In this document: positions 1 to 64,000 of the stretch, piece by piece
Layout of the letters: each line of letters begins with the position of its first letter
Numbering within the stretch: the stretch's first letter is position 1
NCBI GenBank assembly: GCA_963837465.1
Contig: CAWINB010000001.1
Span: 629,646 to 693,645, forward strand
Length of the DNA: 64,000 bases
Direction: 5' to 3'
Origin: Candidatus Doudnabacteria bacterium
GTDB lineage: Bacteria; Patescibacteriota; Doudnabacteria; UBA920
Translations under genes and position numbers: made by a program
The notes under the pieces: generated by a model
The model's input: only the letters and a program-made list of their open reading frames with translations
What the model was told of the DNA's origin: nothing
The model's database searches: none

Positions 1-830
1 AGCGTGGATAAATTCCTGGCAAACCGCGACAGGTAAATTTTAATGAAAATATCGCCGATGATGGGAAATTTAATCTTAAGCAAATCCCAATAATGTCTGC
101 CTATATCGGTGGAAGTATAATAACGGGAGCCCAAAATTAACCCGGCGACACCAATAAAACAAAGCCACCAGAACTGGTTAAAAAAATTAGAAAAATCAAT
201 AATAGCCACGGTTACCGGCGGTAAGCTGCCGCCTTGTTCTATAAGCACCGAGGTTAAATTGGGTATAACGAACTTAAACATCAGCAGCGCGATGCCGACC
301 AAAGCCACCAGTACGAATATCGGGTAGGTCATGGCGCTTTTGACTTTGCCTTTAAGTTCGTAATCCTTTTCCAGCTGGTCCGCCAGATAAACCAGGGACT
401 TATCCAAAGAACCTGAAGCCTCGCCGGCTATAACCAAATTAACGTAAACGTTGCCGAAAACTTTTTCGTGCCTGGCCATGGCGGAAGAAAGGCTGTCGCC
501 GTTCTGCACCGCCGTGACCAAATCTTCGGTAATGGACAGCAGGTACTTGGAAGTCAGCTGTTCCTCCAGTATTTTTAAAGCCTGGATTATTGGGACGCGG
601 GCGGAAATAAGCGTGGCCAACTGTCGCGAAAAAAGCACCAGGTCCTTATTGCTGACCGACTTGCCGAAAGGGTTGAATTTTTCAAACGGGTTGTCTTCCT
701 GTTTGGCCAAAGAAATAATAACCAGGCCGTTTTCGGCCAGCAAATGCTCGGCTTTGCCCTCGTCCTGGGCTACCACCACCCCGCTTTGGATAGCCCCCTC
801 CGCGTTTTTTGCTTTGTATGAAAAGTTCAT
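1..830 (-). CDS. pilC: Type IV pilus assembly platform protein PilC/GspF family (partial; 3' end runs off the window start)
   Basis: The minus-strand translation from the ATG at 830 (reverse complement of cat at 828-830) is MNFSYKAKNAEGAIQSGVVVAQDEGKAEHLLAENGLVIISLAKQEDNPFEKF...LATLISARVPIIQALKILEEQLTSKYLL...GEASGSLDKSLVYLADQLEKDYELKGKVKSAMTYPIFVLVALVGIALLMFKFVIP. This is the typical GspF/PilC domain-1 and TM pattern. The ORF has no stop inside the window, which is why it is missing from the ORF track. Confidence 0.8.
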   Translation of the reverse strand, partial: MNFSYKAKNAEGAIQSGVVVAQDEGKAEHLLAENGLVIISLAKQEDNPFEKFNPFGKSVSNKDLVLFSRQLATLISARVPIIQALKILEEQLTSKYLLSITEDLVTAVQNGDSLSSAMARHEKVFGNVYVNLVIAGEASGSLDKSLVYLADQLEKDYELKGKVKSAMTYPIFVLVALVGIALLMFKFVIPNLTSVLIEQGGSLPPVTVAIIDFSNFFNQFWWLCFIGVAGLILGSRYYTSTDIGRHYWDLLKIKFPIIGDIFIKIYLSRFARNLST

Positions 831-835
831 TGGTA

Positions 836-1068
836 AGTTGTATGTTGTAAGTTGGTAAGTTGGTAAGTAACTTAGAAGCTGTTTAAAAAGTCATTTGGGC
901 CGCAATTCCAGAATGTTTGGCGCCTTGCCGAAAAAAATTTTTCCGCTTAGCTTTAGGCTAAACGTCAAAATTTGTTTCCGTCAATCCGCGCAAAATTCTG
1001 TAATTTCGCCTACAAAGCACTTTTTAAACATCTTCTTAGAACTTACAACTTACCAACTTACAACTTGT
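836..1068. repeat. Intergenic spacer between pilT and pilC bounded by inverted GTTGGTAAGTTG-type repeats
   Basis: Positions 836-875 read gttgtaagttggtaagttggtaagt. Positions 1040-1066 read acttacaacttaccaacttacaac, which is the reverse complement. The two flank a spacer of about 160 bp. Confidence 0.7.
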
Positions 1069-2139
1069 TTACGATATCAACGACATAAAGTACTCCTTGT
1101 CCACGACAAAATTCTGCGCCGCGTCAAGATCCACTTGTCCCTGCTTGACCAAAAGGGCCAGTATTTTATCCAGCGGCACCATCCCCTCTTCCAGGCTGGT
1201 GTGGATGATGTTGGAGATTTCGTAAATTTTGTTGTCGCGGATAACATTCCTGACCGCGTGGTTGACCATTAAAATTTCGTAAGCCGGAACCCTTCCGCCG
1301 CCTATCTTGGGCAAAAGCCTTAAGGAGACAACCCCCACCAGCACCGAGGCCAGCTGGGCGCGAATCTGCTGCTGCTGATCCGGGGAAAAAACATCAACAA
1401 TACGGTCTATGGTCTGGGCGGCATTGTTGGTGTGGAGGGTGGCAAAAACCAAGTGGCCGGTTTCCGCCACTGTCAGAGCCGCGGAAACGGACTCCAGGTC
1501 GCGCATCTCCCCTACCAGCACCACGTTAATATCCTCCCGCAACGCCGCCCGCAGGGCGCTGCCAAAACTTGGCGTATCCAGATACAACTCCCTTTGGGAA
1601 ATAATGGATTTATTGGGCGTAAACACAAATTCAATAGGGTCTTCAATGGTCAAAATATGTTCGGCCCGCGTTTGGTTTATTTCATTGACCATAGCAGCCA
1701 AAGCCGTTGATTTGCCGTGTCCTGTCGGGCCAACCATCAGCACCAGGCCCTGCTTCCTTTGTATGAACTGTTTCAGCACGCTCGGCAAATTCAACTCTTC
1801 CATGGTTTTGATATGATTTGGAATGACCCGTAAGGCAACCCCCAAAACACCCTTTTGCCTGTAGGCATTTACGCGAAAACGGATATTGTCCTTAAACGCG
1901 TAGGAAAAATCAACCTCCATATCCTGGTCGAACATTTTTTTCTGCTCCGGAGTCAGAAGGATGCCGAGCAAATCATTAACACTGTCGTTGGACAGGACCT
2001 CGTAGTTATCCAGACGCAAAAGTTCCGTGTCCACGCGGATAACCGGAGGTTCGCCGACCATTAAGTGCAAATCCGAAGCGTCCCGCTCCAGGATGACCGA
2101 AAGCAGTTTATTTAATTCCAGTTCACTGGCTTTGTACAT
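1069..2139 (-). CDS. pilT: Twitching motility ATPase PilT
   Basis: 356 aa. Walker A GPTGHGKST; motifs IEDPIEF, GEMRD, TLHTN and AYEILMVNHAVRNVIRDNK are typical of PilT/PilU retraction ATPases. Confidence 0.9.
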   Translation of the reverse strand: MYKASELELNKLLSVILERDASDLHLMVGEPPVIRVDTELLRLDNYEVLSNDSVNDLLGILLTPEQKKMFDQDMEVDFSYAFKDNIRFRVNAYRQKGVLGVALRVIPNHIKTMEELNLPSVLKQFIQRKQGLVLMVGPTGHGKSTALAAMVNEINQTRAEHILTIEDPIEFVFTPNKSIISQRELYLDTPSFGSALRAALREDINVVLVGEMRDLESVSAALTVAETGHLVFATLHTNNAAQTIDRIVDVFSPDQQQQIRAQLASVLVGVVSLRLLPKIGGGRVPAYEILMVNHAVRNVIRDNKIYEISNIIHTSLEEGMVPLDKILALLVKQGQVDLDAAQNFVVDKEYFMSLIS

Positions 2140-2149
2140 AATATTTGGA

Positions 2150-2192
2150 CGATTAACGATTAACGATTAACGATTAACGATTAACGATTAAC
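2150..2192. repeat. Tandem heptamer repeat (CGATTAA) x6 immediately upstream of pilT
   Basis: Direct read of cgattaacgattaacgattaacgattaacgattaacgattaacc, followed by the related motifs ggttaatggttaattgccaattgtcaattg up to 2231. Confidence 0.9.
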
Positions 2193-2231
2193 CCCATGGT
2201 AAAACGGCGGTTAATGGTTAATTGCCAATTG

Positions 2232-2651
2232 TCAATTGTTTAAGAGCGCTTTGACTATGTCAACCACATCCTGCGGACGGGTTAGCTGTCGGTTAATATG
2301 GCCGGTCGCTCCGGCGTTCATAAGAAGGCCCAGATTTTTGGCGTTTAAATTATAAGCCGTGGTCACGACAAGCAAACGGGGAAACTCGGACTTAAAGTCA
2401 GCTCCCAGCAGATGCTCGACGCCCCGGCTGTCGGCATTAACCAAAAGCAGGTGGGGGGAAAAATTCGCGAGTGCCGCTTTTATTTGGTCCAAACGCGGAC
2501 AATGCTTAATATCAAAATTATGAGCCTCCAAATAATGGCCGTAAAGGGCCGAGAGATAGCTTTCCGGCTCTGAAATGAGGATTTTTTTTGGCGGAGCGGA
2601 CAAACCGGCCAAATCCTTTAAATATAATTTTTGTCTGAATAAATAAGCCAT
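2232..2651 (-). CDS. CheY-like receiver-domain protein (possibly atypical or degenerate) embedded in the pilus operon
   Basis: 139 aa. KILISEPESYLSALYGHYLEAHNFDIKH...LLLVNADS...LLVVTTAYN resembles a response-regulator receiver fold. It sits between pilB and pilT. The phospho-acceptor context is not canonical. Confidence 0.45.
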   Translation of the reverse strand: MAYLFRQKLYLKDLAGLSAPPKKILISEPESYLSALYGHYLEAHNFDIKHCPRLDQIKAALANFSPHLLLVNADSRGVEHLLGADFKSEFPRLLVVTTAYNLNAKNLGLLMNAGATGHINRQLTRPQDVVDIVKALLNN

Positions 2652-2656
2652 GTGTT

Positions 2657-2731
2657 TTAACGATTAACAATTGACGATTAACAATTAACATAAAGGCACA
2701 GTTAATTGTAAATTGTTAATCGTTAATTGTT
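2657..2731. repeat. Palindromic TTAACGATTAACAATTGAC / GTTAATTGTTAA repeat cluster upstream of the receiver gene
   Basis: ttaacgattaacaattgacgattaacaattaac ... gttaattgtaaattgttaatcgttaattgtt. The two halves are approximately reverse complements. It contains the 22-mer caattgacgattaacaattaac, which recurs at 38977. Confidence 0.85.
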
Positions 2732-2738
2732 GTCTCCC

Positions 2739-4496
2739 TTACTCCGTTGTCACCCTGATGATTTCATCCATAGTTGTTTCTCCGCGCAGGATTTTAAGTA
2801 TGCCGTCCTGCTTCATGGTAATCATCCCGAGTTTGCGGGCCTCTTCGTAAATTTTACCGGATGAGGCATGGGCCAGCACCAGGTCCTGGATTTCCGGGGT
2901 ACAGGGCAGCACCTCGTAAATCCCCTCGCGGCCCTTATAGCCGGTATGTCCGCACTTGTCGCAGCCTTCGCCTTTTGAAATTTTTAAATTTTTTGTGTCC
3001 AAACCCTCCAGGTAATCATCCGGCACTCCAACCAGCTGCTTTCTTATTTCATCTTCCACAATCTTGGTCAGTTCCGTCGGTTTTACGCAATTAGGACAAA
3101 TTTTCCGAACCAAGCGCTGGGCAGCCACAACATTCACGGACGCCGCCAGCAAAAAAGCCTCCACGCCCATATCCATAAGCCTGGCCATGGCACCTATGGC
3201 GTTGTTGGTATGCAGGGTGGAAAAAACCAAGTGGCCGGTAAGAGCAGCCTGCACGGCCAGTTCGGCGGTCTCCTTGTCGCGGATTTCACCGACCATAACG
3301 ATATTGGGGTCCTGACGCAAAATACTGCGGAGCCCGGCGGCAAAAGTCATGCCGATGTCGGAATTTATCTGGCTTTGGTTGACGCCTTCAATAAAATATT
3401 CCACAGGGTCTTCCAGAGTCACAATATTAACCGCGGTGGTATTTAAGATGGAAAGGATGGCGTAAAGAGTCGTTGACTTACCGCTGCCGGTAGGGCCGGT
3501 AATAAGAAAAATACCATGGGTTTTTTTAATGTTGTCCTTAACCCAGGTTAAAGCCCTGCCCCTGAAGCCCAACTGTTCCAAAGTCGGCACGCTGCCGGTT
3601 TTATCCAGAATACGCATGACAATTTTTTCACCGTAGATGAGCGGCAAAATTGAAACACGCAAATCAACGGATTTTTTTCCCACATCCATATGGAAGCGGC
3701 CGTCCTGGGGCAGGCGCGATTCATCAATTTTCAGATTGGACAAAATTTTAATTCTGGTCATAATCGCCTGATGAACGCTTTTGGGCAGCATCAGGGAAGT
3801 ATGCAGGATACCGTCTATGCGGTAACGCACGCGGACGTCTTTTTCCGAAGGCTCAATATGGATATCGGAAGCGTTGGCCTCAATGGCGTTGGTTAAAATT
3901 ACCTCCACAATCTTGATAATCGGCGCCTCTTCCAGCACCACGGACTTGGTTTCTTTTTTCTCCTCCGCCGGCTTGCGCACGTCTTCCTTGGTCTGGATAT
4001 CCTTTAACGCCTCGCCGACAACTTTTTTTAAATTCTGCTTTTTGCCTATGACTACGCCCACGGAAGTTTCCGAGGCCAGATAAAGCTGGACCTGGAAATT
4101 CTGTTTCTGTCCCAAAAATTCCAAAGCCTCCAGGGCCGAAAGGTTGGCAGGATCGGTAATGGCGACCTTTAGGCCGCGGCCGGAGAGTTCAAAGGGCACA
4201 AAGTTGTAAAAATTTACCGACTCCTGGGGAATTAAGGAAAGCACCGAAGCCGGGACTTGCGTCTGCCGCAAATCCACGTAAGGTATGTTAAAGAAAGCGG
4301 CTCTGGCTTTGGCCAAATCCTCTTCTTCCAAAGCTTTCTGCGCGACCAGCAATTGGCCAAAATCCTGGCCGGTTTGCTGCTGCATGGCCTGGATTTCCGC
4401 GGCTACCTGAGCTTTAACAAAACCATTGTCGACCAGAAACTTTTCAAAGCCGAGGGAAGCGGAGTTCGCCAAACTGGTTTTTAATTGAGGGTCCAT
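2739..4496 (-). CDS. pilB: Type IV pilus assembly ATPase PilB (GspE family with N-terminal GSPII_E_N domain)
   Basis: 585 aa. Walker A GPTGSGKSTTLYA, VEDPVEY, GEIRD, TLHTN, and the tetracysteine CPNC...CDKCGHTGYKGR. Confidence 0.9.
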   Translation of the reverse strand: MDPQLKTSLANSASLGFEKFLVDNGFVKAQVAAEIQAMQQQTGQDFGQLLVAQKALEEEDLAKARAAFFNIPYVDLRQTQVPASVLSLIPQESVNFYNFVPFELSGRGLKVAITDPANLSALEALEFLGQKQNFQVQLYLASETSVGVVIGKKQNLKKVVGEALKDIQTKEDVRKPAEEKKETKSVVLEEAPIIKIVEVILTNAIEANASDIHIEPSEKDVRVRYRIDGILHTSLMLPKSVHQAIMTRIKILSNLKIDESRLPQDGRFHMDVGKKSVDLRVSILPLIYGEKIVMRILDKTGSVPTLEQLGFRGRALTWVKDNIKKTHGIFLITGPTGSGKSTTLYAILSILNTTAVNIVTLEDPVEYFIEGVNQSQINSDIGMTFAAGLRSILRQDPNIVMVGEIRDKETAELAVQAALTGHLVFSTLHTNNAIGAMARLMDMGVEAFLLAASVNVVAAQRLVRKICPNCVKPTELTKIVEDEIRKQLVGVPDDYLEGLDTKNLKISKGEGCDKCGHTGYKGREGIYEVLPCTPEIQDLVLAHASSGKIYEEARKLGMITMKQDGILKILRGETTMDEIIRVTTE

Positions 4497-4518
4497 AAAT
4501 AAGGGGTTTAAACAAGTT

Positions 4519-4815
4519 CTAAGGAGCTGTCGCGGGTGCCTGAATCAGGTTTTGCGGGGGTATTCCAATCTGGCCAGGGCTAACCTGCTGATACCGCACT
4601 TGTCCAAATTGAAAAGGACGGCTGGTTAAGACGCTGAAATCCAGGCTGTTACCATAGGGTAAAATGCTTTGGGGAGTCTGGACGGACTGGGCAACGGCCG
4701 CATTGGCCGCTAACTCAGACGGGCTGTTGGATTTAAAAAACCCATTATATAAAACCAGACCCGCGGCCGCGAAACAAATCAACATTATTATAATTTGGAT
4801 ATTTTGCTTACTCAT
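4519..4815 (-). CDS. Small membrane-anchored hypothetical protein in the pilus operon
   Basis: 98 aa with an N-terminal TM segment (IIIMLICFAAAGLVLY). The gene is operonic with pilO and pilB. Confidence 0.35.
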   Translation of the reverse strand: MSKQNIQIIIMLICFAAAGLVLYNGFFKSNSPSELAANAAVAQSVQTPQSILPYGNSLDFSVLTSRPFQFGQVRYQQVSPGQIGIPPQNLIQAPATAP

Positions 4816-4862
4816 TTCAATTTAAGACCTGTTTTTAAATTTTTAAGATATATCCCGGTTAA

Positions 4863-5501
4863 TTAAGGAGCCAAATAATATGAATTGACCCCTATCTGCA
4901 AACTAAGCTCGCCTTTGGTGGAGCTGGTTATATTTAAAGAATCGATATCAATAATCCGGCCGCTGTTTTCTATTTTTTCCAAAAATGCTTCCAGTTGGTC
5001 AAAACTACCGACAACCGAGACGGAACCGGATAAAGTATGAAGTGTCCTTTGGGCGCCGTAAGGGTTGTCCAACAGGCTCTTATCCCCCGACACCACATCG
5101 TCGGTTTGTCCGGATAAGGTGATACTGTCTATGCTCACTCCTACTGACTGGGCCAGACTCTGAACCAATAGCTGCAGCCTTATCACATTGCCGTCCAAAG
5201 GCAACGCCTCATCCAGCTGCTGAACTTGCTGCTGGTTGGCATTAAGCTGCGGCACTAACTGCCGCAGGGTTTTTAAAGTGGTGGCCATTTGGGATTCCTG
5301 CCCCCGCAAAGTAGCTAATGAGGCTTGGGAGGTTGCGATTTCAGCTTTTTTAGGCAGGACCACAAACCACCAAAACAGGCCGATTATCGCCACCATAAGA
5401 ACTGATTCCATAATGGAATTTCTTTGGGAGCCAGCTTTGGGTTTTAGGCTGGATTTGGCGTTAGCCGTGAAGTTTACGTTTTGCAATAAGTTAGCGCTCA
5501 T
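4863..5501 (-). CDS. pilO: PilO-like bitopic pilus alignment protein
   Basis: 212 aa. Single TM (VLMVAIIGLFWWFVVL), then a Q-rich coiled coil, then a periplasmic domain. The position after the pilM-pilN genes matches the conserved pilMNO order. Call made from topology and context. Confidence 0.55.
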   Translation of the reverse strand: MSANLLQNVNFTANAKSSLKPKAGSQRNSIMESVLMVAIIGLFWWFVVLPKKAEIATSQASLATLRGQESQMATTLKTLRQLVPQLNANQQQVQQLDEALPLDGNVIRLQLLVQSLAQSVGVSIDSITLSGQTDDVVSGDKSLLDNPYGAQRTLHTLSGSVSVVGSFDQLEAFLEKIENSGRIIDIDSLNITSSTKGELSLQIGVNSYYLAP

Positions 5502-5836
5502 GGAGTGTTTGGCAAAATAATGTTCTTGGAGTCTGTTTAATAAAGGTTCCCCGCGGCAGAGCTGACGAGGTATTAACGCGGGAGCGGCTATCTTTTCGGA
5601 GCGGAGCTCCGCGGTGTTTAACCTGTATCAGCTCCCCGGTTCGGAAATTAAACAGCAAGCTGTTTAATTTCTCCCGCTCTTACGCCCGCGAATAAATTAC
5701 TTTTGTCGCGAAATTTCAGAATTTTGAGCGAAAAGCTTGAAATAAAATGAAATAATACTTAAGCATCGTGAGTTTTGACGAGAATTCTGCGGCCAAAATT
5801 CTGAAATTACAGCCAAATTAATGTTTAAACAGACCC

Positions 5837-6430
5837 CTAATTACCGGAGCCGGAAATTGCCGGATTGTACTGCACCAGAGAAGGATCGTAATCCATTTGG
5901 ACGTTGAATTTAATAGCGTTTGAGTCAGTACCGCCGACTTTATTAAATCCGTCTACGCGGACATTGCTAAAATACTTGTTAAAAGCCGGGAGATTAAAAA
6001 CCTGCATATACTGGTCAAGGTCCTGAAGGCTCGGCACTTCGGCCGACAAAGTTAAAGAATCGCTGGTCGGGTCTACCGTGAGGTTGTCATAGCTGGCGGT
6101 ATTTAGGGTGGCACTGGCCAATTCCGGAAATAATTGCGACCAATAAAGATGGGCGGCGACAAGGCTGTTTAAATCCTTAATCTGCAGTTGGCGGGTCAAA
6201 AGTTCCTGCCGCTGACTCAGATTATCCGCGGTCTCGCTGTCGTTGGCGAGCTGGGCCTGCGCGGCCACAGTTTGGTTTTCAATGCTGCGCTGCTTAAAAA
6301 AAAGCCAGGCGTAATAAACCAAAACCAAAAACAAGACCAACATGAAAAATCGGGCCAAAATTTTATAGGTCGCCGAACCTATGCTGTGGCGGGCGGCGGA
6401 GTTTTGTTTTAGTAAATTAATCTGAGCCAC
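5837..6430 (-). CDS. pilN: PilN-like bitopic pilus alignment protein
   Basis: 197 aa. Short cytoplasmic N-terminus (MAQINLLKQNS), a TM (FFMLVLFLVLVYYAWLFF), and a coiled coil. It lies immediately downstream of pilM. Confidence 0.55.
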   Translation of the reverse strand: MAQINLLKQNSAARHSIGSATYKILARFFMLVLFLVLVYYAWLFFKQRSIENQTVAAQAQLANDSETADNLSQRQELLTRQLQIKDLNSLVAAHLYWSQLFPELASATLNTASYDNLTVDPTSDSLTLSAEVPSLQDLDQYMQVFNLPAFNKYFSNVRVDGFNKVGGTDSNAIKFNVQMDYDPSLVQYNPAISGSGN

Positions 6431-6537
6431 GAAGTTTTTAAATTCCCAATTTCAAATTACAATTACCAAATGCGCGCGAAAAACAGCTGGGCATCGGGGC
6501 TTAATTTGAAATTTGATATTTGCAATTTGGCATTTTA

Positions 6538-7551
6538 TTATTCGTTTCTTAAAGATAGTCCGATGGCGATAGGAAGGCTTAAAGCATAGCGTTTTAGCAC
6601 AGCTTCGGAATCTTTTTTATAAGCCAAAGTTTTTAAAGGATTCCCCAGCTCCACCTTGACGTTTAAGTCGGCAAAAAAATCCACAATACCTGGCAAATTC
6701 GCGCCGCCGCCGACCAGTAATATCTTTTCTACCTGCATATTTTGCGAAGCGGAAATATTGAGCAGCTGCTTAACCTCATTTTTAATGGTATTTAAAACCG
6801 GCCGCACTGTTTCCGGAATAAAAGTAGACCCGCTGATCCCAAAATCCTTTTTAAACTGCTCGGCCCTGGCCAGGCTTATATTTAAAGTCTTGGCGATTTT
6901 ATCGGTAATGGTATCACCCCCGATACTTAAATTCCGCGAGAGTCTCAAAAAGCCATTCTCTATAATATTCAGTCCGGTACTGCAGGCTCCTATATCTATT
7001 ATAACACAGTTAACCGGCATGTTTCCTATTAAGGAACGGGTTAAAGCCAGCGCCTCGATTTCGCCGATTTCCGGGCTTAAACCAGCCAAATCAAAAACCT
7101 GCATATAATTTTTGGTGACCTGTTTGGGCACGGCTGTCAACAAAACTTTCTGGTTACCGCCCAGGCCGCTATGGTCGGCAATGACGGACCAGGATAAATC
7201 AACTTCCGACAAAGCCAACGGTACGTATTTTTTTGCCTCAAACTCCACGGCTGAAGCCAATTCACTCTCGTTCATTTTAGGCAACTGGATGACAGAGGTA
7301 AATACGGCGCTGTTGGGAAAACTAATGACACAGCGATTGGCAGTCACCCCGGCTTTTTCCACCAGAGACCTTAAGATATCAGCCGTTTGCTTAACCGCCA
7401 CCGCGCTATTTTTGCCGCTTAACTGATAAGGGGTGTTAACAATGCCGTAAGTATCCAAAACCGCCGCGCCTTCGTGGGTAATTTGCGCGATTTTAATATT
7501 GGAAGTTCCTATATCCACTCCCAAAATTGATTTTTTTTTGGAAAAAAACAT
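6538..7551 (-). CDS. pilM: Type IV pilus assembly protein PilM (actin-like ATPase fold)
   Basis: 337 aa. LGVDIGTSNIKIAQI near the N-terminus and LLVGGGANLPGI near the C-terminus are the actin/Hsp70-like phosphate motifs of PilM/FtsA. Confidence 0.85.
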   Translation of the reverse strand: MFFSKKKSILGVDIGTSNIKIAQITHEGAAVLDTYGIVNTPYQLSGKNSAVAVKQTADILRSLVEKAGVTANRCVISFPNSAVFTSVIQLPKMNESELASAVEFEAKKYVPLALSEVDLSWSVIADHSGLGGNQKVLLTAVPKQVTKNYMQVFDLAGLSPEIGEIEALALTRSLIGNMPVNCVIIDIGACSTGLNIIENGFLRLSRNLSIGGDTITDKIAKTLNISLARAEQFKKDFGISGSTFIPETVRPVLNTIKNEVKQLLNISASQNMQVEKILLVGGGANLPGIVDFFADLNVKVELGNPLKTLAYKKDSEAVLKRYALSLPIAIGLSLRNE

Positions 7552-7675
7552 TCAAATCCAATTTTTTTATTTCTTTTGGTAAACGGCCGGAAAAAGCAAA
7601 TTATTTCATTTATAATAATACATTTTGCGCCTGTTGTCAAAATTTTCAATATTTGGTAGAATTTGAAAGATGTAG

Positions 7676-7752
7676 GGGCGTATAGCTCAGTTGGTTAGAG
7701 CGCGTCACTGATAATGACGAGGTCCTTGGTTCGAATCCAAGTACGCCCACCA
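7676..7752 (+). tRNA. tRNA-Ile (anticodon GAT)
   Basis: Cloverleaf read by hand. Acceptor gggcgta/tacgccc; D-arm gctc agttggtta gagc; anticodon stem cgtca/tgacg with loop ctGATaa; T-arm cttgg ttcgaat ccaag; encoded CCA. Confidence 0.9.
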
Positions 7753-7870
7753 GCCTTCGCTAAAGCTTCGGCTGGCTTCGCCCCAATAAGTCAGCGTTGA
7801 TAAATACTTAAAAGCCGAAAATAGTACTCAGCGAAGGCCGCGCGCCGAAGTCTGACGAAGGCGGGCCTAT

Positions 7871-8116
7871 ATGTTTTACGTTTATCTTATTTAAAGTATT
7901 AAGTCCCCAAAAGAGCGCTACACAGGTTTTACAGAGGATTTGAAACAAAGGCTCAAAGACCATAATAGCGGAAAGTCAACGCGTACAAATAAATTTAAAC
8001 CTTGGACGTTAATATCATATTTCGCTTTTTCTGATATAAATACCGCTAAAAGTTTTGAAGCTTATTTTAAAACCGGTTCCGGCAGAGCATTTTTGAAAAA
8101 TCATTTTTTAATCTAA
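7871..8116 (+). pseudogene. GIY-YIG nuclease family small protein interrupted by a single in-frame TAA at codon 8
   Basis: The frame from the ATG at 7871 reads MFYVYLI*SIKSPKERYTGFTEDLKQRLKDHNSGKSTRTNKFKPWTLISYFAFSDINTAKSFEAYFKTGSGRAFLKNHFLI*. This is the classic roughly 80 aa GIY-YIG protein (consensus ...YVYILKS...). TAA at 7892-7894 replaces the expected Lys codon. Confidence 0.7.
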
Positions 8117-8121
8117 AACTC

Positions 8122-8406
8122 ATGCCTTTCCTGGCCCGTTTTTTCCTCTCCATACTCACTTTCGCCGCCGGAATTTTGTGTATGAAGTATTCCGTGCAGA
8201 TAACCGAGCAGTTTTCCGGCAAAATAGATTTGGCGGAAAAATACCTGGGTGCAGGCATTGGCGCCGGCACCTACACTTGGTGGAAACTTTTTGGCCTTAT
8301 TCTGTGCGTAATTGCCGTGCTGTGGCTGTTTAACAAATTGCCGGGCGGCGGCGGCGCCAATCAGGCGGGTGTTCCCACTTCGTTGATTACGCGGATGCTG
8401 GTATAA
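8122..8406 (+). CDS. Small hypothetical membrane protein
   Basis: 94 aa with two predicted TM segments and a Gly-rich tail. Confidence 0.35.
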   Translation: MPFLARFFLSILTFAAGILCMKYSVQITEQFSGKIDLAEKYLGAGIGAGTYTWWKLFGLILCVIAVLWLFNKLPGGGGANQAGVPTSLITRMLV

Positions 8407-8485
8407 CCCCGGATAAGCCTGGGGTTTTTAAAAAATACCGCGCTTCCTGGTTTTTCCAATCTCCAACTATCCAACATCCAAACAC

Positions 8486-8561
8486 GGGCCGTTAGCTCAC
8501 TTGGTAGAGCGCCACATTTGCAATGTGGAGGCAACCGGTTCGAATCCGGTACGGTCCACCA
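8486..8561 (+). tRNA. tRNA-Ala (anticodon TGC)
   Basis: Acceptor gggccgt/acggtcc with the G3:U70 wobble pair, which is the Ala identity element. Anticodon stem ccaca/tgtgg with loop ttTGCaa; T-arm accgg ttcgaat ccggt; encoded CCA. Confidence 0.9.
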
Positions 8562-8609
8562 TATCGATTTTTAAAAGACAAAGTTTTAAAATAAACTTTA
8601 AATTACCCC

Positions 8610-9830
8610 ATGGCCACGATGCCGGCTAAAATCTTCGGTATTTCCAAAAAATACCTGCTGCCGTTTATAATCATTGTGGCTTTTATCCTGCGCTTGCCCA
8701 ACAAGTCGGGCACATCGCTTTACTGGTACTCGGAATTGTTCCGGGACTTATCCGCGGAAAAATTATTGGCCGGGGGGACTTGGGTTTTTTACGGGCCACC
8801 CTCGCATTTGGGCGGGTTTAATTTCGGCCCTATTTATTATTATCTGCTTTTCCCTTTCGCGCGGGCTTTCCATTTTACCTTATATTCCACGGCCATAGCC
8901 AGCTTATTTTTTTCCCTGGCCGCCATACTGATGAGTTTTTTTGTGGTGCGGAAATGGCACAGTGAACAGTTGGCTTATATTGTGGCTGCCCTGTTGTCCA
9001 TATGCGAATTCGACATCAGTTTCGCCAGGTACGCGTCCAACCCGAACTTTTTGCCGTTTTTCTCCCTGGTGTTTTTTTACGCTTTCCAGCAAATTATGGA
9101 ACGAAAAAATACCGCCCGCAATACTTTTTTGCTTTCCATAAGTTTTGCCGTCGCCACCCAATTGCATGCTGTGGCGCTCATAAGTCTGCCCGTTATTTTA
9201 GCCGTCGCTTTAATCCGCCGGGACATCTGTTTCTCATTTAAACAATGGGCTATATTTATAACCGGCAACCTGATTTTATACGCGCCGTATTTGTATTTTG
9301 AACTTACCCACCGCTTTGTTGATTTGACCGGACTGCTGCATTTGGCCGGAACTTCGGCCAGCGAAGGCTTGGGGCAAAGGCTGGTTGAATATTTTGGCTT
9401 TTGGCTTGGGCCATGGGTCATAGCTCAGCCGGACTTTGATGTTCTTTATATCATAGGACGACCCATGATCTATGCCATTGCCGCGATCCTGGTTGTGGGT
9501 TATTTTGTTTTTAAATACAATCAAAACCGGTTACAGCCGCGAAGCTTGGGCAGCGGCAAAATCAGCCGGTCCGTTAAAACCACCCTGCTCTATTGGCTGA
9601 TTTTCCCCACTGCGTTATTGCTGACGCCAATTGGGCCGGTTACTACACTTTTAATTTTTTATTTTTTCCTGCTGACTCCGTTGCTGTATTTCCTGTACGG
9701 CTGGATATTTTTTAAGCTGTTCCAGCGCGGATGGAATTTAACAGGCTGGTATCTGCTCACGGTTTTTGTTTGCCTGCAAATTTTCCAGTTTCTTTTATAC
9801 AGCCAGCAGCTAAGGCAAATAAGGTTTTAA
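8610..9830 (+). CDS. Polytopic membrane protein, possibly an ArnT/PMT-like (GT-C) glycosyltransferase
   Basis: 406 aa with at least 10 hydrophobic segments. The N-terminal region and loop pattern resemble GT-C glycosyltransferases. No catalytic motif was verified. Confidence 0.35.
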   Translation: MATMPAKIFGISKKYLLPFIIIVAFILRLPNKSGTSLYWYSELFRDLSAEKLLAGGTWVFYGPPSHLGGFNFGPIYYYLLFPFARAFHFTLYSTAIASLFFSLAAILMSFFVVRKWHSEQLAYIVAALLSICEFDISFARYASNPNFLPFFSLVFFYAFQQIMERKNTARNTFLLSISFAVATQLHAVALISLPVILAVALIRRDICFSFKQWAIFITGNLILYAPYLYFELTHRFVDLTGLLHLAGTSASEGLGQRLVEYFGFWLGPWVIAQPDFDVLYIIGRPMIYAIAAILVVGYFVFKYNQNRLQPRSLGSGKISRSVKTTLLYWLIFPTALLLTPIGPVTTLLIFYFFLLTPLLYFLYGWIFFKLFQRGWNLTGWYLLTVFVCLQIFQFLLYSQQLRQIRF

Positions 9831-9835
9831 CAATT

Positions 9836-11704
9836 ATGGCTTGGCTATTATTTTTGCTGGTTAATTTGTTTTTTGGCTGGACTGTCACCAAAGCTTTGCG
9901 CGTTGAACTGCGGTTTTCGGAAAGTCTGGCTTTAACCGGCTTTTTCGCGGTATTTTGCGGCAGTTGGATGGCGCTGCTTATGGTTTGGCTTGTCGGTTAC
10001 CGTTTTGGAATAATACTGTCGGCTTTAATCCAAGTGGCTGCCATCTTCTTTTTCCATATAAAACCTCCGGGTCGGCAAATTTTGATAACCAGGCCGGCTG
10101 CTACGCCGCAAAAAAAACTCCAATTATACGGCACGGTCCTGTTTGGCGCTTTGGCCGTGTATTTAACTTTTCTCAGCTGGAAACTCAACCTGGCTCCCTA
10201 CCATGGCAGCTTAATCAGCGGCTCCTGGACAGCGCTGGATTTGCCGCTGCACCTGAGTTTTATTTCCAACTTTTCGCAACAGAACTTTTTCACTTTCAAA
10301 AACCCGATTTTCGCTCCCGGGGGTTTGACTTATCCGTTCATAATGGATTTTTATTCCGGAATATTGCTGCGCCTGGGAGCCGGGCTTCACTGGTCGCTGT
10401 TCATCCCGGTTGAAATTTTAATTTTGGCTTTTTTTAGGCTGCTTATCACCACAAGCGAGTTACTGACTAAAAACAAACCCGCCGCTTACATGCACGGGCT
10501 GTTAATCGCCGGCTCCGGAGCGGTGTTCGGCTTATTTTATTTTTTTCAGGATGTCCTGGGAAAAGGCCAAAACTTTACGGACTACGCCATAATCCGCTCC
10601 GAGGGACTGTATTTCAGCAACATCGTCAACACTCACCTGTTTCCGCAACGCTCCATCCTCTTGGGCTTTTGCGCTTTTTTGGTCATCATTTTACTGATTT
10701 ACTGCTCCGAGGCAAGCGCCGAAAAAACCGGCCGAAAATTATACTTTGCCGCGGCCTGCGTAATGTTCGGACTGCTGCCGTTTACCCATGTCCATACATT
10801 TTTATTTACCGGCGCCATGCTCGGCTGCCTGCTTATATATTTTTACGCGCAAGGCAGGCTGAGCGGGGATATTTTGGCTTGTTTTATAATGGGTCTGCTT
10901 TTGGCCACGCCGCAACTTGCATGGCAATTTGCCAATAACTGGAGCAGTCATTTTGGTTATTGGCATTTCGGCTGGTTCGCGCCCGTACCCGCTTCTGTGG
11001 TTGTGTTTTGGCTAAAAAATTGGGGACTGCTGCCGGTCTTTGTGGTATTGGGCTCTCTGCCGCTGCGGCGCTATTTTTCCGGCAGCCTGGCCTGGTCCAT
11101 ATATTGGACAAGTTTAATAATTTTTGTCGCCGCTAATTTATACTCCTTCCAGCCGCAACTTTATGATAATATGAAATTATTAGTCTATTGCTACTGGGGT
11201 TTTAGTCTTATTATGGCCGCCGCATTGTCGCGCTTTTGCTCCACCCAGGCCCGCGCGCTGCTGGTGTTTGGGCTGCTGTCGCTCAGCAGCGGAGCCGGCA
11301 TGCTGGCTTTACTGCGCGATGGCGTATCCAGTTCCGTAGTTTTTACCGCCGCGGACATACAGGAAGGCCGGCAGCTGCAAAAGGAAATACCGGCAGGCAG
11401 CCTTGTGCTGACTATCCCGGAAAAAAACAACTTAGTCTCCACCTACGCGGGCAGACAAATTCTGGTGGGCTCGCCGGAATGGCTGGCCAGCTACGGCATC
11501 AACAGCGGCCAAGTCACGGCCAATGCCGGCCAAATTTTTTCCGGTTCATCCAACAGCCGACAGCTTTTAAAAAATTATAAAATAAATTTTGTGGCCTTTT
11601 CCCGGCAGGAAGTCAGGCCTTTTGGGATTAACTTGGGTTTTTTTCAAAGCCGTTTTAACGATGTGGCTACTGACGGCTCCTGGTACGTATTTAGAGTAAA
11701 TTAG
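9836..11704 (+). CDS. Large polytopic membrane protein (hypothetical; GT-C-like or YfhO-like topology)
   Basis: The ORF track starts at 9731, overlapping the upstream gene. The more likely start is ATG at 9836 (MAWLLFLLVNLFF). At least 12 TM segments plus a C-terminal soluble domain. Confidence 0.4.
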   Translation: MAWLLFLLVNLFFGWTVTKALRVELRFSESLALTGFFAVFCGSWMALLMVWLVGYRFGIILSALIQVAAIFFFHIKPPGRQILITRPAATPQKKLQLYGTVLFGALAVYLTFLSWKLNLAPYHGSLISGSWTALDLPLHLSFISNFSQQNFFTFKNPIFAPGGLTYPFIMDFYSGILLRLGAGLHWSLFIPVEILILAFFRLLITTSELLTKNKPAAYMHGLLIAGSGAVFGLFYFFQDVLGKGQNFTDYAIIRSEGLYFSNIVNTHLFPQRSILLGFCAFLVIILLIYCSEASAEKTGRKLYFAAACVMFGLLPFTHVHTFLFTGAMLGCLLIYFYAQGRLSGDILACFIMGLLLATPQLAWQFANNWSSHFGYWHFGWFAPVPASVVVFWLKNWGLLPVFVVLGSLPLRRYFSGSLAWSIYWTSLIIFVAANLYSFQPQLYDNMKLLVYCYWGFSLIMAAALSRFCSTQARALLVFGLLSLSSGAGMLALLRDGVSSSVVFTAADIQEGRQLQKEIPAGSLVLTIPEKNNLVSTYAGRQILVGSPEWLASYGINSGQVTANAGQIFSGSSNSRQLLKNYKINFVAFSRQEVRPFGINLGFFQSRFNDVATDGSWYVFRVN

Positions 11705-11728
11705 CCTGGCTCCGGCGCCTCGGGACGC

Positions 11729-12139
11729 TTAAAAAATTGCCTGGCCGCAATTATAATTAAGCAGCAAATCCGGGTAAGGGTTGGTATAGCCGCCATTTGG
11801 CGAGGTCTGTTCGCTTACGTAATATATTTGGATGCTGAGCAATTGCTGTTGATAACGGATTGGCTGGTTCCAGGAGCGGCATAAGTAGGCAGCGTAATAG
11901 GGGCGATATACGGCATAACCTGGAGCCTGCAGGTTGGTGAAATATTTTTGCCAGTAAATATCACCGTATCCGGCGCTAACGGATTCGGGCTTGGCAAAAG
12001 TTATGGCTGTGTCCGGATGCGAGACATTAACAGTAAGCCCATTGGTTAAACTCCCGGAAATTACATACCAACCGTCGCCGGTTACAGGGTAAGGCGTCGA
12101 ACATGTCCCAGCGCTGGTCCAAGCGCAAGAAGTTGACAA
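11729..12139 (-). CDS. Hypothetical Tyr/Trp-rich protein, possibly a frameshifted tail of the upstream HTTM gene
   Basis: 136 aa. It overlaps the 3' end of the 12027..13511 ORF by 113 bp in another frame. Confidence 0.25.
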   Translation of the reverse strand: MSTSCAWTSAGTCSTPYPVTGDGWYVISGSLTNGLTVNVSHPDTAITFAKPESVSAGYGDIYWQKYFTNLQAPGYAVYRPYYAAYLCRSWNQPIRYQQQLLSIQIYYVSEQTSPNGGYTNPYPDLLLNYNCGQAIF

Positions 12140-13511
12140 CGGGATAGAGGCTGGTTGGAAACCTATATAAGGCCCGGGGCAAACCGCTCACGTTATAGAG
12201 CAGGGTAACAGTAATTAAAAAAACTCCCGCCATGTTATAAAGCGCCGACAACGGCCTGGAGCTAAAAATTCCGGAACGATGCGCCGGGACCAAGGGCAGT
12301 TCACAGGCGATTTTTCTATGCCCGGCTACATAGTCGTAAAACTTGTCGCCGGTTTTTTTACAAATACGATTATCCAACACAAATCCCAGCGGCCAAAATA
12401 AACGCGACGCTTTAAGAGCCCGCACTACGCCGTCAAACTTAAAATAAACCCCGCGGCTGTCTTTAACTACCCAGGAATTATTAGCGCGCATAATTTCCGC
12501 AGCTTGCGAGTTGGCCTCGGCCGGTAAAACTTCCAAGTCGGGGACAAGAAAAAATACCGCTATGCCATCGGCCAATTTTTTACACGTCCCGCACCGGCCG
12601 TCGTAATAAACGGATAGTTTGCCGCCGGGTTGTTTAAAGCGGCCAAGAATTTGCCAAAAATATTCCGGAAGCAAGGCAAAACCAAAGACTATGACATTAA
12701 GCGGAAACATGCCCAAATGCATAAAAAATCCTATGCCGAGCTGCAAAACCATAAAACCAAAAATTCCCGCGATGCGCAAAGGAATCGTAAAAACCGGAAA
12801 AATCAATAATAACGTTCCCAGAAGCTCAAACCACCATACCGAGTGGGTTAAAAAACGCGTTAACCCGGGATGGCGTAACAACAGCCATGCCCATTTGCCG
12901 GCAAACACTCCGGAACTCAGAGCGTAGTAAACAGCGCTGCCCTGACTGTGCCAGGCCGGAGCGCTTTTAAGAAGGGCCGCGAAAAAATAAATGCTGATAA
13001 ACTGCAAAAAATAGCCGACCGTGGCCGCGGAAATCCTGCGGTACGTTTTAGCGCTTCCCCGCTTTACCGCGTCCACGGAAAAAACTTCCCCCAAAGGTAA
13101 AAACATGGCCCAAAATAACAACAGCCGGAGAGCCACATCGGCATTGCTTAAAATAATCGGATTGCGGTTTTGAACTGAAATAAGCAGCAGCCAGGAAATT
13201 ACGGCAGACAGCCTGGTTTTGTATCCTGCCAATAAAAATAAACCGAAAATAAAAGCCGCGGCAAACAGCGCGGCCTGGATTTGCCACTGCCCGCTGATCA
13301 TATTTATGGAAACGTACCAGGGATTGCCGGCAAATTTAATAGCCGCGTCCCGCGGCAGCACGCCGGAATCGCTGTACATGGCCGCGAGGCTAAAAGCCCG
13401 GTAAGCCCAGCCGGTAATTAAAACCAGAGCCAGGGACACCCGCAGCAACGCCAAAGACCGCACATCCATTCCAAAGATATCGTAAAGATTTTGTTTCAAT
13501 GTTTGACGCAT
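12027..13511 (-). CDS. HTTM-domain membrane protein fused to a DCC-family thiol-disulfide oxidoreductase domain
   Basis: 494 aa. The N-terminal two-thirds is polytopic with an HTTM-like pattern. The C-terminal third has the YYDGRCGTCKK motif characteristic of DCC1-like (DUF393) proteins. Confidence 0.55.
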   Translation of the reverse strand: MRQTLKQNLYDIFGMDVRSLALLRVSLALVLITGWAYRAFSLAAMYSDSGVLPRDAAIKFAGNPWYVSINMISGQWQIQAALFAAAFIFGLFLLAGYKTRLSAVISWLLLISVQNRNPIILSNADVALRLLLFWAMFLPLGEVFSVDAVKRGSAKTYRRISAATVGYFLQFISIYFFAALLKSAPAWHSQGSAVYYALSSGVFAGKWAWLLLRHPGLTRFLTHSVWWFELLGTLLLIFPVFTIPLRIAGIFGFMVLQLGIGFFMHLGMFPLNVIVFGFALLPEYFWQILGRFKQPGGKLSVYYDGRCGTCKKLADGIAVFFLVPDLEVLPAEANSQAAEIMRANNSWVVKDSRGVYFKFDGVVRALKASRLFWPLGFVLDNRICKKTGDKFYDYVAGHRKIACELPLVPAHRSGIFSSRPLSALYNMAGVFLITVTLLYNVSGLPRALYRFPTSLYPVVNFLRLDQRWDMFDALPCNRRRLVCNFREFNQWAYC

Positions 13512-13622
13512 CAGGGCAAGACCTCTTACATAACTTGCTTTTGGATTAATTGTAGCCCTTTTTGGGGCAAAATTCCATGTCTTTGATTATCTTTAATTTT
13601 TTCTATATAATAAGAATAAATT

Positions 13623-15269
13623 ATGCTGCAAACTTTTAAAAAAGCCGCCGGGGAAACTTTGGCGGAAATCAGGGAAGAAAAAAAGCTTCGCGGGACAAAC
13701 GAGCTTTTTTTGTTATTTTCCATGGGCAGCCAGTTTGATCATCTTATAAAACAAAACCTGGACGCTTTGGGCTTATTTTGTTTGGTGGCGGACCCCGCTT
13801 CGGTTACGGCGGATGACGTTAAGGCAGTATCGCCGATTGGGATTATTTTGTCCGGCGGCCCGGCTTCGGCTTACGAACAGCCGCCGTTTGACGGAAAAAT
13901 TTTTGACCTCGGCATTCCGGTTCTGGGTGTTTGCCTGGGGTTTCAAATGCTGGCCCGTCATATAGGAGCAACCGTATCGCCCTCAAATAAAAAGGAGTTC
14001 GGCACTCATACTTTTAATATCATACAACCCTCTCCCCTTTTTGAAGGTCTGCCTAAAAGTTTTAAAGTTATGGAAAGCCACGGTGACATAGTTGAACCCA
14101 GCGGGCACAACTTAGAAGCCTTGGGCGCCACTGACAACGCCCTTATAGCTGCCGGGCACCGCAAACACCTATACGGAATCCAGTTCCATCCGGAAGTTAC
14201 GGAAACGGAATTCGGCGGCAAAATTTACGAAAATTTTTGCTTTAAAATTTGCGGAGCCCAAGATAAGTTTCCGGCTTTGGAAACGGGCAAAAACAAAATC
14301 GACGCTTTGAAGCGGCAGGTCGCGGGCAAAAAAGTTTTACTGGCGCTCTCCGGCGGCACGGATTCTTCTGTTGTAGCTTACTTGCTCAAAGCGGCCTGTA
14401 GCGCGCCGATTTATCGGCTGTCTAATGAACATCAGCCCATAAATGGGCGCGCCGCAACTCCGATCCTCGGCATCTACGTAAAAGGCATTGACCGCCCCGA
14501 CGACGAAGCCAATGTTGTAAAATACTTTGGCAGCCAACATTGGATTAGCGTAAAAATTGTCGACGCGACGGACAAATTCCTTGAAGTATTAAAAGGAAAA
14601 ATATCAATGAGGGACAAGCGCCTGGCCATGCGCGGCGTTTATAAGGAAATTTTGGAAGCGGAAGCAAAAAACTTCGGCGCGGATTTTATCGCCCAAGGCA
14701 CGCTTTACACGGACATTTCCGAAAGCGGGGGCGGCTACGACAGCGGCGCCAGAAAAGCCCAGATCAAAATCCACCACAATGTAAATTTGGAATTTGAGTT
14801 GCCGGAAATCCAGCCGCTAATTGATTGCGTTAAGGACACGGGTCGGCAGCTTGGCCGCGCTTTGGGGGTACCCGAAGATTTACTGGTTCGGCATCCTTTT
14901 CCGGGTCCGGGTTTGATAGTTCGGATAGAAGGGGAAGTCACGGCGGAAAAATTACATACGGCAAGAAAAATTGACGAAATTTATATAGAAGAATTACGCA
15001 AATGGAATTTGTACCAAACCTTATGGCAAGCTGGAGCGGTTGTTACCAACTCAATGACCACCTGCGCCAAAGGCGACGACGCCACAGAAGGTCGCGTTAT
15101 AGCGCTGTGGGCCGTCTGGAGCGTTAACGGTTTTACCGCCCGCGCCGCCGAACTCCCCCACGACTTTTTAAAACACATTTCCCAAAGGATGACCAATGAA
15201 CTAAAAGAAGTCGGCGCGGTGGTTTACAGAATATCCGACAAACCGCCGGTGACTATCGAATGGGGGTAA
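13623..15269 (+). CDS. guaA: GMP synthase (glutamine-hydrolysing), divergent
   Basis: 548 aa. N-terminal class-I glutamine amidotransferase (GVCLGFQML...FHPE), then a PP-loop (LLALSGGTDSSVVAYLL), then a C-terminal GMP-synthase dimerisation domain. Confidence 0.8.
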   Translation: MLQTFKKAAGETLAEIREEKKLRGTNELFLLFSMGSQFDHLIKQNLDALGLFCLVADPASVTADDVKAVSPIGIILSGGPASAYEQPPFDGKIFDLGIPVLGVCLGFQMLARHIGATVSPSNKKEFGTHTFNIIQPSPLFEGLPKSFKVMESHGDIVEPSGHNLEALGATDNALIAAGHRKHLYGIQFHPEVTETEFGGKIYENFCFKICGAQDKFPALETGKNKIDALKRQVAGKKVLLALSGGTDSSVVAYLLKAACSAPIYRLSNEHQPINGRAATPILGIYVKGIDRPDDEANVVKYFGSQHWISVKIVDATDKFLEVLKGKISMRDKRLAMRGVYKEILEAEAKNFGADFIAQGTLYTDISESGGGYDSGARKAQIKIHHNVNLEFELPEIQPLIDCVKDTGRQLGRALGVPEDLLVRHPFPGPGLIVRIEGEVTAEKLHTARKIDEIYIEELRKWNLYQTLWQAGAVVTNSMTTCAKGDDATEGRVIALWAVWSVNGFTARAAELPHDFLKHISQRMTNELKEVGAVVYRISDKPPVTIEWG

Positions 15270-15363
15270 GATAGGGTTTAGGGACAGGAATTGGAAAAAC
15301 ACTTCCGCCGATCGGCGGAAGTGTTTTTGATGCTGCACCCTAATCCCTATCCCTTGTAGTTTT

Positions 15364-16839
<1,476 letters not shown>

Positions 16840-16890
16840 TTAAAAATATTTAAATCAGTATAGTCTTTTTCTGGGGCGTTGTCTATCAGG

Positions 16891-18330
16891 AGTCTTATAC
16901 AATGGAACATGGCCCCTATCTTTGAGACAGCCTCTAAAGGAGGACGGTACCCCAATTGCTGAAACCGGAGGGTTGCCCGGAAGCTGTACAAAGAGCATAA
17001 GCCTGCCACACTGACTTGATGACAATCGATATGACAGACTTAAGCGTTACGAGCATAGCTCAAATCAAGGAATTTCTAAAGGTCAATACAGCAATTAATT
17101 TTACCTCAGTTTCCAGAAAGGAGAAATATGAATGGATTAACAACGTCTTAAACAAGTTTGGCTATGTCCGGCTTAAAGGCAAAAAAGACAAGGGGCAGAT
17201 TAAGGAATATATCCAACGGATGACCGGCATGTCGGGCAGACAGCTAAAACGACTGATTACCAACAAGAGAGGAAGTGGGTTAGTGGCCTTGTCCCCGAAT
17301 TGGGGCAAGAAAAACCGGTTTGTTACTGTTTATGGCCCGGCAGAAATACTATTGCTGGCTGAAACCGATAATCTGCACCAACGAATGAATGCCCATGCCA
17401 CCAAACAGATCCTAATGGCTGAATATGAAATATTCGGTGACGAACGGTTTAAAAGACTAAAAGATATTTCCGTTTCCCATATCTACAATCTGCGAGTTAA
17501 AAGAATTTACACCAGCCACTCCACCACCTTTACCATAACCGATCCAGTAAGCACCCCGATTGGTATTAGAAGAAGACCCGACAATATGGGCATTCCGGGC
17601 TATCTGCGGGTGGATACCGTGCATCAGGGCGACCGTAAGCTGGCTTTGGGCAAGTATGAGAAAGGTATTTACCACTTAAACCTGGTGGATGAAGTCACCC
17701 AATGGGAAATGGTCTTCTGTGTGGAAACGATTTCCGAGCTGCATTTAAAACCCATATTTGAACAGTTGCAGCAAATGTTTCCCTTTACAGTAATTAACTT
17801 CCACTCTGACAACGGTAGCGAGAACATTAATTACACGGTAGCTGATATTCTTAGAAGGTTAGTTATTAAACAGACAAAATCACGAAGCAGGCACTGCAAT
17901 GACAATGCCTTAGTGGAAAGCAAGAACGGCAGTGTCATCAGAAAGTATATGGGCTACACTCATATCCCGAAAACCTACGCGCAGGAGATTAACGAATTTT
18001 ACCAGAAGTTTTTTAACCCTTACCTGAACTTCCACAGACCCTGCGGCTTTGCCACCACCACGGTTGACCATAAGGGCAAGGAAAAGAAAAAATATGATAT
18101 TTACTTAACTCCCTATGCCAAACTGAAGACTCTGGATAATTGGACACGCTACCTTGCCCCAGGACGGACGGAAAAACAACTGGATGACATCAGCACCGGC
18201 CACAGCCATAACGGATGGGCAAAACTTATGCAGGAAGCAAAGTCAGCAGTATTTAAAAACATTAAACTTAAGGAACATCAAAAAATGGCCGCTGGCGGAT
18301 AGGGGCCATGTCTTGATTAGAAACTACTTC
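16891..18330 (+). mobile_element. IS element copy 1 (1440 bp) encoding a DDE/rve-type transposase
   Basis: Its ends were found by comparison with the inverted copy at 41746-43185. Identity starts at agtcttatacaatggaacatggcccctatc and ends at ...ggggccatgtcttgattagaaactacttc. Both termini share the imperfect inverted repeat acatggcccctatc. Confidence 0.8.
17016..18302 (+). CDS. DDE-type (integrase-core/rve) transposase of the IS
   Basis: 428 aa. N-terminal HTH region, HSDNGSE, and RHCNDNALVESKNGSVIRKY (the D..E catalytic region of rve-family transposases). Protein identical to 41774..43060. Confidence 0.8.
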   Translation: MMTIDMTDLSVTSIAQIKEFLKVNTAINFTSVSRKEKYEWINNVLNKFGYVRLKGKKDKGQIKEYIQRMTGMSGRQLKRLITNKRGSGLVALSPNWGKKNRFVTVYGPAEILLLAETDNLHQRMNAHATKQILMAEYEIFGDERFKRLKDISVSHIYNLRVKRIYTSHSTTFTITDPVSTPIGIRRRPDNMGIPGYLRVDTVHQGDRKLALGKYEKGIYHLNLVDEVTQWEMVFCVETISELHLKPIFEQLQQMFPFTVINFHSDNGSENINYTVADILRRLVIKQTKSRSRHCNDNALVESKNGSVIRKYMGYTHIPKTYAQEINEFYQKFFNPYLNFHRPCGFATTTVDHKGKEKKKYDIYLTPYAKLKTLDNWTRYLAPGRTEKQLDDISTGHSHNGWAKLMQEAKSAVFKNIKLKEHQKMAAGG

Positions 18331-18358
18331 AGGCCGCCACCTCAACTGGCAAAACCGT

Positions 18359-19063
18359 AGTGTCAAGGGTGACCCTTGACACTACTCTTCTTCAAAGACT
18401 AAATCGGCAAAAATTAAGTGCTCCGGTTTATAGTTTTTTAACAAAAAACTTTTATAATTTACAGACGTTAGCTTATTTGTATCCATAAATATTTGGGGAT
18501 TGGCCAAACCATTATTTTCTTGGCCTAAATAAACAGCCATACTGGAATATTTCCATTCAAAGGGTTGCAGGGGGTTCAAATGTATGTAAGCAATAAGCTG
18601 CGTTAAGTAACTGTCATTCAAGACATTTTTGCTTTTATAAATTCCTTGAAAAATATGCCCCGAATGGCCGTATTTTTTATTAAAATATGATGAATAAGAA
18701 GTACACAGCCTATGCAAAAATATTTTAAGCCCGTTGACTTGGTTTTGTTTAACTAAAAAATGAAAATGGTTTGGCATTAAGCAATAACTTAAAATCTCCA
18801 ATCCCATTGCAGGCAAAGGTTTCAAGCGAATACTGCCTTTGGCGCTGCGCTTTGGCAACGGCAACAAACCAAGCAGCAACTTAGCCCTGTATATAAAATT
18901 TAGGTAATCTTGTTCATCCAAAAATATAAGCGCTTTATTTGCTCCCCTATTATAAGCGTGGAAATAAGCGCCGACAAAATTTGGTTTATAATCCCTTCCA
19001 ATCATGGCTTAATTATAAAGGAATTTGACACCAAGTCAAGTGTCAAGGGTGACCCTTGACACT
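18359..19063 (-). mobile_element. IS200/IS605-like (RAYT-type) element with identical terminal hairpins
   Basis: A perfect 25 nt hairpin agtgtcaagggtgacccttgacact sits at 18359-18383 and again at 19039-19063, flanking a Y1 transposase gene. Confidence 0.75.
18382..19005 (-). CDS. Y1 (HUH) transposase, IS200/REP-associated tyrosine transposase family
   Basis: 207 aa. HUH motif CLMPNHFHFLV and catalytic-Tyr region LIAYIHLNP. Confidence 0.75.
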   Translation of the reverse strand: MIGRDYKPNFVGAYFHAYNRGANKALIFLDEQDYLNFIYRAKLLLGLLPLPKRSAKGSIRLKPLPAMGLEILSYCLMPNHFHFLVKQNQVNGLKIFLHRLCTSYSSYFNKKYGHSGHIFQGIYKSKNVLNDSYLTQLIAYIHLNPLQPFEWKYSSMAVYLGQENNGLANPQIFMDTNKLTSVNYKSFLLKNYKPEHLIFADLVFEEE

Positions 19064-20506
19064 TCTGACGACAATCGCGTTTCGGGCGGGGCCGGTGCCG
19101 ACCAGTAGGATGGGGGTTTTAAGACGTTTTTCCAAACGGGATAAAAAGTTTCGCGCGGCTTTGGGCAAGTTTGGCTCTTGATCAATGCCGCCGATATTTT
19201 GCGGCCACCCCGGCCACTGCTCAAAAACCGGCTTAACATCCGCCAGCTCCCACGGCGGCGGCATTTGTCCCGGCCTCAAAAGCTTGCCCTTAAGTTTATA
19301 GCCAACGACCACGGGGATTGTTTTTATTCCCGAAAGCATATCAAACCGCGTTAAAGCCAGCCACTTGGGGCCGTTTACTCGGATGGCGTAATGCAGCCAA
19401 GGAATGTCTAAAAAACCCAGGGACCGCCCGCGACCCGTAGTGGCTCCCCGCTCGTCCCCCAAGACCTGAAAGTATTGCGAAGCTTCCGCGTTTGAGGCTT
19501 GCCCTTTGTTGATTTTTAACAACCTTTGGGACAAAAAGTCCGCGCGTTTGTCTGTGTTGGCAATAAACAGCTCACCGTTATTTTTGGCAAATTCCATTAC
19601 CGCGCTTCTTTCCCACATTTCCGACGGCATGGGACCCGAGCCCACGCGCGTAGGCAAAATTTTGACTACCATTAAAGTGGCGCTGAATTTCCCCATGGGC
19701 AAGCCCGTTCCCAAAGCCGCGCCGGAAGCGGCGGAGTTACCGGCCGAGACAAAAGGATAAGTGCCCCAGTGGGAATCCAAACCCAGCGCCTGCGCGCCTT
19801 CAAACAGTATCCGTTTACCGGACCTGGCAGCCTGGTCCAAAAAATAAGCGGTGTCGGCTATTATCGGCTTAACCCGCGGGGCGGCCAAAAGCAACTGCCG
19901 CGAAACTTGTTTGGGCGGCGGAATTTTTTCCCCGGCGGCAAATGCCCGCAAAATCGGCAGCAGCATTTTATACAAAACTTCCAGGGATTCTTCCAGCAAC
20001 TTGGGTTCCCGCAAATAACCGACAACCGGCCCGAGCCGCAATTTATACAAAGCTTCCAAAGGCGCGATACCTTTATTGGTTGTGCCGATTTTTTTTGCGC
20101 CGCGCAACTCCTCTACGTAACTTTCCAAAAGGCCGTGGTAAGGCGTCCATACAGGCGACTGGTAATCTATATAAATCGGCGGCAGATTATTTTCCCCCAA
20201 AATCCGCCTTGAATGTTCAAGTTCGGCCAAAAACAATTCCAGGTTAAAAAATTCCCCCCTGCCGAGCACGCAAATTTTGCCCTGAGCCAGGCCGCAGGGA
20301 ATTAAATGACTGACCAATTTTTTCCCGTCCGGCGTAAACACCGTATGGCCGGCGTTGGCGCCGCCGGAAAAGCGCGCCGTCACATCGTAATGCGCCATTA
20401 TTAAATCTATAATTTTGCCTTTGCCCTCATCCCCCCAATTGGCCCCGACTACAATTAAATTCGGCGCGTCTTTAAAAATAGATTTTAGCTTAACGGCAGT
20501 TATCAT
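19043..20506 (-). CDS. purA: Adenylosuccinate synthetase, with its last 6 codons supplied by the IS200-type hairpin
   Basis: 487 aa. VVGANWGDEGKGK P-loop, GGANAGHTV, and GTTNKGIAP. The C-terminal ...SVKGHP* is encoded by the hairpin at 19043-19063. Confidence 0.85.
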   Translation of the reverse strand: MITAVKLKSIFKDAPNLIVVGANWGDEGKGKIIDLIMAHYDVTARFSGGANAGHTVFTPDGKKLVSHLIPCGLAQGKICVLGRGEFFNLELFLAELEHSRRILGENNLPPIYIDYQSPVWTPYHGLLESYVEELRGAKKIGTTNKGIAPLEALYKLRLGPVVGYLREPKLLEESLEVLYKMLLPILRAFAAGEKIPPPKQVSRQLLLAAPRVKPIIADTAYFLDQAARSGKRILFEGAQALGLDSHWGTYPFVSAGNSAASGAALGTGLPMGKFSATLMVVKILPTRVGSGPMPSEMWERSAVMEFAKNNGELFIANTDKRADFLSQRLLKINKGQASNAEASQYFQVLGDERGATTGRGRSLGFLDIPWLHYAIRVNGPKWLALTRFDMLSGIKTIPVVVGYKLKGKLLRPGQMPPPWELADVKPVFEQWPGWPQNIGGIDQEPNLPKAARNFLSRLEKRLKTPILLVGTGPARNAIVVRSVKGHP

Positions 20507-20715
20507 AAATATATGATAGCGTCTTTCGTCTCATATTAAAAGCCCCCGGTTTTTTCCGGAGGCTTTAACTATCGCGACACTACTACTAACCTTTAACACT
20601 TAAGTTAATAGAGATGTTAATCAAAAATGCTTGATTTTACAGAGTTTGCGACACATCTGATTATTAAGCTATGTGTTAAAGGTCAGTAATATAATTTTCC
20701 ATTCTATCCTCACCC

Positions 20716-23700
20716 CTACGGCACCTCGTCAATAGTCGGATACTGGCCGCCGCAGTAGAACTGCAGCACCGGGGTATTGCCAGTAACCACAATGCTACCG
20801 CTATTGGCGGACAGGGAGAAACTGTTCTGGAAGCGGGAACTGGTGGAGCAGGACCCGCCGGAAACCGCCAGCGTGGCATCGTAGGTTAAAAAGGATTTGC
20901 CGCCCTGGGCTACGGAGTAGCCGCTTAAGTTAACGCTTAGCGTCTGGTTGGGCGCGGTGCCGGTAAGGCTGTACTGGCCGCTGGCCGGATTGGATCCGAC
21001 TTGTATCAGGGCCGTGCCATTGTACTTGACGTTCCAGCCAGCGTTCGGCACGCTTAAGTTAAGCATGCTGTCGGTCAGGCTTAATTTGGTGGCGGTGGCC
21101 TGTCCCTGGTCATTGCATAAATCAATCCTAAAGCTTAACGTGTCTCCCAAATTTAAGTTTGTTCCCGAAGGCAGGGCCGCAAAGCCGTTACACTGGCTGG
21201 GAACCGGGCTGATGGCGTTGCCGCTGATGGCCACAATGTTTTTTGAGGAATCCGTCATAACGGCGGTACAGGCAACCGAAGAGTAAGGGTTGCCGGTTTC
21301 GGCAACCTGGGCCGAAGTACCGTTGCCATTGGTGGCGGCCACGCTGTAGCTGTGGGGGTTGTTGTCAGGCGGGGTGAAGTTGTAAGTTAAGACCTCGCCT
21401 GTCTGGGAAGGCGGAGAACTGGCCGGGACGGTTGTCTGATAAACTCCGTCCATATATATCTTAAAGCCGGTCTCGTTGGTGGAATTATCCGTCCAGGTAA
21501 TCTGGACCTGGCCGCAGGACACGGTACCGCCCGGAGGATTACTGCTGCCGCTGTTGTAGACGCTGCCGCCGGTGGGAGCGGTCGGGCTTTGAGCCACATT
21601 ATTAACCGTTATGTTGGTGTTAAGGGAGTATTGGTTGCCTAAACTGTCAAAGGCTGTAATGGTGATGGTGTGCGGGCCGTTGACCAGAGTCGTGGTGTCA
21701 AAATTGCCGTAAATAAAACCGCAGTTGGAGGAACAGCCCGAAGCCGAATCATTAACCGGATAAAAGGATGGGCTGATGGCGGAATCGGATATTAAGGTAG
21801 AACTGCTGGCTATCCACAGCTGGGCTCTGGTTATGGAAGCGCTGGCCGAAGGCGCTATATAACCTTTAATGTTAATAAGGCCGGAAACCGTGCTGTTGGC
21901 CGCTGGCGTTTCCAAAACTATGTTCGGCGGGCCGTCCACGGTCCAGGTGCCCGTTTGCTGCCAGCCGCTGCCTGCCGTGGCATCGTTGGCGGTCATCCAA
22001 AACTGCTGGGGGCCGACAAACGGCGACAAAAAAGTGTAATTTAAAATTAAAGTAAGATTGCTGCCCGACCTGGAAACGCTGGAGGCGGAAACGTTGGCCG
22101 TACACTGGCTGTTGCTTAAGCTTGCGCCGCTGCCAATGACACTGCCCGTGCTCCAGGCGCTGCCGGAATCATTGAGTAAAAATAGGGAATTAGTGGCGGA
22201 ATCGTAACGCAAATAACAGGCATTGTTGGTGGGATTGGCGGCATAGCTGGACCTTAAAAAGGTCCAAACCTGGGTAATGTCCCCTGCCCCGGCCGTATCG
22301 GTATAGACCTGGGTAAAGCTGGTGCTGCTGGCGACTTCGGAACTGCCGGAAGAAGGAGTTAAAGACGCGGCCGTAATAGTATTAATGACCAGAGAGCTGC
22401 TGACAGGACCGCTGGCCGAACTACAGTTTAAGGTGTAGGTGGTTTGGGCGGCTATGGGCGCGGTGGTATGGCTGGTGGTGGCAATGGCATCGGCCACGCT
22501 GTCGGGATTCTGGTTGTTGGATAACGAGCAGGAACTGACATTAGCGGTAGTCCAAGTCAGGTTGGATGTGCCGCCAAAACTGACCATAACCGAGCTGGCA
22601 GTGGGGGTAACTCCGCCTGTGTTGGTGCCGTACAGCACGGCTGTGGGGATTGTGGAAGAAGCTGTCTGGCTCCAGTTTAAGTAGGCTTGGTCGCCGCCGC
22701 CATCCTGGAAGTATTCATACTTGATGATGTGCTGGCCCGCTCCCAGGCTTACGCTGGCGGTGTTGGTGGCATAGCCCCGCGGATTCCAGTCGCCGGTTAT
22801 GTGGAGGCCATCCACGTAAAGATTGTCGCCATCGTCTGAGCCGGCGGTAAACTGGTAGGTGCCGCCGCTAAAGTTAAAGGTGCCCTGCCAGCGGGCGGAC
22901 CAATTGTCATCCAGGGTCGGATAACTGCCGTTGGAAGTAGCAGGCCCGCCAGCATTCCAGTTTGTGTTAATGGCGGTAAAATTGTCGGCATTGCCGGAAG
23001 CCGTGGCTTGGGCCGGGGCATTGCCGTACTGATTGGTCAAAGTACTGCCATCGGAGTCGTTGTACAAACAGCCAACCAGCTGGTTGGCGCCAGGTCCGGG
23101 CGTGGTGCAGGGAAAGGTGGTGGCCGTGTTATATATAGTTAACTGACTGTATATTTCTGGGGCTGTATAATTAAGATTAGAGCAACCCAGGGTATATACC
23201 GTCGGGCTGTTGTCTATAGGTTGCGTGTCATAGCTCGTATAAACCTGTAGGTTGCCGTAGGGGTCCTGATCTCCATGGTCGCTAGTAAGATTACATAAAC
23301 CATAGCCACTGGGAATGTCCCAGGTCAAAGTTGATGTTCCGCCATAATTAACGGTTACCGAGCCCGCGGTGGGAGTATTACTGCCTGAGTTGGTGCCGTA
23401 AAGAGTTACAACGCCTGCGCACTGATAATTGCAAGTTGAACTAGTATCGCAATGGCCGGGACCGCCATAACCTGTACAGCTATTGTCTGCGCTGCAACTG
23501 CCACTGTTGCAGGAGTAATAGGTGGTGCCACCGTTGTTGCCGCTTCCACAGACATTACTGCAAGTTGAACTAGTATCGCAACTACCGGGACCGCCATAAC
23601 CGTTACAGCTATTGTCTGCGCTGCAACTGCCACTGTTGCAGGAGTAATAGGTGGTGCCGCTGCCACTGCCGTTGCCACTGCTTCCAGATGAGCAATCAAC

Positions 23701-24048
23701 AGGAAAGTCAAAAGTCCACCCTTGAGTTATAACGAAACTGCAAGGATTAGGTGTAGGAAGTGCAACGCATTGATTCGAACTACATTCTGCTTGTGTTAAA
23801 TACCCAAGATATGTTATGGGAGGATTACATTCCTCCACAATCCCGCAATGACCATTTATATTATAAAAACCGCCATAGCCTACTGATGAGCAAGTCGCCG
23901 AGACGGCGGGAACGCAACTACCTGCCAAATAGGAACAGTCAGAACCAGAAGTACAATACTGCGCCTTTGCATAATCCCCACACATAAAGACAAACGCAAT
24001 CGCGAGGATGGTTAAAAAAAATAAACCGCCTTTAAATAAAAATTTCAT
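20716..24048 (-). CDS. Giant secreted surface protein with a PA14 domain, Cys-rich tandem repeats and Ig-like or adhesin-like domains
   Basis: 1110 aa. Signal peptide MKFLFKGGLFFLTILAIAFVF. Two tandem units of about 41 aa TTYYSCNSGSCSADNSC.GYGGPG.CDTSSTC. A PA14-like segment GTFNFSGGTYQFTAGSDDGDNLYVDG...AGQHIIKYEYFQDGGGDQAYLNW. The rest is long and Thr/Ser/Asn-rich. Confidence 0.6.
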   Translation of the reverse strand: MKFLFKGGLFFLTILAIAFVFMCGDYAKAQYCTSGSDCSYLAGSCVPAVSATCSSVGYGGFYNINGHCGIVEECNPPITYLGYLTQAECSSNQCVALPTPNPCSFVITQGWTFDFPVDCSSGSSGNGSGSGTTYYSCNSGSCSADNSCNGYGGPGSCDTSSTCSNVCGSGNNGGTTYYSCNSGSCSADNSCTGYGGPGHCDTSSTCNYQCAGVVTLYGTNSGSNTPTAGSVTVNYGGTSTLTWDIPSGYGLCNLTSDHGDQDPYGNLQVYTSYDTQPIDNSPTVYTLGCSNLNYTAPEIYSQLTIYNTATTFPCTTPGPGANQLVGCLYNDSDGSTLTNQYGNAPAQATASGNADNFTAINTNWNAGGPATSNGSYPTLDDNWSARWQGTFNFSGGTYQFTAGSDDGDNLYVDGLHITGDWNPRGYATNTASVSLGAGQHIIKYEYFQDGGGDQAYLNWSQTASSTIPTAVLYGTNTGGVTPTASSVMVSFGGTSNLTWTTANVSSCSLSNNQNPDSVADAIATTSHTTAPIAAQTTYTLNCSSASGPVSSSLVINTITAASLTPSSGSSEVASSTSFTQVYTDTAGAGDITQVWTFLRSSYAANPTNNACYLRYDSATNSLFLLNDSGSAWSTGSVIGSGASLSNSQCTANVSASSVSRSGSNLTLILNYTFLSPFVGPQQFWMTANDATAGSGWQQTGTWTVDGPPNIVLETPAANSTVSGLINIKGYIAPSASASITRAQLWIASSSTLISDSAISPSFYPVNDSASGCSSNCGFIYGNFDTTTLVNGPHTITITAFDSLGNQYSLNTNITVNNVAQSPTAPTGGSVYNSGSSNPPGGTVSCGQVQITWTDNSTNETGFKIYMDGVYQTTVPASSPPSQTGEVLTYNFTPPDNNPHSYSVAATNGNGTSAQVAETGNPYSSVACTAVMTDSSKNIVAISGNAISPVPSQCNGFAALPSGTNLNLGDTLSFRIDLCNDQGQATATKLSLTDSMLNLSVPNAGWNVKYNGTALIQVGSNPASGQYSLTGTAPNQTLSVNLSGYSVAQGGKSFLTYDATLAVSGGSCSTSSRFQNSFSLSANSGSIVVTGNTPVLQFYCGGQYPTIDEVP

Positions 24049-24674
24049 GGCTGTGGTTGAGACATAGTTACTGTTATAACAGTACCGGAAGTCTGCTGTG
24101 AATTGCCAGCAGTTAATATCTCTATAAAATCCTTATTGGTTTTTGTATTGAGAGCGGCCAACTGAGTGGAACTGTTGAATTGCCCGGGCAACAATGCCCA
24201 ATTATTTGCCAGGAAATAGTTCTTATAGACCGCAAGAACACTGCTGACTGAACTGGAGCTCACAAACTGGAATGTTGACTGCTTTGTCCAAGAAGCGCCA
24301 TTGCCGGGCATCTTAACAAGCATAGACATACTCTGTGTAATCTGATGGGAGGCGGACAATACCGGAAAACCAACCGGAAAAGACGGCGGCAAGGTATTGT
24401 TGCTGTATGCCTGAAAATTAGAAATGGGAATACTGGTGGCAACAGTGGAAGAATGATTGTTTTGAGTTTGGTTTTTTGGAGCAGACGTAACCAAAGGCTT
24501 TACCGGTTTTTGCTTATTAAAAAATGTAAAACCGTACCATCCAAGCGCAAGAATAACTACCAAGATACCCACAGCCCAAAGCCAAACTTTCGGCTTTTTT
24601 GAATTAGTTGGAGGAAGCGGAGTTACAAGCTGTTGGCCAATCTCGGCAGGTTGAGAATTTAACTGTTCGTTCAT
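24045..24674 (-). CDS. Membrane-anchored hypothetical protein, paralogue of 27093..27611
   Basis: 209 aa with an N-terminal TM. A C-terminal domain containing YKNYFLANNWALL is shared with the 27093 protein (YQTYFAKNGWKIL). Its ATGA start overlaps the stop of the PA14 gene. Confidence 0.45.
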   Translation of the reverse strand: MNEQLNSQPAEIGQQLVTPLPPTNSKKPKVWLWAVGILVVILALGWYGFTFFNKQKPVKPLVTSAPKNQTQNNHSSTVATSIPISNFQAYSNNTLPPSFPVGFPVLSASHQITQSMSMLVKMPGNGASWTKQSTFQFVSSSSVSSVLAVYKNYFLANNWALLPGQFNSSTQLAALNTKTNKDFIEILTAGNSQQTSGTVITVTMSQPQP

Positions 24675-24904
24675 ATTTTATAGGGCTTGAGGTAAATTTT
24701 TATAGATACTTTTGGTTTCTTAACCTAAATATAGGTAATGGGATTGCCACGACATTATATATAAAATAATAGCATTAAATAAAAATAAGTCAAAATGGAT
24801 GTCAAAATGTTTAAAAATGCCTACTTATACAAAATGAAACCGCCGACCCATACCCTGCTAGTGGGGTACGTTTCGACGGTTTCGAGGTGTAAAGAGAAGA
24901 AGGG

Positions 24905-25702
24905 CTACTGTTGAGATGGTACGACAAACTGCTTACTGGCGGAGGCCAGCCCATCGTAGTCCACCAGAACGACCTGACGCAGGGGGGATGAGCTCGAGAT
25001 GTCCGGCAGCGGCAGCGTGATGTGCTGCCCGTCCAAACAGTTAGCGGAAGTCAACGTCCCTTGGTTAGGCGGGAGCCCGATAAAAACATTGACGGGAGCG
25101 CCAGTACGACAAACGCCGTTAATTTGGATGGCAAGGGGAGAATTTTCGGTTAATACTTCAACCGAGTTGATCCTGACATCCAGGTTCGGCTTGACGAAAC
25201 CCGCGGGTACGAAACCCACGGTAACACTAAACGTCGTGGGCAGTTCCTGTAGCGAGATACCGGTGTCCTTGACCGGGTTTCCCTGACCATCCGTAACGGT
25301 TACCGTAAAGTCGTAGCGACCAGCCGGCTGTCCGGCGGGAACCACCTTGACGTAAATAGTAGTCGGGCCCGTCCCGAAGGACGTGCCAGTTCCAGGATAG
25401 CTAACCGTAGTTGCAGTTCCAGTAAGACTAACGAAAGTCTCCTGGATGTTATACTGCAACCCTGTCTGGTTAGCAAACCCTTGAATCAGAAATGCTCCGC
25501 CTGGATTAACGCTGTCGGATGCCGGCCACACGAGGGCCGGCTGATTGACTGCCGTGACAATGGCGGTGGATACCGGCAAAAGCTTGCCGGTATAGATGTC
25601 ACCAATGACTTGGCCGTTGGTGACTTTTAGAACTTGGCCGTTCGCAACGATCGCGAGGGCCAGAAAAAACAGCAAAAACATTTTCGTTTTCATCGTTTTC
25701 AT
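24905..25702 (-). CDS. Secreted hypothetical beta-rich protein
   Basis: 265 aa with a signal peptide MKTMKTKMFLLFFLALAIVANG and a Thr/Gly-rich body. Confidence 0.45.
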   Translation of the reverse strand: MKTMKTKMFLLFFLALAIVANGQVLKVTNGQVIGDIYTGKLLPVSTAIVTAVNQPALVWPASDSVNPGGAFLIQGFANQTGLQYNIQETFVSLTGTATTVSYPGTGTSFGTGPTTIYVKVVPAGQPAGRYDFTVTVTDGQGNPVKDTGISLQELPTTFSVTVGFVPAGFVKPNLDVRINSVEVLTENSPLAIQINGVCRTGAPVNVFIGLPPNQGTLTSANCLDGQHITLPLPDISSSSPLRQVVLVDYDGLASASKQFVVPSQQ

Positions 25703-26151
25703 CCTTGATCTGAGATTAACAGAGCCTAGTCCAGGGTCAATTTTGTCCCCGAATAATTGAATGCAAATCGTTATAAAAAAATTACGACGTTACAAAATTA
25801 CATTCAAATCTTCGGGGACAAACCCTAATTTCTTCTTTAAAAATTATGCCTCCTACGGGCTTGGAAAAGAACTAATTTACTTTACTGCGTCGGACTTTTT
25901 ATACAGATTATAATTTATCAAACGCATGGCGCGGAGTCTAAAAAATTCACCTGGCTTTAGGCCGCCTTGCTATGAGTTTAATTTTTTATATTTGTCGTAA
26001 TACTAACCTCCAACTATACTACTATTTTTTCTTTTTGTCAATATAACCCACTCAAATATCGGCAAATAACGCTTATATAAAAGCGTTATTATGTGCTTAA
26101 TTTATTTTAGTATACACTAAATTAATACCTTTTGAAAAGAAAAAGAGAAAA

Positions 26152-26942
26152 GAAAAAGGGGTCAGGAGCTGTTTTTAGGACGCCCTGGTTTTCGCAAAGA
26201 AGATTTCAAACCTAGATCGCTTGCGGTTTTGTGTACCCATTGCTCATTTCCTAAAGGACGATTTTTAATTATTGACCGTCTTATGTTTTCAACTTCTGTT
26301 TTGGACTGAACTGAATTGACCAACAATAAATAATCCTTACCAGGTGGTATCGGCCAAGAACTCAATAACTGCTTCTGTTCTTCATCTCCTTGTTCCCTAA
26401 TCCACAAGCTCCCCCACTGCCAATCTTGGGCTTTGTCCACTAACTTTGCCCTAAGGGGGTTCCTTTCCACATATCTGGTTAATTGCAAAAAATATTCATC
26501 AGACTCAACCGGGAAAGATTTATATCTGCCTTGATACAAATGGCCGCTGCCTACGGTATGGTGTGCCGCATGCCATCTCTGGGCATGTGTCATGGTCAAC
26601 CAGGCCATAGCCTTTGACAAGACACCATTTTGGAAAGGCTTTAAAATTAAATGCCAATGATTTGGCATAATACAAAAAGCCAAAAGCTCTACCGGAAACT
26701 TTTTCTTTGCTTCCGTTAGGACTTCTATAAAAGCTTGATAATCCTTTTCTCTACGAAAAATGGCCAGCCGACCATTGGCACGATTAATCGTGTGATAAAT
26801 AATGTCAGCAACGTCTACTCTGGGAGGCCTAGGCATGCCTTTATAGTTTTAATGGTTCCATTAAAACTATAAAGGCATGCTGATGAAAATTATTTAAAAA
26901 ATAATTAAAAACTTTATACATAATAGCTCCTGACCCCTTTTC
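26152..26942 (-). mobile_element. Second IS200/RAYT-type element with terminal inverted repeats and a 23 bp-stem internal hairpin
   Basis: aaaaggggtcaggagct at 26152-26168 pairs with agctcctgacccctttt at 26926-26942. A long hairpin gcatgcctttatagttttaatgg tt ccattaaaactataaaggcatgc lies at 26828-26877. Confidence 0.7.
26162..26836 (-). CDS. Y1 (HUH) transposase, IS200/RAYT family (second, divergent copy)
   Basis: 224 aa. HUH motif CIMPNHWHLIL and catalytic-Tyr region LTRYVERNP. Confidence 0.7.
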   Translation of the reverse strand: MPRPPRVDVADIIYHTINRANGRLAIFRREKDYQAFIEVLTEAKKKFPVELLAFCIMPNHWHLILKPFQNGVLSKAMAWLTMTHAQRWHAAHHTVGSGHLYQGRYKSFPVESDEYFLQLTRYVERNPLRAKLVDKAQDWQWGSLWIREQGDEEQKQLLSSWPIPPGKDYLLLVNSVQSKTEVENIRRSIIKNRPLGNEQWVHKTASDLGLKSSLRKPGRPKNSS

Positions 26943-27092
26943 TGCCTCGCGGCGGCCAAGACTATTCTTTTAAAAGATCTGCCCCAAGCGCATCTTTGAA
27001 CTTTAAGGAGTGCGCTTTTGAATTTTTCCTAACAAAAAACTCCCCATTTTTTAATGGAGAGTTTTTATACATCAAAATTAAACTGAAAAAAT

Positions 27093-27611
27093 TTATTTGG
27101 CGGCAGATGGCTCGGTCAGTGAAGTTACCACGATGTTGCTTTTTACGGAGGCGTCGTAGCTGATGACTATGTCTATTTGCTGGGTGTTTTTGGAAGCGGA
27201 AATGCCGGTTAGAGTTGGCGTGTCGGTGGTGCTTAAAATTTTCCAGCCGTTTTTGGCAAAGTAAGTTTGATAAACCTTAAGCGCGGCGGGCAAAGTTTTG
27301 GCCGTGGTGACGGTGCGCAAAGTCTGGGTCTGATTTGTGGCCGTAACAGTCACCTGGCTTGCGTGGACCACCTGGCTACCGGCTTCACTGGGAAAATTGG
27401 AGGGGAAATCGGAGTTGGACTTGGCGGCCGTAAGCTGGCTTACGGTTATGGGCGGAATTCCATACTTGGGCATGACAGCAGCGGAAACTTTGGGGCTGGC
27501 GCTTGACGGAGCCTGGACTTTACGGCCATGAGTCGCTATTACAATCACGACAATGGCCAGAACAATGACAATTACAGCCAAAATCAATATATTTTGTTGT
27601 TTGGGTTTCAT
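27093..27611 (-). CDS. Membrane-anchored hypothetical protein (paralogue of 24045..24674)
   Basis: 172 aa. N-terminal TM (ILILAVIVIVLAIVVIVIA) and a shared C-terminal domain motif. Confidence 0.45.
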   Translation of the reverse strand: MKPKQQNILILAVIVIVLAIVVIVIATHGRKVQAPSSASPKVSAAVMPKYGIPPITVSQLTAAKSNSDFPSNFPSEAGSQVVHASQVTVTATNQTQTLRTVTTAKTLPAALKVYQTYFAKNGWKILSTTDTPTLTGISASKNTQQIDIVISYDASVKSNIVVTSLTEPSAAK

Positions 27612-27883
27612 AAGGGTTTTTGTGAACCTGTCTGAAAATTAGCTTTTAAGGGGAAACTGCGGAATTTTGAACGTATTGGTTCTTAACAAATTTTAACGTT
27701 TAGCCAAAGCTAAAGGGAAAAATTTTTAAGACCAAGGCGCCAAAATTACGCAATTTACGCCAAAACGGAATTTTAAAACAGGCTCTATTATCTTTAAAAA
27801 TAGTCTACCATAAGTTAACCAAAAAACAAAATCCCCCGCTTTACCTTTTGGATAAAACAGGGGGTTGGTCCGGCCGGCGCCAG

Positions 27884-29194
27884 TTACCCTCCCCACCACA
27901 GCATAACGGCCAAAATTATCACAAAACTGCAGTTGGCAATTAAAGGCAGATGCTGGACGTGGCGTTTAATGCCAATGGCCAAAATTAAACTGACCAGCAT
28001 AGCCGCGATAAATAAAAGATAGAAACGGTACTCAAAAGCGTTGGGGTCAAAACGCGGGCCGAAAAAACTGACATAGGAAGAAGGCGCGGCCGGGGCCACG
28101 CTGGCCACATTATAGTTGGACGCGGTGGTGGGCGCGAAATCCGCCAACCGCAACTGGCTGGTTTGCCCGTCTATATTAAAAGCTTCCACTTTAACCGTGA
28201 CGCTGCTTTGCGTAAGCTCGGAAGCGGCCACGCTGCCGCTCCACTGGGTTTGGCTTTGCGGCAGGAGCATTATGGCCTGCTGGCCGAAGTAGGCAATAAC
28301 TTTTACGGCCGGCCCCTTTATCCGCGCGGTGATATCCACATTGGATCCGTCCAAATTTATGCTGCCGCTTTGCACGCTGACATTCATGGCGGCGGGCGTG
28401 GCGGCCTTGGGCTTAGCGGCGGCCGGAGCGGCGGAACTGGCGCCGCGGATTTGTCCCACTGCCGGAGTAACGCTTTGAGTTTGAACGCTGACAGCGGGCG
28501 CCGGAACCGCGGCTGTCTGCACCGGCGTCGGCTGGTTATTTATGGCCACGGCCTGGGCCGCGGGCGTGCCGAATTCCTGGACTACAAAAATGGCATTATG
28601 GCCCTGGTAGACCCCCTGGGAAATGCCCACGCCAATATCCTGAAAGTCCGCGTTTAAAATATTGGCGCGGTGGTCGGGACTGTTCATCCAGGCGGTTTCC
28701 ACATCTTCGGCTTCGGTAAAATTGACAGCCAGATTTTCGCCGGCCATCAAATAATTATAACCGGCGGCGGTAACAAAACTCCACGGCGTCCGTCCGTCCG
28801 GAGTAACGTGGGCAAAGTAACCCTTGGCCAGCATATCATTGGCCTTGGCCTGGGCGGCCTGGTCCAGCTCGCTGTTTTCCGTCAGTGACTGTTCGTTGTA
28901 CTGTTGGCGTGAGGCGTTGGTAAGGCTGATAATATTAACCGGGGTAATGGCCGAGGAAAAAGCCGGCTGGATGGCGCCAAAAGCCAGAACAGCCAGAACA
29001 AAAATTTTCATGGCCACCAGCACGGCCGAAAATAAACCCAAAGCCCGGTGGCCGAGGACGTGGGGATGGTAGTTGTTGCGGGCATTGGGAATAAAATGGT
29101 CGTGGATATGGCGGCCCAAAGCCAAAACCGACTCGCCTGCTTTTTTAAAGCAGTAGTCGGCCGGCAAAATCATTATGTCCAAAACATAATCCAT
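27884..29194 (-). CDS. CAP/SCP (PR-1-like) domain protein with flanking TM anchors
   Basis: 436 aa. Contains ...GYFAHVTPDG...SPDHRANILNADFQDIGVG..., the CAP-domain signature. Also has an Ala/Pro-rich linker and a C-terminal TM. Confidence 0.6.
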   Translation of the reverse strand: MDYVLDIMILPADYCFKKAGESVLALGRHIHDHFIPNARNNYHPHVLGHRALGLFSAVLVAMKIFVLAVLAFGAIQPAFSSAITPVNIISLTNASRQQYNEQSLTENSELDQAAQAKANDMLAKGYFAHVTPDGRTPWSFVTAAGYNYLMAGENLAVNFTEAEDVETAWMNSPDHRANILNADFQDIGVGISQGVYQGHNAIFVVQEFGTPAAQAVAINNQPTPVQTAAVPAPAVSVQTQSVTPAVGQIRGASSAAPAAAKPKAATPAAMNVSVQSGSINLDGSNVDITARIKGPAVKVIAYFGQQAIMLLPQSQTQWSGSVAASELTQSSVTVKVEAFNIDGQTSQLRLADFAPTTASNYNVASVAPAAPSSYVSFFGPRFDPNAFEYRFYLLFIAAMLVSLILAIGIKRHVQHLPLIANCSFVIILAVMLWWGG

Positions 29195-29401
29195 TTTTGT
29201 TTTTGTCTGTTTTAGCCGCCAAAACTTACAAACGCGAAACCCTCAAAAATATACAATAAAATCAGCAAAATAATTGCTAATTTTAAGTTTGGGTGGTTGA
29301 ATTTTTATTTTTGTTTCTAAAAATTAAAATTTCCCAATGATTTTGTCAGGAAATTTTATTTATCCATAGTTATTATAGCACAGCCGCGGAAAAAAATCAA
29401 G

Positions 29402-29812
29402 TTAAAAATTTGGCAGCTCCTGCCAGGAAATTAAGGATGAATCCGAAGCGGTAATTACCATCTGTAAATTGGTCGCGGCGCGGGCGTATTGAGCCTGGAC
29501 CTGGATGGTAATCTGACCCGGCTGCGGCGAGTCTTGTTGTACCGACAAAATAGCGCACGAATCACTGCCGATGCTGACGGAACCGGTTAGGCTGCCGCCG
29601 GCTCCTTGCGCCAAACGGACGCGGGCCTCGTCCAGGCAACCGCGCGCCAGATTAAAACTTTGGGTCTTGGCCTGGCCATCCAGCAAATCAAAACGCGAAA
29701 AAAACACCAGCGCGCTGACTGAAGCGGCAATTACCACAAGCAGCGCGCAAATAACCAGCGCGGATATCAAGGCCATAAAACCGGATTGGGAATTACTTTT
29801 GCTGGAACTCAT
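29402..29812 (-). CDS. Pilin-like protein with hydrophobic N-terminal helix (minor pseudopilin, ComGG-like position)
   Basis: 136 aa. N-terminal GFMALISALVICALLVVIAASV. It is the last gene of the pseudopilin operon. Confidence 0.45.
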   Translation of the reverse strand: MSSSKSNSQSGFMALISALVICALLVVIAASVSALVFFSRFDLLDGQAKTQSFNLARGCLDEARVRLAQGAGGSLTGSVSIGSDSCAILSVQQDSPQPGQITIQVQAQYARAATNLQMVITASDSSLISWQELPNF

Positions 29813-29818
29813 TTTAAA

Positions 29819-30307
29819 TTATTTCCATAAATAATCCGTGGCCGTAAAATCCCGGCTCAAAGTTAAACCGCCGGCCGCCGCCGACTTTAGGGTAAAGCCA
29901 AAATCCACGCCCCCGGGCCGGCCGGCCGAAGCGGGAATATCCAAAAAATACAGGCTGGAAACAATAACACTGCTGCTGTTTAAAACTTCCGGCGGAGCAG
30001 CGCCTTCCGCCAGGCTTAAGCTGGCGCCTGTTAAATCAAACACCAGGGGATTTGAAGCAGAATCATATTTGCCGATGGACAGCCGGGATGAAGTCGCGGT
30101 AACGGAAAACGCGCCGGACATTGCCCAGTTAAATTTGGCCAGAATAAAATCCCCTTCTTCCTGCAAAAAACTTTGGCTTTGCGAGCGGCCGGAACTTTGA
30201 ATGATAACTCCCGCCGCTCCGAAAGCGCCGCCTAAAATTACGGCGAAAAGCGCCAGGTAAATTAAAACTTCCATGAGCGTGAATCCTGAAATATTTTTAT
30301 AATTCAT
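29819..30307 (-). CDS. Prepilin-type N-terminal cleavage/methylation domain pseudopilin
   Basis: 162 aa. The GFTLMEVLIYLALFAVILG class-III signal motif. Confidence 0.65.
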   Translation of the reverse strand: MNYKNISGFTLMEVLIYLALFAVILGGAFGAAGVIIQSSGRSQSQSFLQEEGDFILAKFNWAMSGAFSVTATSSRLSIGKYDSASNPLVFDLTGASLSLAEGAAPPEVLNSSSVIVSSLYFLDIPASAGRPGGVDFGFTLKSAAAGGLTLSRDFTATDYLWK

Positions 30308-31746
30308 GGCCCGGCGCTGATTATGGATAAGCTTGATTTGCCGACCGCCGAAACCGAAGCGGCTAAAAGATAATTGCCCTCGCAGGCCAGGGCCGTGCCG
30401 GTGTTGCCGGCCGGCAAAGACAGCGCCGGGGCGTAATTGCTTATGGACAAAGGGTTGTCAACGCGCAAAATTTGCAGCTGGTTGTCGGTCAGCAAAAAAG
30501 CCAGGTAGTCCCGCGCCGCCAGGCCGTCTACGGTTGTGTTGTTGCCGGAGCCGAGGTCCAGGTGACCAAGTTCGCTTATGGACGAAGCGGCGGCAACGTT
30601 TAAAATATAAAATTCATTATTGCCAAAAGTCCGCCCCAAATACAAAGTCTGCCCGACCATGGCCAGGCTTTTGCCGTGCAAACCCCCGCTGGCGTTAAAG
30701 TCTCCGAACGGTTGCATGTTGGCCGACAAATTGCCGGGGCTGACATCAACAGCCAAAACATCATCGGCATTGGGACTGGCGATATAGGCGGCGCTGCCTC
30801 TGACGTAAATATCGTTAACGGCATTACCTACAGCCAGGCCGCCTTTCCAGAGAGGAGCCAGGACATTGGAAACATCTATAATATTAAATTCGGGGCCGGA
30901 AACGGTTTTGGCCAGTCCCAAATAAACATAACCGCCCTGGTAAAACACGCTTCTGCCTATCCCCTGGCTGCTGGAACCGGCTACAATGCTTGATGGAATT
31001 TTGTAAGTAGTGATGACTTTGGGCGGCGTTTGGCTGACATCCACAATTTGCAGCTGGCCTTTGGTAAAACTGCTGGCGCTGGCCACGTAGGCGTATTTGC
31101 CGGCCACAAAAATTCCATTCAGCCCGGTGTCGTCCGCCGGATCGTTATCCAATTTGCCGATTAGCGATGGAGCCTGGGGATTACTGACATCAAAAATAAA
31201 AAATGTCTCCTTGTTGCTGGCGCTGTTGCTGGCTGTGGCGTAAAGTTTTTTCTGGTAAGCATAAAGTCCGGTCACCGCGTAACTGCCGGACGGATCCCCG
31301 ACTGCCTGGGCAAAATCCAGGCTACTGATTCGCGGATGCTGCCAGTCGCCCGACAGCACGGACGCGCAGTCAGAAGCAGTTTGCGCGTTTTGCCAGTTGG
31401 AAATGAGCGTGGAAAACGATTGGGTTAAATTTTGGCCGCCGCTTTGCCAGGTTAAATTGGCGCTGACTTGCTTGGTGTAAATATCGGGCATTTGCACACC
31501 GAGACTTTGCTTGTAAATGCCGTTGGTGGTAGTGGCCAGCGGATTTACAAGGTTAAAGTCTTCGGCCGCGGACGCGCGGGCCGATTCCAGCATGGACCGC
31601 GCCAGGCTCTGCGCCTGGGCGTCGTTCTGGCCGGAAAGCAGAGCAGCCTGGGCGCTAAATACAAAAGCAGCCGCGGCGCTCAGCCCCAGCGCCAAAACCG
31701 CCAGAGCTATCAGCATTTCCAAAGTTATAAATCCGCGGATATTCAT
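30304..31746 (-). CDS. Prepilin-type pseudopilin fused to an LVIVD-repeat beta-propeller domain (putative pilus tip or adhesin subunit)
   Basis: 480 aa. N-terminal GFITLEMLIALAVLALG. Repeated ...YAYVAS...LQIVDVS, YVYLG...FNIIDVSN, AAYIAS...LAVDVS and TLYLG...FYILNV units fit the LVIVD repeat. Confidence 0.6.
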   Translation of the reverse strand: MNIRGFITLEMLIALAVLALGLSAAAAFVFSAQAALLSGQNDAQAQSLARSMLESARASAAEDFNLVNPLATTTNGIYKQSLGVQMPDIYTKQVSANLTWQSGGQNLTQSFSTLISNWQNAQTASDCASVLSGDWQHPRISSLDFAQAVGDPSGSYAVTGLYAYQKKLYATASNSASNKETFFIFDVSNPQAPSLIGKLDNDPADDTGLNGIFVAGKYAYVASASSFTKGQLQIVDVSQTPPKVITTYKIPSSIVAGSSSQGIGRSVFYQGGYVYLGLAKTVSGPEFNIIDVSNVLAPLWKGGLAVGNAVNDIYVRGSAAYIASPNADDVLAVDVSPGNLSANMQPFGDFNASGGLHGKSLAMVGQTLYLGRTFGNNEFYILNVAAASSISELGHLDLGSGNNTTVDGLAARDYLAFLLTDNQLQILRVDNPLSISNYAPALSLPAGNTGTALACEGNYLLAASVSAVGKSSLSIISAGP

Positions 31747-31757
31747 TGAGAGCCTGT

Positions 31758-32219
31758 TTAGGGAGAATTAATCTGCCCTTCCCGGTTAATGCCAATTACA
31801 ACCGGGGCGTGGGCGTGGTCATCCATAATAATATTTCCGATATTGCCGCTCGCGCCGCTTAGCTGGCTAAAGACAACCTCGCTCAAACCGCTGAGCGCGT
31901 AGCCGCCGTTTCCGGGAAAGATAATGTCCTGGGCCGGATCACGAGCCGAGAAACTCAGGCCCTCAAACAGAATATACCGCGTTGGCTGCCGGTTAATGTA
32001 AACACCGTGCGGCTTCTGGTCTATGTTGTTAACGGATTGGCTGCGGGCTTTTTGCAAAAGTCCGACCAGCAAATTTTGTTCGGAAAAAAAACTGTAGGCG
32101 CGGTAATCGTCAAAACTCATCGCCAAAGCCAGTCCGGCGAGCATGGTTAACAGGCTCAGGGAGACAATTATTTCCACTAAAGTAAAACCCTGATTTTTTT
32201 CTTTGAAAACAAACAGCAT
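31758..32219 (-). CDS. Type IV pilin/pseudopilin (major-pilin candidate of the comG-like operon)
   Basis: 153 aa. N-terminal QGFTLVEIIVSLSLLTMLAG prepilin motif. Confidence 0.65.
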   Translation of the reverse strand: MLFVFKEKNQGFTLVEIIVSLSLLTMLAGLALAMSFDDYRAYSFFSEQNLLVGLLQKARSQSVNNIDQKPHGVYINRQPTRYILFEGLSFSARDPAQDIIFPGNGGYALSGLSEVVFSQLSGASGNIGNIIMDDHAHAPVVIGINREGQINSP

Positions 32220-32441
32220 AAATCTTAAAATCTATTTTAAAAATACTTTTTAAACGGACTATGCCGGTTTATATAACAGAAGATGGAGAACACAGATTTA
32301 AAACAGATGAACACGGATGACTGTGCGCGCTATCCGGGTTCTCCGTTTGTCCGCTCCGTGTTAATCCGTTTCCAAAAATTTGTCCCCCGCTGTTCCTGTT
32401 ACTAACTCCCCTAATTTTTCCGGCCACGTGATTATAAAAGA

Positions 32442-33563
32442 CTAAGGGTGAAGATTTTGGGTAATGCCGTAAATGGGCATAATTATAGACACGGCCACAA
32501 ACCCGACTATTAATCCCATAAATATCATCAACACCGGTTCAATGACCGTGGACAGATTTTTGGTTAAATCCCCCAGTTCGTCTTCGTACATAGCCGACAA
32601 ATACAGCAGCCCCGAACTCAGACTGCCGGCTGTTTCGCCCACGCTGATCATTTGCGCCATAACGGACGGGAAAATTTTGGGATGCTCCAGCATATGCGCC
32701 GACAGCTTCTGGCCTTTTAAAATTTTATCGGCCAATATCAGCAGGTGGTTTTTATAAACCTGGTTCTGCGCCGCGCCCGCCGCGATGCGCGCCGCCTCCT
32801 CCAGCCGCACATCGCTTTTAAGCAGCAGCCCCAAAGTCCGGCAAAAATTGGCCAGACAATAGCTTTGCAGCATCCGGCCCAAAAAAGGCAGACGCAAAAC
32901 CAACCGGTCAAAACGTCGTTTTACGTAACTTTTCCGAAGCAGGAACCCGGCGGCAAAAAAAGCCGCGGCCAGGGAAATTAAAATATACGGCCAGCGGCCG
33001 GAAATAAAATTGCTGATAAAAATCAGCGCCCGGGTGGACAAGGGCAGGCGGGTGCTAAAACTTTGAAAAATCGGCAGAATCTTTGGCAGCACATAAACCG
33101 CCAGCAGCCCGGCAATGCCAAATGTCGCAACCACTATCACCGCCGGATAAACCAGGGCGGAAACAACCTTCCTTTTCAGCTCCCGGTTCTTTTTCAGTTC
33201 TTCGGCCAGATAGCTGAGGTTTTCGCCCAAGGTGCCGCTGACTTCGCCGATTCGCACAATATTAAGGGCAAAGCCGCCGAACACGGACGGGAACTTGGAC
33301 ATGGCCGATGATAAAAACTGGCCGTTGTTGACTTCGGCGACAATGGACCGCAGAATCCGCCCGCTGGCCCTGGAGCCGGATTGAGCCGCCATCATTGTCA
33401 GCGCCTGGACAATAGGCGCCCCGGCCTCTATAAGCACAGCCAGGCGTTTGGCGAATAAAATCCGTTCCTGGGAATTAAGGCGCAAAAAATATTTATCCAG
33501 CAATTGATCACGGACCAAAAAAATATTTTTGAGCCGGACGAAAAAAAATTGTTTTTTAATCAT
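32442..33563 (-). CDS. GspF/PilC-family platform protein (second copy; ComGB-like)
   Basis: 373 aa. Two GspF repeats (LAVLIEAGAPIVQAL...; ...SVMAQMISVGETAGSL) and three TM segments. Confidence 0.8.
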   Translation of the reverse strand: MIKKQFFFVRLKNIFLVRDQLLDKYFLRLNSQERILFAKRLAVLIEAGAPIVQALTMMAAQSGSRASGRILRSIVAEVNNGQFLSSAMSKFPSVFGGFALNIVRIGEVSGTLGENLSYLAEELKKNRELKRKVVSALVYPAVIVVATFGIAGLLAVYVLPKILPIFQSFSTRLPLSTRALIFISNFISGRWPYILISLAAAFFAAGFLLRKSYVKRRFDRLVLRLPFLGRMLQSYCLANFCRTLGLLLKSDVRLEEAARIAAGAAQNQVYKNHLLILADKILKGQKLSAHMLEHPKIFPSVMAQMISVGETAGSLSSGLLYLSAMYEDELGDLTKNLSTVIEPVLMIFMGLIVGFVAVSIIMPIYGITQNLHP

Positions 33564-34761
33564 AGGATATCCTCAGAACTTCTTCCAAAGTAGTCAGTCC
33601 GGCCGCGGCTTTGGCCAAACCGTCTTCGGCTAAAACTGCCATACCGGCTTGCCTGGCCAATCCGCTTACGCGCTCAGCCGAAGCTTTTTCCAGCAATGCC
33701 CCGCGAATGGCCGCGTCAGGCGGCAAAACTTCGTGGATGCCCAGACGGCCCAGGTATCCGCTTTGGCCGCAGGCTCCGCAACCCGCGCCTTTGTAAAAAT
33801 CCCCGGCTGTTTCCATGGGCAAAGTTTTACGCAAGCTCGCCAGCGCCGCCTTGCTTATTTGGGTTTTAGTTTTACAATTTTCACAAATTTTTCTGGCCAG
33901 ACGCTGGCCGATAACCAAACTTAAAGTGGAACTCAGCAGATAAGGCTCCACTTTCATATCCAGCATCCGCGGCAGGGTGGAGGCGGCGTCATTGGTATGC
34001 AGGGTGGACAGCACCAGGTGGCCGGTTAAGGCCGTGTTCACGGCCAGGGCTGCCGTATCGCTGTCGCGGATTTCGCCGACCATGATAATGTTGGGATCCT
34101 GCCTTAAGATACTGCGCAGGCCGTTGGCGAATGTTAAGCCGGTTTTGGGATTAACCTGAATTTGCTCAATGCCGGAAATCGCGTACTCAATCGGGTCCTC
34201 CACGGTAATAATGGCCGCCTCTTTGGTATTTAACTGTTTAATTAAAGTATATAAAGTCGTGGTTTTGCCCGAGCCGGTGGGACCGGTGATTAAAATTAAG
34301 CCGTGCGGCCGGCGCAGGGCGTTTTGGATTTTTAGCAGATTGCCTTCCGAAAAACCCAAGCTACCCAAACCAAAATCCTCGGCCTTGTCGCCAAGCAACC
34401 GCAGCACCGCGTTTTCGCCGTAGTAAGTCGGGGCCACGGACACGCGCACGTCCACGGGCTGGCCCGTGCTGAGGTTAAGCCGGAAACGTCCATCCTGCGC
34501 GGCCTGATGTTCGTCGGTGCGCAAACCCGCCAAAATTTTAATCCGGCTGATAATGCCGCTTTGCATTTGCCTGGGGCAAAAATGCGCGTCCCTGAGCACT
34601 CCGTCCACGCGGTAGCGGACGCGGATATCATTATTTTGGGGATGAAAGTGCACGTCCGAAGCGCGCGAAACATAGGCCTCGCAAATCAGCTCCTGCACCA
34701 AATTGATCATGGAAGCGCCATCCCCTTTTGCCAATTCCTCCTTAATTTTGTCTTGAGCCAT
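33556..34761 (-). CDS. GspE/PilB-family secretion ATPase lacking the N1 domain (ComGA-like)
   Basis: 401 aa. GPTGSGKTTTLYT, VEDPIEY, GEIRD, TLHTN, and the tetracysteine CENC...CGACGQSGYLGR. Confidence 0.85.
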   Translation of the reverse strand: MAQDKIKEELAKGDGASMINLVQELICEAYVSRASDVHFHPQNNDIRVRYRVDGVLRDAHFCPRQMQSGIISRIKILAGLRTDEHQAAQDGRFRLNLSTGQPVDVRVSVAPTYYGENAVLRLLGDKAEDFGLGSLGFSEGNLLKIQNALRRPHGLILITGPTGSGKTTTLYTLIKQLNTKEAAIITVEDPIEYAISGIEQIQVNPKTGLTFANGLRSILRQDPNIIMVGEIRDSDTAALAVNTALTGHLVLSTLHTNDAASTLPRMLDMKVEPYLLSSTLSLVIGQRLARKICENCKTKTQISKAALASLRKTLPMETAGDFYKGAGCGACGQSGYLGRLGIHEVLPPDAAIRGALLEKASAERVSGLARQAGMAVLAEDGLAKAAAGLTTLEEVLRISYD

Positions 34762-35204
34762 TATTTGATTTCTTAATTGGTCTTAATTAAAAGCTTTATT
34801 TTATCCTATCATATCCAAAAAACCTTGTAAAGTAAGCCAACAATAAAAAAATCCTTTAATTTTTAAAGGATTTTAATCGGCCCTAAAACCAATCTGTATT
34901 TTTTTCCCGCGCGGATTCTTCAGCTTTTTAAATTCTTTTACAACCTTTTTATCCAAACTTTTAATTTCGTCGTACCGCCAAATTTAAATTACCGGTCGTG
35001 ACTTGGTACAACTGACACTTTGTCTCTACCCTTTTATAGTATACGATTGTTCACCTTTTATCAAGATGGCAATTGTGGATAAGCTTAAGGTTAACGCCTT
35101 ATAAGGGTCTTTTTGAAAAGAATATTTTTTGTTCATTTTATTTTGCATTCTTTGATTATGTTCAAATTTGAAACCCAAAAAGGTTCCTGGCACCTTTTTT
35201 GTTC

Positions 35205-35582
35205 CTATTTTTGCATATCCGTCAGCAGTTGCTCAAAGTGCTTGAGCGCTTCGGGAAGTTGGGCGTAAACTTTTTCAGCGACGGGTTCTCTATAAGTATG
35301 AACGGCTTCATTCCGCAGATCGGCTAAATCCAGCCAATAATTATCAAAGGCCATGACACCCTTGTTGTAGGCTTCGCGAAAAGTATCTTTTGGCGATTTA
35401 CTAATGACACCTTTACGTTCTTCCAAAAAAGTTTTTAAAGTTTTCCAGGCTACGTCAAAAGTAAATTCAAACCGCTTAATGGCCGAATCGCGGATGAATT
35501 CATTTTTTTCCTGCTGTAAAACCTCGTTCAGCCGCTGAACGGCTTTGGAAAAATCACTAAGCGATGATTCTAATTTAGACAT
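35205..35582 (-). CDS. HepT/HI0074-family nucleotidyltransferase-substrate-binding toxin component
   Basis: Likely start MSKLESSL at 35582 (the ORF track extends to 35651). IRDSAIKRFEFTFDVAWKTLKTFLEERKG is typical of the HI0074 family. Confidence 0.65.
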   Translation of the reverse strand: MSKLESSLSDFSKAVQRLNEVLQQEKNEFIRDSAIKRFEFTFDVAWKTLKTFLEERKGVISKSPKDTFREAYNKGVMAFDNYWLDLADLRNEAVHTYREPVAEKVYAQLPEALKHFEQLLTDMQK

Positions 35583-35586
35583 AATT

Positions 35587-35898
35587 TTAGATGCTAATAA
35601 TTTCGGTTTTTGCTTTCGCGGTTTGCCGAAAACTGTCCGAAACGTCGGCAAAATCGACTACATCAATTTTATAAAGCGTGCGAAGATCTTCCAGGTCTTC
35701 ACGAATTTGGGAGATTTTGCTTAAGCCCACCGGCTCCTCGCCTTCAATACCAACGTCAATATCGGAATACTGGTCGCCGCGTCCCGTGACCCGCGAGCCG
35801 AAGAAAAAAACCTGGTGGGTTTTTAAGTCCACATATTTGGCGATAATCTCCAAAATTTTCGCCTTTAGCTCGGCTAAATTTTCATGCTCCAGTCTCAT
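35587..35898 (-). CDS. MNT-family minimal nucleotidyltransferase (antitoxin partner of HepT)
   Basis: 103 aa. FFFGSRVTGRGDQYSDIDVGIEG is the GS-X9-13-DxD nucleotidyltransferase motif. Its stop is 5 bp upstream of the HepT start. Confidence 0.7.
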   Translation of the reverse strand: MRLEHENLAELKAKILEIIAKYVDLKTHQVFFFGSRVTGRGDQYSDIDVGIEGEEPVGLSKISQIREDLEDLRTLYKIDVVDFADVSDSFRQTAKAKTEIISI

Positions 35899-35905
35899 AA
35901 GAATA

Positions 35906-38813
35906 TTATAACACCTTTTTTAAATACTGCCCGGTGTAACTGGCTTTAACTTTCGCCACGTCCTCCGGCGTGCCGGCGGCGACGAGCTGGCCGCCTTTGT
36001 CGCCGCCTTCGGGACCGAGGTCTATTAGCCAGTCCGCGGTTTTTATCATATCCAGGTTGTGTTCAATAACCACAACTGTATTGCCTTTGTCCACCAGTTT
36101 ATTTAAGACCTGCACCAGGCGCTTAACATCGGCAAAGTGAAGGCCCGTGGTCGGCTCATCAAGCAAATACAAAGTGCGGCCGGTGGAAGTGCGGGACAAT
36201 TCCGTGGCCAGTTTAATTCTCTGCGCTTCACCGCCGGAAACCGTGGTGGCGTTTTGCCCAAGGCGCATATAACCCAAACCTACTTGCGAGAGTGTTTCCA
36301 GTTTTTTGTGGATCATCGGCAGGTTGGCGAAAAATATTTTGGCTTCGTCTACGGTCATTTCCAAAACATCGGAAATGGTTTTGTCTTTGTAATGGATTTC
36401 CAGAGCCTGCTGGTTGTAGCGTTTGCCGTGGCATTCTTCGCAGGTAATGTAAACGTCCGGCAAAAAATTCATTTCCACTTTAATGACGCCGTCGCCCGCG
36501 CACTTTTCGCAGCGGCCGCCTTTTACGTTAAAACTAAAGCGTCCGGCCCGGTAGCCGCGCATGCGCGCTTCTTTGGTGTCCGCAAATAAATCGCGGATGG
36601 GAGTGAACAAGCCGGTGTAAGTGGCCGGATTGCTGCGCGGGGTGCGGCCGATCGGCGACTGGTCTATGTTTATGATTTTGTCTATGTGTTCAATGCCGGT
36701 AATTTTTTTATGTTTGCCCGGCTGTTCCTTGCTGTTGTAAAAATATTTGGACAGCGCCGTGGCTAAAATATCATGAAAAAGCGTGGATTTGCCGCTGCCG
36801 GAAACGCCGGTCACGCAGACAAATTTACCCAGCGGAATGTCCACGTTAATATCCTTTAAGTTAAACTCCTCGGCGCCTAAAATTGACAGCTTCCTGCCGT
36901 TGCCCGGACGGCGACGCTTGGGAATTTCCACAAATTCCTTGCCCGAAAGATACTGTCCGGTAATGGATTTCGGGTCTTTTTCAATGGCCTTGGGCGTGCC
37001 CTGCGCCACCAATTCCCCGCCATGCTTGCCGGCTCCGGGGCCAATATCCACCACCCAATCAGCCTCGCGGATGGTTTCTTCATCGTGCTCCACCACAATT
37101 ACCGTATTACCCAAATCCCTTAAATCTTTTAAAGTTTGGAGCAGGCGGCTGTTGTCGCGCTGATGCAAACCAATAGAGGGCTCGTCTAATATATAGAGGA
37201 CGCCGGTTAGGCCGGAGCCGATTTGCGTGGCCAGGCGGATGCGCTGAGCTTCGCCGCCGCTTAAAGTGTCCGCCGCCCTGTCTAAAGATAAATAAGAAAG
37301 TCCCACGTTCAGCAAAAACGACAGGCGCGCGTTGATTTCCTTAAGCACCTGTTTGGCAATGGCCAAATCTCTCTGGTTTAAATTTTTTGCTAAAAATTTA
37401 AAATAATCCGACGCAAGCTCTATATTCATCGCCGACACGTCAACAATCCCTTTGCCGCCCACAGTGACGGCCAGGACTTCGGCCTTAAGGCGCTTTCCAA
37501 GGCATTCCGGGCAGCGCCTTACGCGCATATAGTTTTCAATTTCACCGCGCATGTATTCGGAATCGGTTTCGCCGTAGCGGCGTTCCAGGTTGGGAACCAC
37601 GCCTTCAAAAGCCGTGTTCATTTCAAACTCGCCTTCACCCGAGCGGAATTCGCCGGAGACCCGGATTTTTTTATCGCCCGTGCCGTACAAAATTATATCA
37701 ATATATTTTTTGGGAAATCTTAAACCGGCGTGTTCAGGGAAAAACCGTACTCCTTGGCCACGGCCTGCAAAATTCTGCTGTACCACGACAGTCGCGAGGT
37801 GGTTTTGCTCCAGGGACGGATGGCGCCTTCGGCCAAAGTCAGTCTCTGGTTGGGCATAACCAAATCCGGCTCCACGGTCAATTTGTGGCCAAGACCCTTG
37901 CATTCCGGACAGGCGCCGTGCGGGCTGTTGAAACTAAAATCCCTCGGATCCAGCTCCGCCAGTTGCATATGGCCGTCGGGACAGGCGAATTTTTGGGAAA
38001 GGACAATATCCTGCGCGCTGTAGCGGCATGCCTGGGCGTGCCGTCTTTGGAAGGCGCGCCAGGGCGTGCCTCTGCATTATTTTTATCATCAAAAGGCAAA
38101 GCCATGGCAATCCCGTCCCCCAAATCCAAAGCCTTTTCCAAACTTTCCGACAGCCTGCCTTTATCGGCCGGGTCAATGACCAGGCGGTCCACCACTACAT
38201 CTATAGAATGTTTTTTCTGTTTGTCCAAATTTACGTTTTGGGCTTCGTTTAAATCCATAACCGTGCCGTCCAAACGCACGCGGGCGAAACCGGCTTTTTT
38301 TATCTGCTCAAAAATAACTTTATGCTCGCCTTTTTGGTCTTTAATGAACGGCGCCAGCAAAATAATCCTGCTGCCGGGTTTAAGCGACAATAGCTGTTCC
38401 ACCATGGCGGCAATGGTCTGTCCCTGGATTTTTTTGCCGCAAACCGGACAGTGCGGCTGGCCGATGCGCGCCCAAAGCAGACGCATATAATCGTAAATTT
38501 CGGTTACGGTGCCGACGGTGGAACGCGGGTTGTGGCTGGCGGATTTTTGGTCGATGCTGATGGCCGGAGATAATCCTTCTATTTTATCCACGTCCGGCTT
38601 GTCCATTAGGCCAATAAACTGGCGGGCGTAGGCGGACAGGGATTCCACATACCGGCGCTGGCCCTCGGCGTAAATAGTATCAAACGCCAAAGACGACTTG
38701 CCGCTGCCGGACAAGCCTGTCATTACAATCAGTTTATTCCGCGGCAAATCCACATCCAAATTCTTTAAATTGTGCTGCCGCGCCCCGCGGATGGAAATAA
38801 TGTCTTTAGGCAT
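35906..38813 (-). pseudogene. uvrA: Excinuclease ABC subunit A (uvrA) split over three reading frames by at least two frameshifts
   Basis: Frame a (37878..38813) is correct from [19 protein letters not shown]...[23 protein letters not shown] up to ...[21 protein letters not shown]. Frame b (37720..37968) carries ...[20 protein letters not shown].... Frame c (35906..37903) is correct from about [18 protein letters not shown]... onward and includes the second ABC module ([36 protein letters not shown]). The junctions are near 38030-38100 and 37720-37740. Confidence 0.75.
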
Positions 38814-38976
38814 AAAGCTACAGAACTACAAAAAAATAATCACACTACAGAAAACTACGGAATAACTGCAGTCCCTTTTGTAGGCATCTGTAGTGTTCCC
38901 ATTGCAGTTTTTTGTAGTCACAAACTGGTAAAAATTGTATCACGTCTGTCAAGAGAGGGCAAGGGGTATGGCAGAA

Positions 38977-39006
38977 CAATTGACGATTAACAATTAACAA
39001 TTGACT
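38977..39006. promoter_or_regulatory. Conserved 22-mer caattgacgattaacaattaac (followed by aattgac) upstream of uvrA, identical to the motif at 2669-2690
   Basis: Exact string match between two loci 36 kb apart. Both are 5' of minus-strand genes. Confidence 0.6.
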
Positions 39007-39072
39007 TTAGCTGCCCACGATGCTGGGTAAAAGAAAAGGCCGGGCGCTAAACCTAGCCAAAATCAGCTAAAT

Positions 39073-39645
39073 TTAGCGCTCGGCGCTGGTATGAACTCCG
39101 GTTTGCCGGGCTTGTAGGAGCCAGTGAAGCACTCTGGGTGCCGACAAGCAAAGCGAATAAGAAACGTAGACCGCTGCGGCAACCAAAAATAAGCCGAAGC
39201 ATACGTACGCGGGCGTTAAGCCCGCAGGTTTTTTATTCGCACACCTCCTTAATTGCCTTTTCACTTCATCTAATTCTTTGTTTTTCAGAGGGAACACTGT
39301 CTTGGCTAGATCAAGCACCCAACCCCACAGGACCAAACCTATGGGAAAGGCGATGATTAAAATCAGGGCAAATACTTGTACCCTGACCCTCTGGCAGGCG
39401 GTTCGCACTTTATACGCCGCCCACTGCTCTCTTCTCCACCAGGCAATGACGCGAAGAAGAATTAAGACAAAAACAAGTACAGCAGAAAACCACTCCGCCG
39501 CCTGGAAACTCCCCAACACCTGGGGAGGGTGCTTCCAATCCGATAGCGTCATCGTCCTCCTTACCCGCACCCAAAAGTGCAGTCCGCATTCAGCACAGGG
39601 GCTGGATGTACCTGCTGGCCAGCGGCGAAAGCCACAGATAGCCAC
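39073..39645 (-). CDS. Hypothetical small membrane protein (start uncertain, likely internal at MTLSDWKHPP)
   Basis: GC-rich ORF with two or three hydrophobic segments. It overlaps an alternative 68 aa ORF at 39561..39767. The coding call is weak. Confidence 0.25.
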   Translation of the reverse strand: MAICGFRRWPAGTSSPCAECGLHFWVRVRRTMTLSDWKHPPQVLGSFQAAEWFSAVLVFVLILLRVIAWWRREQWAAYKVRTACQRVRVQVFALILIIAFPIGLVLWGWVLDLAKTVFPLKNKELDEVKRQLRRCANKKPAGLTPAYVCFGLFLVAAAVYVSYSLCLSAPRVLHWLLQARQTGVHTSAER

Positions 39646-39827
39646 AAGGCAATCGCCGCAACAACTATAAACCCGCCAAATACACTAAAAAAGAACCCAT
39701 CTTCTTCGTCCTCACAATCGTCATCCTCGGTCAAACCGAGAAACATCAAGTTGGAATTCATAACCACCTCCGCCCATAAATTAGCAATTTATAGACATCA
39801 AGTCAAACGACGGATATAATTGTATTT

Positions 39828-41678
39828 ATGGAAGTAAAAAATTCCAATCTTAAATACAAAATCCAAAATATTCCCAAACTTCCCGGCGTTTACCAGTTTT
39901 TAAATAAAGATGGCGGGGTTATTTATGTTGGGAAGGCCAAAAATTTACGGTCGCGGGTTGGGCAGTATTTTGGCAGCCACGACAGCCGGCCGCAGTTGCC
40001 TTATTTAATGCGCGAGGCGGCGGATATAAATTACACTGTGGTTAACAACGAACTGGAAAGTTTGTTTTTGGAAAACACGCTCATTAAGCAATACCTGCCC
40101 AAATACAACATTAGCCTGCGCGACGATAAAAACTATGCTTTTATTAAAATAAGTTATTCAACGCAGATTCCTCAGATTGGCTACGCTAGGAAGATTGATG
40201 GCAAGTCAAACGTAAAAGGCCAATTGTCAAATGTTACCAAATATTTTGGACCATATAGCTCGGCCCACAAAATTCGCGATACGCTCCACACTATAAGAAA
40301 AATCTTTCCCTATTGCGCCTCCGAAAAAATCGGCAGCCGCCCCTGCTTTTACTATTACCTGCACCGCTGCCCGGGTGTTTGTATTGGCAAAATTACCTTA
40401 GATGAATATAAACTACAATTGGAAAAAATAGTAAAGTTTTTGCAGGGCGATATGGACGGGGTAACAGGGGAAATTAAAAAAGAAATGCAAAGAGCGGCCA
40501 AAAACAAAAAGTACGAAACCGCCGCGCGCCTGCGCGACCAGTTAAGGGGCCTGGAAATTTTGCGCGAAAGGCAAAACGTGATACTGCCCAAAAAAGTGGA
40601 TTGGGACCTGGTGTCGCTGGCCACGCAAAGCGGCTACGCCTGTATTAACCTGTTTAAAATTAGGGGCGGCAAAATGTTTGACAAGGAAAATTTTGTTTAC
40701 GAAATAAAATATGAATCTTCGGACGTTTATGGACAGGAAATAATACAAAGGTTTTTGGAACAATACTACCTGGAAACTTCCAGCTCGCCCAAATGCGTTT
40801 ACATCCAGTTGCCCGCGCGGGACAGTGAATTAATCAGCCACATTATTTTTTCGCGCTTCGGCAAAAAATCGGATGTTATAAATCCCCAAAAAGGCAAACC
40901 AAGGGACTTGGTTAAACTTGGGCAGGCCAACGCCGGGGAATATCTAAAAAAATGGCTTAGCGACAAAGCCGGCAATTTGGACAAAATTAACAACGCGTTG
41001 TTAAAGCTAAAAGAAACTTTAAATCTGCCGCGTATTCCCAAACGGATTGAATGCTACGATATTTCCAACACGCAGGGCACAAACGCCGTGGGCAGTATGG
41101 TAGTTTTTATAGAGGGTCTTCCGGCTAAAAGCCAATACCGCAAATTTAAAATAAAAACTAAACAAACACCCGACGATTTTGCCATGATGAAGGAGATGCT
41201 GTCGCGGAGACTGCGGAGAATAAAGAATAAGGAATTAGGAATTATGGAAAAGACCGCTTGGCCGCTGCCCGATCTTATTGTAATAGACGGAGGCAAAGGC
41301 CAGTTGGGAGCAGTGTCTTCCGTAATTCAAAATTCAAAATTCAAAATTCCCGCAATAGGATTGGCTAAGCGCATTGAGGAAATTTTTCTGCCCGGCAAGC
41401 CTGAGCCAATTATCCTGCCGCGCGACAATCCTGGCCTGCAGCTCCTGCAAAGACTGCGCGATGAAGCCCACCGTTTTGGCATAACTTTCCACCGAAGCCT
41501 GCGCTCCAGGCAAGCCGTAAAATCGGCCCTGGACGATATTTCGGGCATCGGCCCCAAAACCAAAAAACTCCTGAAACAAAGATTCGGCACTGTCTTTGAA
41601 ATTAAAAAAGCCGATGCCGAAGAGCTGGCAAAAGTTGTGGGAAAAAAACTAGCGCGGACCATAAAACAGAATCTGTAA
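39828..41678 (+). CDS. uvrC: Excinuclease ABC subunit C
   Basis: 616 aa. N-terminal GIY-YIG (GVYQFLNKDGGVIYVGKAKNLRSRV), UvrBC-interaction region, RNase-H-like endonuclease domain, and C-terminal HhH (ISGIGPKTKKLLKQRFG). Confidence 0.9.
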   Translation: MEVKNSNLKYKIQNIPKLPGVYQFLNKDGGVIYVGKAKNLRSRVGQYFGSHDSRPQLPYLMREAADINYTVVNNELESLFLENTLIKQYLPKYNISLRDDKNYAFIKISYSTQIPQIGYARKIDGKSNVKGQLSNVTKYFGPYSSAHKIRDTLHTIRKIFPYCASEKIGSRPCFYYYLHRCPGVCIGKITLDEYKLQLEKIVKFLQGDMDGVTGEIKKEMQRAAKNKKYETAARLRDQLRGLEILRERQNVILPKKVDWDLVSLATQSGYACINLFKIRGGKMFDKENFVYEIKYESSDVYGQEIIQRFLEQYYLETSSSPKCVYIQLPARDSELISHIIFSRFGKKSDVINPQKGKPRDLVKLGQANAGEYLKKWLSDKAGNLDKINNALLKLKETLNLPRIPKRIECYDISNTQGTNAVGSMVVFIEGLPAKSQYRKFKIKTKQTPDDFAMMKEMLSRRLRRIKNKELGIMEKTAWPLPDLIVIDGGKGQLGAVSSVIQNSKFKIPAIGLAKRIEEIFLPGKPEPIILPRDNPGLQLLQRLRDEAHRFGITFHRSLRSRQAVKSALDDISGIGPKTKKLLKQRFGTVFEIKKADAEELAKVVGKKLARTIKQNL

Positions 41679-41745
41679 AATTGCAGGCAGCGCAAAAACT
41701 GCCTACTGTTGATCCTGCCATGGTTTAAATTTCTCAGGCGCCCGA

Positions 41746-43185
41746 GAAGTAGTTTCTAATCAAGACATGGCCCCTATCCGCCAGCGGCCATTTTTTGATG
41801 TTCCTTAAGTTTAATGTTTTTAAATACTGCTGACTTTGCTTCCTGCATAAGTTTTGCCCATCCGTTATGGCTGTGGCCGGTGCTGATGTCATCCAGTTGT
41901 TTTTCCGTCCGTCCTGGGGCAAGGTAGCGTGTCCAATTATCCAGAGTCTTCAGTTTGGCATAGGGAGTTAAGTAAATATCATATTTTTTCTTTTCCTTGC
42001 CCTTATGGTCAACCGTGGTGGTGGCAAAGCCGCAGGGTCTGTGGAAGTTCAGGTAAGGGTTAAAAAACTTCTGGTAAAATTCGTTAATCTCCTGCGCGTA
42101 GGTTTTCGGGATATGAGTGTAGCCCATATACTTTCTGATGACACTGCCGTTCTTGCTTTCCACTAAGGCATTGTCATTGCAGTGCCTGCTTCGTGATTTT
42201 GTCTGTTTAATAACTAACCTTCTAAGAATATCAGCTACCGTGTAATTAATGTTCTCGCTACCGTTGTCAGAGTGGAAGTTAATTACTGTAAAGGGAAACA
42301 TTTGCTGCAACTGTTCAAATATGGGTTTTAAATGCAGCTCGGAAATCGTTTCCACACAGAAGACCATTTCCCATTGGGTGACTTCATCCACCAGGTTTAA
42401 GTGGTAAATACCTTTCTCATACTTGCCCAAAGCCAGCTTACGGTCGCCCTGATGCACGGTATCCACCCGCAGATAGCCCGGAATGCCCATATTGTCGGGT
42501 CTTCTTCTAATACCAATCGGGGTGCTTACTGGATCGGTTATGGTAAAGGTGGTGGAGTGGCTGGTGTAAATTCTTTTAACTCGCAGATTGTAGATATGGG
42601 AAACGGAAATATCTTTTAGTCTTTTAAACCGTTCGTCACCGAATATTTCATATTCAGCCATTAGGATCTGTTTGGTGGCATGGGCATTCATTCGTTGGTG
42701 CAGATTATCGGTTTCAGCCAGCAATAGTATTTCTGCCGGGCCATAAACAGTAACAAACCGGTTTTTCTTGCCCCAATTCGGGGACAAGGCCACTAACCCA
42801 CTTCCTCTCTTGTTGGTAATCAGTCGTTTTAGCTGTCTGCCCGACATGCCGGTCATCCGTTGGATATATTCCTTAATCTGCCCCTTGTCTTTTTTGCCTT
42901 TAAGCCGGACATAGCCAAACTTGTTTAAGACGTTGTTAATCCATTCATATTTCTCCTTTCTGGAAACTGAGGTAAAATTAATTGCTGTATTGACCTTTAG
43001 AAATTCCTTGATTTGAGCTATGCTCGTAACGCTTAAGTCTGTCATATCGATTGTCATCAAGTCAGTGTGGCAGGCTTATGCTCTTTGTACAGCTTCCGGG
43101 CAACCCTCCGGTTTCAGCAATTGGGGTACCGTCCTCCTTTAGAGGCTGTCTCAAAGATAGGGGCCATGTTCCATTGTATAAGACT
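41746..43185 (-). mobile_element. IS element copy 2 (1440 bp), inverted relative to copy 1
   Basis: Nucleotide-identical to 16891-18330 in reverse complement. The flanking sequence diverges immediately outside both ends. Confidence 0.8.
41774..43060 (-). CDS. DDE-type (rve) transposase, identical to 17016..18302
   Basis: The 428 aa protein is identical to the copy-1 transposase. Confidence 0.8.
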   Translation of the reverse strand: MMTIDMTDLSVTSIAQIKEFLKVNTAINFTSVSRKEKYEWINNVLNKFGYVRLKGKKDKGQIKEYIQRMTGMSGRQLKRLITNKRGSGLVALSPNWGKKNRFVTVYGPAEILLLAETDNLHQRMNAHATKQILMAEYEIFGDERFKRLKDISVSHIYNLRVKRIYTSHSTTFTITDPVSTPIGIRRRPDNMGIPGYLRVDTVHQGDRKLALGKYEKGIYHLNLVDEVTQWEMVFCVETISELHLKPIFEQLQQMFPFTVINFHSDNGSENINYTVADILRRLVIKQTKSRSRHCNDNALVESKNGSVIRKYMGYTHIPKTYAQEINEFYQKFFNPYLNFHRPCGFATTTVDHKGKEKKKYDIYLTPYAKLKTLDNWTRYLAPGRTEKQLDDISTGHSHNGWAKLMQEAKSAVFKNIKLKEHQKMAAGG

Positions 43186-43261
43186 CGAGATTGACACGCC
43201 GCCTGCTTTCCTTGTATAATGCACGAGCAAATTATTTATTTAATCGTTTTCCAATAATTTT

Positions 43262-43486
43262 ATGTTTTCCAGCCCAATTTTCAAATTTTTAAATATTATC
43301 GCCATGCTTTTGATGATTGTGGTAATTGCCATGCAGAACAAGTCTTCGGGCTTGTCCAATGTTTTTGGCGGCGGCGGCAATATTGTCCAAACGCGGCGGG
43401 GTTTTGAAAAATGGCTGTTTTACGCGACCATAGTTTTAGGCAGTTTATTTGTACTGATTAATATAGGCTTTCTGTTTTCAAAATAA
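43262..43486 (+). CDS. secG: Preprotein translocase subunit SecG-like
   Basis: 74 aa. Two TM helices separated by a Gly-rich loop, SGLSNVFGGGGN...RRGFEK, as in SecG. Confidence 0.55.
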   Translation: MFSSPIFKFLNIIAMLLMIVVIAMQNKSSGLSNVFGGGGNIVQTRRGFEKWLFYATIVLGSLFVLINIGFLFSK

Positions 43487-43673
43487 TAATTCTTAGGGAA
43501 TTGGGCAAAATTAAGTAAAAATAAATAAAATTAAGTAAAATTTGCCGCGTCGTTGCTGAAAATTTTATTTAATTATGGTCAATTTTATTTAATTTTATTT
43601 AATACCTTAATGAACGGTTTCTCCAACAATTTATTCTCCTCCGCCAAAAGCATCAACCTTAGGGCTCAGGGAG

Positions 43674-45366
43674 TTGCCAAACTTAAGCCTTTCCCGTTTG
43701 CGGAAAGTTTTTTCTTTAATGGGCAAACGGGAAAAAATCGCCCTGGCGCTTTTGGCCGCCGCGGCTTTGCTCAGCCTGCTGGTCTCGCTGAAGGATTTTT
43801 ACTACTCCCGCACAAGCCCCGCCCCGGCCAATGGCGGCAGTTACAGCGAAGGCCTGCTGGGACAGCCGACCTATATAAATCCCCTGCTGGATACAATGGA
43901 GCCCGACCTGTCGTTGACAAACCTGGTGTTTTCCGGCCTCTATAAATATGATACAAACGGACAACTGGCGCCCGACCTGGCCACAGCCATGCCCGCAAAT
44001 TTCCGCCGACCAAAAACAGTACACGGTCAGCATAAGACCGGGCGCCAAGTGGCAGGACGGGACGCCCATAACGGCCGACGACATAGTCTTTACCATCCAG
44101 ACCCTGCAGGACCCCAGCTTTAAAAGCCCGCTTAGGCCGCTGTGGCAATCCACCACCGTTACCAAGCTGTCGGATTACAGCGTTAAATTCACCACGGAAA
44201 ATATTTCCGGGCCGTTTATCCAAAACCTGACACTGCCCATTTTGCCGAAAGCCGTTTGGCAAAACGTCAGCGCGCAAAACTTTTTGCTCTCCAAATACAA
44301 CCTCGAGGCCATAGGCAGCGGCCCTTACTCCATTAAGGAAATAAAAAAACTGCCGAGCGGCAAGGTGGAACAAATTACTCTGGACGCCAACGACAACTAT
44401 TACCAAGGACGGCCTAAAATCAACCAGATAGTGTTTAAATTTTACGACACCGAGGACGATATGCTGAACGCCTTCCACAGCCGCGAAATTTCAGGCTTTG
44501 GCTTTGTCCCTTTAGGCAGTAGTTTATATTTGGATAAAAATCAGCCCGGAGCCAGTATCTACACCATTCCGCTGCCGCAATACCAGGTTGTGTTTTTTAA
44601 CCTCAACAACCCAATCTTAAGCGACCAGAATGTCAGGACGGCTCTGCTGCTCGCCACCGACAGACAGCAAATTATTAATGACGTGTTTAAGGGCAACGCT
44701 CTGTTGCCGGTTTCCCCTTTTGTGTTTAACGATCCCAGTCATCCATTTAATCTGCCTGACGTTACCGACTTAGGCAAAGCCGAAAGTCTGCTTAACTCGG
44801 ACGGCTGGAAAATCGACCCTAAAACCGGCTCGCGGTCCAATTCAAAGGGCCAAATCCTAAGCATGACCATTTCCACCAACGATACTCTGGTTAACGCCAA
44901 CGCGGCCCAGGACCTGGCCGACCAGTGGCGGCAGCTTGACATCCAGGTCAACCTAAGCGTTTTGCCGGCTCAGCAGTTAGCCAACGCGGTTATAAAACCG
45001 AGGGATTTTGATGTGCTGCTGTTTCCCCAAAAATTCGGCGCCGATCCCGATCCCTTTTTGTTCTGGCATTCCAGTCAGGTTAAAGACCCTGGCTTTAACC
45101 TGACTGGCTTTAGCGACCCTGCGGCCGACCAGCTGATTATTGACGCGCGAACCACCACCGACAAACAAAAACGTAGCATGGATTACCAGCAGTTTAACCA
45201 GCTTATTATTTCCAAAACCCCGGTTATTTTTCTGGACCAGACCGAATATATTTACGCGGTGGACAGCAGCGTAAAAAATATCAACATCCATTATCTTTAC
45301 GACCCCAGCCAGCGCTTTGAAGACATTGGCAGCTGGTATATGGAGGAGAAACGGATATGGAAATGA
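43674..45366 (+). pseudogene. ABC transporter substrate-binding protein, family 5 (peptide/nickel type), with a +1 frameshift near 44000
   Basis: ORF 43674..44123 gives a signal-anchor plus ...FSGLYKYDTNGQLAPDLATAMP. The protein continues in ORF 43948..45366 as ISADQKQYTVSIRPGAKWQDGTPITADDIVFT..., the classic SBP_bac_5 signature region. One extra nucleotide in gccatgcccGcaaatt would restore a single frame. Confidence 0.65.
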
Positions 45367-45546
45367 ATTAAAATAAAGTCGAAAGCCTTACAGGTCTAAC
45401 GGGCTTTACAACCCAAGTCCCCCGAGCGTATACTTTAACTTACAGTAAAAAAATTCCATAATATTGCTGTCGTTTTTATATTCTCGTCCAAAAATTCCCT
45501 GCTTAAAAAGAAAATTTATAATTGCCCAACAATTTATCAATTATCA

Positions 45547-45632
45547 GCCGAAGTGATGGAATGGCAGACATGCACGGTTCAGGGCCGTGTGACCGCAAGG
45601 TCATGAGGGTTCGACTCCCTCCTTCGGCACCA
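45547..45632 (+). tRNA. tRNA-Leu (anticodon CAG), type II with long variable arm
   Basis: Acceptor gccgaag/cttcggc; anticodon stem cacgg/ccgtg with loop ttCAGgg; variable arm tgaccgcaaggtcat; T-arm gaggg ttcgact ccctc; discriminator A and encoded CCA. Confidence 0.85.
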
Positions 45633-47127
45633 AGATATTACACAAGGGAATTTTTCCAACTTTTTCTAGGGCTGCCTTAAGGGCAGCCCATTGTGTTTGC
45701 GGGCTAAACTGCAACTGACGGTTTTTTAAAAACAGGTTCGAGCCGAAAATTTGTTGGGCAGCCGATTTTTTGGGGTGCAGTTCGGGCGAAAGCGTTATTT
45801 CGCCCAATTTTTCTGCGTCTTTGAGCCATTGCTTGTAGGGTTCGAGCCAAAAATTACTGCCTTGTTCAATTTTGGTCATTTGCTCCTCCAAAGATTTCTT
45901 TTGAGAGACAAGATTATTCTTGTCTGTACGATACTCTTCCTGTTCAATATCCTGATCCAGGTACATGTCTTTGAGTTTTTGGAGTCTCCTATCTATATCT
46001 GTTTTCTTTAACCCCAGATCTTGAACAAGGATCGTCGTGGTCTGGTTTGCTTCCTGGCTATCCTTTTCAGCCATGCTTAATAGCTCCTCAGCCCACTCCT
46101 TAGGCATGATAAAAGTTTTAAGGGTATTAGACAACTGACTGGCTAATTCCCCGTCTCGTATGAAAGGCTGCGAACAGACAGTACGCTTTTTAGTGCAGCG
46201 GTAATAGGTAAAGACCAGTCCGCTTTTCTTTATGTGGGTTTCGCCGGTAACATTGCGGCCGCACTCGCCGCAGCGCAAAAGTCCGGCTAAGGGCTTGCCC
46301 TCGGCTGGTCTCCTGATAGTTTTACCCCGCTGTTTTAAAACTTCTTGCACTTTATCAAAAAGCTGTTTGGAAATTAAAGACTCATGCTTACCCTGGAATA
46401 GTTCGCCGCCGTATCTGAACAGACCGCAATAAAAGGGATTGGAAAGGATATATTTGGCCTGGTCACGCTTAAATAATTTCCCGCCTTTACTGCCTCCCTT
46501 TTGAATTTGTTTGGTCATAATACCCCTTTCAAACAAAAATCCAGAGGTATTTTCAAGTGAACAAAGGCCTTGTGAATATCTCTCAAAAGCTTGTTTGATA
46601 ATTGGGCCTTTGTGTTGGTCAATAACTATAGATTTATTCCGTACATCATTTAAATAACCTAACGGAGCCAGCCCTGGATATTCTCCCCGCCTGGCTTTCT
46701 CCATAAGGCCACGTTTGGTGTTAACGCTTAAGTCCCTGATGTACTGGTTGGCTATGCCAAACTCCACGTTCATAAGCATGACGTTATCGGCAGAGCGGTA
46801 ACTTCTGTCATGGGTTTGGATATGCTGGATAGTGCCCTCTTGCAGTAGCCACTGGATTTGGGCGGCATCTACGGGATTACGGGCTAGCCTGTCCAGCTTC
46901 CAACAGATAATCCCGGTGGCTTCACCTTTCTGAATCCTGCTCGCCATGTCATTAAACACAGGGCGGCCAGGGCACTTAGCAGATTGCTTTTCCACGAATT
47001 CACAAACAACATTTAAGTTCTGCTCCTTGGCTAAGGAACGCAAAACGGCAAGTTGGTCTTCTATTGACCGAACTTGCTTATCTTCTACGTCAGTAGATTT
47101 ACGGACATACAGGAAATAATTTAGCAT
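45601..47127 (-). CDS. Large serine recombinase (resolvase/invertase N-domain plus recombinase domain plus zinc ribbon); its 3' end overlaps tRNA-Leu
   Basis: 508 aa. N-terminal YVRKSTDVEDKQVRSIEDQ contains the catalytic Ser. Also GIICWKLDRLARN, the recombinase domain, and the zinc ribbon CGECGRN...YYRC. The last 11 codons (...VPKEGVEPS*) are encoded by the tRNA-Leu 3' end. Confidence 0.85.
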   Translation of the reverse strand: MLNYFLYVRKSTDVEDKQVRSIEDQLAVLRSLAKEQNLNVVCEFVEKQSAKCPGRPVFNDMASRIQKGEATGIICWKLDRLARNPVDAAQIQWLLQEGTIQHIQTHDRSYRSADNVMLMNVEFGIANQYIRDLSVNTKRGLMEKARRGEYPGLAPLGYLNDVRNKSIVIDQHKGPIIKQAFERYSQGLCSLENTSGFLFERGIMTKQIQKGGSKGGKLFKRDQAKYILSNPFYCGLFRYGGELFQGKHESLISKQLFDKVQEVLKQRGKTIRRPAEGKPLAGLLRCGECGRNVTGETHIKKSGLVFTYYRCTKKRTVCSQPFIRDGELASQLSNTLKTFIMPKEWAEELLSMAEKDSQEANQTTTILVQDLGLKKTDIDRRLQKLKDMYLDQDIEQEEYRTDKNNLVSQKKSLEEQMTKIEQGSNFWLEPYKQWLKDAEKLGEITLSPELHPKKSAAQQIFGSNLFLKNRQLQFSPQTQWAALKAALEKVGKIPLCNILVPKEGVEPS

Positions 47128-47203
47128 AATCGTATAGATTAATAACTCTATATATAGTTATTATATAACATCTGTTATAATAAATGCAAATTCATACAAT
47201 TTT

Positions 47204-47410
47204 ATGATTGACATAGTAATTAAATTTGGCAAACGAGTTAAAGATATACGCCTGAAGAAACATTTATCCCAAGGTAAATTAGCAAAAATATTAGATGTTC
47301 ATCCCAGCTATATTAGCGGTATTGAACGTGGTTTGACGAATATGTCTTTAAAAAATATAGAGAAGATAGCAAAGTCTTTAAATGTTTCGGTAATCGATCT
47401 TCTAAAATAG
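47204..47410 (+). CDS. XRE-family helix-turn-helix transcriptional regulator
   Basis: 68 aa. LSQGKLAKILDVHPSYISGIERG is the canonical HTH_XRE motif. Confidence 0.7.
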   Translation: MIDIVIKFGKRVKDIRLKKHLSQGKLAKILDVHPSYISGIERGLTNMSLKNIEKIAKSLNVSVIDLLK

Positions 47411-47413
47411 TTT

Positions 47414-47980
47414 ATGATAAAGGCAATTATTTTTGATATTACTGGCGTATTATTCCCCGTTCAACCGTGGATAGGAGAGCGTCCATCACATGAAGAATTA
47501 TTAAAAATAAAACAAATTGCTACTGGTATTTATGATAAAGACAAAATGTCAAAAGAATACCTTAAAGAAAAAATCTTCCAAGCTAGCCGCCCACACAATG
47601 AATTAGAGGCTATATATAAAAGCTTAACTTTAATTGATGAGGATGTTTTCAATCTTATAAAAAAACTTTCGGAAAAATACTCTCTTTATTCCATAGCCAA
47701 TGAGGCGGAAAAATGGACAGATATTAGAAAAGATTTATATGGGTTTCAAAAGTACTTTAAAAAACTTTACATTTCAGTTGAAGTCGGAATGAGAAAACCC
47801 GAGGAAAGTATTTACAAATTACTTCTCAGCGAAACAGGACTGCTACCAGAAGAGTGTTTATTTATAGATGATAAAGCAATAAATGTTGAAGCGGCTCAAA
47901 AGCTTGGCTTTCAAGGATTTATATATAAAAATTTTAATAGCCTAAAGGAATATCTTATCAAAAACAATTTACTTGTTTAA
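47414..47980 (+). CDS. HAD-superfamily hydrolase
   Basis: 188 aa. N-terminal IIFDITGVL (the DxD/T motif variant) and C-terminal CLFIDDKAINVEAAQKLG (HAD motif IV). Confidence 0.65.
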   Translation: MIKAIIFDITGVLFPVQPWIGERPSHEELLKIKQIATGIYDKDKMSKEYLKEKIFQASRPHNELEAIYKSLTLIDEDVFNLIKKLSEKYSLYSIANEAEKWTDIRKDLYGFQKYFKKLYISVEVGMRKPEESIYKLLLSETGLLPEECLFIDDKAINVEAAQKLGFQGFIYKNFNSLKEYLIKNNLLV

Positions 47981-48052
47981 GTGTTTTATTGTCAATTGCG
48001 TTTGCGTTCTGCGCCCTGCGTCTCCCCAAAAAATCTTCCCTATCTCCGAACC

Positions 48053-48165
48053 TGTTTTTAAAAAACCGTCAGTTGCAGTTTAGCCCGCAAACACAATGGG
48101 CTGCCCTTAAGGCAGCCCTAGAAAAAGTTGGAAAAATTCCCTTGTGTAATATCTTGGTGAAGCTT
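48053..48165 (+). repeat. Inverted duplicate of the serine recombinase 3' terminal 110 bp (copy B)
   Basis: The reverse complement of 45628-45740 is identical, up to the shared cacca junction. It is annotated in the ORF track as the 71 aa ORF 47989..48204 ending ...KIPLCNILVKLYPDSRSHFIKNS. Confidence 0.8.
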
Positions 48166-48531
48166 TACCCTGACTCTCGATCTCATTTTATCAAAAACAG
48201 CTAACCTTGGCCACCCTAAACCTCCTTGCCCAAGGCTGTTTTTTGATTTAAAATTGAGGTGCCAACTGTATGAACGTCTGTACGAACACCATTCATACAC
48301 CAGAAGCACTAAAATCCTTAATTCCACTACCTCTCACTACTCCAAATATCCCTGACTACTATATATCACCAGATAATCTAACTGAACGACAAAATAGATA
48401 ATAATACTAAAAACAATAACTAAAATACTAATACTTAAAATACTTAAATACTAACTAAATACAAATATACTAAACTAACTTAAAACAAACCAAAAAAACA
48501 AAGTGAACAGAGAGGGGAAAATGGGGGGGGT
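48166..48531. repeat. Left arm of a long inverted repeat (about 370 bp) bounding the 48.2-61.2 kb block
   Basis: The reverse complement of 48166-48531 matches 60790-61174 almost base for base, apart from a few indels including a G8 versus C6 homopolymer. Confidence 0.85.
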
Positions 48532-48534
48532 GAG

Positions 48535-48566
48535 TTTTTTCCGCAAGCTAGAAGCTTGCGGAAAAA
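48535..48566. terminator. Perfect GC-rich hairpin flanked by T6 and A6 (bidirectional terminator-like) at the inner edge of the left repeat
   Basis: ttttttccgcaagct aga agcttgcggaaaaaa. Confidence 0.4.
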
Positions 48567-51336
48567 ATGGGGATGGAAAAAAACATTAAGCCTGTCATTA
48601 AAATTTATGATAGCGCACCAACACATTGTAGCGCAGCCATTAGTTCATCCAAGTTTATCCAATATCAATATTGGATACTTGCTTTGGCTACTGGCACTCA
48701 AAAGTATTCCAAGTTGGGAACGGCTAACTGGATACCTGTTAGGATACTTGGCCATTTTTACTTTGATCCTTGCCAAGTTTACCAATATTAACAGTCATGC
48801 TTTTGAAAAAATGAAGATTAAGCCCAAGGATTTGGAAAAACAACTTTCAGACACTCTATACTTCGAAATCACCATTGCCAAAAACTCCCAAACTACAGCT
48901 TTCCAAGTCCAGCAGAAAATCCTTAAAGCCTTCCACTCCATATATATTGACCCAGTGGAAGGCGCGCATAACTTTGGCTTTTTCTTTTTCTTCCAAAAGC
49001 TCTGGAGAAAGTTGAAGATCAACCGCTCCAAACAAGTTTTCTTTACCATGCAAGTTTGGGCTCAGCACCCATACATCTCTTTTAGGCTCCAAGTGCCAAA
49101 GGTAGAGTTCCAACGTCTGGAGAAAGCCATTTTTAACGCCTATCCTAATGCAGAAGTAGCCACACTAGATAAAAACAAAGCTCTTGAGGAAATTACCAAA
49201 TTTCCCAAGGGCTTTTTAAGTTATGGGGAAACTACAATAGAGGGACAGTTTTACCATAGGGTTAAGACTTTAAAAGATGTATCCAGTGACCCTGTTGATT
49301 CCATCATATCTACCATGGAAGGCCTTAAAAAAGGCCAGTTTATGATCTACAACGTCCTAGTATCTCCGGCTTCCCATTACTTTAACCAGCTAATCCATCA
49401 CCGTATTGAAGACCAGGAACAGCAAGGGGCGGTAAGCCAAGGAGATAAAAAGTTTGCACTACAGAAATGGGGCGCTGGTTCTGAACTGGCTAATGCCACA
49501 AACTCCGCCATGATAGAAAAAATGAAAGCCCCACTTTTCCAGACTATTGTGTCCTACTGGACAGTTGCAGATACAAAAGAGACGGCCGAAGCTAAACTCC
49601 GTAGCATCCAAGGCGTACTGACGGAAATCAACCAAAAAAATATGAACACGCTCAAGCACAATAGGCTGTTTACCAAACAGGTTAGCAAGTTGGAAAAGAA
49701 CGGCCAACTGAAAAATATTATTGACGGCAGGCCAATCTTTAAATTAAAAAGATTTTTCTTCTCCCCATTTGCCAAGTTTAAGAACTATGGGCAAATGCTT
49801 TCTGACAGTGAGCTTTATTCCTTTTGGCATTTACCCAATACTGCCATAAATACAGTATCTTCCATTAGGCTAACTAAGTTTAAAAAGCTCCCTGCTAGTC
49901 AACAACTTAGGGAACATGCTGATAATTTTTTCATTTCCCTTGGCCATGCCAATTTCAGGATGCAGGAAGAAACTCAAGTAGGTATTGCTACTTGGGAAGA
50001 TATGAAAAAACATATCTACATCTTAGGCGGAACAGGTAGCGGAAAATCTGAAACCTTAAAAACCATCCTAAGTAACCTGCTAGAGAAACAGGATGATGAA
50101 AAAACCGCCCTCTTGATAGTTGACCCTAAAAATGATTTCGCTACTGACCTGTTAACTATGATACCGGAGAGTAGAAAGCAAGACGTGGTTTACTTTAATC
50201 CCCAAAGACAAAAACAGAAACCCCTAGCGTTTCCTTTTTTTTCCAAGTTTTCAGGAGACAAGACCGATGAAGAGCGCTTAGAGTTTTTAATTTCCATAAT
50301 GAAACGCTTTGTGCAAATTGATTCCTCCTACTCCTGGGGGCCGGAGCTGGAAAACATTCTTAGGCAATTGTTTGCCACAGCGTTTGTCTTGCCCGAGCAA
50401 TCTCTGTCCGGACTGGATCTATTGCTCCACCAAAAAACTCAAATTCAAAATCTAGTAAGATATTTACCCCCAAGGCTTAAAGCCTTTTGGATGGATTCGA
50501 TTTTAAACAGGACGAATAACGATTTGGCTAAGTATTTAGCCACTACCAACAACAAACTGGGCAAGTTTTTAGACTATCCAGAGTTTATGAATATTGTTGA
50601 CCGCCAAGGCAGTAAAATATCTTTTGAGGATATGATTAACACCGGCAAGATATTTATCGCTAACCTTGGCTCGTGCAGCGAGCAAATGAAAAAATATTAT
50701 TCTGTCTATCTTACTGCTCACATTAGTGAAGCTATTTTTGACCAGGCCAGATTAAGTAGCCAAGACCGCAAACCCTGCGTGTTTGTGGTGGATGAATTCC
50801 AAAGAGTTGCCAGTGATATATTTGAAACCCTGTTTTCCGAGGTTAGGGCTTTTAATACCGCCTTAGTTATCTCTAACCAGTTCATGGGACAGTTAGATAT
50901 TAAAATCCAAAAATCCATAGAATCCAACATTGCCACTAAAATCTTTATGCGAACCCAGTCGGTTGATGACGCCGAGATTGCCGAGAAAATATTAGGCCAG
51001 AAGGTTTTAGTTGAAGACATTATTAACCTACCCACGGGTACGGCTTACATTAAAACCTTAGTTAAGGGTATTCCCCAAGACCCGATGTCTATTAATATCC
51101 AGAAAACCGAACATCCTAAAGATACTGCCAAAGACACCGAGGATTATTTTATCAGTATGGCTATGGACAAGTACGGTACGCCAATTGATGACATCGTAAG
51201 AGAACGCACCGCCGTAAACTCTCTCTATTATTCAGCCGGTGATAAAGAAAAAGAATTTCACGAAACTATGAGCAAGGGAAAAACTTTAACCATCCCGGAA
51301 GAAACACCAGAGGAAAAGACTAGTAATAATTTTTGA
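48556..51336 (+). CDS. Membrane-anchored P-loop ATPase of the FtsK/HerA/TraG-VirD4 (coupling-protein-like) superfamily
   Basis: 926 aa. The true start is probably downstream of the hairpin, around 48607. N-terminal TM helices (IGYLLWLLAL...LLGYLAIFTLILA). A C-terminal NTPase with Walker A ILGGTGSGKSETL, ALLIVDPKNDF, Walker B CVFVVDEFQ and ISNQ. The same architecture is seen in conjugative coupling and DNA-pumping ATPases. Confidence 0.5.
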   Translation: MRKKWGWKKTLSLSLKFMIAHQHIVAQPLVHPSLSNINIGYLLWLLALKSIPSWERLTGYLLGYLAIFTLILAKFTNINSHAFEKMKIKPKDLEKQLSDTLYFEITIAKNSQTTAFQVQQKILKAFHSIYIDPVEGAHNFGFFFFFQKLWRKLKINRSKQVFFTMQVWAQHPYISFRLQVPKVEFQRLEKAIFNAYPNAEVATLDKNKALEEITKFPKGFLSYGETTIEGQFYHRVKTLKDVSSDPVDSIISTMEGLKKGQFMIYNVLVSPASHYFNQLIHHRIEDQEQQGAVSQGDKKFALQKWGAGSELANATNSAMIEKMKAPLFQTIVSYWTVADTKETAEAKLRSIQGVLTEINQKNMNTLKHNRLFTKQVSKLEKNGQLKNIIDGRPIFKLKRFFFSPFAKFKNYGQMLSDSELYSFWHLPNTAINTVSSIRLTKFKKLPASQQLREHADNFFISLGHANFRMQEETQVGIATWEDMKKHIYILGGTGSGKSETLKTILSNLLEKQDDEKTALLIVDPKNDFATDLLTMIPESRKQDVVYFNPQRQKQKPLAFPFFSKFSGDKTDEERLEFLISIMKRFVQIDSSYSWGPELENILRQLFATAFVLPEQSLSGLDLLLHQKTQIQNLVRYLPPRLKAFWMDSILNRTNNDLAKYLATTNNKLGKFLDYPEFMNIVDRQGSKISFEDMINTGKIFIANLGSCSEQMKKYYSVYLTAHISEAIFDQARLSSQDRKPCVFVVDEFQRVASDIFETLFSEVRAFNTALVISNQFMGQLDIKIQKSIESNIATKIFMRTQSVDDAEIAEKILGQKVLVEDIINLPTGTAYIKTLVKGIPQDPMSINIQKTEHPKDTAKDTEDYFISMAMDKYGTPIDDIVRERTAVNSLYYSAGDKEKEFHETMSKGKTLTIPEETPEEKTSNNF

Positions 51337-51347
51337 TTTAAAAATCT

Positions 51348-52244
51348 ATGAGTTTCAACAACCCAGGTGTTAAATTAACCCCAAGAGTCGCAGGCTCTAA
51401 CTATCCCCTAAAGCTTAATCAGTCCGCTTTGGACATCTTAAGCTTAGTGTTTGAATTTAAACTTGCCGCCGCCTGGCACGTCTCGAGGTTTTTAACCCAA
51501 GAAAACCAAAACAAGTATGTCTATCTCAAACTCCGGCGGATGTGGCAGGCGGGCTATTTGGAAAGTTTTAAAGTCCATTCAGAATCCCTCCTTGGCTTTC
51601 CCGTCTACTACATGCTTTCCAAAAAAGGCTTAAGCATTTTAGCGGAGCACGGTCTTTATTCCCCCGGTCAACTCTCTAGTTATCCCTCCCCCAAAACTTT
51701 GTTTTCCCCACACCTGTTTAAACACGAAAGCCAAGTGGTGGAATTGGCCAGTTTGGAAGCCCAAAACCAGACTAAGGATTTAGATATCAAATTTAAAGGA
51801 GAACTAAGTTCACAAGGACAAAACATCCTAAGCGACAAGACTGTTGAAGCCTTAACTCCTGACTACACCGTTACATATATATCCGGCCAAACAGAACATA
51901 AAGTTTTTACCGAGTTTGAACGAACAGCAAAATCTAAAATGGCTCAAACTCGGAAGGTTGAAAGATACTTAAACTTTTTGGACTTTGAGCAGAGGCAGAC
52001 TGTAACCTTAAGGATAATTTTTCAGACATCTGGTATGGAGCAATCATTTTGGCTTAATGCTTTAACTAACCTGTCTAGGCTTTCCAGCTTAAGGATTGTT
52101 ACCACTAATCTTTCGTTACTAGACACCTCTAACCAGTTCCTTAAACCAATTTATAGTTCAGAGCAAACAGTAAAAATGGGAAGATTTGACGGGCGACTGA
52201 CTGTTAATACATCCGAGCGGATAAGGCTGTTTGAGTTTTTATGA
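51348..52244 (+). CDS. Hypothetical protein, possibly a replication-relaxation/plasmid replication-type wHTH protein
   Basis: 298 aa. An N-terminal wHTH-like segment (LDILSLVFEFKLAAAWHVSRFL...YVYLKLRRMWQAGYL) and a central H..HES.VVEL. The resemblance is weak and the call is pattern-based only. Confidence 0.3.
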   Translation: MSFNNPGVKLTPRVAGSNYPLKLNQSALDILSLVFEFKLAAAWHVSRFLTQENQNKYVYLKLRRMWQAGYLESFKVHSESLLGFPVYYMLSKKGLSILAEHGLYSPGQLSSYPSPKTLFSPHLFKHESQVVELASLEAQNQTKDLDIKFKGELSSQGQNILSDKTVEALTPDYTVTYISGQTEHKVFTEFERTAKSKMAQTRKVERYLNFLDFEQRQTVTLRIIFQTSGMEQSFWLNALTNLSRLSSLRIVTTNLSLLDTSNQFLKPIYSSEQTVKMGRFDGRLTVNTSERIRLFEFL

Positions 52245-52326
52245 GCTCAAAATTTTTGCCAGTAAATTTATTCATAGCCTGTAATGGACAAAAGAATGTA
52301 GTTCAACTAATTTTGCAGAAGTAATT

Positions 52327-53337
52327 TTATATACCCCTCTCTCCTAAAATATAAAATGTATTTAAAACTTCTTCTTTAATTTTGTGTGTATTGCCGTGTT
52401 TCAACATTCCTAAATAGGACTGCATTGTTTCGTTTGTGGGATGACCTTTCAAACGATTAAACATTCTTTTGCGGCTAGTTGTTCTCAAGACCTTATGTTT
52501 TGGGAAAACTATCCAACCTAAAAAATCAACTCCCGAAGATAATGTTTTTATAAAAACCTTATCTGGATGTAAGGCAAGTTTAAGTTCTGTATTTAAAAAA
52601 TCAGATATTTTTGGCAATAGGCCAAGTAAACAATTTTTACTTTGAGACAAAAAAACAAAATCATCGGCGTAACGGATATAATGCCGGATTTTGAGCTTGT
52701 GTTTTACAAACTGGTCAAACTCGTTCATATAAATATTACAAAATAACTGTGAGGTTAAATTGCCCAGCGGGAGTCCTTTTTTAGGTTCAACAAAATTAAA
52801 ACTATTTATTACATTTTGTAAAAGCCAAAGTACATTTTTGTCTGGAATATAACTTGTTATAATTCCCTGTAATTTAAAATGATCAATACTAGCAAAAAAC
52901 TTTCGTATATCACACTTAAGCACCCAAGCCGTTTTTGTATGATTTTTACTTACCTGTAAAGCAAAACTTTCAAACCTCTTAATTGCTTTATGCGTTCCTT
53001 TACAAACACGGCACGAATAGGAATCAGCGATAAAAGTTCTGTCAAAAAAAGGATACAGCTTTCGGTAAATAGCATGGTGTAAAACCCTATCCCTTACTTG
53101 GGCTTTATGAATATTACGCGGCTTGGGGTCTGTGATATTAAACGCTTTGTAATCCCCATGAATGTAACTAAAATTGGCAAGATCGCTCTGAAGCTGTAAA
53201 ATGTTATCAGCTAGACTCAAGCTAAACTCCTGAACATCTTTCTTATTTTTCTTACCAAATACAAACTCTTGCCACGCGGCAAATAAATTTTCGCGTGAAA
53301 TTACTTCCTCGTAGCTGGTTTTCAATTGAATTTTCAT
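52327..53337 (-). CDS. Diversity-generating retroelement (DGR) reverse transcriptase
   Basis: 336 aa. RT motifs include ...ITDPKPRNIHKAQVRDRVLHHAI (motifs 1-2), LKCDIRKFFASIDH (motif 3), and GLPLGNLTSQLFCNIYMNEFD. The [I/L]GxxxSQ variant of motif 4 is the DGR-RT hallmark, replacing the QGxxxSP of group II introns. YIRYADDFVFL has the YADD catalytic box. LALHPDK...GVDFLGW follows. The size (about 330-340 aa) and the lack of maturase or endonuclease domains fit a DGR RT. Confidence 0.8.
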   Translation of the reverse strand: MKIQLKTSYEEVISRENLFAAWQEFVFGKKNKKDVQEFSLSLADNILQLQSDLANFSYIHGDYKAFNITDPKPRNIHKAQVRDRVLHHAIYRKLYPFFDRTFIADSYSCRVCKGTHKAIKRFESFALQVSKNHTKTAWVLKCDIRKFFASIDHFKLQGIITSYIPDKNVLWLLQNVINSFNFVEPKKGLPLGNLTSQLFCNIYMNEFDQFVKHKLKIRHYIRYADDFVFLSQSKNCLLGLLPKISDFLNTELKLALHPDKVFIKTLSSGVDFLGWIVFPKHKVLRTTSRKRMFNRLKGHPTNETMQSYLGMLKHGNTHKIKEEVLNTFYILGERGI

Positions 53338-53396
53338 AATTAAGACATAAAAATGGCATTTAATTCACCCCCCCCCCCAACGCGAATTTTGGCAAT

Positions 53397-53744
53397 TTGC
53401 CAGTTTTACAAAAAATAACAAACGGTTACAAGCTTTGGCATAATTATTTACCACATCTTCCAAAACTGGTTAAGTATTCTTTGGCTGAAAAAATAAATAC
53501 TTTGTTTACAGATATTATTGAACTGATACTAACAGCCGGTTTTGCCGCTAAAGAGCATAAATCTGTTTTAGTGCAAAAGGCTAGCATTAAACTGGATACA
53601 CTCAAATATTTTTTACAATTAGCTTGGGAACTTAAAGCACTAGACAATAAACAGTTTTCTGCTATTTCCACGCCTTTAGTTGAAGTCGGTAAAATGCTTG
53701 GAGGATGGCAAAAGCAATTATTAAAAGAAACTCCTCCCAGATAG
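53397..53744 (+). CDS. avd: Avd-like accessory variability determinant (four-helix-bundle, 23S rRNA intervening-sequence protein family)
   Basis: 115 aa. Basic and helical, with the pattern LAEKINTLFTDIIELILTA...LDTLKYFLQLAWELKAL...EVGKMLGGWQK typical of the Avd/IVS family. It is divergently adjacent to the RT. Confidence 0.65.
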   Translation: MPVLQKITNGYKLWHNYLPHLPKLVKYSLAEKINTLFTDIIELILTAGFAAKEHKSVLVQKASIKLDTLKYFLQLAWELKALDNKQFSAISTPLVEVGKMLGGWQKQLLKETPPR

Positions 53745-53762
53745 GAGGAGTAAGAAGACAGT

Positions 53763-53892
53763 AGCGGGGAACAACGAACCGATCGTTGCGATTGTAGTTG
53801 TTGTCGACCCAATTGAAGTTGAGCACCCAACGCTGCGACTTCTCGTTCCAATTGAAGTAGGCAACGTTGCGGTTACGGTTGTCATCGAGCAA
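53763..53892 (-). repeat. DGR template repeat (TR)
   Basis: 130 bp matching 54245-54374 (VR). Every TR/VR mismatch falls where the TR has T on the plus strand, which is A on the minus-strand coding strand. The ORF-track entry 53662..53922 (-) is a spurious translation of the TR. Confidence 0.8.
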
Positions 53893-54224
53893 AATTATGC
53901 AAAACATCTTCTTATCCACCACCCCTTGAATACTCTTGGGGTTGTATTTTATTTGGGGCTATTAGCCCGCCAATACTTTGCACCGAGTATCTTCTTTTTA
54001 GATTTGCTAAAAAATACTCTACCGGAAACCGTGGCCGCCGATACTCTGATTTTTTAGCAATTCGCGATGTGGTTACCTGAAGCCATGACCGCAGGCACAA
54101 ATCCCATCTGTTTGGAGTATATCAAATTTTTCAATTTTTGAAAAAAAACGCCCGCATTTTGACCGAAGTCAAAATGCGGGCAATGCGAAGCGCCAAGGAA
54201 CCAAAACCCAAAAGAGCAAAGGGT

Positions 54225-54884
54225 TCAAGCGGCCAAGGGCAACTCGCGGGGAACAACGAACCGATCGCGGCGATTGTAGTAGCGGTCGACCCAAGGGAAG
54301 GAGAGCACCCAACGCCGCGACCGCTCGTGCCAATTGAAGTAGGCAACGCGGCGGCTACGGCTGACATCGAGCACCTCGGTAAGCGGCATAATAAAATAAT
54401 GCTTGCCGCGCGACTCGACCGGGAAGATTTCTTTCCCTTCCTCCTGCGCCTTCAACAGCGCAAAAGCGTAGCCGAGACTACCAATCGCTTTCATCTCGAT
54501 GGACCGCTGCAGCATGACTTCACCGCTGATGTAGTCGCCGTCACCATCCCGCAAAGGGCAGATGTAGTCGACATTGGCTAACTCGACGTCACCTTCCAGA
54601 CGGTCTTTACGGACGCCATCCTTGGTGACGTAAACCGAATAGCCGTTTGGCATCAGGCCGGTATCTTCAGCCCGAACGGGGGTGACGATGCCGCGAACCT
54701 TGTTGGCGTATTTCCTGATTACGGCTGCGATGTCGTCTTCCAAGCCCGTGCCTGGAAAACCCAATGCGGCTTGAAAGTGTTCTTCGGTAGTGCCTGACTT
54801 GCGAGCCGAGGCACGGAGACGTTCTTCGAGTTTACCTACTTGATTGTTGGATGGGGTAGATGGTGTGGTGGTCATCAGCGTCAT
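54225..54884 (-). CDS. DGR target (variable) protein; C-terminal variable region (VR) encoded at 54245-54374
   Basis: 219 aa. The C-terminal ...RRVAYFNWHERSRRWVLSFPWVDRYYNRRDRFVVPRE aligns to the TR-encoded NRNVAYFNWNEKSQRWVLNFNWVDNNYNRNDRFVVPRY. Asn (AAY) codons in the TR correspond to varied residues in the VR. The tail resembles the ...W...FRVV C-type-lectin-fold VR scaffold. Confidence 0.75.
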   Translation of the reverse strand: MTLMTTTPSTPSNNQVGKLEERLRASARKSGTTEEHFQAALGFPGTGLEDDIAAVIRKYANKVRGIVTPVRAEDTGLMPNGYSVYVTKDGVRKDRLEGDVELANVDYICPLRDGDGDYISGEVMLQRSIEMKAIGSLGYAFALLKAQEEGKEIFPVESRGKHYFIMPLTEVLDVSRSRRVAYFNWHERSRRWVLSFPWVDRYYNRRDRFVVPRELPLAA

Positions 54885-55163
54885 CCTCCTTATTCAATTT
54901 AGATTCAGTTCGCCGAAGCGAATCTGGGGTCAGCTTTCGCCTTAGCTTTAAATCCAAAAACTGTATTTTTTGGACAAATAGATAAGGCTAAAATTAACTT
55001 TTTATTGTACACTATTTTATTACTTATGTCAAGTTTAGCTTAATTGAGGGAAAATTTCCCTAAGTTAGCTCTTGGAGCTTTCCAATTGGCTAGTTCTTCT
55101 CGGTCTTGTTCTCCTGGGTTCATAAATTTATAGTTTCTGCCTAAGAGGCATTAGAGTTTAATT

Positions 55164-55658
55164 TTAGCGTTCGGCTAAATTTAAAGTAGCACCAAGAGTA
55201 TTAAGTTTTTGTTTTTCAACAGGACTTAATACTTGGTTAATGGCTTTATATAGGTCTGCTTCTAGTATAGTGCGTAGTGCAAGTTTTTCTCCATCCGTTC
55301 CAGGACTGTTTTTAATAAATTCTTGAAAATTTCTTGAATTCCTATTAATCTCTTCCACTGCATGTTGTAGATTATCATTATTTGTAGATGGACTATTGAG
55401 CTCGGTTCTAATTTGTTCCAATAAGCCGTTCAAGCTAAAGTGTATGAAATTGTCTACATCTTTTTTAAAATTTTCGGGAGAGGATGCCTGCACTTCATGT
55501 TGGCTTTTTTCTTGTTGTAATTTAACATCATGCTCGTGTGTTTGATATCCCACAATACCTAAAGCTGCAACACCACCTAACGCGGCGGCCTTACCAAGCT
55601 TGCCCGCACTTTTTTTTATATCTGGCTCCTCCGAAAAACCTCTATTTTCTCTTCCCAT
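55164..55658 (-). CDS. Hypothetical protein with N-terminal hydrophobic/Gly-Ala segment
   Basis: 164 aa, with no recognisable motif. Confidence 0.35.
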   Translation of the reverse strand: MGRENRGFSEEPDIKKSAGKLGKAAALGGVAALGIVGYQTHEHDVKLQQEKSQHEVQASSPENFKKDVDNFIHFSLNGLLEQIRTELNSPSTNNDNLQHAVEEINRNSRNFQEFIKNSPGTDGEKLALRTILEADLYKAINQVLSPVEKQKLNTLGATLNLAER

Positions 55659-56017
55659 AAAAAAATTTTATTTCTCCCAAAATGGGGATTATATTTTTAA
55701 ACAACGGCTTGATTAAGCCATCTCCGTTTCAACCACTGTGCACTGGAAGTGCACAGACTGCTCGCCGACTGGAAGTCGAGAACAGCGGAGGAATTATCTA
55801 TTAATTTTTACTGAAGTGACCGCCTGAAGGCGTGGGAACTCACCGCCCCAAATGGAGGCCTTAGATTAATTATATACCAATGGTAATTTAAAGCAATTCA
55901 AATAAGCACAATGTTGTCAGTTTCGTGGGCATGCCATATACCATCTACAGGCGGCTAAATTAACCGACTATAGATGACGGCGCAGAAAACAAAGTTCTCT
56001 GCGCCTACTCCAGACCC

Positions 56018-56251
56018 TCATCTTATCATGTGTCGAAATTCCCACAAATGCAACAAGAGGTCACCGGCAACGATAGCCCAAAAGAAGGCCTTGCGAGCTT
56101 TCCTTTTTGGGGATTCGTTCTGCACTCGTTTGAACATCTCTCGCGCGAACTGATAAGCTTCCTGTTCCCTTGAACGGTAGTCAGCTAATTCTGCCTCCGT
56201 CGCCTCTCTTAATTCATACTGCCTGAACCCGACTTGGACTGGTATTTTCAT
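56018..56251 (-). CDS. Hypothetical small protein
   Basis: 77 aa ORF in a coding-dense region of the block. Confidence 0.3.
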   Translation of the reverse strand: MKIPVQVGFRQYELREATEAELADYRSREQEAYQFAREMFKRVQNESPKRKARKAFFWAIVAGDLLLHLWEFRHMIR

Positions 56252-56347
56252 AACTCCTCCTTCTCCCTACCTCAAAAAATAAAATTTATTTGTTAAGGTA
56301 GAGGTGCAAGAGTCGGTTAAGAATCTTGCACATCCGCATACATGGCC

Positions 56348-56701
56348 CTATACGGCGGGCGAGAACATCTTAGCAACGGCCAGGGCTATCTTGATGCCTT
56401 CTTGAAGGCTGTAGCCCCAGTGGTCATTAACCCATCCTCCGCCGAACCGGGGGGTAAACCGGTCGTAGAACATGGAATACAACTGCATCTCTTGGCTGCC
56501 CTTTCTCAACTTGACTGTAGCACCGCCCCCGTGTCGAGGCCTGACATCACATTCAACTACCAGTCCCGCGGCCTCAAACTCGGGCACTTTTTCCGCAATC
56601 ATCTCCAGGTGCTTGCGAAAGGCTCGTACTGCTTGGCCGCCGCAGTCGTCATCGTACCTAAGCTCACTAGCTGCTTTTAGAAGTTGTTCTTGTGCGTTCA
56701 T
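56348..56701 (-). CDS. Hypothetical protein
   Basis: 117 aa ORF. Overlapping ORFs lie on the other strand, so this is the likelier coding strand from local context. The call is weak. Confidence 0.3.
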   Translation of the reverse strand: MNAQEQLLKAASELRYDDDCGGQAVRAFRKHLEMIAEKVPEFEAAGLVVECDVRPRHGGGATVKLRKGSQEMQLYSMFYDRFTPRFGGGWVNDHWGYSLQEGIKIALAVAKMFSPAV

Positions 56702-56903
56702 AAATCCCCCTTAAGTGGTCCGCTATTGCAAACAGTTGCTTCCCATTTGATTGGGACTTGCTGGCAGTTATCCAAATTACTGCCTAGCATTCGCTGTTTA
56801 CACGGAATGATTTTAGGGTTTGAAACCCTACTTTAATAAACAAATATTATTTACTAAGGTAGGGGCGGAAGATCAACAAAGAGCGTTGTTCTTCCGCGCC
56901 AGT

Positions 56904-57431
56904 TCACTTGCCGAACAGAAAGACGTTCACAAACTGGTCGAAGTGATTTTGTTCTCTTCGATAGCTCCGTTCGTCTTTTTTGACCGTGCTGATTTGGTAA
57001 GGGATGTCTTTGCGCACTTCTTGACGGAAGTCATCTGCGTTGCCGGATTCGATCAACTGGCAGGAGTCCCATTTTTTGAACACATAGCCTTCCAGCTCGC
57101 CACGGCAACGTTGTATGGACTGGAACTCGCCTGTATTTGAGACGGACCAGAAAGTCAGTTCGGAATAGAGAGAGTTGAAAAAAATTACCACGACCCCCTC
57201 ACGGATTATTTTGTCACCAACGGCAACTTTCGGCTCGAAGTCCTTCACGTAAAGAATACTGGCCTTTGAACCGCTGTCCTTGCCGGTGTCCGCGTTCTTG
57301 AAGTAGATATCGACGCTCTGCTTATCGCCAAGCAGCTTTTGCAAATTTTGCGTAAAGCTACTCCGTTCCGGCGCCTGGGCCATTGCGGCGATGGTGGTGA
57401 AAACGAAAATACTAAGCAAGCTCTTCATTTT
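56904..57431 (-). CDS. Secreted hypothetical protein (signal peptide MKSLLSIFVFTTIAAMAQA)
   Basis: The ORF track extends to 57521. The internal Met followed by a signal peptide is the probable start. Confidence 0.4.
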   Translation of the reverse strand, partial: KMKSLLSIFVFTTIAAMAQAPERSSFTQNLQKLLGDKQSVDIYFKNADTGKDSGSKASILYVKDFEPKVAVGDKIIREGVVVIFFNSLYSELTFWSVSNTGEFQSIQRCRGELEGYVFKKWDSCQLIESGNADDFRQEVRKDIPYQISTVKKDERSYRREQNHFDQFVNVFLFGK

Positions 57432-57612
57432 ATTGCCCTCCTTGGGCTTTGGGGGATAAAGTTGCCTCCGGTTCCGAATCCCTGGGTTCGGGGAGGTGCT
57501 ACAATCTATTGTAACTAGCAATTATCACATAAAATTATATTACTGTCAATAATAAGAACTTATTAAATATCATAAAAAACCTATTAATAAAGCTCAAAAT
57601 GGTATTATAGAA

Positions 57613-58404
57613 TTGTTTGTCCAAATACTGGACAAAAATATAATTAGGGTGTATAATGGTTATATGGATTTAAAACAGGTTTTATCAAACATTGGGTTAG
57701 ATGAAAAAGAAACAGCCACTTATATGGCTGTTTTGGAGTTAGGGACAAGCAGTGTTTATTCTATTGCTAAAAAGGCAGAGTTAAAAAGGCCAACAGTTTA
57801 CAGACTATTAGATCAATTAGGTCAAAAAGGTTTAGTAACTATTGTGCCCAGAGTAAAAAAACAGCTTTACACAGCCAATTCGCCGGAACATATAGTTAGC
57901 GAACTACAGCGCAAAGCTGAGGTGATGAAAAATTACTTGCCACAATTTTTGGCCATTTTTAATTCCAAAAAAGACAAGCCCCAAGTGCAGTTATTTGAGG
58001 GCAAAGAGGCAGTAAGGCAAGTTTATCAAAAATGCATTTCTCTTAATAAAGTTTGGTTTTTTGGCAGCGTCAGCGAAATGTTTGATACGGAAGAATTTAA
58101 GCTGTTTTTAAAAAGGGTTAAGGCTGGTGAGTTAAAAGCCCGTGATTTATTTGTTAGCTCAGAAAAAGACCTAGGGTTCGCGCGATCCCAAAAGCCCCAG
58201 GCTAATTATGAAATAAAATTTTTGCCAGAACAAACAGAAAATCCCATAACAGACTTTGCGGTGTTTGGCGATAACTTAGTTTTTTTCTCTTTTCGTCCTA
58301 CAAAATTTGCTGTATTAATCACCAGCAAAGAAGTCGCTGGCACTTTCCGATTGCTCTATGAATCAGCTTGGAGTGGTGCAAAAAATGTCGGCCATATGAA
58401 ATAA
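57613..58404 (+). CDS. TrmB-family winged-helix transcriptional regulator
   Basis: 263 aa; the probable start is MDLKQVL at 57664. LELGTSSVYSIAKKAELKRPTVYRLLDQLGQKGLV is the TrmB N-terminal wHTH. Confidence 0.6.
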   Translation: MFVQILDKNIIRVYNGYMDLKQVLSNIGLDEKETATYMAVLELGTSSVYSIAKKAELKRPTVYRLLDQLGQKGLVTIVPRVKKQLYTANSPEHIVSELQRKAEVMKNYLPQFLAIFNSKKDKPQVQLFEGKEAVRQVYQKCISLNKVWFFGSVSEMFDTEEFKLFLKRVKAGELKARDLFVSSEKDLGFARSQKPQANYEIKFLPEQTENPITDFAVFGDNLVFFSFRPTKFAVLITSKEVAGTFRLLYESAWSGAKNVGHMK

Positions 58405-58564
58405 AACGACTAGCTTAATGTTATGGAACTAATTGAGAAGGTAGAGCAAACTTAAAGTTTGTTAAAATCGTGACCAATTATCTAACGCATGGGGTAGGGA
58501 TTGCTGGTTTGTTGTCCCCTCCCCTTTTATACCTATATGTTACTAAAACAGATTAGGCATAAAT

Positions 58565-59488
58565 TTAATCTCCTGTATTTCTTAAATGCAAAGGCACTTC
58601 CTGCTCTTTTTTATGTCTTTCTCCGTAAGCCGTTGTTGCTGGTTTTAAATCACCTAAAGCTGTTAGCTCGTGGGCTATATTGCCAGACCAAAGCGCTCCG
58701 CTTATATGAGGCTTGGTGGTCTTGCTATAAGAAGATGCTAAATCACTAACCTGTCTTAGCGTCCTGTTCATCACCGATTTATAAGCTTCTTTTAATTCTT
58801 TGGTTCGGGAAAGTTTGGTAATAAATTTACCAAATTCTTCCGCATTAAAAGGCTGCGCAGAAGCGGTTAACTCTTGGAATTTCAAAATTGATTGGAGCCA
58901 CGGTTTTTTATAAGCCCCCTGCTGGTCTTCGTAAATTAAACCTTTTAGCATTTCATATCCTTGCCTCTCCAACCATGCAATCGCTAAAATCATATTCGGC
59001 TCAATACCAACTTCCTTTTCCTGCATCATTTTTTCCAATTTCCCATTTACAATATCCATAGCAAGCCGCAAGGCTTCGGCTGGCACCAAATTTTCGCCGT
59101 TTGCAACCTCAGCCAAAGCCTTATTAAGTTCAGCGTCTGACGTAGCTGGCGGAGCCTCCTCAACCATCTTTGTATTTTCTTCAAGTCTTTTTAATATATC
59201 AATAACTTTTTCTTGTTTTTGTTCCCCATCCACCAAAGTCTTTACCTCTTTATCATAATTGGCTAAATCGTATATTAGAGCTTGTCTTTCTGCGGGAGCC
59301 AAATAGCCTTCCGTCTTAGGTAACAATGTAGGGAGTTCGCCCTTGTCGTGGGTTTCATTGTATTTAATCATTGCCTGGACAACTTCCCTAACCAATGGCC
59401 TTTGGTCGTGGACAAAATCACGAAAAGCTCCGAATGTGCCAGCCAAAGCCAAAGCATTCTTTTCTATTTTGCTCCAGTTTGGCAACAT
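58565..59488 (-). CDS. Hypothetical protein
   Basis: 307 aa. Overlaps the upstream ORF by 71 bp, so a fusion or frameshift is possible. Confidence 0.35.
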   Translation of the reverse strand: MLPNWSKIEKNALALAGTFGAFRDFVHDQRPLVREVVQAMIKYNETHDKGELPTLLPKTEGYLAPAERQALIYDLANYDKEVKTLVDGEQKQEKVIDILKRLEENTKMVEEAPPATSDAELNKALAEVANGENLVPAEALRLAMDIVNGKLEKMMQEKEVGIEPNMILAIAWLERQGYEMLKGLIYEDQQGAYKKPWLQSILKFQELTASAQPFNAEEFGKFITKLSRTKELKEAYKSVMNRTLRQVSDLASSYSKTTKPHISGALWSGNIAHELTALGDLKPATTAYGERHKKEQEVPLHLRNTGD

Positions 59489-60560
59489 TACTTGTCGGCA
59501 CTTCCCGCAAAGCCATTAAAAGTTCATTTATATTTTTTGGGTTGACGTCGACTGCATATGAATGCACGGTAAAATCTGCAATTCCAAAATCACCTCTTTT
59601 CATACCCCATACATTACTCGGCTTTTGTAATACTTCAACTTGAGGGTCTTGTTTATCTATTGCCGGTAGTAATTTATTTTCAAAACCCACAGTAGATTGT
59701 TCAGTCAGTGGGTGGAGTCTTCCATAACTTCTTATCACACGCAAATATGTTGTTGCTGTTTCTGGATTTTTATCAAAGCAGTCTTTAAAAAGCTGAAAGT
59801 ATATTTGCGCTTGTTCTGGGTTGTGTGAGTCACAGGCTAAATGAAAAAATGAATTCTGAAATTCTTTAACAAAATTTTGATTGTCTGGAGCATTTTTTAA
59901 TTCAGCAGGTAAGTCCTCTAAAAATTGCTTGATTTCTTTATAAGTTGCGAACTGAGCTGCGATTTCTTTTTGGTCTCTTTCGGGCGGCTTGGGACTTCTG
60001 TTCCGACCGCTCATCTCGTTAATAAAAGTATTAAACTCTACAACTTTCCTTCTTTTAGAATCCGCATCTTCCTGACTATCGATAGCGGGTTTCCATTCAT
60101 CAAATAACTGCCTATAAAATTTTAGCTTTTCTATGGAGTCGGAAGTGGCTGTAATAGCCTCAATTCGATATCTTCTGCTATCAAGACGATTTTGATCAGG
60201 CTCAAAGGCGGCTATATCCTTTTCAAAGGACATGGTTTCAGCAACATACGAAGCCATCTCTTGTTCCGGAACATTTGCTTTTACAAAATTTGCAACAATC
60301 AGGTCTTTTGTCCAGCCATAGTTAAACTTTGCGTTCCCCGCCATTTGTTTTTGCTCATCAGTAAGGTTATCAACCGTAACGCCTTCTTGTTCCGCAACGG
60401 CCGTTAAAAAATCATCGTCAGAATAATCAGATATATACTCACTGACTAATTTATGAACTTGCTCGGTTTTGATTCTTTCCTTTTCTTCCCTTTGGATTTC
60501 TTCAGGACTCTTAGGCATTACCACCTCAGGAGAGTTATCTATCGAATCTTCAAACGCCAT
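59418..60560 (-). CDS. Hypothetical acidic protein
   Basis: 380 aa, with no recognisable motif. Confidence 0.35.
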   Translation of the reverse strand: MAFEDSIDNSPEVVMPKSPEEIQREEKERIKTEQVHKLVSEYISDYSDDDFLTAVAEQEGVTVDNLTDEQKQMAGNAKFNYGWTKDLIVANFVKANVPEQEMASYVAETMSFEKDIAAFEPDQNRLDSRRYRIEAITATSDSIEKLKFYRQLFDEWKPAIDSQEDADSKRRKVVEFNTFINEMSGRNRSPKPPERDQKEIAAQFATYKEIKQFLEDLPAELKNAPDNQNFVKEFQNSFFHLACDSHNPEQAQIYFQLFKDCFDKNPETATTYLRVIRSYGRLHPLTEQSTVGFENKLLPAIDKQDPQVEVLQKPSNVWGMKRGDFGIADFTVHSYAVDVNPKNINELLMALREVPTSNVAKLEQNRKECFGFGWHIRSFS

Positions 60561-60789
60561 ATTATTTGCATTAAATAATTTTATAGCTTAATAATAACAA
60601 AAAAACCCCTCAATTACGAGCGGGGCGGTTTGCAGTAGGGAGATTGTAGCCCAAATGTGCGCGGATTGGGCGGGTGGGGCAAGCACATTTTCTTCAATTA
60701 ATTCTCTTGTAATGCACCCCTGTTTTTGAGCCAATCCACAACCCTGCCTTTTTCTGATTTCTGCCTGTTTTTTGTCCCTGTTTCTTGTT

Positions 60790-61174
60790 TTCCACCCCCC
60801 ATTTTCCCCTCTCTGTTTCCTTTGTTTTTTTGGTTTGTTTTAAGTTAGTTTAGTATATTATATTTAGTTAGTATTTAAGTATTTTTTAAGTATAGTATTT
60901 TAGTTATTATTGTTTTTAGTATTATTATCTATTTTGTCGTTCAGTTAGATTATCTGGTGATATATAGTAGTCAGGGATATTTGGAGTAGTGAGAGGTAGT
61001 GGAATTAAGGATTTTAGTGCTTCTGGTGTATGAATGGTGTTCGTACAGACGTTCATACAGTTGGCACCTCAATTTTAAATCAAAAAACAGCCTTGGGCAA
61101 GGAGGTTTAGGGTGGCCAAGGTTAGCTGTTTTTGATAAAATGAGATCGAGAGTCAGGGTAAAGCTTCACCAAGA
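60790..61174. repeat. Right arm of the long inverted repeat (reverse complement of 48053-48531 region)
   Basis: Near-identical to the reverse complement of 48148-48531. It continues as a diverged recombinase 3' fragment. Confidence 0.85.
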
Positions 61175-61445
61175 TTAGACCAAGTTTAGTTTCAGGAATT
61201 TTTTTATGGGCTGCCGCAACGGCAGCCCATTGTGTTTGCGGCACGGAAACGATTTTTTGATTTTGCAGCCAGAGGTTCAACCCGAAAATTTTTTTGGCAG
61301 CAGATTTTTTGGCCTGCAAGTCGAGCGAAAGCGTTATTTCGCCCAATTTTTCTGCGTCTTTGATGAAGTTTTTCATAGGTTCAACCCAAATTTTTCCCTC
61401 ATGTTCCAGACGGCTGATTTGTTCTGTGAGGGTCTTCTTTTCCAA
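61122..61445 (-). pseudogene. Diverged C-terminal fragment (about 107 aa) of a large serine recombinase (copy C)
   Basis: ...WVEPMKNFIKDAEKLGEITLSLDLQAKKSAAKKIFGLNLWLQNQKIVSVPQTQWAAVAAAHKKIPETKLGLILVKLYPDSRSHFIKNS aligns to the last roughly 100 aa of the 45601..47127 recombinase. It carries the same tail as copy B. Confidence 0.7.
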
Positions 61446-61457
61446 AGTCGTTTAGGG

Positions 61458-61575
61458 CTTTTGGTGTATGAATGGTGTTCGTACAGACGTTCATACTGTT
61501 GATACCCCAATTTTAAATCAAAAAACAGCCCTCTGGCAAGGGTGGCCAAGGCTAAGAATTGTTGATAAAATAGGT
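61458..61575. repeat. Third, partial and diverged (about 85% identity) copy of the inner part of the inverted-repeat unit
   Basis: ggtgtatgaatggtgttcgtacagacgttcatactgttgataccccaattttaaatcaaaaaacagcc... compared with 61020-61140. Confidence 0.6.
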
Positions 61576-61825
61576 TTGGATGGAGTTAAACATTTCCACC
61601 AGAATAGAACTTAAAAAATTCAAAAAACTCCCGCATCGTGGGAGTTTTAAGTTGGAAAAATTATTAAGAACCTGTTTGAAAAATAATATGCGGGCGGAAT
61701 TTAAGAATTTTGAGACAAAATATCAAAACAAATTTTGAGGTTTAACCTAAGTTAAGCGGAGAAATTTTTTTGGGATTTTGGCCAAAATTCTTAAATCGCG
61801 GCCCGAAGTATTTTTAAAACAGGTT

Positions 61826-62206
61826 CTAAGATCGAACTATGTGCCGAATGCCGGCTTTATCTTCCAGGCGCTTGACCCGGCGTTCCAGATTTTTAACTTC
61901 AAAGTGGGGCGCCATACTCTCCAGCCTTAGCCGGATATTTTCCTGGCCTTGCTCCAACACGACTTGACCTTGTTCTAATCTTGTAATATCTACTTTGGTA
62001 GCCATCTTTTCCATTACATCTTCAAAACCGTTGGCAACCATTCTGGCTAAAGACTCTCTGTTTTCTTCGGCCTTCTCAAAACCAGCGTCCATTTTGGCAT
62101 CCAGTCGTTTAAAGCCGCTGCCCATTCGCTTGTCCGTTCGTTTAAAACCAGCGTCCATTTTGGCGGCCAAAAGTTCTAAAGTGACTTTTTGTGTTTGCTT
62201 ACTCAT
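61826..62206 (-). CDS. Hypothetical protein with internal degenerate repeats (KRxDKRMGSGFKRLDAKMDAGFEK) and coiled coil
   Basis: 126 aa ORF. Confidence 0.35.
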   Translation of the reverse strand: MSKQTQKVTLELLAAKMDAGFKRTDKRMGSGFKRLDAKMDAGFEKAEENRESLARMVANGFEDVMEKMATKVDITRLEQGQVVLEQGQENIRLRLESMAPHFEVKNLERRVKRLEDKAGIRHIVRS

Positions 62207-62543
62207 AGGTTTTTAGCTTAATTTAATAATAACGAGCTGTCAACTTGAGCTTGTGGATAATTCCTTATAAATAAGACGCATTTTAAGCCTTTGACAAAAA
62301 TCATGCCATATGATATAATTTCAATATCGGTTTGGAATCCCAGCGAAATAAAAATTTGTCAGCCAAAAATATTGTTATCAAATTACAGCTAAAAAAATTT
62401 TTTATTTGTAATTTGCTAATTGCGAGCAAACCTGCAGGCGGCCTGGCTGAACAAGCTACTGCCAAAGGTTATCGAGCGATAGATATCGCCACGGTATATT
62501 AATAATTTTTGCCTACCCGCAAATAGGCAGGACAATTTTTAAC

Positions 62544-64000
62544 ATGTTAAGAAAACCACAGCGGCATTTCAGGCCGGCCCAACAAAACAAGCCGGATAAC
62601 CTTGCCGCGCAACCACAAGTACAAAGCGACCGGTTGGACAACCTGATTGACAAAGCCACTCAGCTTGCGCCTGCCAGCTTAAACACCAGCCGTTACACGG
62701 CCTCGAGGCAAAATCTGCGCATTATCCCCATGGGAGGCGTGGAAGAAGTCGGCGAAAACATGACTGTAATGGAATACGGCGATGATTTAATAGTCATAGA
62801 TATGGGACTGGCTTTCCCCGATGACACCATGCCGGGCATTGACTACATTATTCCCGACACCAAGTGGCTGGAAGAAAACAAGCGCCGCATCCGGGGCGTA
62901 ATTATTACCCACGGCCATTTGGACCACATTGGGGCCATACCTTACATTCTGCCCAAAATCGGCGACCCGCCGGTTTACACCATGGGCCTGACAGCGGCTT
63001 TTATAAAAAAACGCCTGGAAGAATTCGGCCTGTTGGGCCGCTCCAAGATTAACGTTTTGACCAAAGACGACGTTTTGTCTTTGGGCAACTTTAAAATCCG
63101 CTTCTTCCGCCTCAACCACAGCATCCCCGACTCCGTCGGCCTGTGCGTTACCACCCCGGTGGGGCAGGTTATTTACGCCACGGACTGGAAATTTGACCAC
63201 ACTCCGGCGGACGGCAAACCCACGGAATTCGACAAAATCGCCAAGTTCGGCGCCGAAGGCGTGACTTTGCTGATGTCGGACTCCACCAACGCCACCAAGC
63301 CGGGCTACTGCGCTTCCGAACGCGAAATCGGCAACACCATAGACCGCACCTTCAGCGACCTTAAAGGCCGGATTATTTTTGCCAACTTTTCCACCAACAT
63401 TTCGCGCATCCAGCAGGTGTTTGATTCCTCGGCCAAATACAACAGGAAAGTAATAGTTACCGGGCGTTCCCTGGTCAACAACATTGAAATCGCTCTGTCT
63501 TTGGGCTACTTAAAAATCCAGCCCAAAATAATCATCAAGTCCGAGCAGGCCAAAAAATTCCCGGATAACCAAATTCTAATCCTGACCACCGGCGCCCAGG
63601 GCGAAGAAGCGGCCGGGCTGGCCCGCATCGCGCGCGGCGACCACAAGACCGTCAAAATTAAAAAAGGCGACACGACCATAGTTTCCGCCTCGCCTATTCC
63701 GGGAAACGAACGCGCCATTTCGGCCATGCTTTCCAATTTGACGCGTTTGGGCAGCCATGTTATTTACAATAAAACTCTTGACATCCATACTTCCGGCCAC
63801 GCCCACCAGGAAGAACTCAAGCTGATGATGGCTTTGGTCAAGCCCAAGTTCTTTATGCCTATCCACGGCGAACACCACATGATTGTGGCCCACGCCGAAC
63901 TGGCCAAAACCATGGGCATTCCGGACAGCAATATTTTTGCCCTGGACAACGGGCAAATCCTGGAAATTAATTCCGCCAAGGAAGCGCGCGCCACGCAGGA
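62544..64000 (+). CDS. rnj: Ribonuclease J (metallo-beta-lactamase / beta-CASP), partial with its 3' end off the window
   Basis: From the ATG at 62544: ...LRIIPMGGVEEVGENMTVMEYGDDLIVIDMG..., ITHGHLDHIGAIPY (the HxHxDH zinc motif), and ...HTSGHAHQEELKLM. It runs to the window end without a stop and is therefore absent from the ORF track. Confidence 0.8.
   Translation, partial: MLRKPQRHFRPAQQNKPDNLAAQPQVQSDRLDNLIDKATQLAPASLNTSRYTASRQNLRIIPMGGVEEVGENMTVMEYGDDLIVIDMGLAFPDDTMPGIDYIIPDTKWLEENKRRIRGVIITHGHLDHIGAIPYILPKIGDPPVYTMGLTAAFIKKRLEEFGLLGRSKINVLTKDDVLSLGNFKIRFFRLNHSIPDSVGLCVTTPVGQVIYATDWKFDHTPADGKPTEFDKIAKFGAEGVTLLMSDSTNATKPGYCASEREIGNTIDRTFSDLKGRIIFANFSTNISRIQQVFDSSAKYNRKVIVTGRSLVNNIEIALSLGYLKIQPKIIIKSEQAKKFPDNQILILTTGAQGEEAAGLARIARGDHKTVKIKKGDTTIVSASPIPGNERAISAMLSNLTRLGSHVIYNKTLDIHTSGHAHQEELKLMMALVKPKFFMPIHGEHHMIVAHAELAKTMGIPDSNIFALDNGQILEINSAKEARATQ

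Follow-up and report, generated by a model that had tools for sequence, protein, structure and literature searches.

Several kinds of described systems come close to the locus presented here. Phage-type large serine recombinases (LSRs) such as phiC31, Bxb1, A118/LI Int and TP901-1 are similar to ours in having a resolvase catalytic domain together with recombinase and zinc-ribbon domains, with partner sites that share only a short identity (3–6 nt) and with long direct repeats absent. Unlike them, our island targets a tRNA 3' end and not a protein-coding or intergenic site, its predicted attP lies within the coding end of its own integrase, the protein tail changing on integration, a second, mirror-image attP appears within the element, the hosts are CPR bacteria, and no directionality factor was identified for the element. 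Tn4451 (TnpX), Tn5397 (TndX) and the streptococcal IMEs (PMC5704250) are also small elements with one LSR, very short direct repeats and sometimes mobilization genes, but they insert in protein-coding genes or with low specificity, and neither tRNA targeting nor an internal mirror site has been reported for them. Serine-recombinase mobilizable elements are described as inserting within protein-coding genes (PMC5704250), and as of 2015 serine integrases were not known to target tRNA genes (PMC4383910).

Insertion at a tRNA 3' end with the tRNA kept functional, an integrase gene adjoining the tRNA, tandem accretion at the same tRNA and accessory cargo are traits shared with the tyrosine-integrase islands (P4-like, ICE/IME or Islander class), from which our locus differs in enzyme family and chemistry and in the extent of identity, 3–6 nt compared to the usual tRNA fragment of 15–50 nt. 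The fusellovirus SSV1 has its attP inside the int gene, which is altered on integration, its Int being a tyrosine recombinase. There too the attachment site is found in the integrase coding sequence, but the SSV1 gene is split in two, whereas here only the last ~14 codons would be exchanged and the ORF stays open. In Hin, Gin and Cin and the yeast 2-micron plasmid (Flp/FRT), as in our element, a recombinase gene or a unique segment sits between inverted crossover-site repeats that are kept identical and, as in 2-micron, two inverted sites would divide the excised circle into a pair of unique segments. In contrast to these systems, none of 47 loci showed a flipped isomer, the paired sites of the integrated state are attL and attP rather than identical sites, and the serine recombinase is large and of integrase type, unlike both a small invertase working with an enhancer and Fis and a tyrosine recombinase such as Flp. 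Small invertases have ~190 aa, a C-terminal HTH and both orientations, compared to 508 aa and a single orientation here.

The tRNA-Leu target and the recombinase module

The DNA analyzed (the window) comprises 64,000 nucleotides of a Candidatus Doudnabacteria genome. The region considered here is, very probably, the attL of a 15,969-bp integrative and probably mobilizable element that was placed in the 3' end of tRNA-Leu(CAG) by its own LSR and that holds a mirror-image attP inside. The features of its left part are the following.

45547–45632, + strand: intact tRNA-Leu(CAG) (ARAGORN), its 3' end being the B arm of attL
45628–45632, + strand: attL core CACCA, tRNA nt 72–76, common to all four junctions of the window
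45601–47127, − strand: LSR gene, 508 aa (Pfam Resolvase, Recombinase, Zn_ribbon_recom; PDB 3guv, 3g13, 4kis)
45669–45689, + strand: G+C hairpin within the LSR coding end, encoding QWAALKAAL, with the stem kept via paired changes in the related locus L001 and in R_B (see below)
47204–47410, + strand: XRE-type HTH regulator, divergent from the LSR gene (Pfam HTH_3)
47414–47980, + strand: HAD-family hydrolase, accessory gene of recombinase module M (Pfam Hydrolase, HAD_2)

The tRNA was scored at 47.8 bits by Rfam in permissive mode, and was absent from the listing of the gathering-mode scan with default filters. In the LSR, the Resolvase catalytic domain (PF00239) covers residues 5–149 (E=3.9e-19), and the structures 3guv and 3g13 align to residues 3–153, including YVRKST; the serine nucleophile motif is invariant in alignment A1. 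Towards the C-terminus we found PF07508 (172–267) and the zinc ribbon PF13408 (279–332), with the A118 integrase structures 4kis and 6dnw matching residues 217–312; C286, C289, C311 and C318 and 13 other listed positions of that stretch are invariant in the same alignment. Resolvase, recombinase and zinc-ribbon domains together with att sites of short core are those of an integrase-type enzyme, and the LSR would be the catalyst at these sites. Its final 11 codons derive from the tRNA, as the initial annotation had proposed, being antisense to the T-arm and acceptor strand (overlap 45601–45632, by translation), and the integrated form ends in PKEGVEPS, encoded by tRNA antisense, after ...NILV. 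The XRE and HAD genes that this annotation had placed between the repeat arms are recognized by Pfam at 47204–47980, and an XRE homologue occupies the equivalent divergent position in ~28 related loci. The hairpin at 45669–45689 resembles a terminator on the tRNA strand, located 37 nt past CCA.

Four CACCA junctions are present in the window, namely attL (45628), the inverted internal attP copy (48155), a tandem-type junction (61167) and attR (61597), with tRNA, R, X and B' flanks arranged as expected for each of them. Junctions at 45628, 48160 and 61170 had been selected earlier for alignment; they do share CACCA, but the last one is of tandem type and not the right end. Cores in eight other loci are TCACCA, TCAC, CTC, CAC (three loci), GTACC and GAGC, the family-wide minimal core being 3 nt. 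When attL, attR and the internal copy were compared in eight other elements, the core narrowed to tRNA nt 72–74, which refines a crossover previously expected at or near ca/cc(a): the exchange, including its exact dinucleotide, would fall within the last acceptor base, the discriminator and C74 (C-A-C in the window).

An internal mirror image of the predicted attP

45628–45740, unstranded: arm R, core plus P' arm of attP, inside the LSR coding end (perfect inverted-repeat arm)
47981–48046, unstranded: spacer with the degenerate continuation of the LSR 3' copy (LPKKSSLSP) and a ~40-nt motif (family alignment)
48047–48159, unstranded: arm R', inverted copy of R, with the core TGGTG at 48155–48159 (113 nt, 100% complementary)
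48160–48528, unstranded: arm X (inverted), putative P arm of attP, with the alternative tail KLYPDSRSHFIKNS* (conserved P-arm motif CTATAC..GCTCGAACCTATTTT)

The inverted repeat, first reported as 110 bp, does exist and its outer end is the tRNA cacca, although it measures 113 nt, with 100% complementarity, and its second arm is at 48047–48159 and not at 48053–48165, a shift of 6 nt. Different sequence follows the second copy, as had been observed, and the frame runs on there as ...NILVKLYPDSRSHFIKNS*. What had been taken for an att-site junction at this copy contains attP sequence, but as an internal mirror image and not as an island boundary: R' plus X (48047–48528) appear to constitute a complete mirror-image attP between the recombinase module and the cargo. 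That attP spans the LSR 3' end and a ~370-bp region, another early suggestion, agrees with contig L149, where the LSR module is joined to X. In this organization, perfect inverted R arms enclose the recombinase module, and inverted X arms enclose the cargo. The ~40-nt spacer motif is 95% identical to positions 7661–7699 of L002.

In the model that we favor, attP would straddle the end of the LSR gene, with the last coding nucleotides as P' arm, and in the unintegrated form X, as P arm, would encode the final 14 codons of the LSR together with its stop codon. Integration would exchange this X tail for the 11 tRNA-antisense codons, leave the tRNA intact and put the hairpin of the LSR coding end at the former position of the tRNA terminator. 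The P arm contains a T-loop-like TCGAACC, whose distance from the core exceeds that of the real T-loop in the tRNA arm by 4 nt, and the published attP/attB offset of the zinc-ribbon motif in LI Int is reportedly similar. X was also considered as a decayed tRNA fragment and rejected, since this TCGAACC has no complementary flanking bases (judged by eye).

Cargo, right end and tandem remnant

48556–51336, + strand: coupling-protein-like ATPase (Pfam DUF87/HerA, TrwB_AAD_bind, TraG-D_C)
51348–52244, + strand: Replic_Relax protein (Pfam Replic_Relax)
52327–54884, − strand: diversity-generating retroelement, whole (Pfam RVT_1, bAvd; TR/VR comparison)
52327–53337, − strand: retroelement RT (Pfam RVT_1)
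53397–53744, + strand: bAvd (Pfam bAvd)
53764–53891: TR
54246–54373: VR, inside the target gene 54225–54884 (− strand)
60795–61166, unstranded: arm X', inverted repeat of X, right end of the cargo (repeat comparison)
61167–61171, + strand: tandem-type junction core CACCA (X' / core / R_B; junction sequence)
61172–61445, − strand: R_B, 274-nt 3' fragment of a second recombinase gene (repeat families D1 and D4; translation)
61451–61596, unstranded: X'', partial and diverged X arm of the remnant element (direct repeats D3 and D6; profile match)
61597–61601, + strand: attR core CACCA, right end of the island (junction sequence)
61602–61650, + strand: native tRNA 3' flank (B' arm) with a hairpin at 61624–61648 (sequence)

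Among the cargo ORFs, Pfam recognized the coupling-protein-like ATPase and Replic_Relax and no mating-pore genes, several ORFs being without match. Coupling-protein homologues are only 24–28% identical and point either way with respect to the mirror site. The RT, the Avd and TR/VR differences restricted to adenines (18 of 18 mismatches at TR adenines, A-to-N) are those of a diversity-generating retroelement, as which this part of the cargo is identified.

The island extends from 45633 to 61601 (15,969 bp), with a G+C of ~0.40 against 0.44–0.53 in the flanks. X and X' match over 317 nt plus 65 nt at 93–97% without gaps, or at 97.4% over 383 nt with gaps. R_B is 73–84% identical to the LSR 3' end, its frame ends ...ILVKLYPDSRSHFIKNS* inside X', and it appears to be the remnant of an older tandem element. 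A tandem insertion beside R_B would imply the use of an attL-like site; such sites are not used by classical LSRs, and a canonical LSR needs both the B and the B' half-sites. The B' flanks are unrelated between hosts, which also counts against reading the site as that of a canonical LSR. After attR we found the native tRNA terminator hairpin. The intact tRNA (45547–45632), the displaced CACCA with the native flank at 61597 and the empty site of L136 (see below) are what defines a tRNA island, with a duplicated tRNA segment of only 5 nt at the island ends; its only recombinase is of the serine type, whereas the Islander class is defined by a tyrosine integrase. An rve-like ORF (41774–43060) lies outside the island and stays under the Pfam cut-off.

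Relatives and the empty site

A metagenome scan with the tRNA 3' end recovered 63 loci, nearly all from unrelated bacteria that have the tRNA end in common, the only syntenic ones being L136 and L138. Exact-protein searches with the SBP and the LSR of the window retrieved no entry. L136, from a related genus with flanks at 71–82% nt identity, provides the uninterrupted tRNA-Leu(CAG) locus that had been sought, with an upstream SBP gene homologous to that of the window, an identical tRNA and then, without any island, RNase J 590 bp downstream of the tRNA; the post-CCA sequence differs from the B' flank of the window. The same tRNA without island supports the tRNA-Leu 3' end as the probable chromosomal attachment site, the attB of the initial annotation. 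L001 carries a 98%-identical LSR, but in tRNA-Leu(TAG), and L149 shares 2475 nt of recombinase module with L001 at 100% identity, with X in place of the tRNA and the LSR ending with the tail KLYPDSRSHFIKNS. One module is thus found with both attL-type and attP-type junctions. The attP-type contigs L149 and L147 need not stem from excised circles, since tandem arrays or a flipped module could also have produced them. An ancestral, fixed overlap of LSR and tRNA with no island boundary, considered from the beginning, does not fit with L136, with the tRNA-Leu(TAG) of L001 or with L149.

A family across CPR genomes

At least 565 relatives were found in species-representative genomes, and the 80 loci fetched were all from CPR-type MAGs. 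Their LSR ORFs enter Leu, Lys, Glu, Arg, Thr, Gln, Asn, Ile, Gly, Ser, Val, Tyr and Cys tRNAs, and the tails in 120 homologous proteins were of tRNA type in at least 73 and of X type in at least 10 (by regex; ~3 more by eye). An inverted copy of the LSR 3' end followed by core and X was present inside the element in 47 loci, always in one constant orientation (47/47), and in 46 of these it stops at the same nucleotide as attL, the conserved X motif coming next. Where at least 5 kb of upstream context was available the mirror copy was kept in ~80% of loci, with LSRs only ~50% identical, and attR junctions were identified in nine other loci. The mirrored layout is what is usually found in this large family of CPR/Patescibacteria elements, which use many different tRNAs. 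No relatives appeared among the IMG/VR viral contigs scanned, and a prophage reading was dropped on that basis. The mirror copy is found as close as 118 bp to the LSR start and as far as 9 kb from it, and such variation weakens the case for simple autoregulation via a site just 5' of the LSR promoter.

Within loci, R and R' evolve in concert, judging from their comparison: they show no mismatches per 100 nt in 25 of the 47 loci and two or fewer in 37, compared to a median of 63 between loci, and all nine variant positions between the window and L001 co-vary in R and R'. The X and X' arms are 100% identical over 148–344 nt in six loci. The copies may be held identical by recombination or gene conversion. 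In most loci R' has a ~10-nt insertion ~110 nt from the core, TTTGAATTTT-like and at the same codon, followed by a ~40-nt 'PSKKSSLQKIFG' box, and the R/R' identity tract ends at two heterologies. Coding constraint on R' was discarded, as this insertion breaks the frame in most copies.

Function of the mirror copy

The mirror copy is probably functional, while any single role for it can only be put forward tentatively. Our best guess is that of a cis-acting site bound or recombined by the LSR, so that the excised circle would have two mirror attPs; the single orientation in 47/47 loci argues against a freely reversible switch or an equal use of both attPs. It is possible, and we propose it with considerable reserve, that the CPR LSRs are distinct serine integrases that recognize the universal tRNA 3' end (T-arm, acceptor, discriminator), with crossover at the discriminator and the mirror attP as a functional third site.

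Rather doubtful, in our opinion, is the reading of the inverted copy as a neutral leftover from a single ancient inverted duplication of the attP region, hitch-hiking with the family and kept similar only by ordinary RecA-mediated gene conversion. The shared derived TTTGAATTTT-like insertion and the 'PSKKSSLQKIFG' box do point to a single origin, the identity tract between two heterologies is what conversion predicts, and the distance to the LSR gene is not fixed. Useless inverted repeats are usually lost, however, and this one is retained in ~80% of the loci with sufficient upstream context despite LSRs of ~50% identity, always inverted and always complete through core and P arm, with perfect X/X' arms of 148–344 nt as well and with a non-coding box beside R' that is conserved at the nucleotide level.

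We consider it unlikely that the 2.3-kb segment between the R arms is invertible, flipped by the LSR or by host homologous recombination like Hin or the yeast 2-micron plasmid, and toggles between the tRNA-read tail and a native tail plus terminator in X. The LSR gene does lie between perfect inverted repeats which reach as far as the crossover core and evolve in concert, R' plus X amount to a full second 3' end, tail codons and stop codon included, X-type tails occur in at least 10–13 of the 120 homologues, and L149 may represent the flipped state. But a neutral flip would give both arrangements, and in all 47 two-copy loci it is the LSR that enters the tRNA and the short copy that adjoins X, most of them with the ~10-nt insertion in R'; moreover, a site-specific crossover at the core would exchange one arm for the other and would not make them alike. 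We know of no LSR reaction, phiC31 and Bxb1 included, between attL and attP.

Very improbable is a role of the mirror repeats at a single-stranded stage, in which the T-strand would fold after conjugation with X'-core-R pairing with R'-core-X, giving either an attP stem in double-stranded form or a hairpin for priming, the two modules being the loops. Folded single-stranded attachment sites are known from CTX phage and integron attC, R and X are both mirrored so that a ~260–500 nt attP region would pair, heteroduplex repair in the stem would account for the perfect identity, and the cargo encodes the coupling-protein-like ATPase and Replic_Relax. Minimal family members, however, do not have transfer genes, and with four-strand cutting a recombination of the stem with attB would, by our reasoning, break the chromosome into hairpin-capped ends.

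An assembly artefact (the LSR 3' end duplicated by chimerism or fold-back), also raised initially, can practically be dismissed: many related contigs start 50–300 nt from the inverted copy, where assemblers struggle, and Logan unitig L150 re-covers only 45803–48076 of the window and ends 30 nt into R', but L001 (independent contig, 93% identical, k=141 assembly) has the same perfect repeat, whose 113 nt fall short of its k, and spans it with unique flanks on both sides, the repeat is also found in the closed long-read genome L038, inverted copies occur in 46 other loci and across MEGAHIT, SPAdes and long-read assemblies (closed genome OY970382.1 included), arms match within loci and differ between them, and the conserved X motif is always on the outer flank.

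Significance

With at least 565 species-representative relatives, these elements point to a large family of tRNA-targeting serine integrases in a phylum group with poorly known mobile elements. LSRs 98% identical in different tRNAs and a core that tracks the discriminator suggest a natural, easily retargeted recognition logic, of interest to integrase engineering. There are also consequences for annotation, as ORFs of the family carry spurious tRNA-derived tails (GIEPTT... and similar) and such islands will escape tRNA-based finders that demand tyrosine integrases or long repeats. The mirror attP, homogenised and fixed in orientation, poses a concrete question on the control of directionality and stability. 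If it is a functional third site, it could provide such control without a classical directionality factor, or else allow flipping or integration through either face, and in either role it would represent a so far undescribed way of regulating serine integrases.

Recombinase gene and tRNA target

ARAGORN places a tRNA-Leu(CAG) at 45547-45632 (+), which scores 47.8 bits in Rfam with permissive filters and is absent from the default gathering scan. Running into it from the opposite strand is the ORF 45601-47127 (-), whose 508-aa product carries the domains Resolvase, Recombinase and Zn_ribbon_recom and, in the PDB, matches the A118 serine integrase as well as resolvase catalytic domains; this product is a bona fide large serine recombinase (LSR). 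Its C-terminus reads …NILV/PKEGVEPS followed by the stop, and this translation bears out the initial annotation in that the final 11 codons come from the T-arm and acceptor strand of the tRNA, read in antisense. A unitig from ERR10755945 is 100% identical to window 45803-48076.

Junctions and extent of the island

The inverted repeat at the recombinase end has arms of 113 nt (45628-45740 and 48047-48159), 100% complementary and 2306 nt apart. The exact repeat described initially is thus real, its second arm lying 6 nt from where it had been put, and different sequence does follow the second copy, where the frame runs on as …NILVKLYPDSRSHFIKNS to a stop. An assembly artefact was considered as its source and rejected, since the arm is shorter than the k=141 of the assembly of L001, a related contig which spans the repeat with unique flanks, and the repeat is also present in SPAdes, MEGAHIT and closed long-read assemblies. 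The pentamer CACCA is common to four junctions in the window:

J1, attL: core 45628-45632, between the tRNA 5' part and R (the LSR 3' end)
J2, complete attP in mirror orientation: core 48155-48159, inverted, between R' (the inverted internal copy of R) and X (the P arm, 48160-48528)
J3, tandem-element junction: core 61167-61171, between X' (inverted repeat of X, 60795-61166) and R_B (fragment of a second LSR)
J4, attR: core 61597-61601, between X'' (partial X arm, 61451-61596) and gaatagaac…

The att site proposed at the tRNA's 3' end is supported and extended by this layout and by an empty site in a relative (see below). Of the three positions singled out for alignment (45628, 48160, and 61170), the last is the tandem junction J3, the true attR being at 61597-61601. 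Beyond J4 follows a flank with a hairpin (61624-61648), which we read as the native flank of the tRNA. With attR at J4 and native flank beyond it, the island is 45633-61601, 15,969 bp. On excision, the attB junction would read …CTTCGGCACCA/GAATAGAAC… and the attP junction …GTAAAGCTTCACCA/AGATATTACAC…, the latter running on into the full LSR gene.

Contents of the island

The island has a G+C content of about 0.40, against 0.44-0.53 in its flanks, and consists of three parts:

Recombinase module M: LSR, a divergent XRE regulator and a HAD hydrolase
Cargo module C: coupling-protein-like ATPase, Replic_Relax protein, TrmB regulator and a diversity-generating retroelement
Remnant of an older element: 425 bp

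The XRE and HAD genes that had been noticed between the repeat arms are both in module M, and several ORFs of the cargo module are without a Pfam match. The retroelement is complete (52327-54884), with 18 of 18 differences between its template repeat (TR) and VR falling at TR adenines:

52327-53337 (-), RT
53397-53744 (+), bAvd, on the strand opposite to RT
53764-53891, TR
54246-54373, VR, at the 3' end of the ORF 54225-54884 (-)

RT, bAvd and target gene also adjoin the recombinase of a related element (L148). In the older tandem element's remnant (61172-61596), R_B is joined to the 146-nt partial X arm. R_B, 274 nt long, is what is left of the 3' end of a second LSR gene; its identity to the first is 73-84%, and it ends in the same X-encoded tail. 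This remnant points to more than one insertion at tRNA-Leu(CAG) and to use of an attL-like site, which implies that the enzyme would tolerate an unrelated or P'-type right half-site.

Outside the island, 2.5 kb upstream of the tRNA, a 428-aa ORF (41774-43060, -) matches rve (DDE integrase core) only weakly, scoring 24.4 bits where the Pfam cut-off is 32.6, and may be a transposase remnant. At 7676-8561 there is a tRNA-Ile(GAT)/tRNA-Ala(TGC) pair, as typical in the ribosomal spacer; Rfam at the gathering threshold finds no rRNA in the window.

Empty site and two junction states

An uninterrupted locus is found in the metagenome contig L136, which carries an identical tRNA-Leu(CAG) without the island. 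Its flanking genes are homologous, with a homologue of the window's solute-binding-protein gene upstream (71-75% nt) and the RNase J gene (81.5% nt) beginning only ~590 bp past the tRNA.

L001 is colinear with window 48955→45602 at 93%, and its LSR is 98% identical to that of the window, yet reads into tRNA-Leu(TAG). In the cluster-mate protein P0121, the L001 allele ends in the tail KLYPDSRSHFIKNS. Its contig from another sample, L149, matches L001 at 100% across 2475 nt, covering part of R', HAD, XRE, LSR, and R, and continues past R into X instead of tRNA. One and the same recombinase module therefore occurs at both attL-type (L001) and attP-type (L149) junctions. The attP-type junction agrees with an excised circle, but since the left end of L149 stops inside R', it could also come from a tandem array or a flipped module. 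In another contig (L147, 4267-7180) X-core-R lies on both sides of the recombinase module, the arrangement that an excised circle or tandem array would give; these two copies share just 73% identity across 194 nt and so depart from the concerted evolution of the other loci.

Family, targets, and crossover core

A search of the LSR alignment against species-representative genomes gave at least 565 relatives, and all of the 80 loci fetched come from Patescibacteria/CPR-type MAGs; no relative was found in IMG/VR viral contigs. Where the 3' end is complete, the LSR ORF in most loci enters a tRNA on the opposite strand, the targets including five Leu isoacceptors, Lys, Glu, Arg, Thr, Gln, Asn, Ile, Gly, Ser, Val, Tyr, and Cys. 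The tails of 120 homologous proteins are tRNA-antisense (…GIEPTT… and the like) in at least 73 cases and X-type (xLYxxxRTxF) in 10 by regular expression, with about three more by eye. Nine other loci have an attR (X arm against non-element flank), which together with the mirror copy found in 47 loci gives the canonical layout tRNA – core – R/LSR…M…R' – core' – X_inv…C…X' – core – flank.

The cores common to attL, internal copy, and attR are TCACCA, TCAC, CTC, CAC (three loci), GTACC, and GAGC, and only tRNA positions 72-73-74 are present in every one. The 2-nt crossover would therefore be 72/73 or 73/74, in the window CA or AC of ggCACCA, which agrees with the earlier placement at or near ca/cc(a). 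In two loci the integrated tRNA is not followed by CCA (junction strings read CAA in L057 and CCC in L060), and their att sites share just 3 nt. The P-arm TCGAACC lies 4 nt farther from the core than the true T-loop in the tRNA arm. In LI integrase, attP and attB differ by the offset of a zinc-ribbon motif, and the 4-nt shift may be a comparable arrangement.

Conservation of the mirror attP

Forty-seven loci, window included, have the inverted copy of the LSR 3' end, at a distance of 0.1-9 kb upstream of the LSR gene. It ends at exactly the nucleotide of attL and in 46 of the loci runs on into the conserved P-arm motif TGGNN-xxx-CTATAC-x7-GCTCGAACCTATTTT. Mirror copy and outer arms evolve in concert. 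Over the 100 nt adjoining the core, R and R' have no mismatch in 25/47 loci and at most two in 37/47, while between loci a median of 63/100 positions differ. The window and L001 have nine differences in R and the same nine, mirrored, in R', the next 400 nt of the LSR body being 100% identical. The arms X and X' match perfectly over 148-344 nt in six loci, at 98.7% in L069, and at 97.4% in the window. The R/R' identity stops at a conserved ~10-nt insertion in R' (TTTGAATTTT-like; codons …IFG/SN…), past which a ~40-nt PSKKSSLQKIFG box is still discernible; the mirror copy is therefore ancient and, as a whole, not coding-competent. Homogenisation of R and R' between two heterologies is the signature of gene conversion.

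Other motifs accompany the arms. A tandem ~15-nt repeat, CCTCCAAAAAATC, coding for PSKKSSLQK, lies ~115-165 nt from the core in R and R' (e.g., L007 11346-11385; window 48020-48046). Its nucleotide sequence is kept among LSRs of only ~50% identity and likewise in the non-coding R', where the ~10-nt insertion, about one helical turn, sets it off from the arm; it may be a protein-binding site. Adjoining the inner end of R' is a G+C-rich ~40-nt motif, TGCGTTCTGCGCCCTGCGTC… (window 47997-48035; L002 7661-7699), 95% identical between two loci whose recombinases are just 68% identical. In L002 a truncated R' copy abuts holA. In L072 (7897-8063) the inverted copy takes in 20 nt of the tRNA-Thr arm past the core, making an inverted partial attL, with the X arm 137 bp farther on and X/X' only 80% identical.

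Proposed mechanism and significance

From the sequence, the LSR would recombine the tRNA 3' end with attP (X–core–R). This would leave the tRNA intact and replace the 14 final LSR codons and their stop, which lie in X, by a tail read from the tRNA in antisense. Across the family this tail is free to vary in length and sequence, and it is therefore probably dispensable. Within the coding end of the LSR (QWAALKAAL), 37 nt past the CCA, a G+C hairpin (45669-45689) is terminator-like on the tRNA strand; it is mirrored at 48098-48118 and 61206-61230, its stem is kept by paired changes in L001 and R_B, and it would take over from the displaced tRNA terminator. In many other members of the family the G+C palindrome is a different one, CGCGCGCGAAGCGCGCG (coding HAREARG), and lies farther in.

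What is directly observed is the anatomy of the island, its empty site, the pattern across the family, and the pair of junction states. As to the purpose of the mirror attP (R'-core-X, 48047-48528), we consider it quite likely a functional cis-acting site, bound or recombined by the LSR, although any single role is doubtful. Simple autoregulation is difficult to reconcile with a distance to the LSR start that ranges from 118 bp to 9 kb. Against a pure relic speaks that ~80% of the loci with 5 kb or more of upstream context keep the copy, which is complete and inverted in every case. A free flip-flop, or equal use of both attPs, is made unlikely by the LSR reading into the tRNA in 47/47 loci. 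With the mirror attP, an excised circle would have two inverted attPs dividing M from C, a geometry like that of the 2-micron.

The element behaves like the tRNA-targeting genomic islands, a class so far defined by tyrosine integrases, whereas here the enzyme is a serine recombinase. According to a 2015 paper (PMC4383910), no tRNA gene is known as a target of serine integrases, and mobilizable elements with serine recombinases are described as inserting within genes (review PMC5704250). Our literature search found no paper on tRNA-targeting serine integrases of CPR bacteria or on an internal mirror attP, although large island databases may hold uncommented cases of either. The family is large, with a mirror-attP architecture that is conserved and homogenised, and the tRNA 3' end represents a new target class for large serine recombinases.

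Follow-up and report, generated by a model that had tools for sequence, protein, structure and literature searches.

Examination of the 64,000-nt window, the whole stretch of Candidatus Doudnabacteria DNA that was analyzed, reveals a 15.5 kb genomic island (45633-61171) inside the gene for tRNA-Leu(CAG). This is indicated by the order of four same-core sites, all copies of one attachment region, namely attL, an internal inverted attP, the right junction and the attR of an older island (Table 1). We interpret it as a serine-recombinase island with three same-core sites, including a spare inverted attP, whose free form is a circle with two attP copies, and assign this reading as a whole a probability of about 0.6. 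Such a layout, which dozens of ultra-small CPR bacteria have in common, is apparently undescribed. The GC content of the island is 40.3%, against 47.6% in the remainder of the window. A preliminary description of this DNA had placed the element at 48053-61575 and treated the recombinase as a neighbor; that block is instead the cargo-bearing, larger segment (segment 2) of the island, with a copy of the attP right arm at each end, and the recombinase, HTH and HAD genes lie within the element.

Table 1. Features of the island and its borders (coordinates are those of the window).
Feature	Position	Strand	Remarks
tRNA-Leu(CAG)	45547..45632	+	Integration target; ARAGORN; Rfam tRNA 47.8 bits
Large serine recombinase, 508 aa	45601..47127	-	Pfam Resolvase, Recombinase, Zn_ribbon_recom
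Site S1, attL	45628-45632		Core CACCA; recombinase 3' end fused to tRNA
IR1 arm A	45628..45740	.	Last 113 nt of recombinase gene to core; 100% inverted match to 48047-48159
XRE-type HTH regulator	47204-47410	+	Segment 1 passenger; Pfam; divergent from recombinase
HAD hydrolase	47414-47980	+	Segment 1 passenger; Pfam
IR1 arm B	48047..48159	.	Inverted recombinase 3' end; forms S2 with IR2 left arm
Site S2, internal complete attP, inverted	48155-48159		Core TGGTG; r joined to t
IR2 left arm	48160..48531	+	attP P' arm; native tail and about 330 nt non-coding
Coupling-protein-like ATPase, 926 aa, membrane-anchored	48556-51336	+	Pfam DUF87/TrwB_AAD_bind/FtsK/TraG-D_C
Replic_Relax protein, 298 aa	51348-52244	+	PF13814, score exactly at cutoff
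DGR as a whole	52327..54884	-
DGR RT	52327-53337	-	Pfam
DGR bAvd	53397-53744	+	Pfam
DGR TR	53764-53891
DGR VR	54246-54373		At 3' end of target gene
DGR target gene	54225-54884	-
Four hypothetical genes	55164-57521	-
TrmB-family regulator	57613-58404	+	Pfam
Hypothetical 307-aa and 380-aa genes	58565-60560	-	Read inward from right arm
IR2 right arm	60795..61175	.	Second P' arm copy, at S3
Recombinase 3' fragment, 107 aa	61122..61445	-	From older, diverged recombinase; in-frame fusion to newer element's tail
Site S3, right junction	61167-61171		Core CACCA; x joined to t; fused to older recombinase fragment
Earlier-island remnant	61451..61601	-	About 125 nt non-coding arm, diverged tail, core CACCA
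Site S4, original attR	61597-61601		Core CACCA; from earlier island
Downstream flank, originally following the tRNA gene	61602..61650	+	Displaced terminator hairpin 61627-61645

The near-identical inverted repeats flagged previously are real and are two copies of an attP arm, t. A repeat search of the window recovers the inverted pairs 48151-48467/60859-61175 (317 nt, 93%), 48464-48528/60795-60859 (65 nt, 97%) and 48085-48129/61197-61241 (45 nt, 84%), and gapped blastn returns one match, beyond chance, of 48085-48528 to 61241-60795 (93.8% over 450 columns). As had been noticed, each arm consists of the 3' part of a recombinase gene and then non-coding DNA, with the ORFs at 47989-48204 and 61122-61445 (minus strand) sharing the terminal peptide ...LVKLYPDSRSHFIKNS. 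The repeat copies number four rather than two, the additional ones being the 3' end of the intact recombinase gene, rec (45628-45740), and a partial copy at 61451-61601. The former is a 113-nt inverted copy of 48047-48159 with 100% identity, and this pair (arm r) brackets segment 1 including rec. Arm r contains a hairpin (45669-45689) that resembles a terminator when read on the tRNA strand and shows a compensatory change in the related locus L084. The native recombinase tail, KLYPDSRSHFIKNS*, is encoded at 48160-48204, and the non-coding stretch of the same t arm holds a hairpin and an AT-rich tract. Junction alignment of all four copies yields a 5-nt core, CACCA/TGGTG, which is the 3' end of tRNA-Leu(CAG). 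We propose that this tRNA gene received the island at its discriminator/CCA end through the large serine recombinase (Rec), and that attP spans the end of the element's own recombinase gene, its left arm r being the last ~113 nt of rec and its right arm t the native last 14 codons with ~330 nt of non-coding sequence.

In serine integrases the half-sites of attB and attP differ in geometry. Here, toward the tRNA, the T-loop motif TCGAA is found 13-14 nt from the core and, toward arm t, TCGRA is found 17-18 nt from it, a shift of +4/+5 seen in 29 of 30 loci; judged by these motifs, the spacing matches the attP/attB geometry of serine integrases. Rec itself is a canonical large serine recombinase, with profile matches to the SPbeta and A118 integrases, and the model of a relative's recombinase matches 9dxd/9dxh (Foldseek). 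Its last 10 codons (PKEGVEPS...) come from the complement strand of the tRNA gene, a form that we term the T-tail. Across loci the native tail is kept as a peptide; in the structure model, residues 500-517 form a terminal helix with high confidence (pLDDT about 92), and the crossover falls at about 504/505. Given that attP lies within the 3' end of the integrase gene, integration would rewrite the C-terminus of the enzyme, and the model suggests that it most likely swaps the terminal α-helix for tRNA-encoded residues.

At the right end the present element sits beside an earlier, since-decayed one, because the sequence x at S3 is an older recombinase fragment, followed by an older attR. The region 61122-61445 is a direct repeat of 45658-45902 (73-84%) and is a hybrid junction (r3 joined to t) from insertion beside the earlier island; in the remnant at 61451-61601 there is an 80-nt repeat with 93% identity. 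Counted with this remnant, the element would end at 61601. Terminator hairpins equivalent to the one displaced here are seen outside S3 in L004 and L023. Tandem elements and a duplication of their att junctions, as suggested earlier, thus account for the right end (61122-61445 and 61451-61601) but not for the left arm, which is a complete inverted attP conserved across the family.

Pfam confirms the cargo first listed (the 926 aa ATPase, the Replic_Relax protein, RT with bAvd, and TrmB), and Pfam and PHROG agree that no DNA polymerase, capsid or terminase is present in the element. Compared with plasmid genes, as had been proposed, the ATPase is 22-24% identical to T4CP genes on plasmids. The Replic_Relax protein has a PHROG match to 'replication initiation by nicking' (E = 3e-4), and its assignment as a relaxase is weak; the pair that it forms with the ATPase is kept in 21 metagenome loci. 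All 18 of the 18 mismatches within the TR/VR repeat fall at TR adenines, and the DGR is active-looking on this sequence pattern. The rest of the cargo (55164..60560) has no Pfam or PHROG match except TrmB. A scan confined to the element identified no type IV secretion system to hijack, and no recombination directionality factor was identified in the element. An integrative, mobilizable plasmid-like element, one of the options originally offered, is essentially the right description, with insertion at tRNA-Leu(CAG), a coupling-protein-like ATPase and Replic_Relax.

We surveyed 80 related loci. A convergent tRNA gene overlaps the rec stop or sits within 300 nt of it in 56 of the 80, with many different tRNA specificities, and at most loci without one the contig stops there. 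An inverted copy of the rec 3' end, 96-100% identical, occurs 1.5-10 kb upstream in about 45 of the 80 loci, and in 20 of about 24 closer relatives with at least 9 kb of flank. It is absent within 10 kb in 10 of 30 long-flank loci, six of these 10 being distant relatives or having a truncated rec. In 12 loci whose flanks are long enough, a second inverted pair adjoins the first, overlapping it by 4-9 nt, and its outer partner borders chromosomal DNA with a terminator hairpin. The shared order, found almost exclusively in Patescibacteria, is attR, segment 2, inverted attP, segment 1 with the recombinase, and attL/tRNA; a large family of Patescibacterial elements is normally built on this three-site plan. 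The HTH gene is also divergent from rec in most relatives. L084 carries the window's element at 93% nucleotide identity beside a different tRNA-Leu. About 9 positions of arm r distinguish the two, and whichever variant a locus has in one arm it also has in the other. Across loci, arms within one locus (median 100%) are more alike than those of the nearest other locus (median 80%) in 42 of 43 cases. Given that arms are about 100% identical within loci that have themselves diverged, the alignments indicate concerted evolution of the paired arms. The IR2 arms in the window are only 94% identical, and therefore homogenization here is not current.

A tail census of the best 120 recombinase homologs found 16 full-length native-tail genes, all 16 on contigs of at most 13.6 kb, whereas 31 of 77 tRNA-tailed genes are on contigs above 20 kb (Fisher p = 0.0009). 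In contig L083, rec and its neighbors are flanked by the two copies of a perfect 288-nt inverted repeat, each of which extends through the core and into arm t. Since native-tail genes occur only on short contigs and L083 carries an inverted attP pair, the free form is probably a circle with two inverted attP copies; no circular contig was recovered among the relatives. Native-tail genes could alternatively come from tandem arrays, as at 61122-61445 in the window and probably in L087. The attP copy that ends rec would recombine with attB during integration, leaving the second attP intact within the island, and gene conversion would hold the paired arms identical. Given that both segments are flanked by inverted sites, both would in principle be invertible, with one orientation predominating. 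To our knowledge, classical serine integrases accept neither attL nor attR nor a second attP as a partner for attP, and the spare attP may therefore be recombinationally inert.

An unlikely alternative is a programmed inversion switch, in which the inverted sites let segment 1, segment 2 or both invert, by action of Rec on the cores or of RecA on the identical arms. A flip of segment 1 would bring full-length rec to the native tail stored at the internal site, re-arming an enzyme disabled by integration, and a flip of segment 2 would re-orient the cargo. Both segments are bracketed by inverted sites with an identical core, a conserved and confidently modeled terminal helix is lost on integration, and the arms have the length (92-219 nt and 220-420 nt) and the sustained identity that a RecA substrate requires. 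The ATPase end adjoins the internal attP in the window, L084, L089, L092 and L025 but a chromosomal junction in L100 (where arm t is preceded by iPGM and FHA genes and then a terminator), and comes after a full-length recombinase in L087; the flipped state would restore the rec-attP-ATPase/Replic_Relax order of L081 and L087. However, the arrangement in L100 and L087 may be single-attP or tandem, rec points toward the tRNA in every repeat-bearing genome locus, and attP x attL is not used by canonical large serine recombinases. Moreover, orientation is not randomized, because the HTH gene lies next to the internal site in each of the five Peregrinibacteria/Gracilibacteria loci examined, which occupy three different tRNAs. 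The invertible segment of the preliminary description is chemically possible, with the ATPase end at either site in relatives, most of which nevertheless share one orientation. It is improbable that the internal site and the right fragment are functionless debris of old insertions or rearrangements, similar through incidental gene conversion: a core-bounded complete inverted attP recurs in about 45 loci at more than 10 different tRNA genes, with recombinases only 37-60% identical to that of the window, the arm boundary is the same in the window and L084, and very small genomes would not keep debris in this way. Yet the right end clearly is earlier-island debris, the internal copy continues past the 113-nt tract as a diverged recombinase remnant, the small ORF at that site has no conserved start codon, and arms have drifted in L085 (73%), L017 (84%) and L109 (89%).

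A plasmid in which the inverted attP pair drives fork reversal and amplifies a replicating circle, integration being secondary, would fit a putative circle with two inverted sites in 300-640 bp perfect repeats and two unique segments, as well as the nicking-type match of the Replic_Relax protein. We consider this very improbable, as minimal members consist of rec with restriction-modification or metabolic cargo and no recognizable replication gene, segment orientation is largely fixed among relatives, as against the equal isomers of the yeast 2-micron plasmid, and large serine recombinases are not known to recombine attP with attP. The chance of an assembly artifact, or of terminal inverted repeats belonging to an integrated linear plasmid or virus, is close to negligible. 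Short-read contigs of relatives do often break at these repeats, but a collapsed repeat, once envisaged, is contradicted by the 6% difference between the arms, their unique flanks and the same layout in independent assemblies, including the complete long-read chromosomes L002/L021 and L051. A linear plasmid or virus is contradicted by repeats that stop exactly at the recombination core, by the missing polymerase, capsid and terminase, and by 2.9 million viral contigs with no relatives of rec or the ATPase.

The island fits no standard class, as first stated, although its repeats are attachment-site arms and not transposon-type termini. It shares with the phiC31, Bxb1, A118/LI and SPbeta SprA modules the enzyme plan (catalytic domain, recombinase domain, zinc ribbon, long coiled coil), a short core, hybrid attL and attR, and a zinc-ribbon-domain motif about 5 bp further out in attP-type than in attB-type half-sites. 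Unlike them, it targets the CCA end of tRNA genes, has attP in the integrase gene 3' end with the C-terminus rewritten on integration, retains in the integrated state another attP, complete and inverted, whose long arms are homogenized, and has no recognized directionality factor. In SSV1-type archaeal viruses, whose integrases are tyrosine recombinases, attP also lies inside int, and the gene is partitioned on integration and restored by excision; in contrast to that mid-gene split, only the last 14 codons are exchanged here and an extra 3'-end copy remains in the island. The yeast 2-micron plasmid, a non-integrating element with equal isomers, carries FRT sites for the tyrosine recombinase FLP in 599-bp inverted repeats. 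The inferred circle resembles it in having two perfect site-bearing inverted repeats, two unique segments and maintained arm identity, whereas most family members have no replication gene.

Like Hin/Gin/Cin and the phase-variable hsdS shufflons, the island combines an expressed gene with an inverted promoterless 3'-end copy offering an alternative terminus, identical inverted repeats of about 100-300 bp and a recombinase encoded on the spot. It differs in that the gene to be switched would be the recombinase itself, a large serine integrase and not a small invertase or tyrosine enzyme. As in IMEs, there is site-specific integration at a tRNA gene and a coupling-protein-like ATPase with a putative relaxase/replication protein, and no mating-pore apparatus; unlike in IMEs, the relaxase call is weak and most recombinase-module relatives lack the ATPase and Replic_Relax genes. 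The Dehalococcoides ssrA islands have a CcrB-like serine recombinase, DsiB, at their edge, whose gene 3' end always overlaps attL at the tmRNA gene with variable read-through tails, and they stack in tandem with varied cargo (McMurdie et al. 2011, PMC3146451). For those islands only direct repeats are reported, along with a small second recombinase, DsiA, and the tail is considered non-functional (PMC3146451). The present island shares with them the large serine recombinase at the edge, the 3' end overlapping attL, the tandem islands and the varied cargo, and is set apart by its conserved native tail, a spare copy of which is stored inverted.

The preliminary description delimited a block of about 13 kb by two inverted arms, each composed of a recombinase 3' fragment and non-coding DNA. 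A repeat search of the window recovers this inverted repeat as three inverted pairs, which gapped blastn merges into a single 450-column match of 93.8% identity, and both recombinase-like frames end in LVKLYPDSRSHFIKNS and are followed by ~330 nt free of genes. Thus both arms exist as described, but the sequence family is present in four copies rather than two (copies A-D, see the table). A lies at the end of rec, the intact gene for a large serine recombinase (Rec), where it meets a tRNA-Leu(CAG) gene that had been missed by the whole-window Rfam run at gathering threshold (large-search filters) and was recovered by a local run. Given that this tRNA gene overlaps the 3' end of rec, the last 10 codons of Rec, which are the complement of the tRNA, are tRNA-derived; the protein ends in ...LVPKEGVEPS, as against the native ...LVKLYPDSRSHFIKNS.

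Read in the orientation of rec, junction A joins the end of rec to the tRNA, B joins the end of rec to the native tail and non-coding DNA, C joins an older rec fragment to the native tail and non-coding DNA, and D joins chromosomal DNA with a terminator hairpin to a diverged tail and non-coding DNA. At all four junctions the partners switch at a 5-nt core, TGGTG (CACCA on the tRNA strand), which corresponds to the last acceptor base, the discriminator and the CCA of the tRNA; the tRNA-Leu attB can be reconstructed as GGCACCA followed by GAATAGAAC.... With r denoting the last ~113 nt of rec and t the native last 14 codons plus the ~330 nt of non-coding DNA (r' and t' when inverted), the shared-core hybrid junctions r/tRNA, r/t, r3/t and d/t2 are read directly in the window, and hybrid junctions with a common core are likewise present in the related loci L002, L004, L017, L021 and L023. 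This four-junction pattern marks site-specific insertion at the tRNA's 3' terminus, with A as attL, D as an attR, and uncut attP-type joints within B and C. In length the newer element equals the A-to-C repeat spacing, and the island including an older remnant ends at 61601; its GC content is 40.3% versus 47.6% in the remaining window.

Coordinates of the features discussed (window positions unless a numbered related locus is named)
Feature	Coordinates	Strand	Description
rec	45601-47127	minus	508-aa large serine recombinase
tRNA-Leu(CAG)	45547-45632	plus	ARAGORN; Rfam 47.8 bits
Copy A	45628-45740		3' end of intact rec; 100% identical inverted copy of 48047-48159
Copy B	48047-48531		Left arm of flagged repeat
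Copy C	60795-61445		Right arm of flagged repeat
Copy D	61451-61601		Partial copy
Inverted pair	48151-48467 / 60859-61175		317 nt, 93%
Inverted pair	48464-48528 / 60795-60859		97%
Inverted pair	48085-48129 / 61197-61241		84%
Newer element	45633-61171		15,539 bp
Segment 1	45741-48046		Rec-bearing part of island
GC-rich hairpin	45669-45689; 48098-48118		Two copies, the first in the last 113 nt of rec
AT-rich TACTAAA-repeat tract	48370-48480		In window arm t
DGR	52327-54884; L017 4590-8019; L086 1133-4175; L102 2179-3507; L104 16002-16750		Recurrent cargo
Tail-tRNA junction	L111 11490-11661		Kaiserbacteria contig JACPLC010000002.1
ACCCCTTCA-type motif array	L083 5690-5763; L081 5680-5720; L086 6070-6130; L109 3690-3760; L021; L030; L013		Just past rec stop codon
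175-200 codon ORF	L031 9477-10004; L038 9464-9988; L039 9397-9996; L044 9384-10004; L070 9477-10007		Across internal site, in rec direction
Insertion-sequence copies	16880-18330; 41746-43196		1,451 nt each, inverted
Tandem 129-nt repeat	23412-23669		Within ORF 20716-24048 (minus)
tRNA-Ile(GAT), tRNA-Ala(TGC)	7676-8561		0.8 kb apart

The end of rec also contains a GC-rich hairpin, terminator-like on the tRNA strand and located 37 nt past the tRNA, which probably replaces the tRNA's own terminator, displaced by 16 kb to 61627-61645; its second copy, at the internal site, would also stop transcription from the cargo towards rec. Elsewhere in the window, two 100% identical insertion-sequence copies lie 23.4 kb apart, each with a 428-aa ORF weakly matching the rve integrase core, and could invert the intervening 23 kb or mark a very recent transposition. 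A 43-codon tandem repeat (two copies, 85% identity) is found in a 1,110-aa ORF, and the tRNA-Ile(GAT) and tRNA-Ala(TGC) genes are arranged as in an rRNA spacer; Rfam detected no rRNA gene anywhere in the window, in the same whole-window run that missed the tRNA-Leu.

By its Pfam domains (PF00239, PF07508 and PF13408, i.e. resolvase catalytic, recombinase and zinc-ribbon), by comparison of the Rec family profile with the PDB (SPbeta integrase, E = 1e-22; A118 integrase, E = 2e-16) and by predicted structure, Rec is a canonical large serine recombinase. The AlphaFold model of a relative's Rec protein (P0009; pLDDT 89) displays long helices at 347-450, and its top Foldseek matches, 9dxd and 9dxh, are SPbeta integrase synaptic complexes. 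On the tRNA side the T-loop motif TCGAA begins 13-14 nt from the core, as against 17-18 nt for a TCGRA motif on the native-tail side, an outward shift of +5 in 21/30 loci and +4 in 8/30. In the structural work of Rutherford and co-workers in 2013 on the A118/LI integrase, attP half-sites reportedly have the zinc-ribbon-domain motif ~5 bp farther from the centre than attB half-sites do. Since the shift matches this offset, arm t is P-type, the tRNA arm B-type and the internal site a bona fide attP. No candidate recombination directionality factor (RDF) was recognised; apart from rec, segment 1 has only an XRE HTH gene and a HAD hydrolase gene, and RDFs are too diverse for sequence-based exclusion. 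The contig index searched contained no exact copy of the window Rec, and the exact 31-nt attP pattern had no match in metagenome contigs.

A scan of a genome collection with Rec yielded 80 related loci, nearly all from Patescibacteria metagenome-assembled genomes and some on complete long-read chromosomes. A convergent tRNA gene overlaps the rec stop codon or lies at most 300 nt from it in 56 of the 80, most others being contigs that end there; the targets are tRNA genes for Leu, Lys, Gly, Ser, Asn, Gln, Phe, Thr, Ala, Ile, Cys, Trp and Arg. About 45 of the 80 have an inverted copy, typically 96-100% identical, of the last 92-219 nt of rec placed 1.5-10 kb upstream. In 12 loci with sufficient flank a second inverted pair (140-420 nt) begins at the end of the first with a 4-9 nt overlap, and its outer partner borders chromosomal DNA with a terminator hairpin. 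Given that two abutting inverted pairs and a tRNA at the rec end recur across loci, the family has a three-site design, which in rec orientation comprises attR (d/t), segment 2 with the cargo, an inverted complete attP (t'/r'), segment 1 with rec, and attL (r/tRNA). The window matches this design exactly, the block flagged earlier being segment 2. The internal site is seen in 20 of the 30 loci having at least 9 kb of upstream flank; among the ten that do not have it, six are distant (at most 34% identity) or have a truncated rec. These loci are part of a family of large serine recombinases that target tRNA genes. The family is very large, with 4,547 homologues at E < 1e-30 among 8,000 candidates scored, and comes from ultra-small, mostly uncultured bacteria. 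Its attP, attB and crossover region are readable straight from genomes, which is useful for mapping the mobile DNA of Patescibacteria and for obtaining new integrases whose sites can be predicted.

Several relatives show further features around these sites. In L111, a chromosomal three-site element at tRNA-Leu(CAG), rec crosses the core, takes in 24 nt of arm t and continues into a tRNA fragment, joined at a common TCGAAC motif, and then the intact tRNA, which looks like an aberrant or secondary recombination product. Directly downstream of the native tail, many relatives have two to three direct copies of the ACCCCTTCA-type motif and, after these, one in inverted orientation (TGAAGGGGT). The arrangement resembles a protein-binding array of iteron or operator type within arm t; in its place the window arm carries another hairpin (GTATGAACG...CGTTCATAC) together with an AT-rich tract of TACTAAA repeats. 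Finally, in Peregrinibacteria/Gracilibacteria loci an ORF of 175-200 codons extends from arm t' across the core and arm r' as far as the start codon of rec. Odd in composition and R/G/P/K-rich, it shows 33-74% identity between loci and matches no Pfam family. It may be a genuine gene that overlaps the site, or its reading frame may merely reflect conservation of the DNA or RNA.

The 14-16 codons past the core are kept as a peptide, roughly LVxLYxxxARxxFIxNS, with synonymous codon variation. In the P0009 model this tail forms the last helix (residues 500-517, pLDDT ~92). As the crossover, at about residue 504/505, falls within that helix, integration swaps it for 5-40 arbitrary residues from the tRNA complement. 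The tRNA-derived tails show a recurrent G-I/V/F-E-P motif.

The arms themselves evolve in concert. L084, a 3.4 kb contig (ENA ERZ27254241), carries the window's element (93.4% nucleotide identity over 3.4 kb; recombinase 99% identical) next to tRNA-Leu(TAG) rather than tRNA-Leu(CAG), so that either one recombinase uses two Leu isoacceptor genes or two hosts are involved. The two elements differ at ~9 positions in arm r, including a triple change that keeps the hairpin pairing (GGGCTGCC...GGCAGCCC versus GGGCTGCG...CGCAGCCC), and each element's variants are present in both of its own arms. Across 43 loci the core-proximal 85 nt of the two arms of one locus have a median identity of 100%, as against 80% when compared with the most similar other locus, the former being the higher in 42 of the 43. 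Past the 113-nt tract the internal copy runs on as a diverged recombinase remnant, with a boundary common to the window and L084, so the duplication is old and its core-proximal part is being homogenised.

The cargo annotation of the preliminary description agrees with Pfam. The 926-aa protein matches DUF87/HerA, TrwB_AAD_bind (E = 9e-13), FtsK and TraG-D_C (E = 4e-5) and shares 22-24% identity with plasmid genes whose annotation is T4SS DNA-transfer protein, with no match among PDB sequences; by this similarity it qualifies as a putative type IV coupling protein. The 298-aa protein scores 25.3 bits against PF13814 (Replic_Relax), exactly at the cutoff of 25.3, and matches a PHROG for replication initiation by nicking (E = 3e-4); tblastn against 72,556 plasmids gave no match. 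The ATPase/Replic_Relax pair is kept at 46-85% identity in 21 metagenome loci, several with a diversity-generating retroelement (DGR) in the same position. The DGR itself comprises RVT_1 (E = 8e-24), bAvd (E = 4e-14) and a 128-nt TR/VR pair with VR at the 3' end of the target gene, and it looks active because all 18 internal TR/VR mismatches fall at TR adenines. DGRs recur as cargo in the Rec family, in ATPase-type elements at the same position after Replic_Relax, and these islands may be a major means by which DGRs spread among Patescibacteria. Other segment 2 cargo in relatives includes Mrr, GmrSD, MvaI/BcnI with a methylase, a C5 methylase, an Eco57I-type enzyme, an ABC transporter component, a TPP enzyme and enolase. 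With cargo of defence genes, metabolic genes and DGRs, the elements are a main vehicle of gene flux in hosts with few known mobile elements.

As to class, of the earlier suggestion of an integrative mobilizable element, the integrative island with a coupling-protein-like ATPase stands, and the candidate relaxase scores exactly at the Pfam cutoff; the term that suits the window element best is that of an integrative and possibly mobilizable island. Among the other nine cargo ORFs, Pfam and PHROG detect no secretion component that could belong to a mating-pair formation apparatus. As noted before, the cargo holds no capsid, terminase or polymerase by the same searches, and viral contigs have no relatives of the ATPase or Rec. 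Invertases of the Hin/Gin/Cin/Pin type are small serine recombinases of ~190 aa with a C-terminal HTH, as against the 508 aa of Rec with its recombinase and zinc-ribbon domains. The terminal inverted repeats (TIRs) of linear plasmids and viruses are likewise a poor model: polymerase, capsid and packaging genes are absent and the repeats end at a site-specific recombination core. The element thus lacks defining features of invertase systems, integrative conjugative elements and TIR replicons.

Excision by attL x attR must yield a molecule with two inverted attP copies. Full-length genes with the native tail occur in 16 of the best 120 of the 4,547 homologues, all 16 on contigs of at most 13.6 kb; 31 of 77 tRNA-tailed proteins are on contigs over 20 kb, versus none of the 16 (Fisher p = 0.0009). 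Molecules in which full-length rec is joined to the native tail therefore exist. In the 5.8 kb L083, a perfect 288-nt inverted repeat flanks rec, an HTH gene and two unknown genes; at either end it crosses the core and continues into arm t for at least 120 nt. An integrated copy would have a tRNA on one side, whereas L083 looks as expected of a molecule that has attP twice, in inverted orientation. L081 has the order rec, attP, Replic_Relax, T4CP-like genes, inverted attP. A closed circle was not recovered among the contigs of relatives, and native-tail genes can also arise from tandem arrays, as at C in the window and probably also in L087, which has arm t joined out of frame to a recombinase from a different clade. 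Rec faces the tRNA in all genome loci having the repeat, and in 5/5 Peregrinibacteria/Gracilibacteria loci, which involve three different tRNAs, the internal site has the HTH gene as its neighbour, so that inversion is not at equilibrium. In the window, L084, L089 (a relative, at the same SBP-tRNA-Leu locus), L092 and L025, the ATPase module adjoins the internal site; in L100 its neighbour is a junction with the chromosome, at which iPGM and FHA genes are followed by a terminator and then by arm t. Its occurrence at either side indicates that segment 2 flipped in evolution or that single-attP relatives exist.

From these observations we infer that a circle with two inverted attP copies would integrate by attP x attB via the copy that ends rec. 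The present element would have entered the attL of an earlier island, creating junction C, and that island would then have decayed to ~400 nt, namely the recombinase fragment of C plus D, with gene conversion between the inverted arms keeping them identical. The known rules of serine integrases make an attP inert when the cell has no attB, and hence the conservation of the spare attP needs another explanation. One candidate is that it is a DNA-encoded control of the integrase, replacing a directionality factor. Integration via the rec-end attP would remove the conserved terminal helix and lock the island, and the internal copy would store the native 3' end of rec. A rare inversion of the 2.3 kb rec segment across the homogenised 113-nt repeats, by RecA or residual Rec, would then rebuild the native gene and the canonical order rec-attP-ATPase, licensing excision. 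If true, this would account for the presence of only the locked isomer in genomes, for the length and identity of the arms and for the restriction of native-tail genes to small molecules; we put its probability at roughly one in five.

Other roles for the internal site fare poorly. It could encode a C-terminal Rec fragment that acts in trans or as an RDF, but the frame upstream of the arm is short and the start codon is absent in many loci. A single-stranded copy might fold into a duplex attP through the inverted arms; on reasoning, double-strand exchange would leave a linear, hairpin-ended chromosome. A simple rec operator is unlikely as a general role, the site lying 0.2-10 kb from the rec promoter. 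Helix exchange and a homogenised, inverted spare attP are both outside the current picture of serine-integrase elements and, if functional, would represent a new control of recombination direction that dispenses with an accessory protein.

Among known systems, the closest described are the ssrA islands of Dehalococcoides, in which the serine recombinase gene dsiB invariably overlaps attL with its 3' end and islands stack in tandem, but for which an internal inverted site is not reported (PMC3146451). SSV-type integrases resemble the present family in gene partition on integration, and hsdS shufflons and Hin/Gin segments in pairing an expressed gene with a silent inverted 3' copy; the likeness of the inferred circle to the 2-micron plasmid is one of repeat geometry only. 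A full-text literature search found no description of the internal inverted attP layout, the precedent that it did bring up being DsiB. Together these comparisons suggest that the layout represents a serine-integrase genomic island with a conserved and apparently new spare-attP architecture.
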